Below are positions 1 to 64,000 of a stretch of DNA of 64,000 bases, in pieces. The DNA lies in the IMG/VR virus record IMGVR_UViG_3300026484_000105, positions 45,993 to 109,992 of that record, one strand, 5' to 3'. Source of the DNA: a virus. A model generated the notes under the pieces. That model saw only the letters and a list, made by a program, of their open reading frames with translations. It searched no databases and was not told the DNA's origin. Made by a program: the position numbers and the translations under genes. How positions within the stretch are numbered: position 1 is the stretch's first letter; each line of letters opens with the position of its first letter.

Positions 1-1047
1 ATTCTTGATGTAATCAATCTTATTAAGTTCCAAAAATATACGTATACGTTGCTCACCTTTAGATTCGCTACATAACGGACACCCAGCTTGTTTATGTATA
101 TGGTCATCAGGCGTAATTCTAAATTCACCATGTTTTTTACAAATTAATGTAACCTTAGTTTTCTTATTTGTATAATTAACCATACTATAATCATATCTAG
201 AACCGTGTAAATTTATAGCCTTCTCTATCCATTCTTTAGTAGTGTAGTTATAATTATTAGTACATTTAACACACTTAGCCCCATTATAATGGTTCCATGG
301 AATTTGTTCGAAATCACCATGTACCCTACATCTTATAGTAACCTTATTTTTTGAATTTATATATTTAGTTTTACTATAATCATATAGATCACCATGAACC
401 TTTCTCGAACGTTCTATAAATTCTTCTGTAGTTAATGTATCCTGTTCTACCCTACTTACGATACCGCATTGTTTACAGCCACTACCAGATATATGATGAA
501 ATCTGTTTTGTGTAAACTCACCATGTATCGGACAGATGATTTTTATACTACCATCCTTAACGCTATAGCTTTCTGGTATATATAAATACTTACCATTATG
601 CACTTTATTAGCTTTATCAATGAACTTCTTGGCCTTAGATAGAATCTTATTAATAGGAGTTATATAAGCGCATTTGGGACATCCCTGTCCTTTTATATGT
701 TTAGTTGGTTTTTGCTTAAACGGACCGTGTTCTTTACACTGTATAGTTACTGCAGTCCTTGCATCTATGAATTCAACTAATGTATAATTGTACCTATTAC
801 CGTGTGCTTCATGGGCCTTTAATAAGAAGGTTTCTTTTGTCATTCTTAATTTATCTTTAGCACATTCTCTACACCCTTGTTTATTCCGTATATGTGAAAA
901 TGGTCTTTGTTTAAAATCACCATGTATCGGACATGTGATTATTAGTGGTACGTCAGATAGTATGTACTCTGTTTTGTCGTACCTGTATTTGTTGTTATGT
1001 ACTTCTTTGGCTTTCTTTATAAAAGCTTCTGTTTTTGTTGTTTTCAT
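1..1047 (-). CDS. Putative homing endonuclease with five tandem zinc-binding repeats; partial, runs off the window start and is not in the ORF track
   Basis: Manual translation from ATG at 1047 (RBS AGGA upstream): MKTTKTEAFIKKAKEVHNNKYRY...CPIHGDF...GCREC. The unit F/WIxKAxxxHGxxYxY...CxxHGxF...GCxxC occurs five times, then CSESKGEQRIRIFLE, the usual start of the Vsr/PD-(D/E)XK-like nuclease domain in such proteins. The frame is open to position 1. Confidence 0.8.
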   Translation of the reverse strand, partial: MKTTKTEAFIKKAKEVHNNKYRYDKTEYILSDVPLIITCPIHGDFKQRPFSHIRNKQGCRECAKDKLRMTKETFLLKAHEAHGNRYNYTLVEFIDARTAVTIQCKEHGPFKQKPTKHIKGQGCPKCAYITPINKILSKAKKFIDKANKVHNGKYLYIPESYSVKDGSIKIICPIHGEFTQNRFHHISGSGCKQCGIVSRVEQDTLTTEEFIERSRKVHGDLYDYSKTKYINSKNKVTIRCRVHGDFEQIPWNHYNGAKCVKCTNNYNYTTKEWIEKAINLHGSRYDYSMVNYTNKKTKVTLICKKHGEFRITPDDHIHKQAGCPLCSESKGEQRIRIFLELNKIDYIKN

Positions 1048-1126
1048 TTTTTTCCTATTAGTTTATGTATGTAAATAATATGCGTTTATTATCTATTTCA
1101 CTCTAATAGTACCCGTAAAAAAATCA
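1..1126 (-). mobile_element. Probable intron (group I-like) or endonuclease insertion interrupting the vRNAP beta' gene; 3' end outside the window
   Basis: The upstream ORF stops at LGAD*, inside the (N/G)ADFDGD catalytic motif, and the endonuclease ORF starts ~77 nt later. The ribozyme core is not visible in the window. Confidence 0.6.
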
Positions 1127-2575
1127 ATCTGCGCCTAATAAATTTAGGTGGGTGAAGTGGGGTGATAACGAGTTCTGGTATGCCTCTGTTAATATCGGAT
1201 ATTCATAAACCGTATCAGCCTCTTTCCAATCTACTCCTAAAATGCTAACTTTTCTAGCCTTAACTGTTGTTTTTAGATAAGGTATACTTGGATATATTCC
1301 ACCTAGACCAGTAACAGGGTATCTAGTAAGAAAGCCAGGATATTTATCAACATCTTCATATACAGCTAAGTATATAAGTTCTGCATATGTTATCGGTCTT
1401 AAATATTTGGTATTTATATCATCAGGTATTTCATTAGTATTCTTAATAAACTTAACCTCTTTACCATTATCATATATTAAGGCTAGATAATAATCCTCAA
1501 CAGTTATAGGTTCAGATCTTAATTCATCTTGAGCTAATTTATTTATAACTCCATTAAGTCCTTCATCAGATGTCCACATGTCTTTTGTTTTTGGTTTTAT
1601 ATCTACATTTACTGTTCTCATAGATTTTTTATCTACAAGCATAGCTGTATTACTATGTAAATCAAATATGTTATTTAACATAAGATTATTTAACTGGTAC
1701 TTAGTAATGGGATTGATAGCTTTAGCATATTGATATAAACCTATAACAGTATTATTAAAACTAATTCTATTTTTAGTATTAGTTAAATCATGTATTACTG
1801 ATGGTACTGGTGTGATGACATTTCTGGTAGAATCTCTAAGAGCTCTCTTAGTCCACTTATTTTGTATAAATTTCTTCTTACCATCCATTAAAGAAATATA
1901 ATGATCGTATATCTCAACTATGATAGTTTGTATCTTAAATCTTATTGGATCTAATACCATAGGATCGTTATGTAGAGTAGAGATGTTTTCTAATGCATTT
2001 GTTGTGGTTAGTAGCCTCCTATAAACAGCATTTATTTCATCTTCACTTGGCTTACCATTATCATCAACAATATAATCCCTTAGTCCAGCAGGTATGACTA
2101 AAAAGTGATCTATGAGTATTTCACCCTTACTATATTTTTTAATAAGCTTTATTTTAAATTCCCTGGCATCACTACCATTACTATTTAATTTAATTTTATC
2201 ATACTTTTTCATAAAGAATTCGAAACCAGTATCTCCTTCTTCTGCATTAGAGGAAATGAAATCTCCACCTTTTTCATCCCATTTTGCATAAGTCTTACCA
2301 GATAGTATATCTAAATATAACTTTTTTAAACTTGAGATATGTTTAAAGACAAGTGGGTGTAGAACCTTTATATGTAATTTTATATAACCGAATTTATTAT
2401 TCCGTTCTTCACTTCCGACCCGACCGAAAGTCTCAGTAGAGAATAAACCATTAGTACTGAAGTTTTTAGTAGATGGTTCAAATATACTTAGGTCACTTAC
2501 TTCCCTCATTACACCTATCTGTTTTCTATTTAATAATAGTAAATCTATATTAAAAGGTGGTAAATTTGACAGCAT
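1124..2575 (-). CDS. Virion RNA polymerase beta' subunit (phiKZ gp180-like), 5' exon or fragment
   Basis: GLFSTETFG, FGYIKL, HPL, VIPAGLRD, RNVIT, RYP motifs; ends LGAD; divergent from a gp181-like gene as in phiKZ. Confidence 0.85.
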   Translation of the reverse strand: MLSNLPPFNIDLLLLNRKQIGVMREVSDLSIFEPSTKNFSTNGLFSTETFGRVGSEERNNKFGYIKLHIKVLHPLVFKHISSLKKLYLDILSGKTYAKWDEKGGDFISSNAEEGDTGFEFFMKKYDKIKLNSNGSDAREFKIKLIKKYSKGEILIDHFLVIPAGLRDYIVDDNGKPSEDEINAVYRRLLTTTNALENISTLHNDPMVLDPIRFKIQTIIVEIYDHYISLMDGKKKFIQNKWTKRALRDSTRNVITPVPSVIHDLTNTKNRISFNNTVIGLYQYAKAINPITKYQLNNLMLNNIFDLHSNTAMLVDKKSMRTVNVDIKPKTKDMWTSDEGLNGVINKLAQDELRSEPITVEDYYLALIYDNGKEVKFIKNTNEIPDDINTKYLRPITYAELIYLAVYEDVDKYPGFLTRYPVTGLGGIYPSIPYLKTTVKARKVSILGVDWKEADTVYEYPILTEAYQNSLSPHFTHLNLLGAD

Positions 2576-2644
2576 TGCTTTTCCTTTGATAATAATTTTG
2601 AATATTCAATTAAACGATACTTGTATAATAAATAAGGAGTTAAA

Positions 2645-5600
2645 ATGGCTGCAGTTGATGATATAGATTTAGACGATATGGACTTTGAAGATGACGATAT
2701 GGATTTCGGCTTCGATGATCCATTTTCAGAACCACCACCTCCCAAGGATACGAGGGAAGCAGTAAGTAGAACTATAAATAAAGTAGGAAGTAGTTTTATG
2801 GATGACTTTACTGACGATAAGGCTGAAACAGCTGCTGCATTCGTTAAAGAAAGTATTCCAAGTAAGATAAGTGTAGAAGCAAATAATATAATTAATGTTG
2901 GAGAATCATTTAAGAAAGATATCTTAAAGTCTAGTTCGGAAGTAGCAGAGGCTACTAAACCAATGTTAAAAGCTATTGAAGGGTTGGTTCCTAAGGGTGG
3001 TAAGATAGAAACCCTAGTTAATCTAGCTAAAGAAAAACTAGGTATGAACGATGAGCATCGTACTAGTGAAGATGTTGCTGCTGATGCTGCTGCGATGGCT
3101 ACTAGTTCAGTAGTTAACGTTTTAGGAGAGATGCAAGATAGAGATACTATAAGAGAAACTATAACAGCATCTATAGCCGACAAGAAGACACAATCTCAAT
3201 TAGATCTAAGTGCTATTCAGGCAGGACACCTAGAAGCGATAAGTAATTTTAATATAGATGTAACTAATAGTTTTTACAGGAAATCATTAGAATTACAATA
3301 TAGACATTTATTTACAACAACAGAACAACTAGATGTTACTAAACAGGGTTTCGAAACCTTTAAAAATCAATTAGAATCAATCGTTGCTAACAGCGCATTA
3401 CCAGATTTAGTTAAAACAAGAAATTCAGAATTTATGAAACACCGCTTATTAGAAAGAGCTGGTGAGAGTTTATTTGCCAGAACAGGTGTCTTTGATAATA
3501 TAAAGAAAAGACTATCCAATGAAGTACAGGGTGTAACATCCGTATTAACTAGCGGTATTACTAGTCTTGGTGATGCTGCTGACATGGTTAAAAGTACTAG
3601 TGAGATGTCTGCTATGGCTGGCGGTACTGAAGGGATGGTCGGAGGATTACTTGCTGGTGGAGTAAGAGGACTAGTAGGTACTAAAGTAGGTGACATATTA
3701 GGTAAGACTAAGGTTGGTAAAAAAGGTATAGAACTAGTAAGAAATTTTAATCTAGATCCTTCCGAAGCACTTAAAGATATGGCTGATAATAGACCAGATG
3801 GTGTATTTAAAAACATATTAGAAACTCTTGGTGATTTTACTGAAAATAAAGATGCTGAAGCATCATATTCCATTAATAAAGTAGATCGAGATAATGTCTC
3901 AGTATTTGATGGTAGAGCACATACTTCTTTAACTAAGATCATACCTGGACTTTTATCTAAAATCCTAAAAGAAGTTAGTAGTTCAAGAACTGGTAAAGAA
4001 GAAGATGAGTTACGATATGATTATGATACTGGTACTTTTAAAACTACTAGCAGCTTAAAAAATGAAATAACTGAGAAGATTCAAAATGACCTTGTCAGTA
4101 GTGGCGTTAACAGAAACGTTGAAGGTATCATTACAACTATCGTTGAAGAAACTAATCTTAACGTAGACGATGATGAGATAGCTGAAATAAAACAAGCACT
4201 CCTAAGTTATGTTATTAAAGGTAAAAGACTACTAGTTAACAAACTTGAAGAAGATGGTCTCTACGACGAATTAGATCCTAAGTTATCTAAAAAATTTAAA
4301 AAAGCTATAACTGATTTTACAGAAACTAAAGATGATGATCTAAATTATAAAAGAGTTAGGCACCTAAATAATGAATTAGGATATATAAAGGATAGAGCTC
4401 CGTCACCTCAAGAACTACTTAATAAGTATTCTGATGCAGGTAGTATTGATCTTCTAAAAGATGCAGGTATAGTAGAACTTGATAGTGTTACAGGTGAATA
4501 CAAATTAGATAACGCTAGTTATAAGACACATATGACTACTGCTATTAAAACAGCTAAAGATAAAGATCAAGAAGAGGAAGAAGAACCTAAGACGATAGCT
4601 GAGAAATTAGCTGAAAAATATATCAAAAAGAAAAAGAAAGATGTAGATTCTATAACTCAAGAAGAGGAAGAAGAAGCTCCTATAAATAAAGGTTTTATAA
4701 ATAGAGCTAAAGGTAAAGTCTCTTCATTTGGTGGTACGATAGAACAGGACATCATCAATACTATAGATGGTAAGCACGATATAGGTGGTAAAGCTAAGCG
4801 GTTTGCTAAAGAGGCTAACAAATATGTTACAGGTAAAGAGGATCTATCTGGTTACAAATTTAGCACTGAATCTAATCTAAAAAACAATTTAGCACCACAG
4901 ACTAAACGCCGATCATTATTGGGTGATTTCAAAACAGTTAAAACAGAATTATCTGAAATACATTCTGTAGATGACGCTTTAAATAAAGCCAGAAATATAG
5001 ATAATTTCAAAGATACTGAAAGTAAAATAAAAGCTATAAATGATTTAGTGTCTTCTAGTAAAGATCCAAAGGACTTTATAGAAAAAATAAAAGAAACTGA
5101 TGATTATAAAAAATTATCTACAGATATAAAAAATCATATAGATAAACTAGAAAGTAAAGTGCCTACCGTAAAAACAGAAGCAAAGAAATTTGTAGAAGAT
5201 AGGGTAAGCGATTTAAAGGATAATTCGCATTATAAAAATATAGTAGAATCTGATATAGTAAAAGATTCTAAAGCTAAAGCTAAAACCTTAGTAAAAACAG
5301 TAAAAGATAGTAAGATAGTTTCCGATATAAAAGATTCTGAACTTGCTAATAAAGTCACAACTGATATTACTCTATTAAAAGATAGAGTATCCAAACTTAC
5401 GGAACTAACTGATCTTAATAACATAGTTACAGAATTATGGACTAAGGCATCTGAACATTATGATTATCTGGAAACTTTGGAAGATACAAAAAGTAATAGG
5501 GCTAAGAAAAAGGAACTCTATAGATATATAAGATTTTTAGAGAATATAAGATTAGATAAGCTTGATCCTAAAGATGCTAAGTTAAAGGTATCTAAAGCTA

Positions 5601-8600
5601 CTGTTAAATTAGGTAAAATACTTCTAACCAAAACAGCAGAAACATTTACAGAAACATCTAAAGATAAAGTAAGTAAAATTATAACTTCTAGTAAAGACAA
5701 GATAGAAGAAATAAAAGATATAGATGTTAGTAAGGTAAAAGACATTAAGGTATCTGATGCTACGCAGTATGCTATGGATACTGTAGTGACTGCTAAGGTA
5801 AAAAGTAAGCAGTTAAAAGATGACTTTAAGAAAACTGAACTATATAAATCAGCAGAAGATAAATATAAAACAGTAGAAAGTTCCATTAGTAGTAAAATAG
5901 ATAAGACTATAACCGTTACTAAAAAAGCAGAAATATTATCAGAAGTGGATAATGTACTACTTGATAATATAATAAAAGTACAGAAGTCTAATGTAGATGA
6001 GGTACTTAAAAAAGAGAGAATAAGCAAACTAAACGAGTCTAGACAAAAAATAAAAGCAGCTGATGTAAGTAAACTAAGACCAAAAGATTTAACTAGACTA
6101 GTTAGTGATAGTCTAAGTCCTTTAAAAGACATAATTACAGCAGATATAAAAACAAAAGCTTTGGATGCAAAAGATAATATATCAAGCAAAAAAGACGAGT
6201 TTATAAGTAAAGTACAGGATAAGGTACCTGCATTAAAAACTACTGGTAACTTTTCAGAACAATTAACTACAGCTAAAACATATACTTTAGATAAAGTAGA
6301 TACCGTAAAAGATACTACAACTAATATATTGCCTGCAATACCCAATCCTAATTCATTTAGTATAAATGATATTAAGTTAAAAATAGTAGGCTTCTTAGAT
6401 AAATCTTTTAAAGAGTTGGAGAAAGTAGAAGACTATTTAAATAAGAATCCAGATGAGGCTAAAGATAATTCTGACAAAGTAAATAAGATTAGAAAGAATT
6501 TAGCTACATTAAGAAATACAAATCCAGAAGATAAAGAAACTGTATCTACTCTTACAAAAACAATTAAAGAGGATATAGAATCACTAGTAGATAAGATTCT
6601 ACCATCTGAAAAACTTAGTAAGACATATAGTGCTGAAGATATAGAAAAAGAAAGAGCTAAAGATAGAGCTAAAGAGAAAGAAAGTACCGAGAACAGTCTT
6701 TTAGATATAATTAATTCTGATGATCCGTTAGGTACTCTTAAGAATAAGCTTAAAAGGGCTGCAACCAGTAGGATAAAATCCACTGCTACAGGTGCAGTTA
6801 AAGCAGCATTTAATTTTATTAAGAGAGATGCTGAAAGAGGTAAAAGACTAAGAAGTTATCTTAAAAAGAAATTATTCAATAAGAAGAAAACAGGTCCAGG
6901 GATACTCCATAGATCCTTAAATAAAGTACTCAATGCGACAGGCAAGGTAATCACAACTGTAGGTACCACTGGAGCAAATGTCGTAAAAGCGGATATCGAT
7001 AATGGTGAGAAACTAAGGGATAAATTAAAGAATCTATTTAATAAAAAGAGGAATACAGAAACTATAAAGGAAGATGTTCCTGCAAATAGAATAGATTATA
7101 AAGAAGAAAAGAAAAATGGTCCTGGTATAGTTGGGTCAGCAAATAAAGTAAATTCTGCTTTTGATAGGGACGGGTCTGGTCATAGAGATGGGTCATGGTT
7201 GGACAGACTTAAGAAAAAGAAAGATGTGCTTAAAAATAAGAATAAAACATTTTTAGCTAAAGCAAAAGATAGTAGTTTTAGTTGGTTGCCTATATTATTA
7301 GGAGCTTTTAGTTTTATTAAGCCGTTATTGAGTAAGTTGGTATCTGGAATAAAGAATCTTGGTAGTTTTATTGTTAAGGGTATTGGTAAGGCATTTAAGT
7401 CAGTTGGTAGTTTTCTATTAAATGGTATAAAAGGTATATTCGGTAGTCTTGGTAAAATGTTGGCTGGTCCATTGAATGCAGTAAAAGATGTAGCCTCTAA
7501 GGGTCTAGATAAAACTAAAGAATTAGCCAGTAAAGCAGCCGACAAAGTTAAGGGTATAGGTGCTGCTGTATATAATAAAGCTAAAACCTTCGGAAGTAAA
7601 GTAATTAATGGTATGAAGAATACCAAGGGTGGTAAACTTATTGCTAATGGTATTAAAACTACCAAAGATGCTATAACAAGTGTTGGCAGTAAAGCTATAA
7701 GTACTTTGGAAAATAGTAGAGTTGGAAAAGCTACTACTAAACTTGTTGGTAAAGCAGTAGAAAAGGTTCCCACTAAAAGCATCCTTAATTTATTGAAATC
7801 GTTTAAGTCTACAATATTTAAAAAGCTAGGTAAACGAGCAGGTAGTAAAGTTGCTGCTAAATTGGCTGCGAAAACTGCGGCTAGAGTCATTCCTTTTGCA
7901 GGTACTGCATTGTTGGCATATGATGCGGCTAAGATAGGTTATGATATGTTCCATAATGGTACTAGTCTTAAGAGTGCTATTTCTAAACAGATACTTGGTT
8001 TTGATTTATTTGGAGATGAGGCAGCTAAAGATGAAGATGGCAATCTTATTAAACCAGATGAAAAGGGTGTGACGAAGTCTAGTACTGGCGATCACATTGA
8101 TACAGAAAGAAAAGAGAGCAATAAGGAAACAGCTAAGGTTAAAGATGGGGATTCCATTAAACCAAATGAAAAGAGGGTAAAGAGATCCATTGTAAAAAGA
8201 CCTCCTGTAAAGAGATCCAGTACCGATGACTACATTGATGCTGAAAGAAGAGAGGACGATAAGGAAGCTGCTAGAATTGAAAGGGAATTAGTGAATAAGA
8301 AATTTACTGTAAAATCTAGAGATGTTATTGTAGATAAGTATGGTTCTACTATAAGAACGAGATCCAAAAAAGAGTTAATCGCAAATCCAGATGTCGATTC
8401 TAAAGGGGCAAATGGCATTAATAAAGTAGGTGGATCACCTGTTAAGATGGGAGGAATTAAAAACAAAGTTCTACCAATGACCCCTATTAATAATGAAAAA
8501 TTCAAACCTGTTTCAAAATACGATATTCTTAATTCGTTAGCTATTATACAAAAACAAATAGAAGTAGATAGGGGAAAACTCAAAAAGAGAGTAAACACAA

Positions 8601-10120
8601 ATGGCAAGATGGGAATGCTTAATGCGTCATCTTGGGTATTAGGTAGCATTATAGACGAGGTTAGCAATATACCAGACGGTCCTAACTTTACAATTAAGCT
8701 TAATGAGTTAGATAAGGATATGATTGATGTTGCGTCTTCTACCTTGGCTAGATATCCTAAAATAGATCTTAAAGCCATATTTAAGACAGGTAGAGTACAA
8801 AAGCTACCTAAACCAATTATAGAGAAAGAAGAAGTAAAAGAAAAAACTAGCGTATTTGATAAAGGATTAAATCTTTTAAATAAGGCTAAGAATAAAATAA
8901 CTTCATTCTTTGGTTTCAATTCAGATAAGAAGAAAGAAGCAACAAAAGATATTATATCTAATAATAAAAATAAGAAAGTAGGGACTGTAGCTAAAATAGA
9001 TAAGTTACCAGTTAATACAGGTGATTTAGTTAGTGACCTTAAAAGGGATGAGGGCGTAGTTCTACATACATATAAAGATAGTCTAGGTTTAAAAACCATA
9101 GGTACTGGTCACTTAGTAGATAAAAAAGGTGGTATTCCTTTACGTAAGATAATTGGTGAAGACAAAGATAAAATATCTATGGAGGAAAATGATTATATTT
9201 TACAATATGATATAGGTCAAGTTAGTAAAGATTTATATTCTAGGTTACCATGGCTTAAAGATAAGCCAGATAATGTACAGAAGTCATTAGTTAATATGGC
9301 CTTTAATCTTGGCGTTGACGGGTTACTTAAATTTAAAAATACTTTAAAAAGTATAAAGAATGATGAGTACACGAATGCTTCTAGAGGAATGCTTAATAGT
9401 AAATGGGCTAGACAAGTTGGTAACAGAGCTACTAGATTAGCTAGTATAGTTGCGTCTACAGAGTATGATTCTAACAGTACATCTAAGACTGAGAATAAAA
9501 CAGATAGTTCAGTTGCAAGTAAACCATCTATGAAATTAGCATCCAAAGTAAAAGATGTTGTGAGTCCTAGTAATAATGTTACTTATAATAAAGCTGGAAC
9601 AACTACCGTAAGATTTAATGGTAAAGATTTAAAATTAACTAAACAGCAAGCATCTGTTTTAAGTAATTTTAAGGCAAACGGTAAAACACAGGATGCTCTT
9701 AGTCTATTATCAAATATATCTAATGGACATAAAACAGATAGTCTAGTTAGTGTAGATAAAGATACTAATAAACAAAGAATATCTAAGACGTTAGCTATGA
9801 ATAGTGATACTAATAAGGTAATGTCTGTTGAAAGCAATAAAACACTTAGTGCTGTTGCAGAACATGGTGCAATACAAACAGATGAACTAAAAGCACTTAA
9901 TACCACAATGAAGACATCTCTTGAAATACAAAAAGAGACACTTAATGTAATTAGAGAGATGGTTGGTCATACTGGTAAGATAGTTGAACATAATAAAGAT
10001 AGTACTGCAGAGGGTGGTAGTGGTCAGAAAGAACACGAGCATCCAAATAAAGCAGTGCCAGCAATAGAAAAAGAAGTACCACAACCAGGTATCTTTTTAG
10101 AGAAAAGAAAATACGCATAA
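2645..10120 (+). CDS. Tail-associated lysin / tape-measure-like protein (phiKZ gp181-like) with a T4-lysozyme-like (GH24) domain near the C-terminus
   Basis: 2491 aa, long helical K/A/G-rich regions, conserved YRKSLELQYRH and NSALPDLVK block; DLKRDEGVVLHTYKDSLGLKTIGTGHL...NSKWARQVGNRATRL at ~9030-9450; RBS AAGGAG. Confidence 0.85.
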   Translation: MAAVDDIDLDDMDFEDDDMDFGFDDPFSEPPPPKDTREAVSRTINKVGSSFMDDFTDDKAETAAAFVKESIPSKISVEANNIINVGESFKKDILKSSSEVAEATKPMLKAIEGLVPKGGKIETLVNLAKEKLGMNDEHRTSEDVAADAAAMATSSVVNVLGEMQDRDTIRETITASIADKKTQSQLDLSAIQAGHLEAISNFNIDVTNSFYRKSLELQYRHLFTTTEQLDVTKQGFETFKNQLESIVANSALPDLVKTRNSEFMKHRLLERAGESLFARTGVFDNIKKRLSNEVQGVTSVLTSGITSLGDAADMVKSTSEMSAMAGGTEGMVGGLLAGGVRGLVGTKVGDILGKTKVGKKGIELVRNFNLDPSEALKDMADNRPDGVFKNILETLGDFTENKDAEASYSINKVDRDNVSVFDGRAHTSLTKIIPGLLSKILKEVSSSRTGKEEDELRYDYDTGTFKTTSSLKNEITEKIQNDLVSSGVNRNVEGIITTIVEETNLNVDDDEIAEIKQALLSYVIKGKRLLVNKLEEDGLYDELDPKLSKKFKKAITDFTETKDDDLNYKRVRHLNNELGYIKDRAPSPQELLNKYSDAGSIDLLKDAGIVELDSVTGEYKLDNASYKTHMTTAIKTAKDKDQEEEEEPKTIAEKLAEKYIKKKKKDVDSITQEEEEEAPINKGFINRAKGKVSSFGGTIEQDIINTIDGKHDIGGKAKRFAKEANKYVTGKEDLSGYKFSTESNLKNNLAPQTKRRSLLGDFKTVKTELSEIHSVDDALNKARNIDNFKDTESKIKAINDLVSSSKDPKDFIEKIKETDDYKKLSTDIKNHIDKLESKVPTVKTEAKKFVEDRVSDLKDNSHYKNIVESDIVKDSKAKAKTLVKTVKDSKIVSDIKDSELANKVTTDITLLKDRVSKLTELTDLNNIVTELWTKASEHYDYLETLEDTKSNRAKKKELYRYIRFLENIRLDKLDPKDAKLKVSKATVKLGKILLTKTAETFTETSKDKVSKIITSSKDKIEEIKDIDVSKVKDIKVSDATQYAMDTVVTAKVKSKQLKDDFKKTELYKSAEDKYKTVESSISSKIDKTITVTKKAEILSEVDNVLLDNIIKVQKSNVDEVLKKERISKLNESRQKIKAADVSKLRPKDLTRLVSDSLSPLKDIITADIKTKALDAKDNISSKKDEFISKVQDKVPALKTTGNFSEQLTTAKTYTLDKVDTVKDTTTNILPAIPNPNSFSINDIKLKIVGFLDKSFKELEKVEDYLNKNPDEAKDNSDKVNKIRKNLATLRNTNPEDKETVSTLTKTIKEDIESLVDKILPSEKLSKTYSAEDIEKERAKDRAKEKESTENSLLDIINSDDPLGTLKNKLKRAATSRIKSTATGAVKAAFNFIKRDAERGKRLRSYLKKKLFNKKKTGPGILHRSLNKVLNATGKVITTVGTTGANVVKADIDNGEKLRDKLKNLFNKKRNTETIKEDVPANRIDYKEEKKNGPGIVGSANKVNSAFDRDGSGHRDGSWLDRLKKKKDVLKNKNKTFLAKAKDSSFSWLPILLGAFSFIKPLLSKLVSGIKNLGSFIVKGIGKAFKSVGSFLLNGIKGIFGSLGKMLAGPLNAVKDVASKGLDKTKELASKAADKVKGIGAAVYNKAKTFGSKVINGMKNTKGGKLIANGIKTTKDAITSVGSKAISTLENSRVGKATTKLVGKAVEKVPTKSILNLLKSFKSTIFKKLGKRAGSKVAAKLAAKTAARVIPFAGTALLAYDAAKIGYDMFHNGTSLKSAISKQILGFDLFGDEAAKDEDGNLIKPDEKGVTKSSTGDHIDTERKESNKETAKVKDGDSIKPNEKRVKRSIVKRPPVKRSSTDDYIDAERREDDKEAARIERELVNKKFTVKSRDVIVDKYGSTIRTRSKKELIANPDVDSKGANGINKVGGSPVKMGGIKNKVLPMTPINNEKFKPVSKYDILNSLAIIQKQIEVDRGKLKKRVNTNGKMGMLNASSWVLGSIIDEVSNIPDGPNFTIKLNELDKDMIDVASSTLARYPKIDLKAIFKTGRVQKLPKPIIEKEEVKEKTSVFDKGLNLLNKAKNKITSFFGFNSDKKKEATKDIISNNKNKKVGTVAKIDKLPVNTGDLVSDLKRDEGVVLHTYKDSLGLKTIGTGHLVDKKGGIPLRKIIGEDKDKISMEENDYILQYDIGQVSKDLYSRLPWLKDKPDNVQKSLVNMAFNLGVDGLLKFKNTLKSIKNDEYTNASRGMLNSKWARQVGNRATRLASIVASTEYDSNSTSKTENKTDSSVASKPSMKLASKVKDVVSPSNNVTYNKAGTTTVRFNGKDLKLTKQQASVLSNFKANGKTQDALSLLSNISNGHKTDSLVSVDKDTNKQRISKTLAMNSDTNKVMSVESNKTLSAVAEHGAIQTDELKALNTTMKTSLEIQKETLNVIREMVGHTGKIVEHNKDSTAEGGSGQKEHEHPNKAVPAIEKEVPQPGIFLEKRKYA

Positions 10121-10148
10121 CTAGTATAGGATAATATCCTATACTAGT
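10120..10148. terminator. Bidirectional hairpin between convergent genes
   Basis: ACTAGTATAGGATA-A-TATCCTATACTAGT, 14-bp arms. Confidence 0.7.
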
Positions 10149-10151
10149 ATG

Positions 10152-10760
10152 TTAATATTCAACTTCAATATCAAAAGGAACTCCATCAAAAAGTTCTTTG
10201 TTTTTATCTGCTTTATTGTCAGATATTAATTTTAAGATAGCATCATCCCATTTATCTCTAGGAGTACTTTTAAACATTTTAAATAAAGACTGTATAACAA
10301 ATACATATCTAGTAGATGGGTAGTTGTATTGTGTTATTTTAGAATTCATGCCATGTATGCTGTTTTTATCAACATCAAAACTAGTAAATACAACATCATC
10401 TTTAAGCTTCATTAAACCATTAATTAATTTCTCATCACTAACGATTCTTAAATATGTTAGATGTGTTAGTATGGCAATGTAGTTAACAACTTTAACTTCT
10501 TTACTTTTAGGTATCTTATTAATATCTTTAAAAGTAAGTTTGTTTTTGGTAAGTAATCTTCTTGGATACATAGGAGTTACTATAAAATCCATAGCTGTAC
10601 GCAAACAAGTTATTTTACCTATTAAAGTATTAGTCGCATTAAACGTCGCTCCAAAGGCTAATTTTCTACCGATTATACTCGGCGTACGCGCGCTTATATT
10701 AACATAATCAGTGTCTTCTTTGCCACCCATTGGAATTTTTGGTAAATCAATAGCTTGCAT
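10152..10760 (-). CDS. Hypothetical phage protein
   Basis: 202-aa ORF, coupled to the upstream ORF. Confidence 0.6.
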   Translation of the reverse strand: MQAIDLPKIPMGGKEDTDYVNISARTPSIIGRKLAFGATFNATNTLIGKITCLRTAMDFIVTPMYPRRLLTKNKLTFKDINKIPKSKEVKVVNYIAILTHLTYLRIVSDEKLINGLMKLKDDVVFTSFDVDKNSIHGMNSKITQYNYPSTRYVFVIQSLFKMFKSTPRDKWDDAILKLISDNKADKNKELFDGVPFDIEVEY

Positions 10761-11212
10761 TATTTTTCTCTCCCATCCATAATATCTACGATAGTTTTAA
10801 TACCGTATATTCTAACTAACAATAAAGTAGTTATAAATACTGATACATTGCCATTTTTTAATTGCCCTACAAGAGCTGTCGGTAATGTATCTGAACTATT
10901 AACCTTTGAAATAGTAGTTATTATAGATTTAGAAAGGTTATCTAAATCAATACCACGTAACATCATTTCTAGGTGTAGTGAATTAATAAAATCAAGAACA
11001 ACATCTTGCGCCTCTGCCTTTTCCGTAAGCGCATTGAGTATCTCATTTATCGCTGTTTTAGTAAAGAAGGTATTTATGTTTACCTTATTTAAAAAGTTCA
11101 TAAAGTTAAACAGAATAGTTAAGTCATCTATATTTAATGTAAAATTATCTATAGTTGATTTTACGCTCTCAGTTATTACGTCTTTAATATCGTTATTTCT
11201 CATTCTCATCAT
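10760..11212 (-). CDS. Hypothetical phage protein
   Basis: 150-aa ORF overlapping its neighbours in an operon. Confidence 0.55.
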   Translation of the reverse strand: MMRMRNNDIKDVITESVKSTIDNFTLNIDDLTILFNFMNFLNKVNINTFFTKTAINEILNALTEKAEAQDVVLDFINSLHLEMMLRGIDLDNLSKSIITTISKVNSSDTLPTALVGQLKNGNVSVFITTLLLVRIYGIKTIVDIMDGREK

Positions 11213-11906
11213 CCTTCATCGCAGAAACAGTATGCACGCTTATTGTTCTATTTGCATTTAAAATTTCTACAGTTAATCTTATTTTTCTAACTAGAAGTAT
11301 ATTAAAAGTTAAATCCATATATGTCTTCCATGTTATCTCTTTAGCAATAAGAGAACTATTTAGCGAAGATCTAGGTTTGCTCTTTAGATTAGTATTCTTA
11401 GATATTATTTCTAAGTGGTTTTCTACTAATTCCTTAGTTTGTTTATTTAAACCTAAATCCGTTAAACACTCTTTTAATAATGCACCTAATATTGAATTTT
11501 CCTTTTCCATATATAGTCTATCAGTTTTTTCAATAAGTAATATATGCAACGATTCATTTTTATCATCTACATTCTTAAGTTTAAACTTTTTGATCATATC
11601 TTCTGTATGCGTCAAAGTTATCATTACCTTAAGTTTTCTAACTCTTAATAAATTAAATGTTAGGTCTATAAACGTTTTCCATGTTATCTCGTTAGCGGTT
11701 ATATTATTTATTAAAGAAGACCTAGTCTTCCTTTTCTGTATCTTTATATCTTTATCATTAGCATTTTTTATATATCTGTTAATGAGAAATTCTATTTTAT
11801 TTATAAGATTAAGCTCCATAAGTATTCTATGGAACAATTTGCCTAAAATTGAATTTTCTTTACTATTGGAAACATTACTGTCAATTTTACTCAACTTACC
11901 TTTCAT
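11193..11906 (-). CDS. Hypothetical protein made of a tandemly duplicated ~110-aa domain
   Basis: KENSILG...RSSL...EITWKT..DLTFN.L.VRK occurs twice; RBS AGGAG. Confidence 0.7.
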   Translation of the reverse strand: MKGKLSKIDSNVSNSKENSILGKLFHRILMELNLINKIEFLINRYIKNANDKDIKIQKRKTRSSLINNITANEITWKTFIDLTFNLLRVRKLKVMITLTHTEDMIKKFKLKNVDDKNESLHILLIEKTDRLYMEKENSILGALLKECLTDLGLNKQTKELVENHLEIISKNTNLKSKPRSSLNSSLIAKEITWKTYMDLTFNILLVRKIRLTVEILNANRTISVHTVSAMKDDENEK

Positions 11907-11982
11907 GTGTTTCTCCTATACCTACTCTACTTAAGGTAACTTCTTTTTTTGTTTTTTAAGTTTATGCTTTCTTTTTACATTA

Positions 11983-12492
11983 CTATTCCTTTTCTATTTG
12001 ATTTTCAATAAGTACATCTACGATGTCTTCTATATTAATAATATATGGTCTTAATTTAATCGAGATACCATATTCTTTTGTTCTAGACATATCTTTAGTT
12101 AAATACTCATATCGCTTAGCTAGTTCTAATGCAGTGGATGAATACTTCTTCCATAAATTTTCAGGTTCAGTAATTATCTTCATAGACGAATCTGTAAACC
12201 ATAAGTTAAATCTTAAATCTTTTATAGAGTTTTCAGTTACCCTTTTTATATTTACAGAATCATTATCAAGTCCTTTTATAATATCATTCATAACATCTAT
12301 GTAATCAAATACATTTAATTCTAGACTTCTAATCCTAAGACTATTATAGTTATCTGAATAGGGTTCTATCTTAATGTTTCTATCAATACATTTTAATTTA
12401 TCTATTAGAGTTTTACAATTATAACATTCTTTATAATAAAATATTTTCTTAAATATATTTAACAAAACTACTCCTTTAATATTTTTAATCAA
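11983..12492 (-). CDS. Hypothetical phage protein
   Basis: 169-aa ORF; start uncertain. Confidence 0.55.
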   Translation of the reverse strand: MIKNIKGVVLLNIFKKIFYYKECYNCKTLIDKLKCIDRNIKIEPYSDNYNSLRIRSLELNVFDYIDVMNDIIKGLDNDSVNIKRVTENSIKDLRFNLWFTDSSMKIITEPENLWKKYSSTALELAKRYEYLTKDMSRTKEYGISIKLRPYIINIEDIVDVLIENQIEKE

Positions 12493-12551
12493 ACATTAGT
12501 AAATCTTATAAATGATATTTTAATGATATTACTATTTAAAAGGGATAAGCT

Positions 12552-12962
12552 ATGGCAGAACAAAATAACGGTATGTTTAATAGTGCTGATTTAGCAGTAT
12601 TTAAGAAAACCAATGATTTAAGATTAAAACTAATAGACAGCATGACTGAAGACGATGTACCTACTAGAAGTGGAGACATCCGTGTTCTTAACGAAACATT
12701 AGATGCTGCAGATAGACAAGTTATGGAGCTTGCTAAGATTAAAGTTAAACAGCAAGAGAATGAAGGCAATGCTAGAACACTTAACATGGTCGCAGAGATT
12801 CTGGGTAGAGTTAGTGCAAGTGGCGATATTAAACCTATATCTAATAAAGAGATAGAGTTGCCAGATGACTATATACCAGTCGATATAGTTCCAGGTGAAA
12901 CAGATACGTCTCCAGAAGAACTAGATTTAAGTACATTTATAAAGGAAGATGATGAACAGTAG
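12552..12962 (+). CDS. Hypothetical phage protein, acidic C-terminus
   Basis: 136-aa ORF with RBS AAGGGA. Confidence 0.65.
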   Translation: MAEQNNGMFNSADLAVFKKTNDLRLKLIDSMTEDDVPTRSGDIRVLNETLDAADRQVMELAKIKVKQQENEGNARTLNMVAEILGRVSASGDIKPISNKEIELPDDYIPVDIVPGETDTSPEELDLSTFIKEDDEQ

Positions 12963-13779
12963 TATAAGAACTATATATGGGGTAGATTTGTCGTTAGCTA
13001 ACCTTAAGGGTACAGTTTATAAACCTTTACCAAATACAACATTAAATGAAAAATTTAATATAGAAGTTAGGATACCAAATGAGAAAACGGGTAATCCTAC
13101 ATTAAAAGGTTTTTGTATAGGTAATGGTAATACGCCTACATTGGGTAAAAATGAAGATGGTATTTTATTCTATGGAAGATATAATGCGAATGATGGGGCT
13201 CTTCACTCACATATTCCTTTTATAGTAAGGGAGTTAAGGTACGACTTAAGTTCTATTGATAAGAGTAAATATAGATTAAGAAAAGAGATAGTTAAAGATG
13301 GCGTTAAGTATGTGGCTTATTATATGAAAGTTATAGAACCAGTAGATAGAAAGAGTCAGATACTTGAAATAGCCGTAGCAAATGATGGTACATATGGCAT
13401 TAGTAACTACAACACTAACGATGCTTCTATCCTAAATCCAACCGAAATCGAAACAGAGCAAATAAGTAAGTCGGTAACGAATAAATATATAGTTATATCT
13501 GACCAGATAGGTTTAACTCTAAATAAAGACGAATTGGATGAAATTAGAAAGGGTATGAAAACATTAGGTCTCGATACATTAAGTAACAAAATAAATGAGT
13601 TAGCTGTATGTACTGGACTTGATGGTATTGATGTAGTCAATCATATGGAAGAATCATTCTGTACCCAAATATTTATATTTGCTGATTTGCCGTATGAAGT
13701 TGATTTAGAGCTTATAGAAGATAAGGGTTTCTATAGGGAGATAGAGATTGGTGGGATGGAACCTATATCTATAAGATGA
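12949..13779 (+). CDS. Conserved phiKZ-like virion structural protein (probable)
   Basis: NTTLNEKF, F.IGNG, HIPFIVR, YRLRKE, YVAYY motifs, recalled from jumbo-phage structural proteins. Confidence 0.55.
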   Translation: MMNSSIRTIYGVDLSLANLKGTVYKPLPNTTLNEKFNIEVRIPNEKTGNPTLKGFCIGNGNTPTLGKNEDGILFYGRYNANDGALHSHIPFIVRELRYDLSSIDKSKYRLRKEIVKDGVKYVAYYMKVIEPVDRKSQILEIAVANDGTYGISNYNTNDASILNPTEIETEQISKSVTNKYIVISDQIGLTLNKDELDEIRKGMKTLGLDTLSNKINELAVCTGLDGIDVVNHMEESFCTQIFIFADLPYEVDLELIEDKGFYREIEIGGMEPISIR

Positions 13780-13821
13780 TGTTGGGGTCTATCACCTAAC
13801 ATTATTAATATAGTCTATTTA

Positions 13822-14442
13822 ATGAATAACTTAAAAAGAGAGTACAAGATGTTAAGAAACATTAAAGAAATAGTACCAGATAATTTTGTGGATACAGTAA
13901 ATATATTAGCCATAGATCCAGGTACTACAACTGTAGGCGTGTCAGTATTTACTATAAATGTAATAACGTTTGAGCTTTTAAATGTGGAGACTATCTTAAT
14001 TGATACAAGTATAAGGTTTGAACCAAGGGATTTAACAAAAGATCTTTTAATAAGATTAAATACTTTGTATAATAGAATGAAAGAACTAATAGCCTATTAT
14101 GATCCACATTTAGTAAGTGTAGAAAATGGTTTCATAAATAGACTTAGACCAGCTGCATACGGTCCATTATCACAGTCTATTATGGCTATAGAGTTAGCCG
14201 CTATGGACGTCAATCCGTTTATAAAGATATTTAAATTTGCACCTAAAACTATAAAGAAAGTCACTACTGCTGGCGGTGCTGCTGGTAAGGTAGATATGTT
14301 GGTTGGTGTTAAAAATATAAATGAGATAACGAGATATATAAATCCAGATTTAATTAGTGAGCATGAGGTAGATAGTATAGCTGTTAATTATACTATGTTA
14401 CAGTATTTAAGAGAGAATCCTATAATACTTTTAATTCTATAA
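13822..14442 (+). CDS. ruvC: RuvC-like Holliday junction resolvase
   Basis: ILAIDPGTTTVGVS, VSVENGF, GAAGKVDM, HEVDSIAV catalytic motifs; the true start may be the second Met. Confidence 0.85.
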   Translation: MNNLKREYKMLRNIKEIVPDNFVDTVNILAIDPGTTTVGVSVFTINVITFELLNVETILIDTSIRFEPRDLTKDLLIRLNTLYNRMKELIAYYDPHLVSVENGFINRLRPAAYGPLSQSIMAIELAAMDVNPFIKIFKFAPKTIKKVTTAGGAAGKVDMLVGVKNINEITRYINPDLISEHEVDSIAVNYTMLQYLRENPIILLIL

Positions 14443-14454
14443 AAAAGGAAAACA

Positions 14455-14949
14455 ATGATAAATTTAGCAATGTTAAAAAATAACAAATGGATAATGATTG
14501 GGTTAGTGCTAATACTTATGATATTAATTTATTTGATTATAGGTAAAGTGGATAACTTATTACATCCAAATTTAGATAAACAAATGGCAAGACAACATGT
14601 GGCTGATAAGGTTATTATAAACGAAGTTGTTAAGAAAAATAAAGAGTTACACGAAATAGTTGTAAAGGATAAAAAAGCTAGCGAGTTAACGATAGGAGTT
14701 ACTAATAAGTATACTGATGAAAAGGTAAAAAAGGATAGTAAGGTTGATAAGAAAACATCTGATTTAAATATGAAACAAAAAATATTAGAAAACAAATCAA
14801 ATGTTAGGGATTTGCCGTTAGGTAATGATAAGCGTACGTTGGCACAGAAGATACTGGATGACAATGATTACCAAAGAAGATTGGAAATTGAGTCTGCCAA
14901 AGTAAATATAAGCGCCATATACGCAGTATATGCTATTGTAAAAGAGTAA
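14455..14949 (+). CDS. Inner-membrane spanin (Rz-like)
   Basis: Single N-terminal TM (WIMIGLVLILMILIYLII) followed by a K-rich helical domain; immediately upstream of a lipoprotein gene. Confidence 0.7.
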   Translation: MINLAMLKNNKWIMIGLVLILMILIYLIIGKVDNLLHPNLDKQMARQHVADKVIINEVVKKNKELHEIVVKDKKASELTIGVTNKYTDEKVKKDSKVDKKTSDLNMKQKILENKSNVRDLPLGNDKRTLAQKILDDNDYQRRLEIESAKVNISAIYAVYAIVKE

Positions 14950-15288
14950 ATGATGTTAAAATATATTATGATTGGTATAATGACTATTTTCTTAACTGGT
15001 TGTCTTGGTACTCCTGAACCAGTAATACAAACTAAGATAGTCTATGTAGATAAAAAGATATTGGTTAGTCCTCCAAAACATTTGTTGGAGTCGGTAGATA
15101 TTCCAAAACCGCCAAATAAGGAAGTATTTATACATACAGATAATGTTACAAGATTGAACATGATTAGTAAATATACGATAAGTTTATTGAAAGCACTTGG
15201 TGATAGTAATGCCAAAATAAAAGCCATACATGATTGGAGTTCAAGTATGGATAAAGTTTATAACGACAAGGAAGATTATCATAAGTAA
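14950..15288 (+). CDS. Outer-membrane lipoprotein spanin (Rz1-like)
   Basis: Signal peptide with lipobox LTGC, Pro-rich segment (PEPV...SPPKHLL...PKPP), abutting the i-spanin gene. Confidence 0.75.
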   Translation: MMLKYIMIGIMTIFLTGCLGTPEPVIQTKIVYVDKKILVSPPKHLLESVDIPKPPNKEVFIHTDNVTRLNMISKYTISLLKALGDSNAKIKAIHDWSSSMDKVYNDKEDYHK

Positions 15289-15308
15289 CATTAATGTTAC
15301 TTATGATA
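15277..15308. terminator. Perfect 32-bp palindrome between convergent genes
   Basis: TATCATAAGTAACATT/AATGTTACTTATGATA. Confidence 0.7.
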
Positions 15309-15314
15309 TGTCTT

Positions 15315-16079
15315 TTAACATGGATCAGGTGGACTGGTTTTACTTCCGATTGACTCTGGGTGTACGTGAGTATGTCCTATGTCCCTATCATTATGCTTAA
15401 TGCAAGAACCGAATATATGGAATTGCGGTACATTGAATGTAGCCTTTGGAGCATTAAGTACAACCTCTTTCTTAAAGTTGGCAGTTAAAGTATCCTTAGC
15501 ACTGTCAAATACAATACTGTTACCTCTACCATCTTCCATCTTTATATTGCCTGCTTTGGTATCAATACTTATATCATATGTGGTTAACTCACCATCATTA
15601 TCAGATGTATGTAACTGTACTTTTTTATTAATTGTATCTATTAAAGTCCAGTACGTGTTATTATCATGTAGGTCTTCCTTAAATACACCAGTATTACTAT
15701 AGTAATTCTTAACCTTCTCTTGTCTTCTCAGATCGAATTCATTATACATAGTTGTCCAGAAGAATTCATCCGTATCTGTATATCTATATATTTGGACCTG
15801 CTCACCTTTCTTTACATTAGGAGCATATACTCTATTACTATAAAGTAATGGTATCCATTTTGCTTTTATACTTACACCTTTCCTAAGTATAATAACTTCA
15901 GTCTCTTCATCAACATTAACGCATGTATTTGGCAATATATCTTTATAATTTATATCACCATCTATATGGGTCATATTCTCTAATGGGAAACATTCTATAA
16001 TATCATCATCTTCTATGATATCTTTAGCTACTATAGCCACTGAGTATCTAGTAAATTTACTAGGTCCATCATACATCAA
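15315..16079 (-). CDS. Baseplate central spike / tail tip protein (phiKZ gp164-like, P2 gpV-like)
   Basis: APNVKKGEQVQIYRY OB-fold motif, beta-helix-like repeats, C-terminal HTHVH metal-binding apex motif; neighbour of the SbcC-like gene. Confidence 0.75.
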   Translation of the reverse strand: MMYDGPSKFTRYSVAIVAKDIIEDDDIIECFPLENMTHIDGDINYKDILPNTCVNVDEETEVIILRKGVSIKAKWIPLLYSNRVYAPNVKKGEQVQIYRYTDTDEFFWTTMYNEFDLRRQEKVKNYYSNTGVFKEDLHDNNTYWTLIDTINKKVQLHTSDNDGELTTYDISIDTKAGNIKMEDGRGNSIVFDSAKDTLTANFKKEVVLNAPKATFNVPQFHIFGSCIKHNDRDIGHTHVHPESIGSKTSPPDPC

Positions 16080-16156
16080 ATCTCCTTACTTTTAAAATTA
16101 TCATTAAAATGTTATGGGTAAAAAAGAAAAAAAGGGACTAAGTAGCAAATGGCTAC

Positions 16157-16501
16157 TTAGTCTAAGCTTATTTTCAACCCTTCACATTCCTTGTTCCATA
16201 CCCTTACGAATTCATTTATGAATCCCTCAGTTGTATTAAACAACTTCATTATCTCTTCTGCATCAGCTGGCTCAACTTGTGCGATTCTATACTCTGTAAT
16301 TGTAAGGACCTCACGATTATCATCTATCTCTGTATCACACATAATGATTAAACGATCGCCTTCACTACACACTTCATCTTCTATCCAGAAATCAGGTATA
16401 GAGTAATCCCCAGTTATTTCGCCGTTATCAATTTTTCTGTTGTACGACGCGCTCTTTATAATCAGGTCTCTGATCCTTGTTAGTGATAAAATAGTTTTCA
16501 T
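16157..16501 (-). CDS. Hypothetical early protein
   Basis: Start reassigned to ATG at 16501 after AAGGAG; downstream of an early promoter and leader hairpins. Confidence 0.65.
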   Translation of the reverse strand: MKTILSLTRIRDLIIKSASYNRKIDNGEITGDYSIPDFWIEDEVCSEGDRLIIMCDTEIDDNREVLTITEYRIAQVEPADAEEIMKLFNTTEGFINEFVRVWNKECEGLKISLD

Positions 16502-16552
16502 AATTACTCCTTGTGTTAGAGGTACCTCTTGGATACTTAACAAAATTATGTC

Positions 16553-16572
16553 TTGATACTACCATGTATCTA
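16553..16572 (-). promoter_or_regulatory. Conserved 5'-leader hairpin motif, copy 1
   Basis: TAGATACATGGTAGTATCAA (GATAC/GTATC stem), also at 26904 and 40280. Confidence 0.75.
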
Positions 16573-16574
16573 TC

Positions 16575-16593
16575 AATATAATATATAATTGAA
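16575..16593 (-). promoter_or_regulatory. Early-type phage promoter
   Basis: TTCAATTATATATTATATT, member of a motif family recurring ten times upstream of minus-strand cassettes. Confidence 0.6.
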
Positions 16594-16663
16594 TTATATT
16601 GGAAACCTATTTTTTAGTTTTTTAAAGGTAAACAATAAAATGAATATTAATTAAGGATCTACA

Positions 16664-19123
16664 ATGTATATAAAGAAATTAGTTTTAAAAGGATATAAAC
16701 GACTATTTTTAGCTTTTATAAACAAACTTGAATTCACACCAGAGAAAAGAATAAATATCATTGTTGGTAAAAATGGTAGTGGTAAATCTAGTACACTTAA
16801 AGAACTGACTCCCATACCAGCTAATATAAATAAAGATTATGAGGATGGTGGTTATAAAGAAATAGTTCTAGAACATAATAATAAAACGTATCATTTAACA
16901 TCAGGTTTAATTGGTAAAAACAAACATAGTTTTTTAGTAGATAATGAAGAACTCAATCCAGCAGGAACAAGAAAGGTGCAACTGATACTGGTTAAGGAAC
17001 ACTTTAATGTTACTCCTGACATACACGATGTACTTATAGGTCTTAAAAACTTTACAGATATGTCTGTTAAAGAACGTAAAGATTGGCTAACTAATATATC
17101 TACAGTAGATTATACATACGCAATCTCTGTATTTAACAAATTGAAACAAAGAAACAGAGATATAATAGGAGCATTAAAAATATCCCAGTCGGAATTATCC
17201 AAAACTTCAGATGGTATAAAAAGCGACGAGGAGCTAAAAAAGATAGAAGACGAGCTATCTATCCTAAAAGAATTATTAATGGTTTCTACGGCATCTAAAA
17301 CGTCTTTAACAGGTGATATAGAAATTGATGAAGAAACAATAAGACAAATATGTAAAGATGCTAATAAAATCATTAGTAAGATAGTTAAACCAAAAGGATT
17401 ATCCAAGGATATTAATATAGAAACGTTAATAGCTATAGATAAAACAGAAATAGAAACTATTGAAAAGAATATAGAGAAAACTAATAAAGTACTCAAAGAG
17501 CTATCTTTTATAGAGGATAACAAAGAGAAATCCTCAGCCAATATAATAAGCGATAAGCTCTCTTTGATAGAAAGAGAGATAAAGGTATTGGAGGAAAGTA
17601 TGATTGTACCAATCCCCCTTAAAGAGATAACTGACACTCATAATTATTTTAGTTATATCTATCAGGATTTAGTATCTTTAATTACTGTCGTAGTAGATAA
17701 TACATTTGATGAATATAATAAGACTAACCATGATACTGATGTTGCCAAGAAGATAAACTTAGAAAGTAAAGTATCTGATAAAAAATCTTTACTAAATAAG
17801 TTAGAGGTACAATTAGCGACAATGGTACATAACAGAGATCATAATGAAGTAACCTGTACCAAATGTAATAATATATGGTCAATAGGGTATGATAAAAAAG
17901 AACATAAATATATCTTAAGAAAGATAGAAGAAGTAAATAGGACCATCACTTCTATGGAAGCTGAGATTAAAAAACTAGAAGATACTTTAAAATTCTTTAT
18001 AAATAAAATGAATGCTGTAAGCAAAATAAAGGATTTAATTAAATCAGAGTCTAATGCAAATCTACGTAAGATCTTATTATATGTTCTGAATAACAGTGAC
18101 CTTATAAACAATGGTCAAAGTACAATAGATCTGTTATTTAAGATAAATGTTGATTTCAAAGAATGGTTAAGGATACCATCATTACTTATAGAGTATGACG
18201 AGTTAATGAGGGATATGAATGTTATAGAAGCTAAGCGCAAATTGGAGTTAGAGCACTTTAATGTTAATAAAGATAAATTGGAAGCAGAGCTTTCTGATAT
18301 GCTTACTAGAAAGAGATTCTTAAATAGCAGGCTTGATGAATATAATTTATACAGACAATCTATAAATGTACTAAAAGTACTTAATGACAAACTTATAGAA
18401 TTACTTAAACAATCGAGACAGGCAGTTGATATTAACATAAACAATCTAAGGAATATAGAATTGAATAATGTTATAAAAACCCTAAATCTTGAAATAAGTA
18501 GGTTAGAGAGTCAGATAACGGAATCTAGGTATAGTAAACGTATAATAGATGATAACAAGCTAAAGGTAGTTAATCTAAATAAAAGAAAGAAAGCCACTGA
18601 TATTTTAATAGATGGAATGTCACCAACTAATGGTCTTATAGCCAAGTCTATAACGCAGTTCTTAAATATGTTTATAAACGATGTTAATAATGTTATAAAT
18701 TCTGTTTGGAATTATAGCATTGAAGTCCTACCCTGTAATGTTACAGAATCAGCAGATTTAGATTACAAATTTGAAGTTAAAGTAGATGGTCGTAATATTA
18801 TAGAGGATATAAGTAAAACTAGTTCATCTATGCAGGAGATTATAAATTTAGCATTTAAGATTATAAGCATGAAGTATCTTGGTATGGAGGATTACCCATT
18901 ATATTTAGATGAGTATGCTGCTTCATTTGATGCACATCACGCCATAAAGGCTTATGATGTAATAGAGTCATTAAGTGAGTCTAGCTTTAACCAAGTATTT
19001 ATGATTAGTCATTATGAGAATACATATACGAGATTCGCAGATGCCGATATATCAGTTCTTGATCCAGAGAACCTTATGCTGGATAGGGATCTTGAAATAA
19101 ATAGAGTTTTAACTATACTATAG
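16664..19123 (+). CDS. sbcC: SbcC/Rad50-like SMC ATPase (phiKZ gp165-like)
   Basis: Walker A GKNGSGKS, long coiled coil with CTKC zinc hook, signature SSSMQ, Walker B LYLDE, ISH switch. Confidence 0.9.
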   Translation: MYIKKLVLKGYKRLFLAFINKLEFTPEKRINIIVGKNGSGKSSTLKELTPIPANINKDYEDGGYKEIVLEHNNKTYHLTSGLIGKNKHSFLVDNEELNPAGTRKVQLILVKEHFNVTPDIHDVLIGLKNFTDMSVKERKDWLTNISTVDYTYAISVFNKLKQRNRDIIGALKISQSELSKTSDGIKSDEELKKIEDELSILKELLMVSTASKTSLTGDIEIDEETIRQICKDANKIISKIVKPKGLSKDINIETLIAIDKTEIETIEKNIEKTNKVLKELSFIEDNKEKSSANIISDKLSLIEREIKVLEESMIVPIPLKEITDTHNYFSYIYQDLVSLITVVVDNTFDEYNKTNHDTDVAKKINLESKVSDKKSLLNKLEVQLATMVHNRDHNEVTCTKCNNIWSIGYDKKEHKYILRKIEEVNRTITSMEAEIKKLEDTLKFFINKMNAVSKIKDLIKSESNANLRKILLYVLNNSDLINNGQSTIDLLFKINVDFKEWLRIPSLLIEYDELMRDMNVIEAKRKLELEHFNVNKDKLEAELSDMLTRKRFLNSRLDEYNLYRQSINVLKVLNDKLIELLKQSRQAVDININNLRNIELNNVIKTLNLEISRLESQITESRYSKRIIDDNKLKVVNLNKRKKATDILIDGMSPTNGLIAKSITQFLNMFINDVNNVINSVWNYSIEVLPCNVTESADLDYKFEVKVDGRNIIEDISKTSSSMQEIINLAFKIISMKYLGMEDYPLYLDEYAASFDAHHAIKAYDVIESLSESSFNQVFMISHYENTYTRFADADISVLDPENLMLDRDLEINRVLTIL

Positions 19124-19146
19124 TCTAACGTAAGTTAGACTATAGT
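19117..19146. terminator. Bidirectional hairpin
   Basis: ACTATAGTCTAAC-GTAA-GTTAGACTATAGT between convergent stop codons. Confidence 0.7.
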
Positions 19147-19751
19147 TACATCTTTCTATCTTTTTTAATATACTTTTCTAGATTCTCTATAAGAGAATTT
19201 CTCTTTCTAAGTAACGCTAAAGTTTCGTAGTACCTAGTTCTAAAAGATTTCTTTATCTTTATCTTATTATTACGTAGGCGCTTAAGTTGTTCAGTCTTTG
19301 TGTCGTCTAATAATACAACAGCAGATGTAAGTACTTCTTCAGTTTTTGTTTCTACGCCTATTGTATCATATATCATTTCATCTATATTTTGCTTTAGCAT
19401 ATTAAGATCATAGTTAACTGGTAGCAGGCCCACATTTATAGCAAGCATTCTCTCTTGATGTTTTAGTCCACTAATAGTAGGCATACTTAATATTCTATCT
19501 GCTGGAATATACGTGTACTCGTTACCGCTACTTAATAGAACTACTATAGGAATATTATTAGCTATGTCTTCTTTAAGATCATCTTCAGTTAAACCAGCTG
19601 GTTCATATATATTTTTGAGTGGATCATCTGCCATTATCTCATTAAGGTTACGTATGCCAGTAACGCTATATTCTGCCATATCAGATAAGATATTATCGAA
19701 TGGAGGTGCTAGTTTAAATTTGCCTTTTGAATTAATTGGTGGTATTATCAT
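19146..19751 (-). CDS. Conserved phiKZ-like virion protein (probable)
   Basis: PPINSKGKFKLAPPF N-terminus and C-terminal coiled coil, recalled from phiKZ-like structural proteins. Confidence 0.55.
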   Translation of the reverse strand: MIIPPINSKGKFKLAPPFDNILSDMAEYSVTGIRNLNEIMADDPLKNIYEPAGLTEDDLKEDIANNIPIVVLLSSGNEYTYIPADRILSMPTISGLKHQERMLAINVGLLPVNYDLNMLKQNIDEMIYDTIGVETKTEEVLTSAVVLLDDTKTEQLKRLRNNKIKIKKSFRTRYYETLALLRKRNSLIENLEKYIKKDRKM

Positions 19752-19797
19752 AATATTTCCTTTATTTTTATAATCAATAAATTGGAAAGAATAATAA

Positions 19798-19827
19798 AGT
19801 TAGTATAACCATATGGTTATACTAACT
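19798..19827 (-). terminator. Perfect 30-bp palindrome after a head-protein gene
   Basis: AGTTAGTATAACCAT/ATGGTTATACTAACT. Confidence 0.65.
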
Positions 19828-19832
19828 AAACA

Positions 19833-21017
19833 TTATTTATCTTCTAATTTATCAGTAGCTAATTTAAGTAGAGCTATGATGTTTCTAACATTATTATAAT
19901 AAGATATAACATTGCTATTTGCTACATTAGGTACTACAGTATTTACGAATTTAAATATCATATTTAAATCTTCATTATTAATGCTATTTTTACTAGGGTC
20001 TAAACTAGCTGTAGTTTTATATAGAGTTTCCGCAGCTTTTATATCTTCTTTACCACCATCTATTAGTGTTTCCATAACATCTTCAATACTATTAATATAA
20101 ACGATTATGCCAAGTATTTCAGCTTGGGTAAAGAATTCATCAGTATTTACGATAGATTCACCTTTAATATCATATTTAACAAAGGTACTAGTTTTACCAT
20201 CTGTAACCATACCACCTATTTTATTTGTATCTATGACAGTAACAACTGCCTTTATATCATCTTCTTTTACATCCTTATTAGTGTCACTATGTTTTTTAAT
20301 AAGTGCTAGCGTAAGCTGATTAGATAACTCATTAGCAGCAGCCTCTTTAATAGCCTGCTCTTCAATAGCTTTAAAGGCACTGTTTATAGGGTTACCATCA
20401 GAATCAGTATCTAAATCAGTACTTATAGCTTTAGTTGCATCACTGCTACCCTTATATCTACTTAAAATATATAGTAATTCTTTAATATATGCAATAAGCT
20501 CCTTTTTATTTTCTACTTTATTTATCATAGTACCAGAAGAAATAAGTTTATTTATTCGTTTTATCTCCATTTCACTTAAACCCTCTGTTACAATACTATC
20601 TTTTTTATTATTTATGGTTTCTCTAAGAGCATTTAAATCTTTATTTAGGAGTTTGGCATTTTTAAATAAAACAACATAAAGTCTCTTTAGACCATTTATT
20701 AATTTATAGAATACCTTTTTAAGTACTTCTAGAACCTTGTAAAAAGTTCCTTTTATGTCCTCATTACTAACGGTACTTACTTCTTCTAAACCGATATTAA
20801 CTAGTGTACTATTATACAATACTAATGCATTGTCAGTATTAGCATCTATATTTTCTAAGGTCAACAATGCATTTTGACCATCTTGCATTAATCTTAAATC
20901 AGTTTGTACCTCATCTTGAATTTCATAAAATTCCTCTATAGACATTCTAATATCTAACGAGTTATTATTAACATCTTCAACAGACAGAGTTATGTCTTCA
21001 CTTAGAAGCTTTTTCAT
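19833..21017 (-). CDS. Internal head / inner-body-like protein with a cleavable propeptide
   Basis: Acidic N-terminus with S-x-E prohead-protease sites (LSVE, MSIE, VSNE) followed by an amphipathic helix, as in phiKZ head-protein paralogs. Confidence 0.65.
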   Translation of the reverse strand: MKKLLSEDITLSVEDVNNNSLDIRMSIEEFYEIQDEVQTDLRLMQDGQNALLTLENIDANTDNALVLYNSTLVNIGLEEVSTVSNEDIKGTFYKVLEVLKKVFYKLINGLKRLYVVLFKNAKLLNKDLNALRETINNKKDSIVTEGLSEMEIKRINKLISSGTMINKVENKKELIAYIKELLYILSRYKGSSDATKAISTDLDTDSDGNPINSAFKAIEEQAIKEAAANELSNQLTLALIKKHSDTNKDVKEDDIKAVVTVIDTNKIGGMVTDGKTSTFVKYDIKGESIVNTDEFFTQAEILGIIVYINSIEDVMETLIDGGKEDIKAAETLYKTTASLDPSKNSINNEDLNMIFKFVNTVVPNVANSNVISYYNNVRNIIALLKLATDKLEDK

Positions 21018-21073
21018 ATTTATTCCCTTTTATATTTATAATCAATGAAAAGTAAAAAAAGAAAAAAGAATAC

Positions 21074-21223
21074 CTAACCAAGGTATTCCTTAAAACTAAA
21101 TTCGCCCTGACCAGCATATCTAGTCTTGGCCTCATCTAGTTTTATTTTTGCAAAGTCAGAGTTGGTATAGTCTCTACCAACTTCTACTCCATCTATGTAA
21201 TATATAAGTGTCACATCTACCAT
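21074..21223 (-). CDS. Small hypothetical protein (49 aa), not in the ORF track
   Basis: GGAGG RBS then MVDVTLIYYIDGVEVGRDYTNSDFAKIKLDEAKTRYAGQGEFSFKEYLG*. Confidence 0.6.
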   Translation of the reverse strand: MVDVTLIYYIDGVEVGRDYTNSDFAKIKLDEAKTRYAGQGEFSFKEYLG

Positions 21224-21233
21224 AAGGTCCTCC

Positions 21234-21599
21234 TTAGTAACGATTCATTGGGAAAGGTCTCCCAAGTAATCGATACACTTCAATAGCAGCGTTACCATCT
21301 AGTCTACGAACCTCTTTGGTAATTTCGTTACCATCAGAATCGTAATCCACGAATTCTTCCTTTGTGATAGTTTTAATACCATCATCAATAACGTAATCAC
21401 CAATATAAACGTCAACTGCAACAACACAATAATAAGAATCATTATGTGTTATTATTGTAGTATCATCTCTATGGTTAGTAAGATCAATATTGTTATCTTT
21501 CAATAATAACCTAGCAGATGTATTCTCACCTACTATAGAGATTAACTCAGGGTTACGTACAACGTTATCGCTTACTTTTACTAATACAAATTTTCTCAT
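21234..21599 (-). CDS. Hypothetical early protein
   Basis: 121 aa, RBS AAGGA, downstream of the promoter at 21712. Confidence 0.6.
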   Translation of the reverse strand: MRKFVLVKVSDNVVRNPELISIVGENTSARLLLKDNNIDLTNHRDDTTIITHNDSYYCVVAVDVYIGDYVIDDGIKTITKEEFVDYDSDGNEITKEVRRLDGNAAIEVYRLLGRPFPMNRY

Positions 21600-21711
21600 G
21601 TTAATTCCTTCAGCAATAAGTGTAGTTATAGGTTCTGATATTTTATCAGATTACATTAGAATACCTATGATAAATAAATCATTAGCTATTTGATTTATTC
21701 CTTATTACTGT

Positions 21712-21733
21712 TTATATTATATATGGTTGAAAA
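21712..21733 (-). promoter_or_regulatory. Early-type phage promoter
   Basis: TTTTCAACCATATATAATATAA. Confidence 0.7.
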
Positions 21734-21815
21734 TAAGTCGGAACTTAACTTTACATACTTTTTATATGGTATACTTTTTATTGAAAAAGATACAATAAGT
21801 TATAAGGGATACAGG

Positions 21816-23264
21816 ATGGATGAATTAAAAGATCTTAACTTAGGAGCAGTTGCCTATAGTGATGGTAGTGCTAATAATGTTTTAAAGATATGGGGTTGGG
21901 GATCACATGGTTATATTTATGATCTAGATGACGATAAAGGTATAACTAAGAATAAGGTTTCAGGTCTAACTGTATCTGATATAGGATATTTAGAACCAGG
22001 TGAATTAAAAATAAGGAAACACAAAGTAGTTAACCCGATTAAGTACTTAGATTGGTATGGTGCATATAGTGCCCCTGGTACTAATAATATTGGTGAGATG
22101 CTAGCCATTATAGAGACAGTTGAAGAGCTTATAAAGCTGAAAGTTAAAAAGATAGTTATCTATAGTGATTCACAATATTCTATTAATTCTTTCGATTTAG
22201 CCAAAACCAAAACAGTGGATGCTATAAATAGGGATATTAATGCTAATGTGACCTTGGTACTTAGAGCAAAAGAAATACAGACAATGTTAGAGGAAAAGAA
22301 TATAGATTTTTCTTTAAATAAAATAAAAGCTCATAGTGGGCACTTAGGTAATGTTATAGCAGACGATATGGCTATGTTAGGTAGAATAGAATCTAGTAGA
22401 AAAGCCAATTACATTAATACTGACCTAAGAGATCCAAAAGGATATTGGAAGCCGAAGAATGAAAGACATCCTTTTTTAATTGCTAAACAAATCTTTTTTA
22501 CCAATAATGAACCAAATAGAGATGATGGTTCTATGGATTACTCGCTACTCGGATATAAAGAAGAGATGGAAATAGGTAAGAAGATGCACGTAGCTACTTA
22601 TAGATATGTCTCCTTAAAAGAAAGAGATGAAAATATAGAGTTGGTGAAAAATGTTTATAAGAATTTATTGGGAGAACATTCCGTCGTATCTACTATAAGA
22701 ATGGATCTTATGTTTAAAGCAGATATCTTTAAATACATAGATAGATACGGAACAAAGGCTCTGATGCCTATGTCAAAGAATAGAAGAGGTATAAGTGTCC
22801 TTGAGAAGGAGATCATAGCTAATTCTATAAATCCACCAGCATTAGCTTATATAGCTTTAGATAATATTGGTCTATTGAAAATGATACTTAGAGATTTTAA
22901 TAGACTAAAAGAAGACCCAAATCATAAGACAGCTAAGGAATTTATTGAAATAACTGATTATTATTATACGTTCAATGATAAGAATAATTTAGTTATAAAA
23001 CCAGAGTTAACTAATGATGTGAAAAGTCTTAAATATAATTATGTTAAAGACGGTAAAAAAGCAGATATTATAATTCAGTTTGGTAAAGATATAATTGGCA
23101 GAAACCAAATAAAGAAGATAGAAAAGATGAAACCAAGAATATATTTATGTGTTATGAATAATCGTAATATAAAGTTAGATTACTTTACAGTAATAGATCT
23201 TGAATCAACTGGTGATCAAATGGTATGTAGTAACTATTATACAAAAACAGTATTCTTAAAGTAA
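21816..23264 (+). CDS. rnhA: Ribonuclease H (phiKZ gp155-like) with C-terminal extension
   Basis: YSDGS, TNNIGEMLA, YSDSQY, KAHSGHLGNVIADDMA; start reassigned to ATG 21816 after AAGGGA. Confidence 0.85.
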   Translation: MDELKDLNLGAVAYSDGSANNVLKIWGWGSHGYIYDLDDDKGITKNKVSGLTVSDIGYLEPGELKIRKHKVVNPIKYLDWYGAYSAPGTNNIGEMLAIIETVEELIKLKVKKIVIYSDSQYSINSFDLAKTKTVDAINRDINANVTLVLRAKEIQTMLEEKNIDFSLNKIKAHSGHLGNVIADDMAMLGRIESSRKANYINTDLRDPKGYWKPKNERHPFLIAKQIFFTNNEPNRDDGSMDYSLLGYKEEMEIGKKMHVATYRYVSLKERDENIELVKNVYKNLLGEHSVVSTIRMDLMFKADIFKYIDRYGTKALMPMSKNRRGISVLEKEIIANSINPPALAYIALDNIGLLKMILRDFNRLKEDPNHKTAKEFIEITDYYYTFNDKNNLVIKPELTNDVKSLKYNYVKDGKKADIIIQFGKDIIGRNQIKKIEKMKPRIYLCVMNNRNIKLDYFTVIDLESTGDQMVCSNYYTKTVFLK

Positions 23265-23294
23265 GGTAATGTAGCAGTATGCTACATTACCTTA
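23262..23294. terminator. Hairpin overlapping the RNase H stop codon
   Basis: TAAGGTAATGTAGCA-GTA-TGCTACATTACCTTA. Confidence 0.7.
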
Positions 23295-23394
23295 TACCTA
23301 CTATTTAAATTACTATAATGTTTTAACCACTATTCAACGCCCATTTAATTAAGTATATGTTATGGGTAAAAAGAGTAGTTAATTCTACTCTAAT

Positions 23395-23991
23395 CTATCT
23401 AAGGTATTTAAACCAAAGATAGTAGTCATAAACATTCTGTAATATATTTAATATAAGCATTACCATAGTAAAACTTACAATGTTTATGTGAAGAATAGAT
23501 ATAGCTACTACGGCTACACCTGAACCAATAGCGCCACCAATAGTTATAGTTAGACCTGATGCTTTTCTAATTAGTCTAAGTGCTTTATTACCAGAATAAG
23601 ATCTAAACTCCTTTTGTTCATACGCCCTAGAAGTCTCTTTTCCTATCTCTTTAATAAGGGCTGACCCGATAATAACACCATATACTATATAACCAGCAAT
23701 AGCTAAGTCATCTGTATAAATAAGACCTACGTAAAGTGCTACCAGGAAAATACTCTCTTGCGTTATAGATGCCAGTTGCCCTCCTTTTAAGCTAACCCAA
23801 TTACTATGTGCTAGCTTTATACCTACAAGAGCCATCATGAATATTATCACCTCAAATATTGGTATTACATCATTGCCTATTGCATTCTTGGCCATGATCA
23901 TGAATGTTGTTAATGCCATCCATGTAGTTGTTCCCAATAGATCACTTATTATCATTGCTCTTGACCATTTTATATAATTTGTTCTTTTCAT
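23395..23991 (-). CDS. Polytopic membrane protein (~6 TM)
   Basis: Six hydrophobic segments; RBS AGGAG. Confidence 0.7.
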   Translation of the reverse strand: MKRTNYIKWSRAMIISDLLGTTTWMALTTFMIMAKNAIGNDVIPIFEVIIFMMALVGIKLAHSNWVSLKGGQLASITQESIFLVALYVGLIYTDDLAIAGYIVYGVIIGSALIKEIGKETSRAYEQKEFRSYSGNKALRLIRKASGLTITIGGAIGSGVAVVAISILHINIVSFTMVMLILNILQNVYDYYLWFKYLR

Positions 23992-24061
23992 TATGTTCTC
24001 CTATTTATTTACCCATAATATCTTTTACTAAAAAATAACAGATACCAAGTGGTACCTATTA

Positions 24062-24295
24062 TTAAAAGTATTTAGACAATCTGTCTAAGTCTTTTCTATA
24101 TGAATTAATCTTAGCTGCTTTCTCTCTAGCATCCTCGATAATCCTTTCTGCATCTATGCCAATCATATGTTTGGCTGATAGTATTGATTGAGCGTTTGTT
24201 GAAAATAATTCAGCAGAGTACTCTGCATATAATCTTAAATATATTTTAGAATAGACATGTTTACGTCTATCTTTTTTATTATATCGTTTATACAT
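24062..24295 (-). CDS. Hypothetical early protein
   Basis: 77 aa, coupled to the upstream ORF. Confidence 0.55.
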   Translation of the reverse strand: MYKRYNKKDRRKHVYSKIYLRLYAEYSAELFSTNAQSILSAKHMIGIDAERIIEDAREKAAKINSYRKDLDRLSKYF

Positions 24296-24498
24296 TACTT
24301 CTCCTTTATATTTACTTTAACTGTAACATTTTTACACTCAACGTTTGACCATATTGTAACTATGCTATGACCAAATGAATCACTTTTCACTTCCCAACAG
24401 TGCCCTGTCCTTGTTCCGCTTGAGGGTAATATTTCATATGCCCAACCATTCTTTATTTCAATTGCTTTTTCACATCCGTCTACGCTGATGATATTCAT
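24295..24498 (-). CDS. Hypothetical early protein
   Basis: 67 aa, RBS AAGGA, first gene after the promoter at 24558. Confidence 0.55.
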   Translation of the reverse strand: MNIISVDGCEKAIEIKNGWAYEILPSSGTRTGHCWEVKSDSFGHSIVTIWSNVECKNVTVKVNIKEK

Positions 24499-24557
24499 CT
24501 CATATCCTTTGTTTTTATTAATTAATAGTTTGCAATAATTATAACTGCAGACTCTAA

Positions 24558-24579
24558 TTATATTATATATGATTGAAAA
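24558..24579 (-). promoter_or_regulatory. Early-type phage promoter
   Basis: TTTTCAATCATATATAATATAA, identical to the copy at 62811. Confidence 0.75.
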
Positions 24580-24591
24580 AAGATGGAAACT

Positions 24592-24619
24592 CAGTATAGG
24601 ACTTTTAAGTCCTATACTG
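24592..24619 (-). terminator. Hairpin ending the 26.9-24.7 kb cassette
   Basis: CAGTATAGGACTT-TT-AAGTCCTATACTG. Confidence 0.65.
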
Positions 24620-24667
24620 TTACAACATTTATTCTCTAAGTTTAGTTGGATTGGATATCAATGTATC

Positions 24668-24976
24668 CTACTCCTCATCATATGTAAAGTAGCCATAATA
24701 TGTTAATGATGCAATTATATCTGAAGATACATTTATAGCACCTGCACTCAACGGTATTTGATCTTCATTAATTGAAACATAATCCAATTCTGAATTATCT
24801 TTGTCCTTAGTTAGAGTACCATCAGTTAATAAATAACCATATGCAGTACCATCCTCAGCATTTTCATCCAGATACTTTGAGTCTCTATTATTAACAATAA
24901 CAGATATCCTGAACTTACCAGTATGTTCATTAACTATATTTGCTGTTATAACATCCTTAACGTTTACCTTTTCCAT
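24668..24976 (-). CDS. Hypothetical early protein
   Basis: 102 aa, GGAGG RBS. Confidence 0.6.
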   Translation of the reverse strand: MEKVNVKDVITANIVNEHTGKFRISVIVNNRDSKYLDENAEDGTAYGYLLTDGTLTKDKDNSELDYVSINEDQIPLSAGAINVSSDIIASLTYYGYFTYDEE

Positions 24977-24985
24977 ACTAACCTC

Positions 24986-25555
24986 CTAAATTGTAACCAT
25001 AAATAACTTATCAGTATCTTTAAAATAAATAGTTACATCACTAAACCATTTTTCAATATGATCATTATCCTCAATCATATCGTCAGTGCTAATGAGTAAT
25101 TTATTTTTTGAACTATCTTCATATATGCCGTTATTAAACATATATACAACGTTTCCATCACCACTTTCTAATCTAGCATATGTATCTTTATGCTTATCTA
25201 AATAGGGATGTAAATAATGGAACTTGCCGTACATATTATATTTATTCACGTCTTCAAGCATATTCTTTACCTTAATACTAATATTATTATAACTAGCATT
25301 AGTATTATTTGCTATTTGTTTTTTTATGTCATTTATATTACTACCATTACTTCCTATAACATGTTTTATTTCACAACCAGGAACATAAATAGTTAGATCC
25401 ATCTTTTTCTTAGTTTTAAAACTATTTGGGATTGCTACCGTTGCATCGTAATTACCTAAGTGAATGCTAAAGGCATTTAGTTTTTTTAAGTCATCGTTAG
25501 TTAATAGGTTTAAGTAATTTGAGTAACTATTAAACATTCTTTTATCTGCTCTCAT
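24986..25555 (-). CDS. KH-domain (RNA-binding) protein
   Basis: IKHVIGSNGSNINDIKKQ matches the KH GxxG motif and is followed by an ISIKVK strand. Confidence 0.6.
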   Translation of the reverse strand: MRADKRMFNSYSNYLNLLTNDDLKKLNAFSIHLGNYDATVAIPNSFKTKKKMDLTIYVPGCEIKHVIGSNGSNINDIKKQIANNTNASYNNISIKVKNMLEDVNKYNMYGKFHYLHPYLDKHKDTYARLESGDGNVVYMFNNGIYEDSSKNKLLISTDDMIEDNDHIEKWFSDVTIYFKDTDKLFMVTI

Positions 25556-26228
25556 TTTTCATCCTTTTCTCTATGCTAGCCGCGCTAGGTATGATCTGTA
25601 GTTCTTTCTCATCTTTCTCAGTAGGAAGATCACTATCTTTTACAACTGAAACAACTACACCTTTGCCCTTACTACCAATTACTTGACTAGATGGTTTATC
25701 TTTATGTTTTAAAGCCTCTAATCTTCTAATCTTAGAGTTTAAAAGTTTAACCTCTTCTTTAAGCATAGCGATACTGACATCATCATATGTTTCATCTATG
25801 AATTTCTTACCTAACTCTAAAGCAGCTATTTCCATCAATAAGAACATGAGTACTCTATGATTATGAAATTGTGACTCCCCACAGATCGGAATGTAACCAT
25901 CATGATTACCAATCTCATCTTCTTCTCCGAAATAGAAATGTGAACAACCATCCCATTTTATTATACTACATATATAAACTTCATTAAGGTCAGCAGCAGT
26001 TAAATGATTTTTACCAATATTATAAACTTTAAATTCTATATTAGTGTTAACTGGACAGATCTTAAAATCAACTACGAAGTTAACGATTCTTTCATCTAAT
26101 ATATTCTCTTTAGTATCACCAATGATATAATATGTTTTCTTATCATCAAGAGTTCTTTTATACATAACTTCATTTATAGAAGCGTCTCCAGCTATCATAT
26201 CTAAAACTAATTTAGTATTCTTTTCCAT
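25542..26228 (-). CDS. Hypothetical protein with a C-terminal RNAP beta-like fragment
   Basis: KGVVVSVVKDSDLPTEKDEKELQIIPSAASIEKRM aligns without gaps to beta [35 protein letters not shown]. Confidence 0.65.
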   Translation of the reverse strand: MEKNTKLVLDMIAGDASINEVMYKRTLDDKKTYYIIGDTKENILDERIVNFVVDFKICPVNTNIEFKVYNIGKNHLTAADLNEVYICSIIKWDGCSHFYFGEEDEIGNHDGYIPICGESQFHNHRVLMFLLMEIAALELGKKFIDETYDDVSIAMLKEEVKLLNSKIRRLEALKHKDKPSSQVIGSKGKGVVVSVVKDSDLPTEKDEKELQIIPSAASIEKRMKNESR

Positions 26229-26245
26229 TTTATTCTCCTTATATT

Positions 26246-26884
26246 TTAACCAGCATTGAAAGATGCTATTGGTATAGTTGGACAGTTAACTTTAAGATTT
26301 GATCTACCTATTTCAGTTATCTTAATTTTGGCATCTTTATTAAAACCAGAATATGATAAAATAACTCTCCTAACCTCATCTTCATTTCTACACACGACTA
26401 ATAGACTATCATATTCATCATAGTCTACACAAACTTCACGTTCAACTAGATATAGAGGAAGGTCTGTATAGGTTACGTATTCAAATTTACCACCTTCATT
26501 TTTAGCATAAAGCCATGCTCTTTCAACAACATTTGAATCCACCTCTAAAAGACTACTTTCACCAAACTCAACCTGTAATGATCCATCATCATGGACCGCA
26601 TTAAGAGTTATATTTTGAACAGCTAGACCAATGTCGGTCATTACCAATAATAAGGTTTTATACTCTACAACGACATACCGTTTTACCCAATTGCCAATTT
26701 TAATATTCTTATCTTTATACACTGATTTAAGTTCATGATTCTCTATGTAGTGTAATCTACCATCAAATATATACCCTGCTGCATATTCAGGTCGGTTGCA
26801 ATCACCGCTGTTGTCACTGCCATAAATGAACTCGTTTACAAGTTTCTCTATTTTACTTTTATCCTCTATTCTACTTTTACTCAT
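26246..26884 (-). CDS. Hypothetical early protein
   Basis: 212 aa, AGGAG RBS, first gene after the promoter and leader at 26904-26946. Confidence 0.65.
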   Translation of the reverse strand: MSKSRIEDKSKIEKLVNEFIYGSDNSGDCNRPEYAAGYIFDGRLHYIENHELKSVYKDKNIKIGNWVKRYVVVEYKTLLLVMTDIGLAVQNITLNAVHDDGSLQVEFGESSLLEVDSNVVERAWLYAKNEGGKFEYVTYTDLPLYLVEREVCVDYDEYDSLLVVCRNEDEVRRVILSYSGFNKDAKIKITEIGRSNLKVNCPTIPIASFNAG

Positions 26885-26903
26885 AACTTACTCCTAGGGT
26901 TTA

Positions 26904-26946
26904 TTGATACTACCAAGTATCTACTACAATAATATACGGTTGAAAA
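26904..26946 (-). promoter_or_regulatory. Early promoter plus conserved leader hairpin, copy 2
   Basis: TTTTCAACCGTATATTATT then TAGATACTTGGTAGTATCAA; about 50 bp nearly identical to 40280-40322. Confidence 0.8.
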
Positions 26947-26986
26947 TATTTCGAAAGTAGAAAAACAAAATGGATACTATTTATTA

Positions 26987-27016
26987 TAGACTATGAACCT
27001 TTGGGTTCATAGTCTA
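26987..27016 (-). terminator. Hairpin ending the topA operon
   Basis: TAGACTATGAACC-TTTG-GGTTCATAGTCTA overlapping the stop codon. Confidence 0.65.
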
Positions 27017-27445
27017 CATATCAGTAAATTTACTATAATCGGGCATTCTTGAACAAAAATCAATATCTGGATTTTCTTCTTCATCAGAAGCAACTGTTTC
27101 AGCATATCTAGTACCAAATTTAATTGGACGTTTTTCAGGTTGTTTCCAAGTGAAAGAGTTAGTAATTAACATTTTATTTATGTTATGCCTAGGTCCTATC
27201 TCTCTATCAATATATCTAAATTCCCCATTCTTACCATTAGTAAGTAACTCATTTCTATCAATAGATCTTCCATGTTTATCGATAACAATAACATTATCAG
27301 ATGGATAAGTAACAAAACTATTTTGTGTAAAGAATACTAATACGTTAGTTGTAAAATCTGTATTTAGATCTTTCTCTAATAGTTCCAAACCCTCTATATA
27401 ACTTACTTCAGTCCCATCTGTAAAATCTATATGTATTGTAACCAT
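27014..27445 (-). CDS. Hypothetical protein
   Basis: 143 aa, strong RBS GGAGGGAG. Confidence 0.6.
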   Translation of the reverse strand: MVTIHIDFTDGTEVSYIEGLELLEKDLNTDFTTNVLVFFTQNSFVTYPSDNVIVIDKHGRSIDRNELLTNGKNGEFRYIDREIGPRHNINKMLITNSFTWKQPEKRPIKFGTRYAETVASDEEENPDIDFCSRMPDYSKFTDM

Positions 27446-27465
27446 GCTCCCTCCTTAGGTTTTAC

Positions 27466-29823
27466 TTATTTTCTCTTCTTAAATTTCTTACTTGGTTTTT
27501 GATTAACTATATAATCGTTTATCTGTTCTACTGTAAGTTTCTTTATAGCTGATTCAGTCAAATCTTTAGGTAATTTAAAATTACCTTTTGAAACACCATT
27601 AACTACACCATGTCTTTTTATATATGGTCCAAATCTACCATTTATAATACTAATAGGTCCATGTTTTCCAGCATCTCCATCCCACCATAAATTCTTGGCT
27701 TTTTCTACATCAGTAGATTCTATAAGTGGTAAAGCTTGATCTATAGTTACTTCATAAGGATCTAAACCATCATCTTTCTTAAGCTGATAGTAGTTATTTT
27801 TAACCTGTAAATATGGTCCAAACCTACCTATTTTAACATGTACTTCTTCACCAGAACCAGTTGTACCTATGACTCTAGGTATCTTCATGTAATGTTTAGC
27901 TTGTTCCAAAGTCATAGTTTTAACATCTATACCCTTAGGTATAGGAGAAGATTTGGGTTTATACTTAGTCTCCTTATCATATTCGCCTATACTTACATAA
28001 CTACCATGCATACCAGTTTTAACTATGATATCTTTTCCAGTTTCTTTATCTACACCAAGAACTCTGGCTTCAGAATAGTCTACTCTATCACCATCAGCTT
28101 TACTCTCTACAACCTTAACAAAGTCATCGTAGAAATCATGCAAAACCTTCTGCCATTTAATTTTACCTTCGGCAATCATATCGAAGTTATTCTCCATATT
28201 AGCAGTAAACCTAAGATCAACTATATCACTGAAATTTTCTTTCAAATATTTAGTAACCACCCCACCTATAATCGTTGGCATTAACCGCTTATCTTCATTC
28301 TTCTCTACATAACCACGGTTCATGATTGTACTGATTGTAGATGCGTATGTAGATGGTCTACCTATGCCCTCAGATTCAAGCTTCTTAACCAAAGAAGCTT
28401 CAGTATATCTAGCAGGAGGTTTAGTAAAGTTTTGTTCCATGGTTAATGTAGCATTGTCAAATATCGTATTAACATCTATAAGCGGTAAGATCTTCTCATC
28501 AGTAGCAAGAGACGCATTCGGATCATCACTACCCTCCACATAAGCACGCATAAATCCAGGGAATATAATCTTAGTACCCTTAGATACGAATTCGTATTTA
28601 CCATTAGTTCCACCATATATTTTATATGTAGTTAATGCAACCTTGGCTTGTGCCATTTGAGTAGCTACAGTTCTCTTCCATATAAGACTATATAGTTTAA
28701 ACTCTCTAGGTTCTAAATAGCTTTCTATGTCAGATGGTTTAAGTAGCATATTAGTTGGTCTTATTGCCTCATGAGCTTCTTGAGCACCTTTAGATTTAGT
28801 TTTATACTTACGAACATATGGTAACGCATACTCTTTACCAAATGTTTCAATAATAACCTTCTTAGCAGCAGAAGTAGCTACATCGGATAGATTAATTGCA
28901 TCAGTTCTCATGTATGTAATTAAACCACCAGTATGTCCAGAAACATTAATACTACCCTCATATAGTCTTTGTGCCAAAGACATAGTTTGTTTAACGCCAT
29001 AGCCAAGCTTTCTACTGGCTTCTTGTTGTAATGTAGATGTTATAAATGGGGCACTTGGATTTCTCAGACTATCTTTAGATTCAATATCAGTTAACTTATA
29101 AATATTTTTATCACAATCAATTTTAATAAGTCTAGCATCTGCTTCAGTTTTAACCTTAGTAACCTTACCGTCTATCTTATTTAAAGAAGCATTAAAGATA
29201 CTTTTATTATAATTGATCTTTAAGTTATGTTTCCAAAACTCTTCTGGGTCAAAAGCAGTTATCTCATCTTCCCTATCTACTATTATTCTAACAGCAACAG
29301 ATTGGACTCTACCTGCAGATAAACCATATCTAATCTTCTTCCATAACAATGGTGATAATGTAAAACCAACAGCCCTATCCAATATACGCCTCGCTTGCTG
29401 CGCGTCTACTAGGTTTTTATCTAACTCTCTAGGGTGATCCATAGCATGTAATATCGCATCTTTAGTAACCTCATGGAACACGACCCTTCTTACCTCGTGC
29501 TTCTCAATACCTAATGTAGGTATAAGGTGCCAAGCAATAGCCTCACCCTCACGATCATCATCAGCTGCTAATATTATAGTAGTATCACTACCAATATAAC
29601 TTCTTAGTTCTTTTACAACTTTAATTTTATCCTGTGTAACCATGTACTTGGGTTTAAAGTTATCCTTAGGATCAAATCCTAAACTAGACTTAGGTAGATC
29701 CCTTACGTGACCAAAACTTGCAAGTACCTTATAGTCATTATTAAGAAACTTACTTAATGTCCTGGCCTTAGCTGGGCTTTCGCAAATAACTAAGTATTTA
29801 ATTCCCTTCCCTTTCTTTCTCAT
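27466..29823 (-). CDS. topA: DNA topoisomerase I (type IA)
   Basis: Toprim LVICESPAKA, SFGHVRDL, DDDREGEAIAWH; SAGRVQS; catalytic ITYMRTD; AQEAHEAIRPT; GIGRPSTYA; C-terminal GRFGPY repeats and no zinc ribbons. Confidence 0.95.
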   Translation of the reverse strand: MRKKGKGIKYLVICESPAKARTLSKFLNNDYKVLASFGHVRDLPKSSLGFDPKDNFKPKYMVTQDKIKVVKELRSYIGSDTTIILAADDDREGEAIAWHLIPTLGIEKHEVRRVVFHEVTKDAILHAMDHPRELDKNLVDAQQARRILDRAVGFTLSPLLWKKIRYGLSAGRVQSVAVRIIVDREDEITAFDPEEFWKHNLKINYNKSIFNASLNKIDGKVTKVKTEADARLIKIDCDKNIYKLTDIESKDSLRNPSAPFITSTLQQEASRKLGYGVKQTMSLAQRLYEGSINVSGHTGGLITYMRTDAINLSDVATSAAKKVIIETFGKEYALPYVRKYKTKSKGAQEAHEAIRPTNMLLKPSDIESYLEPREFKLYSLIWKRTVATQMAQAKVALTTYKIYGGTNGKYEFVSKGTKIIFPGFMRAYVEGSDDPNASLATDEKILPLIDVNTIFDNATLTMEQNFTKPPARYTEASLVKKLESEGIGRPSTYASTISTIMNRGYVEKNEDKRLMPTIIGGVVTKYLKENFSDIVDLRFTANMENNFDMIAEGKIKWQKVLHDFYDDFVKVVESKADGDRVDYSEARVLGVDKETGKDIIVKTGMHGSYVSIGEYDKETKYKPKSSPIPKGIDVKTMTLEQAKHYMKIPRVIGTTGSGEEVHVKIGRFGPYLQVKNNYYQLKKDDGLDPYEVTIDQALPLIESTDVEKAKNLWWDGDAGKHGPISIINGRFGPYIKRHGVVNGVSKGNFKLPKDLTESAIKKLTVEQINDYIVNQKPSKKFKKRK

Positions 29824-29840
29824 GCATTCTCCCTTATTTT

Positions 29841-30251
29841 CTATTTCATTGGTATAGCCAGATTATATACAAGTACATTATCCTCATCATACCCACGATT
29901 CAAAGTAAGCATTATAGTTACAAAAGCATTATTATCGTTATCTAAAAGTTCATCTGATATGAATTCTTTTAAAATTTCAATAACATTAAGCTTCTCCCCA
30001 GCTTTACTAAAGCCAAAACTTTCGAATGTTAACAGTTCTGATTTATACATGGCTTCAAAAGTATCTTCTTCCCTAAAGGCGTATTCGTCATTTACTGGGG
30101 TGATACTAATAAAATCAATATATAACATATCCTCAGATTCATCATACTTATATTTAATACCTTTACTCTTAAGGTGTTCTCTTAATTGCTCACTTAACTT
30201 ATCTAGATCTTTCTTATTCTTATAATTCAACAACGTTGCTTCCATACTCAC
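29841..30251 (-). CDS. Hypothetical early protein
   Basis: 136 aa, AAGGAG RBS, after the promoter at 30284. Confidence 0.6.
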   Translation of the reverse strand: MSMEATLLNYKNKKDLDKLSEQLREHLKSKGIKYKYDESEDMLYIDFISITPVNDEYAFREEDTFEAMYKSELLTFESFGFSKAGEKLNVIEILKEFISDELLDNDNNAFVTIMLTLNRGYDEDNVLVYNLAIPMK

Positions 30252-30283
30252 TCCTTTTAATTTATGTACTATGTATACATATT

Positions 30284-30301
30284 AATAATATATGTACGAA
30301 A
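30284..30301 (-). promoter_or_regulatory. Early-type phage promoter (topA operon)
   Basis: TTTCGTACATATATTATT. Confidence 0.6.
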
Positions 30302-30310
30302 TAAAATGGA

Positions 30311-30344
30311 GTACTACAGATACGATTTAACGTATCTGTAGTAC
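30311..30344 (-). terminator. Hairpin terminator
   Basis: GTACTACAGATACG-ATTTAA-CGTATCTGTAGTAC directly after the stop codon. Confidence 0.7.
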
Positions 30345-31796
30345 CTACATCTTTATAATTTTAATTAGGCTATTCACCATTCCAATTTGTTGCTGTGCTA
30401 ACGTATAATTAGCCATAGCTACTGTTATAAGGCTTGCATTACTGTCAATTAATTTAGTAATTGTTTCTATGCTATCTTTGGTAACAGTAAAATCACTATT
30501 TTCATCTTTCATATAGTCATGTAGAATATTAACCTTCTCTACTATCTCTTTAATTAAGTTAGATATTTCTTCCATATCAACCTTAGATAGAGTCATACCC
30601 ATTTTAGTAGTGTCTTCAACTAGAGTAGGAATACACGCCACGTTAGGTATCAGTCTACCAACTGGAAGTCTATCAACATTATTAGAGGGATTAATAAGCT
30701 TAGTTAACTTAATTCTTATTTCTCTATATGCTTCACTTATTTGTTCAGAAGAGTGTTTCTTTGGTTTAAAAGATCTTCTATAATCTGTATCAGAAAGAAT
30801 TCTACTTAGATTAATACTTAGTTCCTCTAAAGAGTTTATGAGGATCCTATCGAGCAACTCATTATTCTCAGTAACATACTGGGTTACATCTAAAAGATTA
30901 GCTTTCAAACCCAATGTAACTGGAGCTAATCTTGATTCTATATTTACATATTTAAGATCAACTACGGATCTCTTTATGCCAACATAAGCTTTCTTAAGAT
31001 CTTTTAAATCCCCACTATCATTACTCATAGCTATATTTATGATTGCTACTTTTTCATTGAATACTTCAGCCATACTCTTAAATCTTTTATTAACAGCAGA
31101 ATTAATATTACTTATAAAACCACTCTCTACAGACAATGTAATTGTATATTGACTAATGTAATCTATATTATCTAAGCTCTCCTCCATACTCTTAACTAGA
31201 TTTTCCATACTAATTCCATCTTTAGAATCATACTTATAGGTAGTGTAATTTATAGATCGCTTATTAGCATCGTAATAAAAGACATATGTTGGTATAATTG
31301 TATCATAATTCTTAAAGTAATTTATTACTGGTACGAGGAAGAACTTATTGTCAGATTCTATTAATAGTGGTAACGTTCTAAAACTATCAAATTCCAATGA
31401 TACACCTGATCCCTGTTCAGTTAGAATATATAGTATCTCTTTTATCTTATCAAACTTTACCTTTTTATCTACAATGAAGTCCTTTTTGGTATTGAAGAAT
31501 CCTGCATTAGGATCAAGTTCACCTAATCCCTCTTTTCTAAGAGAGTTATATACGTTAATTGCGCCTACACTAGGATTCTCCCCTATAACATACCGTTGCC
31601 CAGAAGATAGCATCTCATCTATAGACGCATTACATAAGATATTATGTTTTTTACACATTATGTTAGTTAGTTTTATAAGAGACTGTTCCGTATATACTGG
31701 ATTTCCAAATATTAAATCAACGTGTGCTTTTTTATATAGTTTACTAACATTAATAGATTCATCCGAACCTTCAATTGATATAGTTAGATCTTCCAT
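30345..31796 (-). CDS. Probable head protein with S-x-E processing sites
   Basis: ISIE, VSLE, ISME, LSVE motifs preceding a helical C-terminal domain. Confidence 0.5.
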   Translation of the reverse strand: MEDLTISIEGSDESINVSKLYKKAHVDLIFGNPVYTEQSLIKLTNIMCKKHNILCNASIDEMLSSGQRYVIGENPSVGAINVYNSLRKEGLGELDPNAGFFNTKKDFIVDKKVKFDKIKEILYILTEQGSGVSLEFDSFRTLPLLIESDNKFFLVPVINYFKNYDTIIPTYVFYYDANKRSINYTTYKYDSKDGISMENLVKSMEESLDNIDYISQYTITLSVESGFISNINSAVNKRFKSMAEVFNEKVAIINIAMSNDSGDLKDLKKAYVGIKRSVVDLKYVNIESRLAPVTLGLKANLLDVTQYVTENNELLDRILINSLEELSINLSRILSDTDYRRSFKPKKHSSEQISEAYREIRIKLTKLINPSNNVDRLPVGRLIPNVACIPTLVEDTTKMGMTLSKVDMEEISNLIKEIVEKVNILHDYMKDENSDFTVTKDSIETITKLIDSNASLITVAMANYTLAQQQIGMVNSLIKIIKM

Positions 31797-31797
31797 T

Positions 31798-32421
31798 TTA
31801 TTTCCTTTTTAATTTTCTTTTATCCCAAACATCTTTGATATTCTCAGATTGAGAACCCCATTTTAGATTTATTGCAATATTATTTTCTTTATTATCATCA
31901 AGATGCATTACAACGTATTTCTTACCAGGTTGTGGTCCATGAAATGTTCTACATATTAATCTATGGACATATTCCATTTTAGATTTAGTAGAACCATCTT
32001 TAATAAGTGATACCTTAAGATAATGTCCTGCTGTAACACCTTTAGTAAAATTACCTGTCTTGATGTTTAATATTTCACCTTTGTTACTAGCCATATACCT
32101 ACTGAAGTTGGGTATTCTTTTCCAGATTTTACCATCATTGTGTAATGGTAGAATTTCTTTATTACTCAATTTAATTGTAAAAGGAATCTCTATATAAACT
32201 TCATTCTTTTTACTTATAACTGAATCATCAATATTAAGCTTGTCCTTTTTATCGTTAATCTTTATATAATACCAACCTTTTAGAGTTTTGAATTTCTTAA
32301 TAATAAACTTACGTAAGGAGCTTAAATTAGTATGTGTAAGCGTATTATCATAATTGGTATTTTTATATTTTATAACTTTAGATAAAGCCTCTTTTTTATG
32401 TATCGCAAAATAAGCATCCAT
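31798..32421 (-). CDS. NUMOD4-HNH endonuclease (free-standing)
   Basis: IWKRIPNFSRYMASNKGEI (NUMOD4) and YVHRLI...VMHLDDNKENN...NLKWGSQSENI (HNH). Confidence 0.85.
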   Translation of the reverse strand: MDAYFAIHKKEALSKVIKYKNTNYDNTLTHTNLSSLRKFIIKKFKTLKGWYYIKINDKKDKLNIDDSVISKKNEVYIEIPFTIKLSNKEILPLHNDGKIWKRIPNFSRYMASNKGEILNIKTGNFTKGVTAGHYLKVSLIKDGSTKSKMEYVHRLICRTFHGPQPGKKYVVMHLDDNKENNIAINLKWGSQSENIKDVWDKRKLKRK

Positions 32422-32504
32422 ATAGTATAGTCCTTTATAAGTTGTTCATATAAAAGCGAGGTGAAAAAAAAGCCTTATAGTCAGGAAGATACCCGACTAC
32501 AAGT

Positions 32505-32846
32505 TTATCTCTGACAATGAATGTGTCCATAAGACCATTCTGTTCTTAAATTATTACTTAAGTTTAATCTTACTCTAACGTAATATTTAACATTATATTT
32601 AATAATGTTTCTTAGAGTCAATAAGTCTCTATTGTTAACGTCATCTTTTACCATAAAGACTAAATCATCAGGATTGAAATTATTATCTGAACACACTTCC
32701 CAATCAGTACTATTGTGACTAATATTATCTGGCAGTAATGTGTTTTTTGAATCACCAAAACCATAACCAGATTCTAACATACCTTTTAACACTACCGTTA
32801 GAATATCAATAGCCTCATCTTTAGAATGTTTGTTGGATACACACAT
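32505..32846 (-). CDS. Hypothetical protein with an FN3-like virion-repeat fragment
   Basis: HNSTDWEV.SD..F...YYVRVR...TEWS. Confidence 0.55.
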   Translation of the reverse strand: MCVSNKHSKDEAIDILTVVLKGMLESGYGFGDSKNTLLPDNISHNSTDWEVCSDNNFNPDDLVFMVKDDVNNRDLLTLRNIIKYNVKYYVRVRLNLSNNLRTEWSYGHIHCQR

Positions 32847-32983
32847 TTATTCTTCCTTTCTAACTATATGTAGGGTTAAGTGCCTATTGTCTATCTTAAA
32901 ACTCTCGAACGGATTATTCTCAACATTTACATAATCTATGCAATTACCATTTCTATAGATCTCCTAATAAGTACCAACATTAT

Positions 32984-33427
32984 TTATTTCTTTTTGGTAA
33001 CATTGGATATCGTATAACTGTCTTCCACTTTATCAACTGGTGTCCATTTTGCTTCTGTAAGATTGGCCTCAACGTAATTCACTGGATATTGCATAGTTTC
33101 TTTAACATCTACAACCTCACCATCTTTAATAGTCAAAACAAACTCAAGCCAATCTCTGATTTCATTTTCATGCTGTATCTTGCTACCATATATATTTAGA
33201 TGAAAATTAACATTACTTAACTTTGCAGGTAGAAATGGTGGAGGAATACATTCATCCCAGTAACGAAATGAGTCCTCATCAAGTAAACCAGTAAGGATAA
33301 TGTTACCACCTTTATCAATCGTATATCTATCTAGACCGCAATTTAAATCTTTAGTTTGGTAGTTGCCTTTTGGAATACCAAGTTCCACCAAATCCTCTTC
33401 TATAATAATATCGTCAAACATTCCCAT
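32984..33427 (-). CDS. Conserved phage hypothetical protein (MGMFD family)
   Basis: MGMFDDI...YQTKDL.C.LD.Y.I...G motif common in phage accessory genes. Confidence 0.65.
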   Translation of the reverse strand: MGMFDDIIIEEDLVELGIPKGNYQTKDLNCGLDRYTIDKGGNIILTGLLDEDSFRYWDECIPPPFLPAKLSNVNFHLNIYGSKIQHENEIRDWLEFVLTIKDGEVVDVKETMQYPVNYVEANLTEAKWTPVDKVEDSYTISNVTKKK

Positions 33428-33522
33428 CTTACATCTCCTATAAATAATCTACTGATTCTAACAACATCTTCACTAATACCATTTTCAACATTATTTTTAT
33501 TCATTACAAATTTCCTATTTTT

Positions 33523-33711
33523 CTAAAGTAACAATTTATCATCATTAAGTAACTGCAGTAATTTTCCAATGTCTGGATGTTCTTCTTTTTTAACAGCTCT
33601 ACAATACGTATGTTCTGCTATGAATACCGGATTCTTTGCAAGATTCCAATTATTAGACATATCCTTATATACATAATGATACGCAGTAAAATCATTTAGC
33701 ATTATCTTCAT
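33523..33711 (-). CDS. Small hypothetical protein
   Basis: 62 aa, overlapping the upstream gene. Confidence 0.45.
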   Translation of the reverse strand: MKIMLNDFTAYHYVYKDMSNNWNLAKNPVFIAEHTYCRAVKKEEHPDIGKLLQLLNDDKLLL

Positions 33712-34342
33712 CCTTTCTAACCATATATAATGCTAAATTCTTATTGCTTATTTTAAAACTTTTAAAAGGATTATCTTCTTCAGTTACATAACCAGTAACT
33801 ACATGTGGTCGATATCCTTTTTTAACAAAGATACTAATGTTCCCTATAGAAGCTAAATGCTCTTGACCATCATACCCTTCTAGACCATTTAACTTAGTTA
33901 TGATATCAAGAGTGTTAGCATTAGTTAAGCCCTCATTCATGTCTACCTCAACCACATTTTCCTTTGGTATCACATTACATTTATCACCACATATATCATC
34001 TATTTCATCATCTATGACAACATATGTTTCTATATTATGACCATAATCGGATAAGTATTCACGGATCTGTTCACCTCTGAATTTCTTCTTTCTAGGCGTC
34101 GAACCGATTATACAATTTAAATATTTAAATCTTAGCTTATCCAGTTTTCTTTTAAGTTGTTTTTCAGACCATGAAGATGATATGACTATATTTAAGTCAG
34201 GCACTCTTTCAAGTATGAATTCCAGTCTAACCATCAGGTGTCGTTCAATTGGATCATTGCCAATATTGTTAAAACCATGACTATAGTAACTAGCACCCAT
34301 GATGTTAAGTACGCCATCTACATCTAAGAATAGTATCTTCAT
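33692..34342 (-). CDS. HAD-superfamily phosphatase (Swiss-Army-Knife RNA-repair-like HAD domain)
   Basis: ILFLDVDGVLN, IVISSSW, RGEQI, YVVIDD. Confidence 0.8.
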   Translation of the reverse strand: MKILFLDVDGVLNIMGASYYSHGFNNIGNDPIERHLMVRLEFILERVPDLNIVISSSWSEKQLKRKLDKLRFKYLNCIIGSTPRKKKFRGEQIREYLSDYGHNIETYVVIDDEIDDICGDKCNVIPKENVVEVDMNEGLTNANTLDIITKLNGLEGYDGQEHLASIGNISIFVKKGYRPHVVTGYVTEEDNPFKSFKISNKNLALYMVRKDEDNAK

Positions 34343-34887
34343 TACCGACCACCAATATGAAAAACGATGGTATCATTTATAATTTTTTTTATTATTAAAC
34401 CTTCAAGAAGTAAAATCTCATTTATATCTCCAGTATAACCTTCAATCATTAATGCGAACCCGAAATCGTCAATATTATACTTACCGAAGTAATGCGTAGT
34501 GGACGCTAATTTCATCATCTCAGGTAATTTCAATTCCCTGTTACAAATTGGTCTGAATTTAACAAGTAGTTCATTACATTCATTGTCTATATAGATAATA
34601 GAATTAAATATATCATCGAGTACATTTAAATCAATATCTATGTCACGGAGGGCTTTCCCGATATTACGTTTAAGAATAAATATTCTACATGCATTGATAG
34701 ACATACAAAAACTATCGTCATCTAAATTTCTTAGATCGTACTCAGTATTAGTAAAACGAGCTGGACGTTCGTGTAAGTTCCCATCAAGATCTTGTTGTAC
34801 GAGCTTCTTTCTATCAACAATAATAATGTTACCAGTAGTTCTAGGTATTGGTTTAAGAAACGGCTCTTTAATAGGGTAATTTTCCAT
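34342..34887 (-). CDS. Hypothetical protein
   Basis: 181 aa, AAGGAG RBS. Confidence 0.6.
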   Translation of the reverse strand: MENYPIKEPFLKPIPRTTGNIIIVDRKKLVQQDLDGNLHERPARFTNTEYDLRNLDDDSFCMSINACRIFILKRNIGKALRDIDIDLNVLDDIFNSIIYIDNECNELLVKFRPICNRELKLPEMMKLASTTHYFGKYNIDDFGFALMIEGYTGDINEILLLEGLIIKKIINDTIVFHIGGR

Positions 34888-34899
34888 AATATTTCTCCT

Positions 34900-35670
34900 T
34901 TAATTTCTTACTGTTTTATCAAGAGACTTAAAACATTCTAGGTCTAGTGTAGTATCGTGTTCTAAATACTCAGCTGTATTATAAACACACATAGTCTTAT
35001 CTATTTCATGCTTTATATTCATGTGATCTAATAAGGCAGAATGTCCGATAACACACTGATTATAGTATTCGCCAAATAAGGTTATTTCAGTATCTACACC
35101 AATTTCAATATGTTCGTAAAATGGTTTTGCAAACATATTAACATATTGTATGCCGCCATGACTAAATTGTATGATATTCACATTATCAATCTTTAAAGAT
35201 TTAAATTTATCCATATGCTGTTCAAACTTATCCATAAAACCATAATCACCATCAAATAGAATTCCAGAGAATTCTGTAGCCATCAGATCCTCCACATATT
35301 TACTCCTAAATAATTTATTTAAACGATGTTCTAAATTAAATTTTCCTAACGCAATACTGTTTCTATATCTTTTAGGAGTTTTCACTTTGGCCGTTAATTC
35401 ATCTAAGAAAGTCTTTATGCCATCTTTACGAATAGGGCACGCTATATCATCTACGATAAACTCTTTACCATATAAATAATACTTGATGATATCACTACAA
35501 AACATTCTAATATATTTTAAACGTAGCCCAATGTTAACGGAACAATGATATATGATAACTGTATCAAAACGTTTAATATACCTTATGTATTCATCCATCA
35601 TCTCAGCGTTATTATCACTGCTAATAGTGGACCATCCTGGATGGATTAAGATACCTACTTTAGTTTTCAT
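34900..35670 (-). CDS. Hypothetical protein, possible cysteine-hydrolase (isochorismatase-like) fold
   Basis: GILIHPGW N-terminal strand and ITLFGEYYNQCV motif; weak. Confidence 0.45.
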   Translation of the reverse strand: MKTKVGILIHPGWSTISSDNNAEMMDEYIRYIKRFDTVIIYHCSVNIGLRLKYIRMFCSDIIKYYLYGKEFIVDDIACPIRKDGIKTFLDELTAKVKTPKRYRNSIALGKFNLEHRLNKLFRSKYVEDLMATEFSGILFDGDYGFMDKFEQHMDKFKSLKIDNVNIIQFSHGGIQYVNMFAKPFYEHIEIGVDTEITLFGEYYNQCVIGHSALLDHMNIKHEIDKTMCVYNTAEYLEHDTTLDLECFKSLDKTVRN

Positions 35671-36476
35671 TGTTCCTCCTCAATAGGATCCAAATTATAC
35701 TTAGGTATGGAATATGCTTTCTTTTCTTCCATATCTAGGATCGAATATAAACCAGATTTGAGTATCTTAATGAACCCAACCTTCTTACCGATCAGTTCTC
35801 TATGGGTCATACCCAGATCTCTACTGCCATTGACAGTAAAATACTTTATATCATCGAGTATGAGATCTACAATATTACTTTCAGTTTTCCATGTTAACCA
35901 ATATTGATGCTCCTGGAATGTTCCTTCAGAATCTACATTAACAATATACTCTACATCCAACATAGTGTAACAGTACGGACATATAACTCTATGGTTATAG
36001 GGCTTGTGCTCTATGAGAGGAGATATATCATTATTGCAATTATCACATTCTATCTTAATGTCCTCAAGATCCCTAGATTTTATCTTTTCAATAACTGTAG
36101 TACGTGCGTTACTAGTATCTTTACTGCGAACCATAAGTTCTATATCAACATCTTGTTCGCCACCATCATGACGTTTAGAGTAAAACTTTTTACCACCCAT
36201 CAGATCTATAAGATCAGCTTCACTAGCTTTTTTTTCTTTTATTTTGTCAAGTACTTTTTGCACTTTTCTAACCTTTTCTAATAGTGACTTGTCTAGAGGT
36301 GTTTGTATTACACCTTGCAAATCAACAATACTTACTTCAAATCCATCAGTACCCATGGCTTCAGCCACGGTACTTTTAAGTTCTTCCATAAATTCATCTG
36401 GAGTTTGTTTGGATTGTGAAACTATCTTTATACCACCAACTACTTTCTGTTTAAGGTCTTCCATGATTAATTCCAT
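35667..36476 (-). CDS. Hypothetical protein with a zinc ribbon
   Basis: CDNC...CPYC. Confidence 0.6.
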   Translation of the reverse strand: MELIMEDLKQKVVGGIKIVSQSKQTPDEFMEELKSTVAEAMGTDGFEVSIVDLQGVIQTPLDKSLLEKVRKVQKVLDKIKEKKASEADLIDLMGGKKFYSKRHDGGEQDVDIELMVRSKDTSNARTTVIEKIKSRDLEDIKIECDNCNNDISPLIEHKPYNHRVICPYCYTMLDVEYIVNVDSEGTFQEHQYWLTWKTESNIVDLILDDIKYFTVNGSRDLGMTHRELIGKKVGFIKILKSGLYSILDMEEKKAYSIPKYNLDPIEEEQ

Positions 36477-37165
36477 GCATAAAGATTATTACTGATATAG
36501 CCGCATGTAGCGATAATCTCTTTTTCCATAATTGCTCTACCAGCTATAAGTTCAAGACTTGTTGCATCTACATAGTAATCTTTCTCTTCAGCAAACTCCA
36601 TAAGATCATCTGGTAATATAACATGATCTATCCAACCATCAAACCCTTTAAGTATTTCAACCTTATGATCAGGATGAACTAAATATAACCTATACCATTT
36701 ACAAGTATTCTCTACAGTTATAACTGGTTTATCAGCTTTGGTATGTCTATATACTAAGGGTACATTGCCTTTGGTGCTATAGTACGTAGTATAGTCATTG
36801 TCTATGGTTAGACCTATAAGTATATCTAAGGCCTTAAGTGCGTTGAATTTAACATTAGTGTCGGCACCCTTTAATACCTCTTTTATACTGCCCTCTAATG
36901 GACTTAACATATGTAAATGTTTATATTGATTTATTGTCTCTCCAGTTGACAAGTTAAATATCTTATAACACCGATGTTCAGATGCACTATTTTCCAATTT
37001 ACAAGAATCTGGTTCTAATACTATTATTAAATCACCAGATTCATTTTGTTTATAAACTACATGTCCAAATTTAATTATATCGCCATTGGCATCCAAATGT
37101 CCAATGCATTTTCTACCATTATAATATAAACAACCGTCTCTTATTTCAGTATTTGCTTTTTTCAT
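36467..37165 (-). CDS. Hypothetical protein (weak YopX-like motif)
   Basis: Start reassigned to ATG 37165 after AAGGA; GHLDANGDIIKFGHVV resembles YopX GLKDKNGKEIYEGDIV. Confidence 0.55.
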   Translation of the reverse strand: MKKANTEIRDGCLYYNGRKCIGHLDANGDIIKFGHVVYKQNESGDLIIVLEPDSCKLENSASEHRCYKIFNLSTGETINQYKHLHMLSPLEGSIKEVLKGADTNVKFNALKALDILIGLTIDNDYTTYYSTKGNVPLVYRHTKADKPVITVENTCKWYRLYLVHPDHKVEILKGFDGWIDHVILPDDLMEFAEEKDYYVDATSLELIAGRAIMEKEIIATCGYISNNLYAWN

Positions 37166-37175
37166 TTTATTCCTT

Positions 37176-37871
37176 TTAGTATGCTGTTGGTATCCATTTT
37201 CTACCACCGTAGAAGTCCTCTTTAACACGTAATCTAATTTTAGGTATATAGTAATTCTCATTCAGATCTCTAACATAGTCCTTAACGTCACTTATAAGGG
37301 TATCGTAACTATCCGATTCAAGTTCATATATTGTACGTGGCATAAGGTATGATTGAGTAAGTTCAGATTTCCAATCTCTGATCCCACCATCTGTAAAAGG
37401 TACTTTCACCTCTGCCCTATATACTCCATCCAATTTATGAATAACGGCCCATACGAAGACATCATTATCGTAGTCGGGTGTAGTTTCATCATCAAGGTTT
37501 GACGTAGTTTCCCTTTTATTTGGACTGCTTTTTTCCTTAGCTCCCTCAACTATAGCACAAATGATTTGACAGATTTCATCTGTATTCAAATTTGTTGCTA
37601 TTGGCTTATCATCAGTCCTAATACTTTTTTCTACAGTGGTATAGTCGGTAGTCCATATTTTTATACCTAATGTTTTGGATATCATACTCATAACCTTAAC
37701 TCTACGCACATTTGTAAGTAGTTCAGAAATAGGTTTAAAGTAATTAAACTCAACTCTATAATACACCCTACCCTTAAACCAAGCTTTCTCCTCTACGAAA
37801 ACATCAACATTGTCTTTTATAGCATTTGTAACTATATTAGTTACCATCATTTTTGTATTTAACTTTTTCAT
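37176..37871 (-). CDS. Hypothetical protein
   Basis: 231 aa in operon. Confidence 0.6.
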   Translation of the reverse strand: MKKLNTKMMVTNIVTNAIKDNVDVFVEEKAWFKGRVYYRVEFNYFKPISELLTNVRRVKVMSMISKTLGIKIWTTDYTTVEKSIRTDDKPIATNLNTDEICQIICAIVEGAKEKSSPNKRETTSNLDDETTPDYDNDVFVWAVIHKLDGVYRAEVKVPFTDGGIRDWKSELTQSYLMPRTIYELESDSYDTLISDVKDYVRDLNENYYIPKIRLRVKEDFYGGRKWIPTAY

Positions 37872-38520
37872 TTTTCTTTCCTATTATACTTGATATTACC
37901 TCATGTAATAATTTTGTATCATCTACACAATATTTCATTAATTTATCACCAGACATATTAAAACAGTCATTAGCCTCACCAACATGTTTTATTCCTCTAC
38001 CGAGTTCAGCTTTAGCCATATCATTCAGACCAAATGCTAATTCATGTTCTTCAAGATTGTTATAAAATGTGTTCATATCCATAAACTTAAAATTAGTAGG
38101 CAATTCAACCGTATATGTATAATTCCATATTTCTAATGGAGATGCCTTTTTATCATTCATGCCTGTTCTGTCTATAACGATACTTACGTCCTTGTCAGGG
38201 TATTTACTATCTGGATCTACCAAATGTCTAAGCGATACACCTAATGTCTCAGCACGTCTACTTATAGTATTTAAGAACGCATCTAAAAAGCTAACTAAAA
38301 CATAATCATAATCTAAACTATCTAATGTTCTAAAGAAACTTTGTATCATAGATTCCTCATCAGGGAAATCTTTGATATTAAATATGAAAGTACTATCGCA
38401 TGGGCTGTTATCTTTTACGATAACAAACCCATATAATGGACCGACACCTAAATTTTCTCTTATAACAGAATACTCGAAATCAATTGCTGCTATCTTACTA
38501 TGTTTATTTACATCATACAT
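37837..38520 (-). CDS. Stand-alone, degenerate DnaQ/PolB-type 3'-5' exonuclease domain
   Basis: IAAIDFE (ExoI), FPDEESMIQSFF, FMDM, FGLNDMAKAELG, KYCVDD (ExoIII); ExoII region degenerate (SFLDAFL). Confidence 0.65.
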   Translation of the reverse strand: MYDVNKHSKIAAIDFEYSVIRENLGVGPLYGFVIVKDNSPCDSTFIFNIKDFPDEESMIQSFFRTLDSLDYDYVLVSFLDAFLNTISRRAETLGVSLRHLVDPDSKYPDKDVSIVIDRTGMNDKKASPLEIWNYTYTVELPTNFKFMDMNTFYNNLEEHELAFGLNDMAKAELGRGIKHVGEANDCFNMSGDKLMKYCVDDTKLLHEVISSIIGKKNEKVKYKNDGN

Positions 38521-38531
38521 TTAAACCTCTC

Positions 38532-39143
38532 TTAATTTATTTTAGAATCAGACATAAAACCTACCATTAAGGCCTTGAATGATCTGAATTCTGAAAGTTC
38601 TTCTTCTAATCTTTTACTGGTTATAAACAGTCCAATTGCGGCGATCACCTGGTTGCTAACTTTACCACTATAAATAGATGACCTAATGCTACTTTCGCTA
38701 ACGCCTACTATCTTACCTAAATCAGCATATGTTAGGAGATAATCCTTGCACACCTGTTTTATTAAAGCTTTACCCTCATTGTTAATTCTAGGCTCCGTTT
38801 GTTCTGCAGTATCACTGTCATAGACATTATCTAGAAGTAGGGCCAATTTCATATTTCTACAATGCTTTACGCCAATACCATAATTTATATTAGAATAATC
38901 AAATTCATATTCTAGAATTTCATTACGCATAGTTAATAAGGTTAATAAGGCCTTTTCGTATGTCATTATTTGATGATTACCTTCATAATCGGATATTCCT
39001 ACCATAATTGTTTTACGTAGTTTACTTCTTATCTTAAGTTTCAAGCAAACATTCTTACAATTTATGGATGATGTATATCTATTTATAGTAATGTATGTAT
39101 ATCCTGTGTTCGTTCGTTTCATACTTCGTCCATCTATTCGCAT
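38532..39143 (-). CDS. Protein with a C-terminal XRE-type helix-turn-helix
   Basis: LIKQVCKDYLLTYADLGKIVGVSESSIRS followed by a short coiled coil. Confidence 0.7.
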   Translation of the reverse strand: MRIDGRSMKRTNTGYTYITINRYTSSINCKNVCLKLKIRSKLRKTIMVGISDYEGNHQIMTYEKALLTLLTMRNEILEYEFDYSNINYGIGVKHCRNMKLALLLDNVYDSDTAEQTEPRINNEGKALIKQVCKDYLLTYADLGKIVGVSESSIRSSIYSGKVSNQVIAAIGLFITSKRLEEELSEFRSFKALMVGFMSDSKIN

Positions 39144-39188
39144 CTTATTTCTCCTATTTATTTACTTATCCCACTCATTTGAGTTTTC

Positions 39189-40250
39189 TTAGATTTCCTT
39201 ATTTAAAATCTTAGTTACAATATTAGAACCAACTTCACCTTTTTTGTCATATACTAATCTAGTAAATACATCACCAACTGTTCCAGCTTGTAAGTAATCA
39301 CTAGTTGAAATAAGACTACCTGCATATCTAATCTTTTCTATATTACCAGTAAAGTAAACCGTCTTCTTATCCTTATGAAACAAAGCATACGTTGCAACAG
39401 ATGCCCACGCATGTGATTTATAACCAGGTATATGTATGATTATTACTTTAGCATTGTCTACTTTAGTAAGTATGTCATTCTTAGCCTCTTCGAGGCCGTC
39501 AAGATTATATGCTACTGATCTACGTTCTGTTTGAAGTTTACAATCATATGCATATTTAGCAGTGGGATCACGCTTATCATCAAGGCGTTCTTGCATCTCC
39601 TTTTTAATAGCTGAGACTTTACCAGATACTTTCGTAAAGAACTTATTAACAGATACTTTACCCTCTAGATTAGCTCTCTTAATCTCAGCTTCAAGTTCTT
39701 CCATTCTGGAAGCAGTACTATTTCTAATTGACGTTTGACCATAGTAGAATATGATGGCATCTTTAGGTTCTTTCTTACTAAGAGCCTCCTCACGCTGTTG
39801 ATTTAGTTTAATAGCCAAATTATCTACACCAATATTATTGGCAATACTATGCGCTCTGAAGGTTAATGCTGCACCTTGTCCATCGTTTAAACCAGTTGGC
39901 AACATACCAGTTACTAAATAATTTATCCCGTAATACCCTTCAATAAGTAGAACTATTTCAAAGTCTGATGATTTAGTTTCTGGCTTAATTGGCATACTGA
40001 AAATTTCATGTAACTTAGTATAGATATTTATGAAATTATCATTACCAGGTAACGTCATTAGATCATTATGGTACACATCTAAATGTACCGACCCAATCAT
40101 ATTCTTGATGTCTTCAAACTTAATACCGTTATCAAATATTGAATCACCAATCTTAATAACGTTAACAACACATGTACCAGTTGTTTCATCCATACGTCTA
40201 TTGTCATGCGTAGGTACTCTAAAGTAATTTTCTATTAGATCCAGTTCCAT
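39189..40250 (-). CDS. Hypothetical early protein
   Basis: Start reassigned to ATG 40250 after AAGGAG; first gene of the 40.3-32.5 kb cassette. Confidence 0.65.
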   Translation of the reverse strand: MELDLIENYFRVPTHDNRRMDETTGTCVVNVIKIGDSIFDNGIKFEDIKNMIGSVHLDVYHNDLMTLPGNDNFINIYTKLHEIFSMPIKPETKSSDFEIVLLIEGYYGINYLVTGMLPTGLNDGQGAALTFRAHSIANNIGVDNLAIKLNQQREEALSKKEPKDAIIFYYGQTSIRNSTASRMEELEAEIKRANLEGKVSVNKFFTKVSGKVSAIKKEMQERLDDKRDPTAKYAYDCKLQTERRSVAYNLDGLEEAKNDILTKVDNAKVIIIHIPGYKSHAWASVATYALFHKDKKTVYFTGNIEKIRYAGSLISTSDYLQAGTVGDVFTRLVYDKKGEVGSNIVTKILNKEI

Positions 40251-40279
40251 ATTAAACTCCTTGTTTATCATTGTATTTA

Positions 40280-40322
40280 TTGATACTACCATGTATCTAC
40301 TATAATAATATACGATTGAAAA
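40280..40322 (-). promoter_or_regulatory. Early promoter plus conserved leader hairpin, copy 3
   Basis: TTTTCAATCGTATATTATT then TAGATACATGGTAGTATCAA. Confidence 0.8.
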
Positions 40323-40396
40323 TATTTTGAAAATAAAACTTTAATGGCAAACATATGCTTGATGAATAATAAGATAAGTAAATAAAAGGATAAAAT

Positions 40397-41833
40397 ATGG
40401 CTATTAAATTTAATGTACCAAAACCAAGACAGGCCAGGGTACTAATTAATATTGGTGCATCTTTTGACATCCCTACTGGATTTCCAGTTACTGGTGCTAA
40501 AGGAGAAACAATTTGGAATGGTGGAATCGGTTTAACTACTGGAGTTATTGGTAGAAGTAATAACTTTAAATCATCAATCATGCACTATATGATGTTATCT
40601 GCGGCTGATAAAATAGCCTATACAAATGAAACTTCAATGCACCTTTATGATACTGAGGTTACTGCTATACCTGAAAGGCTTGATGAATTAGGTCATAAGT
40701 TTGAGAACCTTGGTTCAGATATTGCTACAAGAGAAGACCCACCTTTGGTTATAACAGATAAATCACAATATGCTGCTGATGAGTGGTCTGCATTACTTAA
40801 GGACTTTTTAGCTGAAAAAGAAAAGAGTAAGGATTCTATTATAGACTATACTCCATTTAAAGATCCAAATACTAAGGGGATGCTTAGAACACAGGTTCCT
40901 ACATTTGTTGAGATTGATTCACTATCTGAATTTGAAGCTGGTACTACTATAGAGATGCTTAATAAAAATAGAACAGATGATTCATCTACAAATACGTTGT
41001 TCATGAGGCAAGCTCTATTTAAAACCAAGTTCTTAGCAGAGTTACCAAGACTTACTACAAATAGCAATACATTCTTTTTCATGACTGCACACCTTGGTGA
41101 AGAGATAGCAATGGGTGGTGGTCCTTATTCTCCTGGTCCAACTAAGAAACTACAGTTCTTAAAAATGGGTGATAAGATTAAAGGTGTATCTGATAAGTTT
41201 CTATTCCTTATGTCCAATGCATGGTACGCGTCAGGCGTTACGGTATTAAAAAATCAAACAACTAAGTTACCAGAATACCCAGCTGATAATAAAGCGGAGT
41301 CTACTGAAACAGAGTTGCAGATAGTTAGACTCACGCAACTTAGAAGTAAATCTGGTATATCTGGCTATACATTAGATATAGTAGTTTCACAAAATGAGGG
41401 AGTTCTTCCTACACTTACAGAGTTTCACCAAATTAAAACGAATGGTAGATTTGGTATAAGTGGTAGTAATATCAGCTATAATTTAGATCTTCTTCCAGAA
41501 GTTAAACTTGGTAGAACCACAGTTAGAAGTAAGATAGATAATAATCCTTTATTAAGAAGAGCTATAAATATAACTAGTGAACTTGCTCAGTTACATAAAT
41601 TTCATCCTAAGTTAGCTGAAGAAGAGTTATTATGTACTCCTATGGAGTTATATGAAGATATAAAGAAACTAGGTTATGATTGGGAGATATTGCTAAATAG
41701 TAGAGGTTGGTGGACTCCTAATAACTATAAAACAGAAATACCTTTCTTAAGTACTATGGACCTTCTTAAGATGAGAAAGGAAAGATATGTGCCTTATTGG
41801 TATCCAAAAGATAAATTAAAAGGAGACAAGTAA
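40397..41833 (+). CDS. uvsX: UvsX/RecA-like recombinase (phiKZ gp152-like)
   Basis: NIGASFDIPTG, Walker A GRSNNFKS, YDTE, Walker B FVEIDS, MTAH, RSKSG. Confidence 0.8.
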   Translation: MAIKFNVPKPRQARVLINIGASFDIPTGFPVTGAKGETIWNGGIGLTTGVIGRSNNFKSSIMHYMMLSAADKIAYTNETSMHLYDTEVTAIPERLDELGHKFENLGSDIATREDPPLVITDKSQYAADEWSALLKDFLAEKEKSKDSIIDYTPFKDPNTKGMLRTQVPTFVEIDSLSEFEAGTTIEMLNKNRTDDSSTNTLFMRQALFKTKFLAELPRLTTNSNTFFFMTAHLGEEIAMGGGPYSPGPTKKLQFLKMGDKIKGVSDKFLFLMSNAWYASGVTVLKNQTTKLPEYPADNKAESTETELQIVRLTQLRSKSGISGYTLDIVVSQNEGVLPTLTEFHQIKTNGRFGISGSNISYNLDLLPEVKLGRTTVRSKIDNNPLLRRAINITSELAQLHKFHPKLAEEELLCTPMELYEDIKKLGYDWEILLNSRGWWTPNNYKTEIPFLSTMDLLKMRKERYVPYWYPKDKLKGDK

Positions 41834-42058
41834 TGTGGTTTATATCTAAAGAGATTATATTCTATATTAAATATAAAACCATGAAATTCATTACTAATTT
41901 AAATAATTATTTAACACCTAGATAATGTTAGTGGTACAGGAGGGTATCCTGGGTGTAGTTTGGACATAGTGCCCCATAAAGGGGTTAAAAGTAAAGTTAA
42001 TAGATATCCTATAATGGAAACTAAATTAAACATTAATGAAATATAAAAGGAAGTTTAA

Positions 42059-42487
42059 ATGGCTGTAAGTGAGAATTTTGGTACAGTAGATATGTCTACT
42101 CCTAAGAATATGGAGGTTAATAAACCAAAGGTTAATGCATTAAGCATTTTCAATACCCCAAGAGTTGAGGGTGAACCAGACCTAGTTGCAATTATAAATA
42201 AAGAACTATGTACAATTTATGGGGATGTTGCAGGCGCTATGTTTGTTAATAGTGCAGATATAGTAAATATAAAAGATCTCAATCCTATATCGCAACGCAT
42301 TATTATAAATAGATGGTTTACTACAGCTCTATTTATTTATCGTTCTATAAATAATGATAAAGATGTTAATGAGATTTTGTTACATATCATTAATGACGGC
42401 ACGGTTAACGAGTGGAAAGATCAACTAACCCTAGTTGTGATAGAATTCTTTAAAATAAGAAATGTTCTTGGTATAGCTAAAAGCTAG
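42059..42487 (+). CDS. Hypothetical phage protein
   Basis: 142 aa, AAGGA RBS. Confidence 0.6.
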   Translation: MAVSENFGTVDMSTPKNMEVNKPKVNALSIFNTPRVEGEPDLVAIINKELCTIYGDVAGAMFVNSADIVNIKDLNPISQRIIINRWFTTALFIYRSINNDKDVNEILLHIINDGTVNEWKDQLTLVVIEFFKIRNVLGIAKS

Positions 42488-42517
42488 TTAATTTGATAAT
42501 ATAAAAAGGATTGAAGA

Positions 42518-43330
42518 ATGAATGAATCTAATCATAATTTAAGATACGCTAAAGTATTAAACAATGAAGATGATAAAGTAGACAATAATAGAACAGTAGC
42601 AATTAAGGTTTTAGGTACAAGTCCCATTGTAGCAGGTGTTTATGTAGATAGAATAACTGGTAAAAATGGTTCAGATTATGGTACGTTAAGTACAATCAGT
42701 ACAAATACACCACGATTGGATAAAGATCATAAGAACTTCTTATTTGACGACACCAAAGATGAAGAGGGTAATTTAAAATACCCAGATAGATTTAAATATC
42801 TTGGTGTAGCTCAGAGTATCATTAGTAAATTATATGTTACGATTTATTATGATAATCTATTTAAAGATATTCTTATTATTCCAGATATGGAAACACTTGG
42901 TACTGATGATGTAGGTATAGATTTTTATGAAAACAATACTATTACGTTAGTAGCATATAGTGTCGGTAGAGGTGATTTTAAAGAACGCCCAGAAAAGTCA
43001 ATAATGCAACCTTTATATGTAGATAATACTGATGGTATACCTGAACCAGATAAGTTTGATAAAACAACTACATTGCTGGTATCTACATTTGGTTTAAGTA
43101 TTAATTCTACATTAAGTAGTAGATTTATAACTTTGGATGATAATAATACCGTTAGTAGTGAAAAAGGTGTGCCTTTACAATATATTCAATTACCAAACAA
43201 TGATGACATATTTGAAGATGGTACTCTAGTTGCTACTAATAATATGATACAACAATTTCATGATGGGCTATGTATAGATTATGTTGGTATGAAAAAAATA
43301 GAAAAAATAGTTATACCTATAGTGTTCTAG
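42518..43330 (+). CDS. Hypothetical phage protein
   Basis: 270 aa, AAGGA RBS. Confidence 0.6.
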   Translation: MNESNHNLRYAKVLNNEDDKVDNNRTVAIKVLGTSPIVAGVYVDRITGKNGSDYGTLSTISTNTPRLDKDHKNFLFDDTKDEEGNLKYPDRFKYLGVAQSIISKLYVTIYYDNLFKDILIIPDMETLGTDDVGIDFYENNTITLVAYSVGRGDFKERPEKSIMQPLYVDNTDGIPEPDKFDKTTTLLVSTFGLSINSTLSSRFITLDDNNTVSSEKGVPLQYIQLPNNDDIFEDGTLVATNNMIQQFHDGLCIDYVGMKKIEKIVIPIVF

Positions 43331-43339
43331 GAGAATGAC

Positions 43340-44032
43340 ATGGATAAAAAAAGAAAAGACGTTCAGGATTTTATCCTTAAGTATGTAAATAAGATAGCTC
43401 CTGGTGGTTACAACCAGGAGCTATATGAAGACTTGTTTAATAAGATGTCAGATAAACAATTTAAAGAGTTTATGCTAAAACTAAAAAATAAAGAGCTTAC
43501 GATATCTATCATTGCTCCTGTTAGCGGTAGCGTTAAATTAGATACTAAGAGGAACTTTAAAATAGGCAGAGAGCTTGGTCATGAGTTCTTCCAACCGTTA
43601 GTTATAGGACCCAAAGGGAATAAAGCAGATGGGACTTATATACCTAAGTTTAAAACTCCTTTAAAATATCTAGTATTTGATCTACCTATAAGAAGAACAG
43701 CACAACTTCTAATGAAAGGTATATCTGTTGGTACAGATAATAACGTTATTGACTTAACTACTGGTCAAGTTACAGGTGATTCTAAATCATCCAAATTAAC
43801 TAAACCCGAATTAGAACTTCTTGTTGGTATGGGTCTAAATAAAAGTATACTAGAGCTTATGAAGATAAGAGGTGGTGATTTAGGTTCAGCTAGAGCAGCC
43901 GATGCCTCTATAGCTAGAACAGGTATGGTTAGTCAAGATGCGATTGAACCATATGCCACAGGAGTTGTTTCTACAAAAACTCTTAACACTATGTTCAATG
44001 CTGCACATTTAACAACAACATTAAATAAATAA
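43340..44032 (+). CDS. Virion RNA polymerase beta C-terminal subunit (phiKZ gp149-like)
   Basis: DLTTGQVTGDSKSSKLTKPELELLVGMGLNKSILELMKIRGGD parallels beta C-terminal TQQPLGG...GEMEVWALEAYG...EMLTVKSDD. Confidence 0.8.
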   Translation: MDKKRKDVQDFILKYVNKIAPGGYNQELYEDLFNKMSDKQFKEFMLKLKNKELTISIIAPVSGSVKLDTKRNFKIGRELGHEFFQPLVIGPKGNKADGTYIPKFKTPLKYLVFDLPIRRTAQLLMKGISVGTDNNVIDLTTGQVTGDSKSSKLTKPELELLVGMGLNKSILELMKIRGGDLGSARAADASIARTGMVSQDAIEPYATGVVSTKTLNTMFNAAHLTTTLNK

Positions 44033-44063
44033 CTATGTATGGGTATAACCCATACATAGTTAT
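44029..44063. terminator. Bidirectional hairpin
   Basis: ATAACTATGTATGGGT-ATA-ACCCATACATAGTTAT. Confidence 0.7.
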
Positions 44064-44074
44064 CTTTACTTCTT

Positions 44075-46915
44075 TTAAATCTTACCAACTAATGCAGGTG
44101 TAGAATCAATATTACCATCATTATTAACGAAGAATATAGTTTCATTATTCGTATTATGTAATGCTGTATCTTTGATATTAGATTCATCCATAGTAGTGAC
44201 ATCTAAATTATCTATCTCTGATGTGTGTTCCATCACAACCTCTGGTGTAAGGCTAGCTATAATCTCTTCTGTAGTCATACCTGACATAACTACATTAGAT
44301 TCAGATTTAGTTCTAGAGCCATTTACTGTAAGCTCGGTTCTAAGTACCTCAACGCTATTATTTATAGCTACATTTCTAGCAAATATAGGAGGCTTGGACA
44401 TATCTATTATATCTTTACCAACATTGAAAATGACATTAGTACTAACAGACTCCAACTGTTTATAATCTACTATATAACCTATGCCAGTATTTACGCTATT
44501 TGTTCTACCAGTTAATGATACATCAGTAAAAGGATTATGTAGTGCCTCATTAACATTAAAACTACCACCAATAGTTCTAGGTTTATACAGGTCAACCCCA
44601 TACTTACCAACCTGACCAATAACGTTAAAATGCATCTCCTGTCTTAAACTAGGATCAACCCATTCCATCATCACTTCCACACTACGCTTGGTTATTAAGG
44701 TAATATATCCATAATCATTCATAGCCATTTTCAGGTTATCTTTCATATCATTTAACTTAGCACCTATATCAGGTTTAAATAAATCTAGATAAGAGTTAAA
44801 CGTACCTATAAGTACCGAGTTAATATTGTCTGCATAGATTTTATCTTTTCTAAACAATGCATTATAATTATACAACATAAGTTTAGGAGGATCCATTCTA
44901 ATATGACCATTTATACTACTTACTTCTGGTTCAGCATCTAAGAAACACCCGTAAGGTATATCCATACCAACAAGATCGCCATAGAAGTCCTCTAATGCCC
45001 TAAATACTGCAGTTTGAATACTTGCCAACCCTGGAGTAGTATTTGACATTAAACTATTGTAACGTAGCGATAGCCTATCATTATTATCATAGGTATTCAT
45101 AAATTGAATAGTGTCAGAAGATAATGTTTTAACTATCTTAATAAACTTATCTAAGTCCTCACCTATAGTACTCTTACTGTAATAGAAACCAGTAAATCCG
45201 TACAATATAACATCTAAGGTTTTAATACAATCATATTTCTCATCAAAGTATAAATCAACGAACTGATTACTTAATAGCTCATCAATAGTAGACATACCAT
45301 CATTGAAAAATATCTTACCAGTTTTATGTAAACGCGTATTCATTACTTTTACAGCACTATTAAGCATCATATCATTTGTATTTGTAGCTAAATTCCATAT
45401 TAAAGAATCATATACATTTATGCTGTTTATATATTTATGCATATCTTCTGTTTCTATAATGGTTTCTAACATAGGTCTAGACTTTATCAATCTTTCAGCA
45501 TAATCTTCATAATAGTCACTATGAATTAAATCATGGTTTAACTCATCTACAGTTATATCATGATTTAATAATGATGTATAAATATATGTTGATACTTTAG
45601 GATTATCTGAACCAGCTATTTTGGCTAATAATTTAATTACAGTAAGTGCAGCTTGTTTACAATCCATATCATACGAATAACCTGTATTAGGATCAACAAA
45701 ATTTAAAGTATTTTTATAAGTATTATCAAAACTTAATTTAAAGAATGTATCTAGTATAAGTTTCAAAGATACTTTTTCAGTAACAACGAAATTTTTATCT
45801 ATCTTTACTTTAAACGTTTTGGTAAGCTGGGTATGTAAAACATTACTTTTTAATTTGGTGTCCAGTGTATTATCATATGCACTAGTATCTTTTATTACCA
45901 TATCATTATCTACGAACTTATCTGTAAACTGTTTCAATAATAAAGATTTACTGCTAAGATCATCAGAATCATCCAATATATAATGTTCATTTACAGGTTC
46001 TGATATAAACCTATTTACTTTTTTATCGTAAGATGGCTTACTCGGATTATGCTGATTGAATAAATCTAATTCGGGTAGAACACTTATCATATTTACTTTA
46101 GCAACACCTATATGATTCTCAGTTAATATCTTTTGTAATATTATATCAAGTAACTTATTGTTACCAATATGTTTACGTATATATTTCATATTCTTATAAA
46201 GCCAAAACTGTGTCTCTTTACTTAAAATCTTTATATCTACATTTATACCATAATTAGATCTAAAGAAACTATCTACATGGAAACTATGTGTTTCAGATGT
46301 AAATAGAAGATCAGCTCTTATATTTATTGCTTTAAGAACAAGTTTAGTATATAAAGTGGCAAGTAGTGTTGGGTTATATAAATTATCTATTAAAGCGTAA
46401 TCGGATATATTCCATCTATAGAAGTATCCTATAGAAAACTCATTTAATTTATGAATAAGTGTCGTTTCTTGCTCTTCAACATATGCTGGACTAAAAGCCA
46501 ATATAACACCATCTTTAGATTCTATGGTTTCCTCTTTATCTATAGCATATATAATACCTTTTATTAATAACTCATCATCTGGATAGGAATCTATTAGATT
46601 ATCATAAAACGTATCGAACTTAAGTAGCTCCCTTAGAGTAACCTGATTTTCTTTTAATAGTTCTATAGTTAACTTTTTAACTGAACCATCTTCAATGAGC
46701 GTAATATTTATTAAGCTATTTAAATCATGATACTCTCCAGATATATTTTTGTAATATTTCCATGTGTTTTTATTTCTTGGATCACCTCCTAAAATAGAAG
46801 TACCGTATTTCATTACTAGTTCATTATTGATCTGCACTGCAGAATCACGACTATGAACAATCATACTCTTTATTAGACGTATGTTATCTGAAATATAATT
46901 TGTAGTTGCAATCAT
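44075..46915 (-). CDS. Large virion structural protein (probable baseplate; phiKZ gp128-like)
   Basis: WKYYKNISGEYH, ETHSFHV, WLYKN..YI..HIG motifs; divergent neighbour of the portal-like gene. Confidence 0.6.
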   Translation of the reverse strand: MIATTNYISDNIRLIKSMIVHSRDSAVQINNELVMKYGTSILGGDPRNKNTWKYYKNISGEYHDLNSLINITLIEDGSVKKLTIELLKENQVTLRELLKFDTFYDNLIDSYPDDELLIKGIIYAIDKEETIESKDGVILAFSPAYVEEQETTLIHKLNEFSIGYFYRWNISDYALIDNLYNPTLLATLYTKLVLKAINIRADLLFTSETHSFHVDSFFRSNYGINVDIKILSKETQFWLYKNMKYIRKHIGNNKLLDIILQKILTENHIGVAKVNMISVLPELDLFNQHNPSKPSYDKKVNRFISEPVNEHYILDDSDDLSSKSLLLKQFTDKFVDNDMVIKDTSAYDNTLDTKLKSNVLHTQLTKTFKVKIDKNFVVTEKVSLKLILDTFFKLSFDNTYKNTLNFVDPNTGYSYDMDCKQAALTVIKLLAKIAGSDNPKVSTYIYTSLLNHDITVDELNHDLIHSDYYEDYAERLIKSRPMLETIIETEDMHKYINSINVYDSLIWNLATNTNDMMLNSAVKVMNTRLHKTGKIFFNDGMSTIDELLSNQFVDLYFDEKYDCIKTLDVILYGFTGFYYSKSTIGEDLDKFIKIVKTLSSDTIQFMNTYDNNDRLSLRYNSLMSNTTPGLASIQTAVFRALEDFYGDLVGMDIPYGCFLDAEPEVSSINGHIRMDPPKLMLYNYNALFRKDKIYADNINSVLIGTFNSYLDLFKPDIGAKLNDMKDNLKMAMNDYGYITLITKRSVEVMMEWVDPSLRQEMHFNVIGQVGKYGVDLYKPRTIGGSFNVNEALHNPFTDVSLTGRTNSVNTGIGYIVDYKQLESVSTNVIFNVGKDIIDMSKPPIFARNVAINNSVEVLRTELTVNGSRTKSESNVVMSGMTTEEIIASLTPEVVMEHTSEIDNLDVTTMDESNIKDTALHNTNNETIFFVNNDGNIDSTPALVGKI

Positions 46916-46966
46916 TTTTTTCTTTCCTTAATATATTTATATAAACCAAAATAAAGGACTTTATAC

Positions 46967-49576
46967 ATGTCAAATAAAATAGAAGCCAAACTACCATCAG
47001 TTATAAATAAAAACAAGAATCTGGCAGCATTGGTAAGTAAATTGAACACAGATAATCGTACTAACGATGAAAAGAAAGCTATAAAAGTTTCAGGTCTGCC
47101 AGATATATCTAATTCTATAAAAGATAAGATAGCAAACAATGAAACTATAGTAAAGTTGTTCCCTGACATTGAGTTAAGTATACAGATAATGGTATCTTCA
47201 ATCTTGGCTCCAAATGATATGGGTAATACTAACCTAATTTATTCTGCAGATGGAATTGATTTACCAACTGATGTAAAAGCGGGTTTATTAGAGAATATTA
47301 AAACTTATGTATCAAGTAACTATAAACTTGAAGATAAATTAACAGATATAATAAGAGAAGCACTATTTACAAAGGGAGCATATATAGAAGCTGTTATACC
47401 TGAAGCATCAGTTGACAGCATGATTAATGCAAATGATGTAGATGATGTACCTTCTTTAGAAAGTTTGGTAGATGGTAACCTAAATAATTCAACTTTAAAG
47501 ATATTTAAAGAAGATAAAGAAAAGAGATTTACGTATTCTTTAGAAGATATGGATCTTAGTGTTGCTAGAGATAGGAGTGCTGCAAATGTAACATTAGAGG
47601 TAAGTGATGAGGATTTAGGTATAGCAGTTACAGATAACTTTGCTATATTAGGTGCAACTGTTAAGATGGCTAATATTGTTAGAGATAAGGTTAGTTTGGA
47701 AGCTCTAGACAAATCCATAGATAACGATGATGCGGATTTCTTCAATAAGTTATTTAAACCAACTCCTATGCATAAAGATGCTACAACAGTAACAGTATTA
47801 ACATCTGATGAAACTGATAGAGCATCTGTAGGCAAACCCCTAATAATGAAGTTACCAGTAGAAGCTACTATACCAGTATATATAAGTGGTGATGCAACTA
47901 AGCACTTGGGTTATTTTGTATTACTAGATGAAAAAGGTGTTCCTGTTGTTAGTGGTTCTGACTGGTCTATTGACGAAAAGGAATTAGATCAAACACAACA
48001 AAAGAAAGCTAAAAGTATAATTGATAAGGCATCTGCTGCAATAAACGGTTATAGTAAAAAGAACCCGAAGATGGAAAATATTGAAGAGATTTATGGACAT
48101 ATAGTAGATCAGAGACTTAAAGCAAAATTAGCAAATAGTTTATTAGGCGACTTAGCTGATATAAGTGAAGACAACAGTGAAGCATATAGAACTATGCTAA
48201 CCAGAGTTTTAGCTAAACAAAAGACAAAGATACTTTTCATACCATCTGAACTAGTAGCCTTCTATGCATTTAAATATAGGGATAATGGCACAGGCGAATC
48301 TTTACTTGAAACTATATCAGTATTGTCGAGTATTAGAGCCATACTATTATTTGCTAGGATAATGGCCAATATTAAGAATTCTGTTACAACGACTGAAATA
48401 AGTGCTACACTAGATGAGAAAGATCTAGACCCCACTAAAACTATGGAAAAGATCATCTCTGAAGTTATGAAAAGTAGAGGTACCCAAATGCCTATAGGTG
48501 TTACTAGAGTAGAGGATCTCGTTGATTGGACTAAAAAAGTAGGTTACAAGTTTAACTTTAAACATAGTAGTTTACCAGATATGGATATAAGTACTAATGA
48601 AGAAACTACTTCTAAAGCCATACCAGACTCCGATTTAGATGAAGATATTCGTAAACAGATATTAATGTCTTTCTCGTTACCTCCAAAGGCAGTAGAAGAT
48701 GGTTATGATAGTGATTTTGCTACTACTATAGTACAAAATAACCTACTATTTACAAAAAGGGTTATGATGCAACAAGATATACTTATGCCCTTAGTTACTA
48801 AACATGTTCGTATATTATTGAAAAATGATATGGATATCTTCAATGCTATTAAAGCATCTATAGAAAAAAATATCAAGCCTATAATAAGAACTCTTAAGAA
48901 GAGTAAAGATTCTATTATAGGTAATAAAAGGATAAATGAAGATAAACTAATCAATTGGTTAACTACAGCTTATATTAATAATATTGAAATTAGGTTACCT
49001 AGAATAGAAGAACATGAAACAGACAACATGAAAGAAGCCTTCGATAACTATAAGGAAAGTATAGAAGACTACATAGAGATATTCTTTAGTGATGAGGCTC
49101 TTCCAGAAGAGTTGGCTGGCGAGTTATCTGGCAGAATGGAGGATTTTAAAATGGCTATGCAAAATACATTTTTAAGAAAATGGATGGCTGATAATAACTA
49201 TTTACCAGAAGCGCTTAATTCAACAACATTAGATAAAGATGGTAATCCTGTATTTGATGTATATGGCAATTATGAGACTTACTTAGATTCATTCTCTAAG
49301 GTACTTATTCCATTTATTAAAAAGAACAATAAGTTAAAGGAGACAATAGATAAGAAGCTAGCTAAACTAGACGGTGATGGTGAAGCAGATGACAATGACG
49401 ATTATGAATCTGATAACGACAATGTTCAAGATGATGATCCAGATAACAGCGGTGATGATGATGGAGCCGAAAATGAACCTAACGGTGATGGTGGAGATGG
49501 AACTGAAATCGAAGATGAACCTAACGGTGATGGTGGAGATTCTGAAGCAGATCCAGTTGAAGCAGAAAAAGAATAG
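46967..49576 (+). CDS. Probable portal protein (phiKZ gp129-like)
   Basis: LFPDIEL..QI.VSSILAP, GYFVLLDEKG.P, YRDNGTGESLL motifs; internal SLE processing sites; acidic tail. Confidence 0.65.
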   Translation: MSNKIEAKLPSVINKNKNLAALVSKLNTDNRTNDEKKAIKVSGLPDISNSIKDKIANNETIVKLFPDIELSIQIMVSSILAPNDMGNTNLIYSADGIDLPTDVKAGLLENIKTYVSSNYKLEDKLTDIIREALFTKGAYIEAVIPEASVDSMINANDVDDVPSLESLVDGNLNNSTLKIFKEDKEKRFTYSLEDMDLSVARDRSAANVTLEVSDEDLGIAVTDNFAILGATVKMANIVRDKVSLEALDKSIDNDDADFFNKLFKPTPMHKDATTVTVLTSDETDRASVGKPLIMKLPVEATIPVYISGDATKHLGYFVLLDEKGVPVVSGSDWSIDEKELDQTQQKKAKSIIDKASAAINGYSKKNPKMENIEEIYGHIVDQRLKAKLANSLLGDLADISEDNSEAYRTMLTRVLAKQKTKILFIPSELVAFYAFKYRDNGTGESLLETISVLSSIRAILLFARIMANIKNSVTTTEISATLDEKDLDPTKTMEKIISEVMKSRGTQMPIGVTRVEDLVDWTKKVGYKFNFKHSSLPDMDISTNEETTSKAIPDSDLDEDIRKQILMSFSLPPKAVEDGYDSDFATTIVQNNLLFTKRVMMQQDILMPLVTKHVRILLKNDMDIFNAIKASIEKNIKPIIRTLKKSKDSIIGNKRINEDKLINWLTTAYINNIEIRLPRIEEHETDNMKEAFDNYKESIEDYIEIFFSDEALPEELAGELSGRMEDFKMAMQNTFLRKWMADNNYLPEALNSTTLDKDGNPVFDVYGNYETYLDSFSKVLIPFIKKNNKLKETIDKKLAKLDGDGEADDNDDYESDNDNVQDDDPDNSGDDDGAENEPNGDGGDGTEIEDEPNGDGGDSEADPVEAEKE
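49473..49540 (+). repeat. Direct repeat in the acidic tail of the portal-like gene
   Basis: ATGAACCTAACGGTGATGGTGGAGAT (26 nt) at 49473 and 49515, period 42, encoding EPNGDGGD. Confidence 0.85.
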
Positions 49577-49578
49577 AC

Positions 49579-49606
49579 CTACTAACATGCTTTCGCATGT
49601 TAGTAG
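49579..49606. terminator. Bidirectional hairpin
   Basis: CTACTAACATGC-TTTC-GCATGTTAGTAG (GAAA loop on the minus strand). Confidence 0.7.
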
Positions 49607-49629
49607 ATTTCTATTTTGACTTGAGTCTA

Positions 49630-51384
49630 TTAAGAATTTCTTTTAATAACCCTTCTCATAATTCTAGTGAGGTCTTCAGAACTTAATTGTTCTGACACAT
49701 ACATATTAGAAAGATCCCAATCATGCATGCCTAATCCAGGTTGATTAACGCCAAGATGAAACCCACCATTAGGCGCTGAGTATCTAATGTGGTCATTATT
49801 TCGGGCACTATAACCAGGACGTATGTTAGTGTTACGCATATTATCATACACTGGTCTAGGAATTGGACCATATTGATTATGCGGGCAACCGTATTCCATT
49901 TGATCAACAGCAGCTTTCCCTCTAATAACATCTATAAGTTCAGGAATTATAACGTCATCAAGAATTGGTCTACCAACTCTGAAGTTTGAGAGTATACTAT
50001 TTAGAAGTAATTTCTTTCTTGGGTCATAATTAACCTGACGTCTTGAGTACTCCATGAGTCCATTTAATGCAGTTTCAAGCTCTCTTAAATTCATTCTATC
50101 TATGATTTGAACAGCATGTTTAAATTCAGTAAGTACTGTAGCTTCCATATCTTGTTTAGGTTTAGACCCCTTCTTAATAATTTCTAGAACTGCATCGTGT
50201 AAGTTCTTTATGATCTCATTTGTGTATTTATGTTTAGGCTTAATTCTTCTAAGAATAGTCCCAACTATATTATAATATATAATACCAGTTGGAATTCCAG
50301 TTTCAACGAAACCTCTAAGTTCAGTCTCAAGAGTAAGAAGCTCTTTATTAGGTAAATTACTAATTAATGTCATGCAATCAGCGACCATAGCAATTGCCTC
50401 AATGGCCTCCTTGCCATTTTCACCAGTATTAACTACAGTCTCATCTTTAGATTTAACTCCATCTTTAGGTGTTTCATGTTTATCATCATGCATAGCTTTC
50501 ATAGATTGATCTAATAAATCCGCACCCTTAGCAGCACATTCATCTTTACTCTTTATTTTACCAGTTTTAAACACCTCACTATACATATCAACAAGGGTAG
50601 TAAATAATTCATCTGTTAAATCTGGGTCAATATCCATAACTGCATCTTTCATATCTTCATAAGATATAGTACCTTTACTATAGTTAAATAGGATTTTATT
50701 TAAATCTATATCTACACTAAACGGTTTATTCCCAAGTTTAATACTAAAGATTCTATCTGCGTCGTTAGGCGCTCTTAGAGCAGTAAGTACATTCCCTTCA
50801 TTAGTTATTTTACTTATAATAACCATGTCTAATATGGACTTGCCGTAACTATGTTCTCTTAAATCTACCTTACGTAAGTCTATGTATGTCGGTTCTCTAG
50901 TGTCAGACATAAGACTCGTTTTCTTCACAATACCACTCATAGCGTTAAATAATACAGTATTAGCCATAGCTAATATAGCTTTACTATCGGGTATAGCACC
51001 ATTGCCAGCAACATTAGGTAAACTCATTCTACTTCTAAAAGATACTGCAAAGATTGGACCGATAGAGTGACTAAAACTTTTACCATTATCAGATCTAAAT
51101 GATAATGATGGTTTAAGTCTGTAGAACGTGTATTCCCCTTCAAACGCTATGATCCTAATAGAATCTCTTTGAACCTTAACGTTATCCATTAAGAACTCGC
51201 TAGTTTTAGCTTCATCAGTTGTTGTTGTAGTAACATGACAATTACCCTTTGGATCAATGTAATCAAACGCTGTGTCAGAAGAAGTAATTGCAGTAGCACC
51301 AGCTAAATAAGACATGCCTGTCGCTTGTAGTTTCGTAAAAACTGATTCAATGTTGTTTATATAAAATACCTTAGTGTTGTTCAT
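49630..51384 (-). CDS. Hypothetical protein
   Basis: 584 aa, AAGGA RBS; P/G/N/Y-rich C-terminal segment. Confidence 0.65.
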   Translation of the reverse strand: MNNTKVFYINNIESVFTKLQATGMSYLAGATAITSSDTAFDYIDPKGNCHVTTTTTDEAKTSEFLMDNVKVQRDSIRIIAFEGEYTFYRLKPSLSFRSDNGKSFSHSIGPIFAVSFRSRMSLPNVAGNGAIPDSKAILAMANTVLFNAMSGIVKKTSLMSDTREPTYIDLRKVDLREHSYGKSILDMVIISKITNEGNVLTALRAPNDADRIFSIKLGNKPFSVDIDLNKILFNYSKGTISYEDMKDAVMDIDPDLTDELFTTLVDMYSEVFKTGKIKSKDECAAKGADLLDQSMKAMHDDKHETPKDGVKSKDETVVNTGENGKEAIEAIAMVADCMTLISNLPNKELLTLETELRGFVETGIPTGIIYYNIVGTILRRIKPKHKYTNEIIKNLHDAVLEIIKKGSKPKQDMEATVLTEFKHAVQIIDRMNLRELETALNGLMEYSRRQVNYDPRKKLLLNSILSNFRVGRPILDDVIIPELIDVIRGKAAVDQMEYGCPHNQYGPIPRPVYDNMRNTNIRPGYSARNNDHIRYSAPNGGFHLGVNQPGLGMHDWDLSNMYVSEQLSSEDLTRIMRRVIKRNS

Positions 51385-51416
51385 AATATTTTCCTTTTAT
51401 ATTTAAAGTGTGTTGA

Positions 51417-51447
51417 CATAGTGATAACCTTTTAGGTTATCACTATG
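51417..51447 (-). terminator. Hairpin overlapping a stop codon
   Basis: CATAGTGATAACCT-TTT-AGGTTATCACTATG. Confidence 0.65.
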
Positions 51448-52987
51448 CTTCTTCTATTGTATAAGAAGCATTTAGCTTCGTCTTGTAGATTCTATATCTT
51501 TTGCCCTCATCAGACATTAAGATCATCTGATTTGATCTATCAAACTTTGCCTCATCAGCAATAGTAGTAACCAAATCATCTATCAGTGGGGTTAGTTCAC
51601 TCCTGATATATTTAACAAGTCCTTTAGAAACATCTAAAAGCTCATACTTAATATCTTCATCAGATGTATATATTAAAGTCTTTCTAGTAGCATAATACAT
51701 TGGACCAACTTTAACGCCAACTTTATTATCTTCATGTTCTAGGTTTTTAACGTCATTAGCACCTACAGTTAATGCAGTGAAGATGTCACTAAGAACAGCA
51801 TTTCTAATACCTTTTGATCTAACATCATTCATCTTATCAAATAAGTCTTTAAGGTCTGCTATATCATATATGAAATCATCGACCGTTATACCGCTACCTA
51901 TACTCGCTCTAAATGTAACATTAACCATCTTTGTAAGAGTATCATTTATCTTATTAAAGGCTTTAGAGGTAAGTTTTCTATTTACATTAACCATACTTTT
52001 AATATGCTCAGCTAGCTCTATTAGATCTTTAGATTTTAGAACCATATCTGCAAATATATCATCAGTTGCATCAGTAGTTACCCTATTTATCATATATGTA
52101 TCAACCACAATAAATTCCATAGCAATGTTACTATAGTTTATTTCACTTTCATTAATCATATACTCTATATCAGTAACCATATCGCTTACACTATATACGA
52201 CATTTGGTTTTTCACGATTAAAGATTTTTAACTGTGTATCATCAGCTTTGCTTATATTTGCCTTAACTATAAGATTGGCATTGTTATACACAGATGCATG
52301 TTCATTAAAATTCACCATATCCTCCTTTTCTACTACTTTATAAGAAAAGTATTTATCTGCCATATCAACCTTGATACATTTTTGATTTTCTAATGTAAGA
52401 TAAGGAAATTCATTACCTTCAATAGGTATACGTTTAACCTTAACTTCTGGTTCTTTAGCAACATATGTCTCAGCAGTCTTCGTTTGCATGCTGTTACCGC
52501 CATTTATATAATTAGGCGTTTCATGTTTATCATCGCTAAAACGGTCACTAAAAGTGTTTCCTGATGTAACATTAGCTTTATTCATATTTGTTGCATTAAA
52601 CATACTACCACCCATGTTGCCAGTATTTACATAACCACCTTGATTACCAGCAGCATTATATCTATTAGTTGTTGGCATATGCTGTCTATGTATAGTTCTG
52701 TTATTAACAGTAGCATTCATAGTTCCGCCGTACATTGGCTGTTGCATGCCAGTATTCATATTTTGGTTACCCATATTGTTGTAACTATTCTGATTACCAG
52801 CATTTAGGTACATACCACCTTGTTGCTGTTGCTGCGATGCCATAACTTGTTGCGTATATGTATAAAGTTCAGTCAATGCTGCTAATTGCTGTTGCTGTTG
52901 TCCAGTTAACTGGTAACCCTGATTATACATATTTTGCAGCTGTGTTAACTGATTAAACTGTTGGTCTGTCATTAATTGTTGGTTCAT
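51443..52987 (-). CDS. Protein with a Q/N/G/M/Y-rich low-complexity N-terminus (neighbour of the gp123-like gene)
   Basis: First ~145 aa nearly charge-free and rich in Q/N; AAGGAG RBS. Confidence 0.7.
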   Translation of the reverse strand: MNQQLMTDQQFNQLTQLQNMYNQGYQLTGQQQQQLAALTELYTYTQQVMASQQQQQGGMYLNAGNQNSYNNMGNQNMNTGMQQPMYGGTMNATVNNRTIHRQHMPTTNRYNAAGNQGGYVNTGNMGGSMFNATNMNKANVTSGNTFSDRFSDDKHETPNYINGGNSMQTKTAETYVAKEPEVKVKRIPIEGNEFPYLTLENQKCIKVDMADKYFSYKVVEKEDMVNFNEHASVYNNANLIVKANISKADDTQLKIFNREKPNVVYSVSDMVTDIEYMINESEINYSNIAMEFIVVDTYMINRVTTDATDDIFADMVLKSKDLIELAEHIKSMVNVNRKLTSKAFNKINDTLTKMVNVTFRASIGSGITVDDFIYDIADLKDLFDKMNDVRSKGIRNAVLSDIFTALTVGANDVKNLEHEDNKVGVKVGPMYYATRKTLIYTSDEDIKYELLDVSKGLVKYIRSELTPLIDDLVTTIADEAKFDRSNQMILMSDEGKRYRIYKTKLNASYTIEEA

Positions 52988-53000
52988 TATCTCTCCTTAT

Positions 53001-53046
53001 ATAATGTAGATACTGCGTGTACCTACATTAATAATATATGTATAAC
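53001..53046 (-). promoter_or_regulatory. Early-type promoter with 5' leader hairpin
   Basis: CATATATTATT core followed by TAATGTAGGTAC-ACGCA-GTATCTACATTA. Confidence 0.6.
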
Positions 53047-53064
53047 ATAAGTTCTAAACTTATA

Positions 53065-54759
53065 CTACATAACCTCATCTATATCAACTTCTATTTCAGA
53101 ATCAATAATTTTCTTATCTTCAACTATTTTACCGTTAAACATCTTATCCAATAACATAATTGTTTCCATTATATCATCTTTTGGCTTTGGTCTACCTGTA
53201 GCCATGTCTAATGTTATGAAAGGATTTATTCTAAGTTTAGGCGTTGGTGCTTTCTTAGATAAATAAAGTATGCTCCCCATGAATAGATCTGGTCCAGTTA
53301 TAGATCTTGTTGCTTTTGGAAATACGGCTGATTTATTTTTGGTAACATTTTTACCACGCTCTTGCAGTTCTAAAACTGAGGTTACCTTATGATACTTATT
53401 GTCACCAGCGTTATCCGTTAGAAGTAAAGTTATGTTCATACTAGCACTCTTTACTATCTGAAAAATCTTTCTTGGCGATAAATTATGATTAAATATTCGT
53501 ACAACTTCATTAACATTAAGATCTTTCTTAACGCTCTTTCTGGTCAGTTCGAATATAGTTTTATTAACACCTAGTATAATATCATACAATATATAGTAAA
53601 GAACATCAATGTACCTGTTAAAGATATTATTGTTGTATGATTTACTATTAAGCAGCCATTCACTATACTTACCAAGTATTACCGCTAATAAATCAAAGAA
53701 GTCATTGACTATAATATTTATCTCTGCTAATTTGGTCATGATCAAACTATCTATATATGATTTTAGTGATATGAAGTGATCCACTATATCCATATATATT
53801 CTGTCTGCACTATAGTTATTTTTAAATATGATTCTACCTAACAATAACTTCCAGTACATTTTTTCATTGCTAACGTCATTACTATTAATAGCGTCAGCTA
53901 ACTCTCTTGCTTTACTAGCACTTGCATCTAATGTATAAATTAGACCAACTACCATATTTTCAACAAATGGGTTATCTGAACCTTTTGGAATTAACACCTT
54001 TACATCATGACCAATATAATTATTTTCTTTAAGACTTCTTGGCTTTAATCTAGTAGATTCATAAATAATGTAATCTTTTTTATACTTTGTAAGATCTTCC
54101 TCATATGTTATAATTGGTTCAATACCACTATACTTCTTAAACGCATCTTTCATACCATATTCTGCCAATAGATATAACGCTATAGGAGGAACAATGCTGC
54201 CTAGATCATCTTTTATCCCTCTTGTAGTGGTTCTATAAATAGTAGAAGATATAACCTGACCAGATATCTTATGCCCATCTTTAATTACATTCCTGTTACT
54301 TCTTTTAAAGATAAGTTTATCTCTAAGTAATCTGATAAACACCTCCTTTTCATTAGGACTCACTACAGTATCAGAAAGAACAGGAACAACGTGATATAAT
54401 GTATCTGATATATGCATCATACCACCATCATCTAAAAATGGCATATATAAGTATCTCTTAGGCAACTTCGCCCCATTATAACTAAAGAGTAATTCTATTT
54501 TGTATAGGTCTGAAACTGCTATATCGTAATTAATTCTATTATTGCCAGTTGTAAATAAGGTATCATACTCTTCTTTTGGAGATAAAACCCTCCAACCATG
54601 ATATTCCAACTTAGGTGTTGCTGACCTCATACTGCTTTTGATAATGGCATCTATATATTCTGGCGCTGATTTAACAGATTCTGTAGCTAATCCATTAACA
54701 ACATCAGGATTGAATGAGGGTGTTACCTCATCCATCATGGCACTTAGGACATCATTCAT
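53065..54759 (-). CDS. Non-virion RNA polymerase beta N-terminal subunit (phiKZ gp123-like)
   Basis: TPSFNP..NGLA, YDIAVSDLY, YLYMPF..GG, PVLSD, FIRLLRDKL motifs; located near the capsid and helicase genes as in phiKZ. Confidence 0.8.
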   Translation of the reverse strand: MNDVLSAMMDEVTPSFNPDVVNGLATESVKSAPEYIDAIIKSSMRSATPKLEYHGWRVLSPKEEYDTLFTTGNNRINYDIAVSDLYKIELLFSYNGAKLPKRYLYMPFLDDGGMMHISDTLYHVVPVLSDTVVSPNEKEVFIRLLRDKLIFKRSNRNVIKDGHKISGQVISSTIYRTTTRGIKDDLGSIVPPIALYLLAEYGMKDAFKKYSGIEPIITYEEDLTKYKKDYIIYESTRLKPRSLKENNYIGHDVKVLIPKGSDNPFVENMVVGLIYTLDASASKARELADAINSNDVSNEKMYWKLLLGRIIFKNNYSADRIYMDIVDHFISLKSYIDSLIMTKLAEINIIVNDFFDLLAVILGKYSEWLLNSKSYNNNIFNRYIDVLYYILYDIILGVNKTIFELTRKSVKKDLNVNEVVRIFNHNLSPRKIFQIVKSASMNITLLLTDNAGDNKYHKVTSVLELQERGKNVTKNKSAVFPKATRSITGPDLFMGSILYLSKKAPTPKLRINPFITLDMATGRPKPKDDIMETIMLLDKMFNGKIVEDKKIIDSEIEVDIDEVM

Positions 54760-54811
54760 TTCTACTCCTTTTACTACTATTTCATTTAACTCATATAACC
54801 ATAATTTTTAT

Positions 54812-55357
54812 TTACATAAATTCATCAAAATCCTTAAACACTATAGCATCAGCAAGATCTTTTAAATTATAATAAAAATAGTTAGTTGTTTTAACAGCAA
54901 CAATATTAGATCTCCTACTAAACCAATCATGGTTAAAATCGATACCTAAATATTCAGCCCTCTTTTTTTCTTTCTTCATATATGCATCTGCTATAATACT
55001 ATATATATCAAAACGGGTCAAAGCTTTACCATTGTTAAACTCTAAACTAGTAAGTACCTCATCTCTTATATTAATTAATCCATTTAGCTCTTTCTCAATA
55101 TTATCTGTCATTTCAGTTAACAAACTTGCAACAACATGAACTTCATCCTGAACAGTAAGACCAGCTAACAGCACATCATCTGTTGCAACACCCATTGCCA
55201 ATGCCATATTGACATATGATGACGTTAAGTTACCAAACATGTGTGTTTTAGAAATACCAGTCTCTTTAGACCAGTCTCTATCTTTAAATATTTTTATCTT
55301 AGTTCTCATTTCTGAGATAGCCAACCTACCATCTTCTATACTAGTTATTTTTCCCAT
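54812..55357 (-). CDS. Hypothetical protein
   Basis: 181 aa, overlapping the upstream ORF. Confidence 0.6.
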   Translation of the reverse strand: MGKITSIEDGRLAISEMRTKIKIFKDRDWSKETGISKTHMFGNLTSSYVNMALAMGVATDDVLLAGLTVQDEVHVVASLLTEMTDNIEKELNGLINIRDEVLTSLEFNNGKALTRFDIYSIIADAYMKKEKKRAEYLGIDFNHDWFSRRSNIVAVKTTNYFYYNLKDLADAIVFKDFDEFM

Positions 55358-56054
55358 TTACTTTTCTCCTTGCTTTTAATAGCTCTTTCTTAAATTTACG
55401 CTTGTCCATACAGTCCCAACACATAAGTCCCTCTTCAAGACCATGATAGAAACAAACTTTATTACCTCTTACCTCAATTATATTAGGAGGATAACAACTA
55501 TAGAACATTGGAATGTAGTTATGACTATCAAGTATATCTTTATTACTAACCCCATACTTATTGGTTTTACCTATTTCATCTAACATCTTAAGAATGGTTT
55601 CACCTGCAGCACACTTAGCAGTTTTACATATAGTCTCTGTCGTTGAGGTCAAGCTATTAAAGAATGCAAGATCATCCATTGCACGAATGCTAGCAAGCTC
55701 ACCACGTTTAAATCCACCTTTGCACATAACATCAATAGCACTACCAGTTTGTAAATGCGGATTATTTTTATCTCTACGCTCTGCATGCTCCATAGCACAT
55801 TCTATTTCTGTTATAAGATCTACTAACTGATTCTCTCTAGGATCATTTGTAGGTAGGTATTTATGTTGGTATTCAACTGTTATACTAAATATATCTGATA
55901 ATGATTCTAATTTATATAACTCAGTCTCTAAGTTAAATAATAAACCAAAACGTTCAGTGTAGCTTCTCAACTTTTCTTTATCAGACATAGTTATTTGCTT
56001 ATGTTCTTCCCATGTTCTAGGTTTACTATTAATGTTTAATTTATGATTTTCCAT
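55341..56054 (-). CDS. Hypothetical protein containing a DnaB-like fragment
   Basis: LQTGSAIDVMCKGGFKRGELASI resembles LKTGWQALNRMTSGGFKRGETVTV of the helicase at 60690. Confidence 0.65.
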   Translation of the reverse strand: MENHKLNINSKPRTWEEHKQITMSDKEKLRSYTERFGLLFNLETELYKLESLSDIFSITVEYQHKYLPTNDPRENQLVDLITEIECAMEHAERRDKNNPHLQTGSAIDVMCKGGFKRGELASIRAMDDLAFFNSLTSTTETICKTAKCAAGETILKMLDEIGKTNKYGVSNKDILDSHNYIPMFYSCYPPNIIEVRGNKVCFYHGLEEGLMCWDCMDKRKFKKELLKARRKVNGKNN

Positions 56055-56065
56055 ATTTATCCTTT

Positions 56066-57310
56066 TTATATAAATGATATTATTGTTTTAAGTATGGTTG
56101 CAACCATACCAACTCCGTTAGCAATATTCTTAGATCTTTCTCCTTTTAATCTTCTTTTATGTAACTCAGCATTACGTCGTTGTTCCATTATTGAATCTAT
56201 ATAGTCCAACCTACCTTTTAATATAGTTTGTTTATAACTAACATATTTCATATCCTTATCTATTTCAGCTATCTCTAACGCTGTTTTATATTTAAGCTCT
56301 TCCAATCTGAATGCATGCATACGTTTAAATTCTTCATTATTTAATTGTGTTTCAGATAACTTTACTTTATTTTCTTCTATAATAACTTTACTTGTAGCTA
56401 TATTTAATTTGGTGTCCTCCATTTGTAGTTTTATATCACCATTATATTTAGCTGCAGATTCATTATCATATATGCCTAACATATCTAATTCATCTATAGT
56501 ATAACTGGTACGATCACTTAGAACCTCCCCATCCTTCTTCAGAATCACTTTTACCCCACTTGGTTTAGTTTTACTCGGGGTAGAAATTAAACGTTGTATA
56601 GAGCTTCCTATAGGCATATAATAAGCTTTATATGGATTATCATTATCTACTATATCTATAGATATAGTAGTTGGATGCTCATCATTAAGTATGTTCTTTC
56701 TTTTTATAGTTTCTATATTTAAATCAGACTTAGGATGCTTTATTATATTAGTAGGAACCCCTTTTGTAATAATTAGGTCATTATTAGGAATATATAGATA
56801 TTTATAGTAATCCAATTCTTTCTTTGGTACGTATGTAATTATCCTTATCACAATGTTATTACTTTCTGTACAATTATGTATCTTACTTTCTATCTCACTA
56901 ACTGTTAAACTAGATAAATCTGATAACGTTCTATAATAATCTACGAGCCCCACTGTATCTACAGCAGTAACATCATAGATAGAATACCTTTCTACTATAT
57001 AGATACCTGCACCATGATTATCATCTACGTCTTCTTTAGATAAATAGTTAAGACCAAAAGATGTAACATCATTATACTGCCTTATTGGTAGAACTATATT
57101 CCTATTATCTACAGTATATACATTATTACCCATAGTACTAAAAACATGTCTGGTATAATCTGGTCTTGCATAGTGTTTATTTTTAGCTATGTTATCATCT
57201 ATATATCCATTATTTAATTTCTTTACTTTGAATATTGCATCTGAATATTGTTCTTCTGGCGCTTCAAAAACTCTGTTAGTATCTGAAACTGGTGTTAGTG
57301 GTACATTCAT
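56066..57310 (-). CDS. Hypothetical protein with a C-terminal coiled coil and amphipathic tail
   Basis: 414 aa, AAGGAG RBS. Confidence 0.65.
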   Translation of the reverse strand: MNVPLTPVSDTNRVFEAPEEQYSDAIFKVKKLNNGYIDDNIAKNKHYARPDYTRHVFSTMGNNVYTVDNRNIVLPIRQYNDVTSFGLNYLSKEDVDDNHGAGIYIVERYSIYDVTAVDTVGLVDYYRTLSDLSSLTVSEIESKIHNCTESNNIVIRIITYVPKKELDYYKYLYIPNNDLIITKGVPTNIIKHPKSDLNIETIKRKNILNDEHPTTISIDIVDNDNPYKAYYMPIGSSIQRLISTPSKTKPSGVKVILKKDGEVLSDRTSYTIDELDMLGIYDNESAAKYNGDIKLQMEDTKLNIATSKVIIEENKVKLSETQLNNEEFKRMHAFRLEELKYKTALEIAEIDKDMKYVSYKQTILKGRLDYIDSIMEQRRNAELHKRRLKGERSKNIANGVGMVATILKTIISFI

Positions 57311-57333
57311 TTTTACTCCTTAAATTACTTAGC

Positions 57334-57377
57334 ATACTCATACCTATATCTGCTTAAGCAGATATAGGTATGAGTAT
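57334..57377. repeat. Perfect 44-bp palindrome in a 5' leader
   Basis: ATACTCATACCTATATCTGCTT/AAGCAGATATAGGTATGAGTAT, between the promoter motif (57386) and the RBS. Confidence 0.9.
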
Positions 57378-57385
57378 ATTACATT

Positions 57386-57400
57386 AATAATATATGCTTA
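57386..57400 (-). promoter_or_regulatory. Early-type promoter core
   Basis: TAAGCATATATTATT, followed by AATGTA as in the 53030 copy. Confidence 0.55.
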
Positions 57401-57490
57401 TAATAAATTAAAGAACAAAAAACATTTAATGCTAGCAGGTAGTGTCTCACTAATATTAAAGTTGCATGCGTTTATTTCCACGGTAATTTG

Positions 57491-57592
57491 AAAAAGAAAA
57501 AAGAATAGAGGATCGCTACGTTATTTTGCTAACGTATGTCCCCTATTTATGGTAGTATCCTATGTATGCATAGATAATCTATCTATGTCATA
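57491..57592 (-). ncRNA. Candidate ~100-nt small regulatory RNA
   Basis: Promoter motif at 57595-57614, 5' hairpin CATAGATA-GAT-TATCTATG, unpaired linker, terminator stem AUAGGGGA...UACGUUA/UAACGUA...UCCUCUAU plus U-tract; no ORF. Confidence 0.6.
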
Positions 57593-57594
57593 TA

Positions 57595-57614
57595 AATAAT
57601 ATATATGTAGAAAA
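57595..57614 (-). promoter_or_regulatory. Early-type promoter driving the candidate sRNA
   Basis: TTTTCTACATATATATTATT. Confidence 0.55.
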
Positions 57615-57666
57615 TCTTCTAAACTCATTATCTTCTATTTAATAAGGTGGAGGCATAAAAGAGGTC

Positions 57667-57700
57667 GTAACATGACATGGCTAAGACCATGTCATGTTAC
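57667..57700 (-). terminator. Hairpin downstream of the major capsid gene
   Basis: GTAACATGACATGG-CTAAGA-CCATGTCATGTTAC. Confidence 0.7.
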
Positions 57701-57748
57701 TGTATCTAAGTGCATTGGGTATTTACTTATCGCTTTTGAAACTACCTA

Positions 57749-59917
57749 CTAAACTGTTTTAATGTTTTTAGTAATTTTACCTAACGAATCTTCAATTCCA
57801 GAGATGTTAACTACTGACATGATCGGTAGTTGTGGTACATGTAAGAATCTTGGTAATGTAGAAAGTTCTCTAACAATATTACCACCTCTATTTGCAACAA
57901 CATCTAGTGAAACTTCTGGAGACCAGAAACATACACCAAACCCAAGTGGGTTAACTTTTTCATTTTTAGTAGAACCAGTATCACCAAATGTAATAAACAT
58001 TTTACCAGCAACTAATGGATTCATTGTAGTAGCAATATGAACATCAAACTCTGAACCAAGATCAACTTTACCAGAACCATTTGTAAGATATTGTGCAGTT
58101 CTGCTATCTGTACCTATAAGTACTGAAGTTTTACCAGCAGTTCCACCATTAAGAACTTTACTTGCAACAGCATAATTAGAATCAGTAAACATTTTAATAA
58201 CTTCATCTTTGATTTTACCAACAAGCGTACCTTTGATATCTTCCATTTTCTCACCAGATCTAACTGAATCAACATTGTTAGCAACATTTAAGTTAGTTTC
58301 ATTGTAGTATGCATCTACAAAGAATCTTGATACACCAAGGATTGCAGCATCTTTAACATTTCCATTTGCAGTAATTTGTCTTAATGTTTCAGAGAACATT
58401 ACAAGAGCGTTTACGGCTTCAAGAGACATTTTAATACCTGTGAATGCAATTTGAGAAGCAAGGTATGTAGCGTCATTATCAGTATCATTAGAGTTACCAA
58501 TAGTTTTAAGAATTGTAACACCTGATCTAACTGGAACAGTATAGATTTGGTTATGAATATCAACACCAACTAATTGACCTCTTTGTCTAATATTAGAGTT
58601 AGTTGTGTAAGCTTCAACAGAGTAAGCTCTTGGTTTACAAGTTTCAATAACTGCAGCAATTGCTTTGTAGTTTTCATCATCTTCTTCAAGAATGTTTCCA
58701 CCAGCATCTAAGATCTCTACTAATCTAACTGAAGATGCATATAGAGCGATATCACCAATATGTGTATTACCATCACCATGTAGTACTAGCTCTACTCTAA
58801 CAGTATAGTTTTGTGCAAGTTGTGCTAAGATAGCTGAACCAGCTCCATCCCATTTTTTAGTAGCAGCAGTATTTAAAATCATTGCATCTGTTGTAAATGC
58901 CATTGAGATATCTTTGTTATGATCTTGTGTGCTATGTGTAAAGTTTGAATGTGGTAACATTGCAATGTTGAATTTGAAAGTTTCAGTAATTTCTTTATCA
59001 TCAGCATCTTTACCAGTAAGATCAAAGAATACATCTTTAACTTGCACTCTTCTATCAAGAGCATCAGTATTATCCATAACACCTTTAGCAAGTTGTGCAT
59101 CAGTTTGCGAAACACCTAATAGAGAAATAGCTTTACCCATTTTCAATGGAGCAGTTGTAATCTTCTCACCTTTTTCAGCATTAACAGATTTAAGATCAGC
59201 AGCAAGTACACCTTCAGCTTCTTTTCTAAGAACAGGAACAAGTAGGTTTTTATCTACAGATAAAATACTTGGATCATGGATTGCTTTAACGATTGATTTT
59301 TTGTTAAATTTACCTTTATCAGATGCGCCAGAAGTGCTTCTTGTAACTTCATCATAAAGATTGATAACTCTAGCTTCAATAGATGCACCAGAAGTTGTTG
59401 GATCGATTGTAACTGTTGGGAAGAATAGTTCACCAAATGCATCTTGTTTAGAAGCAAGTAAATTATATATAACAGAGAAATAAACTGCAGAGTTTAAAGT
59501 TTGACCATCAAAAGATTCCATAGAGATATTATCCATATCCACCATATCTTCAAGACCAAGAGCATCACCATCAACTGTACCAACTACATTTTGCGCAGTA
59601 ACAGGTTTTAAAGAACCTAGGTTTTCTCTAGCAGCAGTAGGGTCCATTGCAAGACCAGCAACAAGTTGAGCAGCCTTAAGTTGTGCAGCAGTTACCTGAC
59701 CAGCATCCATACCTTCAGTAGAGATAACCGTATCAATAGTATTTTTCACTATCTCATTAAGAGATTCTAAAGAAGCGTTTGCAGTTTGTGCAGTAGCAAC
59801 ATCCATTGATTCAGAAGAGATTACAACCTGTGCAATTTCTGGTCTGTTTGTAAGTCCATGTACTGTAAGACCTGATTTTATTCCATCTACTAGTGTAGCA
59901 ATTTGATTTTTATCCAT
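57749..59917 (-). CDS. Major capsid protein (phiKZ gp120-like)
   Basis: 722 aa; propeptide with S-x-E sites (ISSE, ASLE, ISTE, ISME|SFD); YNLLASKQDAFGELFFPT, NSNIRQRG, IGTD, PRFLHV..LP motifs; strong codon bias; close to the DnaB-like gene. Confidence 0.9.
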   Translation of the reverse strand: MDKNQIATLVDGIKSGLTVHGLTNRPEIAQVVISSESMDVATAQTANASLESLNEIVKNTIDTVISTEGMDAGQVTAAQLKAAQLVAGLAMDPTAARENLGSLKPVTAQNVVGTVDGDALGLEDMVDMDNISMESFDGQTLNSAVYFSVIYNLLASKQDAFGELFFPTVTIDPTTSGASIEARVINLYDEVTRSTSGASDKGKFNKKSIVKAIHDPSILSVDKNLLVPVLRKEAEGVLAADLKSVNAEKGEKITTAPLKMGKAISLLGVSQTDAQLAKGVMDNTDALDRRVQVKDVFFDLTGKDADDKEITETFKFNIAMLPHSNFTHSTQDHNKDISMAFTTDAMILNTAATKKWDGAGSAILAQLAQNYTVRVELVLHGDGNTHIGDIALYASSVRLVEILDAGGNILEEDDENYKAIAAVIETCKPRAYSVEAYTTNSNIRQRGQLVGVDIHNQIYTVPVRSGVTILKTIGNSNDTDNDATYLASQIAFTGIKMSLEAVNALVMFSETLRQITANGNVKDAAILGVSRFFVDAYYNETNLNVANNVDSVRSGEKMEDIKGTLVGKIKDEVIKMFTDSNYAVASKVLNGGTAGKTSVLIGTDSRTAQYLTNGSGKVDLGSEFDVHIATTMNPLVAGKMFITFGDTGSTKNEKVNPLGFGVCFWSPEVSLDVVANRGGNIVRELSTLPRFLHVPQLPIMSVVNISGIEDSLGKITKNIKTV

Positions 59918-59932
59918 AAGGGATCCTTTGTA

Positions 59933-60460
59933 TTATTTTGTTTTGTTTAAAATTAAAAATTTCTTAAAATGTCTACCATCGTATATATCAGTAGGTTTAA
60001 AATACTTAAATGCAAAATTAATTATTTCATTAATAAGATCTTTTTCAAGCCCCTTATTATTGAATTTTATAAAATTACTAAATCCTTTTTTAAGGATCAC
60101 ATAGATAGTATTATTTTCATATGTCAATAGAATAGTACTTTTGATATCAGTATTACAGGTTTTACCTAAGCTTAAAGAATCAACTACATCTTTAGCAGCT
60201 TCTATAGTCTTGCCATTGCTCATTCTGCGAATATCACTACTGAAACCATCAGTACCAGAATCAACAAACATATACTCCTCGATGAATCTATTTATAGCAA
60301 CAAAATCACTTATATCCATCTTAGCCATCTTATTAAGCTTACAACTGGTGTCATTTATTTTAGTTATATCATCGCTTAAAGTGGTCATGTCAATGTTGTT
60401 TGCATCAAGCGATTGTTTAATGTACCATGGTACAAATACCACTTCTATCTCATTATTCAT
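59933..60460 (-). CDS. Hypothetical protein upstream of the capsid gene
   Basis: 175 aa, GGGAG RBS; syntenic position between helicase and capsid genes. Confidence 0.6.
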   Translation of the reverse strand: MNNEIEVVFVPWYIKQSLDANNIDMTTLSDDITKINDTSCKLNKMAKMDISDFVAINRFIEEYMFVDSGTDGFSSDIRRMSNGKTIEAAKDVVDSLSLGKTCNTDIKSTILLTYENNTIYVILKKGFSNFIKFNNKGLEKDLINEIINFAFKYFKPTDIYDGRHFKKFLILNKTK

Positions 60461-60689
60461 AGAGTTCTCCCTTCTATTATAGTTTTATAAATGTAAACTA
60501 TAAAGATTAACAGCTTATAGCAATTAGACCTAACCATCGCTTCATGCATACTCCTTATAATTATTTATTTACTCATTAAAATTGACTATCTTACGGCATT
60601 TTATAATAAGTATCATAAATACATTTACCTTTAAAAATCTTTTTGATTATTATCAATATCTATGATAAGAATAAATAAAAGGAACCCTA

Positions 60690-62201
60690 ATGCAAAAAAT
60701 AGATATAATCTTTAAATCAATAACTTTATTATATAGAGAATCATTTATACAAGATAATCCCAATAGCAGTAATGATTTAGTTAGAACAGTAATGAAGACT
60801 ATTGTCACTGATGGCAAGTATATGATGATGGGAGGGAGTAGTGATGTTACTGCTAATCTTAAAAAATTTACATTGGATTTATGCAATAATAACGATAGGC
60901 CTTTTGACAAGGAAATGATTAGACAATCAGTTGCATTAATACTTGGTGAAAATACTAATACCTTAGATATCTTAATGAGAACTATAAATGAGGATTTAGA
61001 AACTAATAAATTAAATAGAGTTATCTTAACATTAAAAAGGTATCTTAATAATTACTATAAAGAGTATCAGATTTCAGATATCCTAAGTAATGCTCACTAT
61101 AGATTTAAGAATAATAGATCTGGTATAAAAAGTACTAATGATTTTATTAACAACATGGTTAGTGCTTTAGAATCGCTAGAATTAACGACTAAAAGCAAAG
61201 ACCCAGCTATAGCGAATGAGATAGATCTTGGTGACGATAAGTCATTAGATGAAGTTATGGAAGCGGTTAAGGATGATGGTGTTGCCACAAGTAAATTAAA
61301 GACTGGCTGGCAAGCATTAAATAGGATGACTAGTGGTGGATTTAAAAGAGGTGAGACGGTAACAGTTGGTGCTTTACAACATAAGTATAAATCTGGTTTT
61401 ACGTTAAGTTTATTTGCACAACTTGCAGTATACAATAAACCACAGATGTTAGACGAAACTAAGAAACCACTTATGTTACTAATAAGTCTTGAAGATGATA
61501 TGTCCAATGTTGTTGATTTCTTATATAGATACCTATATAATAATGAACATAATGAGTTACCAGATTTTAGTAAGATAACCGCTAAGGAAGCTTCTAAGTA
61601 TGTTCAGGAGAAACTGGGTGTAAATGGTTATCATGTGAAGATGCTTAGAGTAGATCCAACGGCATGGTCGTTTAAACATTTATTCAACAAGATAATAGAG
61701 TATGAGGCAGCTGGTTATGAGTTACATAGTTTATTTATAGACTACCTAAGCATGATACCAACTATAGGCTGTATAACAACTGGTCCTGGCGGTACGGATC
61801 TTAGAGATCTATTTAGAAGAGTTAGAAACTTCTGTGCAGTAAGAAAGATATTGCACCTTACACCACACCAACTTAGTACTGAAGCTAAACAACTTATTAG
61901 AAATGGTGTACCTGATGCTACATTCGTTAAAGAGATATCTGGTAAAGGTTATTATAGTGGTAGTAGACAATTAGATCAAGAGATAGATTTAGAGTTATAT
62001 ATACATATAGCTAAAATAAATGGTAAACCACATTTAACAGTACAAAGAGGTAAACATAGGGGTGCTCCTATATTAGATGAAAAGTTCCATTATTTTGCAC
62101 TTCCATTTCCAAAACGTGCACCTATACTTGATGATGTTAATGGTGACGATACATCCTATAGTCCTGATGGCGGTTCCGATGACGGTGGATTTGAATTTTA
62201 A
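60690..62201 (+). CDS. dnaB: DnaB-like replicative helicase (phiKZ gp118-like)
   Basis: LKTGWQALNRMTSGGFKRGE, Walker A variant ALQHKYKS, ISLED, FIDYL, TPHQLS, QRGKHR. Confidence 0.88.
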   Translation: MQKIDIIFKSITLLYRESFIQDNPNSSNDLVRTVMKTIVTDGKYMMMGGSSDVTANLKKFTLDLCNNNDRPFDKEMIRQSVALILGENTNTLDILMRTINEDLETNKLNRVILTLKRYLNNYYKEYQISDILSNAHYRFKNNRSGIKSTNDFINNMVSALESLELTTKSKDPAIANEIDLGDDKSLDEVMEAVKDDGVATSKLKTGWQALNRMTSGGFKRGETVTVGALQHKYKSGFTLSLFAQLAVYNKPQMLDETKKPLMLLISLEDDMSNVVDFLYRYLYNNEHNELPDFSKITAKEASKYVQEKLGVNGYHVKMLRVDPTAWSFKHLFNKIIEYEAAGYELHSLFIDYLSMIPTIGCITTGPGGTDLRDLFRRVRNFCAVRKILHLTPHQLSTEAKQLIRNGVPDATFVKEISGKGYYSGSRQLDQEIDLELYIHIAKINGKPHLTVQRGKHRGAPILDEKFHYFALPFPKRAPILDDVNGDDTSYSPDGGSDDGGFEF

Positions 62202-62219
62202 GAAAGAAAAAAATATATG

Positions 62220-62249
62220 CTTATAGTAAGACATTAGTCTTACTATAAG
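62220..62249. terminator. Bidirectional hairpin
   Basis: CTTATAGTAAGAC-ATTA-GTCTTACTATAAG. Confidence 0.7.
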
Positions 62250-62286
62250 TTAGCTCTTAATAAACTATTAGAATATATTTGAGGAA

Positions 62287-62787
62287 TTATGTTCTTTCTT
62301 CATCAACTCTAATCCTAATTGGCTTCATACCCGCAATATCTTTGGTACGTTCATTTGTATAACTAGTCATAAATTCAATATCCAACTTTCTTGTCTTTAC
62401 AGCTAATCTGTACTCTATCTCCTCATCATGCGGTCTAGATGCCATTCCATCAAATGGACACTTTATATACATCTTATTACCGAAGTCTTTACAAATTCTT
62501 GGCCTATGCTCATATACAGAACATTTATCATTTTCTAAAAAGATACATTTATCAGCATCGTTTATTGCCTTGGTACCTTTACGTTTAATCATATAAGAAC
62601 CAGGAATATTTGATTCAACAAGTTTAAGTTTTTTGAACTTAGATTTATAATTCTTTTTGAGTATTCTGAGCTCATTCTCAGTAAAGAGTACATTTGCACC
62701 ACAGCAGTCTCCACCGCAGTTGTTACAAGGCAATTGTGGGTTTTCAACTTCGACATTTCTCATGTCCTCTAATATTTTATCTAACAT
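62287..62787 (-). CDS. YkgJ-family cysteine-cluster (Fe-S/Zn) protein
   Basis: CNNCGGDCC...CIFLENDKCSVYEHRPRICKDFG. Confidence 0.85.
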   Translation of the reverse strand: MLDKILEDMRNVEVENPQLPCNNCGGDCCGANVLFTENELRILKKNYKSKFKKLKLVESNIPGSYMIKRKGTKAINDADKCIFLENDKCSVYEHRPRICKDFGNKMYIKCPFDGMASRPHDEEIEYRLAVKTRKLDIEFMTSYTNERTKDIAGMKPIRIRVDEERT

Positions 62788-62810
62788 GTGTATCCTTTTT
62801 TATTTACTAC

Positions 62811-62832
62811 TTATATTATATATGATTGAAAA
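62811..62832 (-). promoter_or_regulatory. Early-type phage promoter
   Basis: TTTTCAATCATATATAATATAA. Confidence 0.75.
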
Positions 62833-62859
62833 TAAGTGGATTCCAATGAAAGGATATAA

Positions 62860-63066
62860 ATGTATGACTTTTTAGATATACTTGTTCCTACTGCGTTCTT
62901 AATGCCTATGGCGTTAGTATTTATTAATAAGAAAAGAGTACGGTGTACCAATCCTAGATGTAATGGTATAATGGAGAGCTTTATACACATAGGAAATGGT
63001 GTTAGTTCTACTCCAGATAATATACATTTTAAATGTAAAAAATGTGGTAAACAGATACAATGTTAG
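62860..63066 (+). CDS. Small membrane-anchored zinc-ribbon protein
   Basis: N-terminal hydrophobic helix, CTNPRC...CKKC; AAGGA RBS. Confidence 0.55.
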   Translation: MYDFLDILVPTAFLMPMALVFINKKRVRCTNPRCNGIMESFIHIGNGVSSTPDNIHFKCKKCGKQIQC

Positions 63067-63099
63067 TATAGGTATGGACTTAAGTCCATACCTATACTA
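63064..63099. terminator. Perfect 36-bp palindrome spanning two convergent stop codons
   Basis: TAGTATAGGTATGGACTT/AAGTCCATACCTATACTA. Confidence 0.75.
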
Positions 63100-63297
63100 T
63101 CTACCTATTCTCATGTTATCGATAACTTTACTGAGTAGTTCTGTAGTAAAATCAGATCTAAACATCATAAATAGTGAGCTATATAATGCAACAAAACCCG
63201 TTGTTTCAATTATAGTTGGATCCATATTTTTCACAATTGTGAATACGTATACCCCTACAAATATGAAAAAAGCAAATGTACTCTTCCAATTCTTCAT
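63097..63297 (-). CDS. Small two-TM membrane protein (holin-like)
   Basis: 66 aa, two hydrophobic helices, charged C-terminus, strong AAGGAGG RBS. Confidence 0.6.
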   Translation of the reverse strand: MKNWKSTFAFFIFVGVYVFTIVKNMDPTIIETTGFVALYSSLFMMFRSDFTTELLSKVIDNMRIGR

Positions 63298-63311
63298 CTT
63301 GTCCTCCTTAC

Positions 63312-63401
63312 TTAAAATTTATAATCACTTGTTATTGACTCATCTGCAACTTTACCAACTGCTTCAACTAATTCATCACTTGAAGAATCATACATTCCCA
63401 T
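63312..63401 (-). CDS. Possible 29-aa acidic peptide
   Basis: MGMYDSSSDELVEAVGKVADESITSDYKF*; fills the gap between two genes; AAAGG RBS. Confidence 0.35.
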   Translation of the reverse strand: MGMYDSSSDELVEAVGKVADESITSDYKF

Positions 63402-63411
63402 ACTAAAACCT

Positions 63412-63888
63412 TTACTTTAAACTGTTGTAAATTCTTGCTAGTGTATAGTCATCTACACTTTCAGCTGGTATTGGTGGCATCACCATTCCGTTTTTTTGTC
63501 TTCCACCTGTTCTTACATAGGTTTTAAAACTCTCTATACCACCAAATTTACCACTTAGGTTTTGAAGCATCATATCTGGTGTATTATGACACTGAATACA
63601 GACTATACCGTTTAATGCTTTTACACTATTTTTATAGTTATCAAAACTTTCTAGTACAAAATCAAGCTTGCTTTCACTTACTCTTACTCTCTCTTGCATC
63701 CCGTTCATCTGTGAATACATCAAACCAACTACTATAAGAGTAGCAAATACTGCATAACTAAGATACTTATTTAACGGCATCCCTTGTATGGTTTTTTGCT
63801 CTTTTATAAATGAATGCATCTCATCTATCTTTTTAACATACATCGGTATCATATCGTTATAATCTACCTCTTTGTTATCTTGTTGCAT
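63412..63888 (-). CDS. Membrane-anchored monoheme c-type cytochrome
   Basis: TM helix (YLSYAVFATLIVVGLMY), coiled coil, CIQCH heme-attachment motif, distal MVMPP Met-ligand candidate and terminal helix VDDYTLARIYNSL typical of class I cytochrome c; GAGG RBS. Confidence 0.75.
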   Translation of the reverse strand: MQQDNKEVDYNDMIPMYVKKIDEMHSFIKEQKTIQGMPLNKYLSYAVFATLIVVGLMYSQMNGMQERVRVSESKLDFVLESFDNYKNSVKALNGIVCIQCHNTPDMMLQNLSGKFGGIESFKTYVRTGGRQKNGMVMPPIPAESVDDYTLARIYNSLK

Positions 63889-64000
63889 CGTCTAAGTCCT
63901 CTCTCATTTCCTCAATTGTTTTTATAACTTTGGCTTGAACGAGTGTAAAAACCTCCCCACTAGCACTTGCAAACATACAACTTATAAAGGTTAAAAGGCT
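63875..64000 (-). CDS. C-terminus of a hydrophobic (possibly holin-like) protein; partial
   Basis: ...SLLTFISCMFASASGEVFTLVQAKVIKTIEEMREDLDDATR*, overlapping the cytochrome start. Confidence 0.45.
   Translation of the reverse strand, partial: SLLTFISCMFASASGEVFTLVQAKVIKTIEEMREDLDDATR

Follow-up and report, generated by a model that had tools for sequence, protein, structure and literature searches.

According to PMC10914365 and PMC11512511, Mesyanzhinov et al. 2002 predicted an intron at gp180/gp179 of phiKZ. The gp180-type subunit is a component of the phiKZ virion (PMC8287921). A long-read transcriptome gave no evidence of splicing of the phiKZ intron under the conditions of that study (PMC10914365). 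In phiKZ, gp180 ends in ...APLGAD* and is followed by gp179 (HNH_3), by a match to the Rfam group I model RF00028 at 92.2 bits, and then by ...AACG|UUC GAC GGG GAC. The 61-codon second exon is unannotated in the phiKZ RefSeq record. The phiKZ-type sequence at the site is GAUUUCGAC. Goslar has the same arrangement (RF00028, 67.7 bits), and its record, NC_048170, marks an Intron_gpI (gp205/gp206). The intron that carries gp210 of phiPA3 is found in the beta gene (gp211/209, the homologue of phiKZ gp178), after the equivalent of E. coli RpoB D675 (Birkholz et al. 2024, PMC11620839), and gp210 is an HNH nicking enzyme (PMC11620839).

The window analyzed here is a stretch of 64,000 nucleotides, bases 45993-109992 of the 109,992-base IMG/VR record IMGVR_UViG_3300026484_000105, which CheckV estimates to be about 41% complete. 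Since the genes of interest are all on the minus strand, they run on past window coordinate 1, and the locus was followed in a longer sequence, L001 (record bases 36001-48600; window coordinate = L001 coordinate minus 9992). L003, an independent IMG/VR contig with a beta'N gene 79% identical to the one described here, was used as the closest relative.

As stated in the preliminary description, the beta' reading frame ends directly after the first Asp of its catalytic motif, with TTA GGC GCA GAT TGA at window 1138-1124 on the minus strand. This beta'N frame (window 1124-2575, minus strand) has 483 codons and the C-terminus ...HFTHLNLLGAD*. It matched phrog_2986, "RNA polymerase beta subunit", with an E value of 4e-164 over profile positions 3-484 of 539 and, since the match stops there, about 55 C-terminal residues are absent from the frame. 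By tblastn, the frame matched 313 phage records of the phiKZ gp180 type. These data identify window 1126-2575 (minus strand) as exon 1 of the virion-RNAP beta'N gene, the orthologue of phiKZ gp180. Exon 1 consists of the 483 codons and the first base of a Phe codon, a U at window 1126. The gene order, lysin (gp181-like)/beta'N/beta, is that of phiKZ. Together, best matches and gene order support a provisional assignment of this gene to the virion RNAP set and not to the non-virion set. The in-frame TGA at window 1124-1126 (minus strand) overlaps the 5' splice site (GAU U|GA). The same design of a stop at the splice site was seen in L003 (GAU U|AA), phiKZ (GAU|UAA), phiKp_32 (GAU|UGA), and VP4B (GAU|UAA), and the L003 frame breaks at the same point (...RLGAD*).

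The insertion is very probably an ordinary group I intron in the Phe codon of the beta'N ADFDGD motif, with an endonuclease gene in its P1 loop. It is 1999 nt long (L001 9119-11117, minus strand; record 45119-47117). Its first 1125 nt occupy window 1-1125 on the minus strand, as delimited by the RF00028 match and the worked-out splice junction. The other 874 nt precede the window start and contain the guide sequence, P2, the P3-P9 core, and omega-G (L001 9119). An Rfam scan of window 1-3000 gave no intron match because the intron core is outside the window. The match to RF00028 (L001 9167-9455, minus strand; 42.5 bits, E 1.5e-9) came from scanning L001 9080-9600 alone (521 nt), and a profile search of genomes repeated it at E 7e-11. 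The score is below the RF00028 gathering cut-off of 50 because an ORF separates P1 and P2, and the model can span neither the 1.5-kb P1 loop nor an extension of ~270 nt in the P5 region. A scan of the 12.6-kb locus with the Rfam speed filters on found an intron in the beta gene and missed the one in beta'N. The beta-gene intron is separate, measures 561 nt, has no ORF, and is located three codons and one base after the Asp-Asp pair of the phiPA3 site.

On the 3' side of the endonuclease stop codon, the group I elements AAUUGCUGGAAA, GUUCAACGACUA, and GAUAUAGUCU were found. GUUCAACGACUA and GAUAUAGUCU (P7) are identical across six introns at the ADFDGD motif, and the P7 pairing, GACUA/UAGUC, is invariant in the six related introns. 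P3 is CAAAUUG/UGGUUUG, and P4, P6, and P8 were also recognized, while no clear P10 was found in the intron. The subgroup is most likely IA-like, with P7.1/P7.2. The preliminary description had proposed a search for an FDGD exon and a group I core (RF00028) in the adjacent sequence; both are present upstream of window coordinate 1. Since the exon, the core, and omega-G are all upstream of that coordinate, they had been missed at first. An atypical intron, which had been offered as an alternative, is not supported, for the P3-P9 core, omega-G, and the FDGD exon are all in place.

The 3' splice site reads ...GGCAACG|UUGAUGG, and the intron ends in omega-G. The frame 3' of the core reads ...VDGDKCSYVILHTKEAIDEL...AKTLSW*, and the part of it after omega-G, FDGDKCSYVILHTKEAIDEL...LSW*, is a second exon of 57 codons (L001 8952-9118, minus strand). 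Exon 2 aligned without gaps to the last 57 residues of gp40 of FLC4-4C, an intron-less homologue. The uninterrupted gp40 ends in ...LLNADFDGDTSSANALY... and has 57 residues after AD, the same count as beta'N here. Joining ...GCA GAU U to UU GAU GGU GAU restores GADFDGD and gives a predicted product of 538 aa, which is also the length of FLC4-4C gp40. Residues 7-537 of the spliced protein are 40% identical to gp40, and residues 1-537 are 35.7% identical to spliced phiKZ gp180 over the full length, with ADFDGD in register in both alignments. In both this genome and L003, no join other than GAUU|...G|UU combines U at -1 and G at omega with the conserved frame. Three other joins were considered and rejected: GAU|...C|GUU yields ADVDGD and requires a C at omega, UUAUU|...GG|CAAC yields LFNVDGD and loses the first Asp, and GAU|...ACG|GAU yields GADDEGNVDGD and is impossible in L003.

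A convincing P1 or internal guide pairing had not been recognized in the preliminary description. We found the guide, GAUC, ~1.5 kb into the intron, where the endonuclease frame comes to an end, 38 nt before AAUUGCUGG. It falls in Leu-Ile codons among the last 11 codons of the frame, directly 5' of P2 and P3. Therefore, P1 loops out the whole endonuclease gene, whose end overlaps with the guide and P2. Exon GAUU pairs with GAUC, with a wobble at the last U, and the exon contributes only 4 bp to P1. On the intron side, bases +1 to +5 (GAUUU) are paired with AAAUU beside the guide, which brings P1 to nine contiguous pairs; the pair at +1 is G-U in this genome and A-U in L003. The 5' side of the P1 loop is formed by the intron leader (window 1048-1125, minus strand), which is 81% identical in sequence to its L003 counterpart. 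The leader contains a local hairpin, CUAUUAG...CUAAUAG, and, 7 nt upstream of the endonuclease ATG, the ribosome-binding site AGGA.

The position of the guide agrees with that in the related introns. In phiKZ, Goslar, VP4B, and phiKp_32, GUCC is found 37-39 nt before AAUUGYYGG and is followed by a hairpin (P2) and then by P3. Introns of the GUCC type cut after GAU, where GUC pairs with GAU with a wobble at the U. This genome and L003 have GAUCC at the GUCC position and are cut one base later, after GAUU. GAUC and the GUCC of phiKZ, Goslar, and VP4B are equally distant from P4. The predicted one-base shift of the splice point thus goes together with the change in the guide. Duplex energies did not rank the GAUC guide first in this A+T-rich RNA. 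Other guide candidates from a search for pairings of 5 bp or more, among them the 3' strand of P3, were chance matches and were rejected on topology. One P2 candidate, a long-range pairing of 12/13 positions between intron nt 15-27 and the P5 extension, showed no compensation in L003 and was dropped.

Next, the helices were compared between this genome and L003. From the guide to omega-G (515 nt), the two sequences differ at 46 columns. Both bases changed in eight predicted pairs, one base changed in nine that still pair, and no pair was broken. The helices were predicted from the same two sequences, which favors pairs somewhat; the absence of any broken pair is nonetheless telling. Among the six introns, 18 of 28 predicted pairs showed a double change, and P3 has lineage-specific sequences that are complementary in each lineage. 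A MAFFT alignment of five whole 3' halves was poor in the P5 region, and the covariation counts therefore rest on the two close relatives and on the stretch P7-P9. Between this genome and L003, identity is 92% from P3 to the 3' end of the intron, compared to 74-76% for the exons and 86% for the next gene. The higher conservation of the intron would fit either tight constraint or a more recent exchange. Exon 2 has kept its frame and most of its protein sequence in the two phages at a DNA identity of only 74%. The L003 intron is 666 nt long and has a 1333-nt deletion relative to this genome. What remains there of the endonuclease gene is ~15 codons at its start, where ATG has become ATA, and ~20 at its end, which indicates that L003 kept the intron and lost the endonuclease gene.

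These data can be set against two explanations, both very unlikely, that do without splicing. The preliminary description had raised the first, a gene in pieces, in which two separately translated halves would meet in a composite active site and the endonuclease gene between them would be free-standing, as in Aeh1 nrdA/mobE. Exon 1 does carry its own stop codon, an in-frame GTG is found in this genome 19 codons before FDGD, and phiKZ-type polymerases are already assembled from split beta and beta' pieces (PMC8287921). However, a full group I core whose helices show compensatory changes separates the pieces, and exon 2 was found to have neither a start codon nor a ribosome-binding site of its own. 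The GTG, which is inside P9, is not preceded by a ribosome-binding site, and in L003 a TAG closes the frame upstream of exon 2, 10 codons before FDGD. Also, no join other than the exact splice yields both the canonical DFDGD and a protein as long as the intron-less homologue.

The second explanation, no more probable than the first, is that the gene or intron is dead, having lost splicing, and that the phage uses another copy of the polymerase. A pseudogene with an intact paralogue had likewise been named in the preliminary description. The Rfam score under the cut-off would fit a decayed intron, as would the study that saw no splicing in phiKZ (PMC10914365), and a record that is ~41% complete (CheckV) leaves room for a second copy outside it. 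Yet the FDGD exon is present in frame, and its conserved protein sequence at 74% DNA identity is not what a dead gene would be expected to show. The ribozyme helices, with eight double changes and no broken pair, also argue against decay, and no beta'N paralogue was found within the 110-kb record. In addition, this subunit is a virion component in phiKZ (PMC8287921). Finally, an assembly or sequencing error that made a false stop at window 1124-1126 can practically be dismissed, even for a metagenome-derived virus contig, because the break after GAD is also present in the independent contig L003 and, with the same layout, in cultured phiKZ and Goslar, and because the interruption is 1999 nt of structured sequence and not one base.

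As the preliminary description had noted, the gene within the intron encodes a zinc-repeat endonuclease. Its ATG is at window 1047, 76 nt past the beta'N stop, where a distance of ~77 nt had been given, and the complete frame is intact (L001 9591-11039, minus strand; 482 aa). Window 1-1047 (minus strand) contains codons 1-349 of the 482, as identified by Pfam DUF723 and PHROG profiles. This part has five zinc-ribbon repeats of the DUF723/CapR-like type, each CxxH...CxxC. Repeats of this type are DNA-reading modules of phage homing endonucleases (PMC10448857). Pfam gave DUF723 at 53 bits, and DUF4379 and DUF559 below threshold (DUF559, E 0.008), and the PHROG matches were phrog_559, phrog_681, and phrog_9084. 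An NCBIfam search returned nothing, and phmmer against the PDB returned nothing real. Residues 330-482, a Vsr/I-Bth0305I-like nuclease domain outside the window, have 428 short relatives, several of which are named "very-short-patch-repair endonuclease" by their source. In the numbering of the domain, the protein has D31, E42, D44, H48, D68, and K71, none of which varies among 28 relatives, and R84, which is likewise constant in the family. From the single sequence, AF2 gave a model of the domain that was discarded (pLDDT 35), and the alignment-based model had a pLDDT of 83, with >90 over residues 1-100. With VIA, this model matched I-Bth0305I (PDB 3r3p) at Z 12.0 and an rmsd of 2.7 over 93 of 97 residues, and Vsr (1cw0) at Z 11.1. 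Foldseek matched 3r3p with a probability of 1.0, at an E value of only 0.01. I-Bth0305I is a Vsr-like homing endonuclease, and its gene is carried in a group I intron of recA in Bacillus phage 0305phi8-36.

The anatomy suggests the following mechanism. After transcription, the exon end AGAUU would pair with the guide GAUC 1.5 kb downstream, and an external guanosine would attack after the wobble-paired U. Omega-G (L001 9119) would then set the 3' splice site, and ligation of ...GCA GAU U to UU GAU GGU GAU would give GADFDGD in a subunit of 538 aa. The intron would presumably carry out this splicing by itself. The in-frame UGA at the splice site may halt ribosomes at the first intron bases and so keep them off the unspliced ribozyme. 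In the endonuclease, the zinc ribbons would read DNA and the Vsr/I-Bth0305I-type domain would cut it. Its substrates would presumably be alleles of this conserved region that lack the intron, in co-infecting relatives, where repair would copy the intron in (homing).

Introns were seen at five points within the DFDGD codons across different chimalliviruses. The insertion follows the first Asp in phiKZ and Goslar, the second in phiKp_32, and the third in VP4B. We tentatively propose, as one possible history, that the 15 nt coding for DFDGD in chimallivirus beta'N are a hot spot. A single lineage with a GUCC guide and a cut after GAU may have settled after each of the three Asp codons and, in this phage, shifted by one base as the guide changed to match, while its endonuclease cargo was exchanged (HNH vs zinc-ribbon/Vsr-like) or lost. 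Should these endonucleases serve as weapons when phages co-infect, as phiPA3 gp210 does, the active site of the polymerase would be the scene of an arms race.

For annotation, these findings mean that only splicing would make the catalytic subunit of the virion polymerase complete. Gene callers and the phiKZ RefSeq record stop the protein before two of its three Mg-binding aspartates. With this locus, a known intron site gains a second endonuclease family and a predicted one-base slide of the splice point with its matching guide; together with L003, the locus provides a natural pair, the same intron with and without an endonuclease gene. It should, therefore, be useful for studying the movement of mobile introns, the exchange of their cargo among jumbo phages, and a possible role in competition between phages.

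Compared to the known systems, the locus represents, in a distant and uncultured relative, an intron of the phiKZ gp180/gp179 type, a known arrangement and not a new kind of element. It differs in the predicted one-base slide and in its endonuclease. The comparison with phiKZ-type introns in the preliminary description was apt, as was its reading of beta' as cut inside ADFDGD by an endonuclease-bearing insertion, which proved to be the group I intron with the 482-aa frame: phiKZ carries a homologous intron at the same motif. The locus shares with phiKZ and Goslar the gene, the catalytic motif, a homologous ribozyme (with almost no differences in P4, P7, and the base of P9), and an endonuclease gene in the P1 loop whose end is beside the guide and P2; the adjoining gp181-like lysin gene is shared as well. 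In contrast to both phages, the splice point is one nucleotide further 3' (GAUU| vs GAU|), the guide is GAUC instead of GUCC, and the P5 region has the ~270-nt extension. Identity to phiKZ in the spliced beta'N is only about 36%. The endonuclease, with its DUF723 repeats and Vsr-like domain, is unrelated to the HNH_3 protein gp179 (BLASTP E 4.5) and, therefore, one homologous intron loop carries different nucleases, and none in L003.

The phiPA3 intron nuclease, also invoked in the preliminary description, is a precedent in part. Both are group I introns with a homing endonuclease, both interrupt a virion RNAP gene at conserved Asp codons of the catalytic region, and both phages are nucleus-forming jumbo phages; this likeness makes a role in competition between phages plausible. 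The phiPA3 intron is, however, in beta (PMC11620839), whereas the one described here is in beta'N. In Aeh1 nrdA/mobE, an endonuclease gene likewise interrupts an essential gene at a conserved site, but in this locus ribozyme sequence borders the endonuclease gene, splicing is predicted to join the exons as RNA, and the second piece has no separate translation signals. The nuclease domain has the fold of I-Bth0305I, and both enzymes are intron-encoded in phages, but the two are only 16% identical and the DNA-binding part here consists of five DUF723/CapR-type zinc ribbons. Such ribbons have been described with T5orf172 nucleases (PMC10448857), whereas here they are combined with a Vsr-like domain.

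Five distinct points in or adjoining the DFDGD codons of beta'N, the N-terminal beta' gene of the virion RNAP, were found to hold intervening sequences. The insertion lies after the first Asp codon (D1) in phiKZ and Goslar (loci L008 and L009), at D1 plus one base in this genome and in its IMG/VR relative L003, after the second Asp codon in phiKp_32 (L011; 380 nt, 37.5 bits), after the G codon in ACP1 (L012), and after the third Asp codon in VP4B (L010; 482 nt, 51.2 bits). The 258-nt sequence of ACP1 gave no match in Rfam and is counted as an intervening sequence, not as a typed intron. Many near relatives of phiKZ, e.g., PA7 and 14Ps5-6, have unbroken DFDGD codons. For phiKZ itself, RefSeq (NC_004629) lists gp180 as 490 aa with the C-terminus GAD; a 61-codon second exon starting with FDGDTVSFNAVY, at L008 4207-4392 (NC_004629 about 186160-186345), is missing from that annotation.

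The same beta' intron is present in L003 (6451-7116 of that locus; IMGVR_UViG_3300026484_000087), whose beta'N is 79% identical to that of this genome, and the ribozyme has been retained there despite the loss of the endonuclease gene. The deletion covers 1333 nt and has its endpoints at CCAAA(A)G repeats; the start codon of the leftover gene reads ATA. The L003 intron seems to represent the step in the homing cycle at which the endonuclease has been lost.

In the beta' intron of this genome, nucleotides 15-27 (window 1099-1111, minus strand), UACUAUUAGAGUG, are complementary at 12 of 13 positions to CACUAUAAUAGUA in the P5 extension, at about 9378-9390 of L001 (G000:C1:36001-48600 of the full record). 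L003 keeps 11 of the 13 without compensation, and a local hairpin, CUAUUAG/CUAAUAG, is a competitor of this pairing, which could reflect a tertiary interaction or simply be fortuitous given the high A+U content of the RNA.

A second group I intron, 561 nt long and ORF-less, was found in the virion RNAP beta gene (L001 1576-2136, G000:C1:37576-38136, minus strand), about 7.9 kb ahead of the window start. Its RF00028 match scored 63.9 bits, above the cut-off. The predicted exon join, from AGG U across an intron ending in G to UA AAC, gives DDPKRLNFINIQ. The P9.2-like hairpin, CAUAGAGUAACGAUCUAUG, nearly matches its counterpart in the L003 beta' intron. The insertion point is three codons plus one base beyond the Asp-Asp pair that holds the phiPA3 gp210 intron.

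Divergent from beta'N is a gene for a 2491-aa protein (window 2645-10120, plus strand) with a lysozyme-like C-terminal part, the counterpart of the tail-associated endolysin gp181 of phiKZ and of FLC4-4C gp41. This shared gene order supports the virion-set assignment of beta'N. Directly after exon 2 is a minus-strand gene (L001 8315-8857) with a sub-threshold match to PF05014, nucleoside 2-deoxyribosyltransferase (25.5 bits, cut-off 28.8). This gene and three further genes lie between beta'N and beta, two genes that adjoin in phiKZ and FLC4-4C.

Follow-up and report, generated by a model that had tools for sequence, protein, structure and literature searches.

By analogy of function, the c4 antisense RNA of phages P1 and P7 would be the closest described system to the locus reported here. 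The c4 RNA is processed from the operon that it controls, has one mRNA target at the ribosome-binding region, and plays an immunity role in temperate phages. Among bacterial sRNAs, RybB, GcvB, and RepG of Helicobacter are of the seed type and have regulons. The T4 protein RegB cleaves GGAG within the Shine-Dalgarno region and inactivates a class of T4 early mRNAs. Stabilizer hairpins at the 5' terminus are known from E. coli ompA and from the B. subtilis aprE and ermC leaders.

According to the work of Citron and Schuster (1990), as cited in PMC12197685, the specificity of c4 covaries between related phages. The same source summarizes 10 novel RNAs of phage phiR1-37. For phage 201phi2-1, the accessible portion of PMC11512511 gives 11 sRNAs, 8 of them formed by premature termination, and there the sRNAs of 201phi2-1 and phiKZ come without established targets. 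A dRNA-seq study of phiKZ predicted one sRNA, which the northern blot did not confirm (PMC8244752). Background on the T4 RegB endoribonuclease is found in PMC9409239. The PeSLs of T4-type phages are described, in the title of PMC4122927, as composite promoter–terminator motifs.

Our locus lies in a 64-kb window (the whole stretch of DNA that was analyzed), which is part of a 110-kb virus contig with 31% GC. Coordinates refer to the window unless marked as contig. Like c4, the candidate is a small phage-encoded RNA that would pair in trans with mRNA of the same phage over short complementary stretches, with matched changes in RNA and target. Unlike c4, it has its own promoter, many putative targets, and a target site right at the 5' terminus, some 20 nt ahead of the Shine-Dalgarno sequence. 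Neither processing from a repressed operon nor a target overlapping the ribosome-binding site was found. The candidate shares with RybB, GcvB, and RepG the order of hairpin, single-stranded seed, and terminator with U-tail, as well as a short seed matching a motif common to many mRNAs. Its target, however, is a promoter-linked 5'-terminal hairpin repeated near-verbatim, and not a loose site near the ribosome-binding site. The RNAs of 201phi2-1, phiKZ, and phiR1-37, as far as the excerpts go, are likewise short terminated transcripts (predicted in our case), some of them position-conserved among relatives; unlike those described in the excerpts, the candidate has a predicted class of many mRNA targets and shows signs of covariation with it. 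Neither sequence nor Rfam comparisons linked it to any of these RNAs.

The likeness to RegB is a functional analogy only, in that a phage factor would act on the phage's own early-mRNA class via a short 5' UTR motif; the effector that we propose is an RNA, which would recognize a 5' hairpin. As in the ompA, aprE, and ermC leaders, the stem-loop stands within 1–3 nt of the predicted 5' end, but here one subfamily has a conserved loop matching the sRNA, and a stabilizing role is putative. The PeSLs (PMC2839356, PMC4122927) resemble our cassettes in having near-identical early promoters and stem-loops before unrelated genes, with gene content differing between close relatives. Unlike the PeSLs, the present hairpin is located past the predicted start site, lacks a U-tract, and would belong to the mRNA itself. 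Of the arrangement in which an early promoter and a terminator stem-loop flank variable genes, we saw the promoter and the non-orthologous genes, and not the terminator stem-loop.

Anatomy of the candidate sRNA unit

The 722-aa ORF at 57749–59917 (minus strand) matches phrog_3231 (E = 1e-127) and encodes a major head protein of the phiKZ type. Among deposited phages, Burkholderia phage FLC9 has the protein closest to it, at only 34% identity. The source looks like a giant, phiKZ-like phage and appears to be a lytic jumbo phage. The candidate unit sits in the 438-nt gap between this capsid gene and a 414-aa ORF (56066–57310). Read along the minus strand, the gap holds the terminator hairpin of the capsid gene (57667–57700), which is upstream of the sRNA promoter, then TATATTAT, an 8-bp stem, a purine-poor linker with the seed, an interrupted stem, and a U-tract. 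The next early promoter on the same strand (57380–57394, with TATATTAT at 57387–57394 and a predicted start at 57380) belongs to the 414-aa gene, whose predicted transcript opens with a 19-bp hairpin unrelated to the leader hairpin described below. A simple terminator scan flagged the capsid terminator and missed that of the sRNA because the stem of the latter is interrupted. TGCAYTTA, which we considered as a late-promoter motif before the capsid terminator, occurred at chance level and was dropped. Comparison of the sRNA locus with GenBank phages by blastn gave zero matches.

The early promoter core of the sRNA, TATATTAT, is of the virion RNA polymerase type and is located at 57596–57603 (minus strand, as are all parts of the unit). 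Its extended form, TATATTATTTATAT, is followed by G. By analogy with the mapped AR9 promoter and the phiKZ/phiR1-37 rule, transcription is predicted to start at the G at 57589, 6 nt past TATATTAT. The RNA would begin with a 5'-terminal hairpin (57568–57589), which folds as an 8–9 bp stem, CAUAGAUA/UAUCUAUG, closed by a GAU loop. The seed GAUACUACCAU (57549–57559) lies within a 20-nt unpaired linker (57548–57567); its core GAUACUACC, plus AU, is 4 nt upstream of the terminator stem. The terminator-like element (57491–57547) consists of an interrupted hairpin (57547–57504) and a U-tract (57503–57491). The tail reads 6 U, C, 5 U, with the last base at 57491.

Folding of the 99-nt RNA (57589–57491) yielded the hairpin at nt 1–22, the open linker at nt 23–42, and the terminator hairpin at nt 43–86. 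The MFE was -24.8 kcal/mol (z = -4.59), a value reached by none of 200 shuffled sequences. The seed was unpaired in both the MFE and the centroid structures, having an opening energy of 1.2 kcal/mol; sequestration of the seed, the objection raised beforehand, was not seen in the folding models. No ORF of 25 aa or longer overlaps 57491–57589. With its own promoter and terminator, an accessible seed, and no ORF, the locus has the in silico features of a trans-encoded sRNA. The first-pass annotation had described an ORF-less minus-strand unit with an early promoter, a 5' hairpin, and a terminator with U-tract, and direct reading, the ORF list, and the fold all bore this out. No Rfam family was matched anywhere in the window. 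At a permissive threshold, the best Rfam hit for the sRNA loci of the window and of the related phage described below was RsaF, a sub-threshold match of 22 bits against a threshold of 60.

Predicted early promoters and their leader hairpins

By itself, TATATTAT occurs at about chance frequency in a genome of 31% GC, and therefore only the extended motif is informative. TATATWAT-WWA-NN-T-R was distributed between the gene strand and the other strand as 11:1 in the contig and 30:2 in the related phage, as compared with 1.65 and 6.05 occurrences, respectively, expected on both strands summed. The AR9 early promoter has been mapped experimentally as AAATATATATTAT-(6N)-G+1, and the 6-nt spacing rule holds also for phiKZ and phiR1-37 (PMC5312081). 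The core and the spacing of our extended motif equal those of the AR9 promoter. The box TATATTAT, a predicted purine start 6 nt on, and the RNA polymerase beta-type fragments of the related phage together correspond to early promoters of the AR9/phiKZ type. Under the AR9 rule, the leader mRNAs are predicted to open with 5'-A-GAUAC-NN(N)-GGYA-GUAUC, the hairpin running from nucleotide 2. This analogy places the leader hairpin, by prediction, at the 5' end of early transcripts. A hairpin within the first three nucleotides was found in 67–68% of the predicted early RNAs and in 20–21% of the control windows.

A 17-nt leader hairpin begins at +2 of the predicted early transcripts starting at 16571, 26922, and 40298, and the seed exactly complements its loop (GGUA) together with its 3' arm (GUAUC). 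Leader 1 (16555–16571, minus strand) reads 5'-A-GAUAC-AUGGUA-GUAUC, follows a promoter with TATATTAT at 16578–16585, and offers 11 nt of complementarity to the seed; its hairpin, formed from nt 2, has a free energy of -4.6 kcal/mol. Leader 2 (26906–26922, minus strand), recognized by motif scan and fold, has the loop UUGGUA and 10 complementary nt. Leader 3 (40282–40298, minus strand), obtained from the motif scan, has 11 complementary nt, and its first gene is 353 aa long. All three stand 5 nt past TATATTAT and are followed downstream by a Shine-Dalgarno sequence and ATG. A variant leader, AGGUACACGCAGUAUC (53009–53024, minus strand), retains the hairpin via a G-U pair; the window seed would mismatch there, with C opposite A.

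Scanning for ATGGTAGTATC with at most one mismatch gave exact minus-strand matches at 16555–16565 and 40282–40292 and a 10/11 match at 26906–26916, so that the reverse complementarity first noticed at the three cassettes (11, 10, and 11 nt) was reproduced. The scan found 8 matches in total versus 1.78 expected, and none of 100 shuffles reached 8. Counted by context, the leaders were promoter-linked, and the complement of ATGGTAGTATC on the minus strand was found at 57549–57559 only. TAGATAC by itself was rejected as a marker, being common by chance. Outside the sRNA, the anti-leader 9-mer on the transcribed strand was confined to genes, where it forms in-frame Asp-Thr-Thr or Asp-Thr-Ala codons. 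In coding DNA, the same 9-mers occur at a chance rate of about 1 per 100 kb, and the partial match within a coding region, reported at the outset as a caveat, is indeed present at 544–554. In non-coding DNA, the anti-leader 9-mer occurs at the sRNA locus only.

Beyond the window, two further canonical leader copies stand at positions 5544 and 44897 of the contig. This makes five canonical leaders, all with GGUAGUAUC; the window seed has A, and the complementarity is perfect over 9–11 nt in 5/5. The UTRs of the leader-bearing genes are mostly 38–42 nt long, and thus the leader hairpin ends about 23 nt before the AUG.

Seed and leader in a related phage

The capsid search of IMG/VR returned one relative only, IMGVR_UViG_3300026484_000087 (206 kb, capsid protein 86% identical), and a scan of the GTDB genomes returned none. 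A metagenome near-copy of this relative, L030, keeps the seed and shows about 8 differences elsewhere in the RNA, a number too small to carry much information; the metagenome scan also gave L029, which is too short to span the sRNA. Two contigs with a 50% identical capsid (L031 and L032) carry TATATTAT promoters with different leaders and no evident anti-leader. The capsid proteins P0004–P0012 are 65–75% identical to that of the window. Contigs L044–L054 share the 24-nt promoter and start; they come from a 264-kb AT-rich phage that is unrelated and lacks both capsid synteny and a leader family, and were set aside as a chance match.

In the relative, the terminator, a conserved promoter block, a 5' hairpin, a U-tract terminator, and the promoter of the 414-aa homologue follow the capsid gene in syntenic order. 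A 20-nt block at the sRNA promoter, TATATTATTTAYATGACATA, is kept while its flanks have diverged; the promoter block and the first 6 transcribed nucleotides are the best-conserved intergenic part. The predicted RNA is about 214 nt long (fold z = -4.76). Its 5' hairpin stands in the same place and has 7 bp, with a 3' arm and a loop that differ from those of the window, and about 120 extra nucleotides separate this hairpin from the seed. The seed–terminator modules of the two phages are homologous (local alignment 34.5 versus 18.8 ± 3.3 for the shuffles, 0/300 as good), and the seed lies 4–5 nt upstream of the terminator stem in both. The segment downstream of the 57559–57491 module did not align significantly (17/300 shuffles as good). 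A MAFFT global alignment had suggested a second seed at the degenerate GACACTACC (57446–57438); local alignment identified the 57559–57491 module as the true homologue, and this candidate was abandoned. An apparent second GACATAGATA start in the relative lies inside a gene and was discarded as well. The relative's seed is unpaired in the centroid, with an opening energy of 3.0 kcal/mol; the U-tail is able to pair with the A-rich flank, which leaves this seed less open.

The seed of the relative is GAUACUGCC. Its promoter-linked leaders number 16: GGCAGUAUC occurs in 13, GGUAGUAU(C/U) in two, and GACAGUAUU in one; the two GGUAGUAU(C/U) leaders can pair with the G of the relative's seed via G-U. 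From the window to the relative, the seed changed A>G and the leaders changed U>C (13/16), which is a compensatory change. Each seed is perfectly complementary to the majority leader of its own genome (5/5 in the window contig and 13/16 in the relative), and the window seed would meet 13/16 of the relative's leaders with a C opposite A mismatch. The U/C difference is seen within an orthologous pair, the 353-aa gene of leader 3 and its counterpart behind a GGCA-type leader (75% identity); in a second orthologous pair, the U is kept in the leaders of both phages. Seed and leader therefore covary, a check that the first-pass annotation had suggested, in a comparison over two lineages (three sequences) that rests on one compensating substitution.

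We estimated how readily such a match arises. The core 9-mer appeared in shuffled sRNAs with a frequency of 3.6e-4 (window) and 2.0e-4 (relative), and any 9-mer complementary to the 19-nt leader with about 5e-3 and 4e-3, respectively. A neutral-descent model gave 2.7e-3 for 8 kept positions and one compensating change. Seed conservation (8/9) is weak when taken alone because the module is homologous and 62% identical. Furthermore, the leaders may be homogenized by promoter-cassette recombination, so that the GGCA form in 13 leaders should not be counted as 13 separate events. To judge from the sequences, the matching change pair makes a shared RNA control of early genes plausible.

The 16 leaders of the relative account for about half of its predicted early promoters. 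Two of their first genes code for RNA polymerase beta/beta' fragments (phrog_2987, E = 6.5e-120; phrog_3015, E = 2.2e-139; Pfam RNA_pol_Rpb1_2), and the remaining matches are to conserved phiKZ-type families of unknown function. The regulon had originally been described as up to about 18 accessory genes. As a count for the three cassettes of the window, this figure is roughly right; the class itself is broader and includes, in the relative, RNA polymerase subunit genes. The first genes behind the cassettes are mostly non-orthologous between the two phages, which implies that promoter and leader are shuffled as a module.

Proposed mechanism and competing explanations

RNAduplex runs on the whole RNAs were uninformative, as long loops and pairing between the U-tail and A-tracts dominate, and cofold free energies were used instead. 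With the unfolding cost included, the binding free energy of the motif leaders averaged -9.3 and -9.9 kcal/mol, as compared with -4.3 and -4.8 kcal/mol for the other TATATWAT-anchored windows.

We put forward an anti-leader sRNA of about 99 nt, encoded by the phage, that would act in trans by pairing with a class of early mRNAs; on the sequence evidence, we regard this proposal as evenly poised between right and wrong. Transcription of the sRNA would be driven by a dedicated early promoter in the gap that separates the major capsid gene from the early gene that follows. Pairing would nucleate on the conserved loop GGYA and then invade the 3' arm, releasing the 5' arm. A hairpin-protected 5' end would thereby be converted to a 6–8 nt single-stranded 5' tail beside a 9–11 bp intermolecular duplex, situated some 34 to 23 nt upstream of the AUG. 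The likeliest effect would be a co-ordinate down-tuning of the early-mRNA class as the stable, doubly hairpin-protected sRNA accumulates, through faster 5'-end-dependent decay and/or poorer ribosome loading. Synthesis of the RNA, its pairing in vivo, and the sign of its effect are our inferences; the unzipping and destabilization invoked in the first-pass annotation are conjectural in the same way. An A-rich spacer and a U-tail are present in both candidate sRNAs. No phage Hfq was found in either record (41% and 77% complete), and no phage RNase III in the parts of the two phage records that were searched.

Further points speak against the anti-leader sRNA. One sRNA gene would have to serve 5–16 strongly promoted targets of the same promoter class, the predicted duplex leaves the ribosome-binding site uncovered, and the 11-nt match was picked post hoc in a hunt for oddities. 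The last point leads to the explanation that survives best among the others, namely that the locus gives a genuine short transcript or forms a promoter–terminator module (for instance a prematurely terminated leader, an insulator separating the capsid gene from the early gene after it, or an sRNA with another, host target), and that its leader complementarity is functionless, a product of chance and shared descent. According to PMC11512511, the transcriptomes of jumbo phages commonly contain short RNAs that terminate close to the promoter and have unknown functions. The post hoc choice of the match, the chance occurrence of the same 9-mers in coding DNA, and a seed conservation that is not significant within a 62%-identical module fit this explanation too. 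It does not readily account, however, for the sole seed substitution, which exactly compensates the majority leader change (p about 0.003), for the restriction of the non-coding anti-leader 9-mer to the sRNA locus, or for the position of the seed within the RNA's one long unpaired stretch. We consider functionless complementarity unlikely, although it deserves serious weight.

The next explanation operates at the DNA level. GATAC-N6-GTATC at +2 to +17 could be the operator of a dimeric phage repressor of early promoters, or part of a PeSL-like recombination cassette, and the copy at the sRNA locus would be an inverted partial site changing with protein specificity. An orientation-independent operator had been listed among the initial alternatives. 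The leader is an inverted repeat at a fixed promoter distance, in the classic operator position. The cassettes, which precede mostly non-orthologous genes, recall the mobile promoter/stem-loop cassettes described in PMC2839356 and PMC4122927. The covariation is in itself compatible with a protein-binding site because a double-stranded site reads alike in both orientations. What weakens the operator is its symmetry. The sRNA locus holds one half-site and the spacer (9–11 bp), and the second half-site is absent. The leaders have the form GATAC-N5/6-GTATC, and both half-sites at every copy, or symmetric variation, were not observed: the conserved spacer part GGYA is asymmetric, as are the leader variants (GGTAC...GTATC and GATAC...GTATT), which break the DNA symmetry and keep the RNA pairing. 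At the RNA level, the stem variants GGUAC (6 leaders) and GUAUU (2) all pair via G-U, and none breaks the stem. Since these variants keep pairing only through G-U, the RNA reading is favored over the DNA site. Moreover, the copy at the sRNA locus is 30 nt (window) or 152 nt (relative) into the unit and always 4–5 nt before the terminator. This fixed distance to the terminator, and not to the promoter, indicates that the copy is positioned relative to RNA features. We judge a DNA-level site to be improbable.

It is also quite improbable that nothing functional is transcribed and that the unit is the downstream spacer of the capsid gene with a fortuitous TATATTAT and a second terminator. The chance-level frequency of TATATTAT in an AT-rich genome is in keeping with such a spacer. 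The capsid gene, however, is already provided with a terminator, the two RNAs fold with z-scores of -4.6 and -4.8, the conservation in the relative peaks at the promoter block and the first 6 transcribed nucleotides, and the 5' hairpin is retained there with a different sequence. A sponge for a CsrA/RsmA-type protein acting via GGA motifs, the other alternative listed at the start, is barely credible: the window's RNA does contain two such motifs, one of them in the open linker, but GGA is neither enriched nor conserved (two in 99 nt with about 1 expected, one in the relative's 214 nt with about 2 expected), is missing from the relative's seed region, and does not occur in a hairpin loop.

Returning to the anti-leader sRNA, we can outline a broader picture, which we offer tentatively and with less than even confidence. 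A common 5'-terminal hairpin may tag about half of the virion-polymerase early mRNAs, including those for subunits of the phage's second RNA polymerase, and one sRNA may retune or shut off this class. Such an arrangement would amount to a temporal switch made of RNA, in which seed and tag co-evolve between related phages.

The phage is known from metagenomes alone, and the two lineages supply a natural compensatory pair for experiments (seed A/leader U and seed G/leader C). The 17-nt tag and its anti-tag could also find use as a compact orthogonal module for control. Transcription in jumbo phages follows the phage's own programme, and how early expression declines in them is not known. If the proposal is true, one sRNA matched to a shared leader tag would provide a concrete post-transcriptional mechanism for early mRNAs.

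The putative sRNA locus and its surroundings

In the relative IMGVR_UViG_3300026484_000087, the syntenic version of the sRNA carries an extra segment of about 120 nt (locus L001, 6322-6452). This segment forms two additional strong hairpins and includes an ORF of 21 codons devoid of a Shine-Dalgarno sequence. The RNA of the window does not have this segment, and neither the two hairpins nor the ORF are present in it. On the minus strand, the stretch that separates the sRNA terminator from the promoter after it (57405-57490) contains a degenerate seed-like sequence, GACACUACC (57446-57438), with a weak T-run behind it. The similarity of this 57405-57490 segment to the relative's RNA was not significant (17/300 shuffles). 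In L031, a more distant metagenome relative with a 50% identical capsid protein, an inserted ORF (8340-9100) directly follows the capsid gene, occupying the position that matches that of the sRNA in the window. Inspected by eye, its sequence reads like a homing endonuclease of the HNH/NUMOD type.

Directly before the capsid-gene terminator hairpin, the two phages have the block AATGCAYTTAGATACA in common (window 57701-57716, minus strand; L001 6208-6223). This block includes TAGATAC, as at the leader starts. Its 8-mer TGCAYTTA showed no enrichment elsewhere.

A stretch of 24 identical nt, TATATTATTTATATGACATAGATA, connects the sRNA promoter and start with an unrelated, AT-rich 264-kb phage present in many metagenomes (L044-L054; for example, position 243827 of IMGVR_UViG_3300032167_000004). 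The DNA that follows the match there has few ORFs, and the motifs GAAATCCT and GCATCC recur in it. Since neither capsid synteny nor the leader family was found in this phage, the identity is probably a chance match.

Leader variants and the genes behind them

Some leaders form a longer subfamily, 70-77 nt in length, in which the 5' hairpin is separated from the Shine-Dalgarno sequence by another conserved element, GUUAAGUAUCC...GGUACCUCUAACA (window 16505-16545; loci L023, L025, and L020 of the relative). The AGUAUCC motif of this element has a 7-nt complementarity to GGAUACU in the linker of the window's sRNA. One early leader of the relative, on the minus strand at contig position 80732, retains the GAUAC/GUAUC stem, with the 4-nt loop AACU replacing NNGGYA; therefore, the sRNA would not be expected to act on it. 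Separate constraints seem to apply to the stem and to the loop.

In the relative, the first genes after leader-type early promoters include two that encode beta/beta' fragments of RNA polymerase (phrog_2987 and phrog_3015; L021:706-2199 and L018:5679-7706). This fits the early non-virion polymerase subunits of phiKZ and AR9.

5' Hairpins of the predicted early transcripts

Over the whole contig and the relative, 67-68% of the predicted early transcripts had a hairpin that starts in the first 3 nt, as compared with 20-21% of the control windows. Examples in the window start at 57380, 30278, and 12031; the first of these is the predicted mRNA of the 414-aa gene, which begins with a perfect 19-bp hairpin. 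The sequences of these 5'-terminal hairpins are unrelated to one another. The 5'-terminal hairpin looks like a general design rule for the 5' ends of the early RNAs of this phage.
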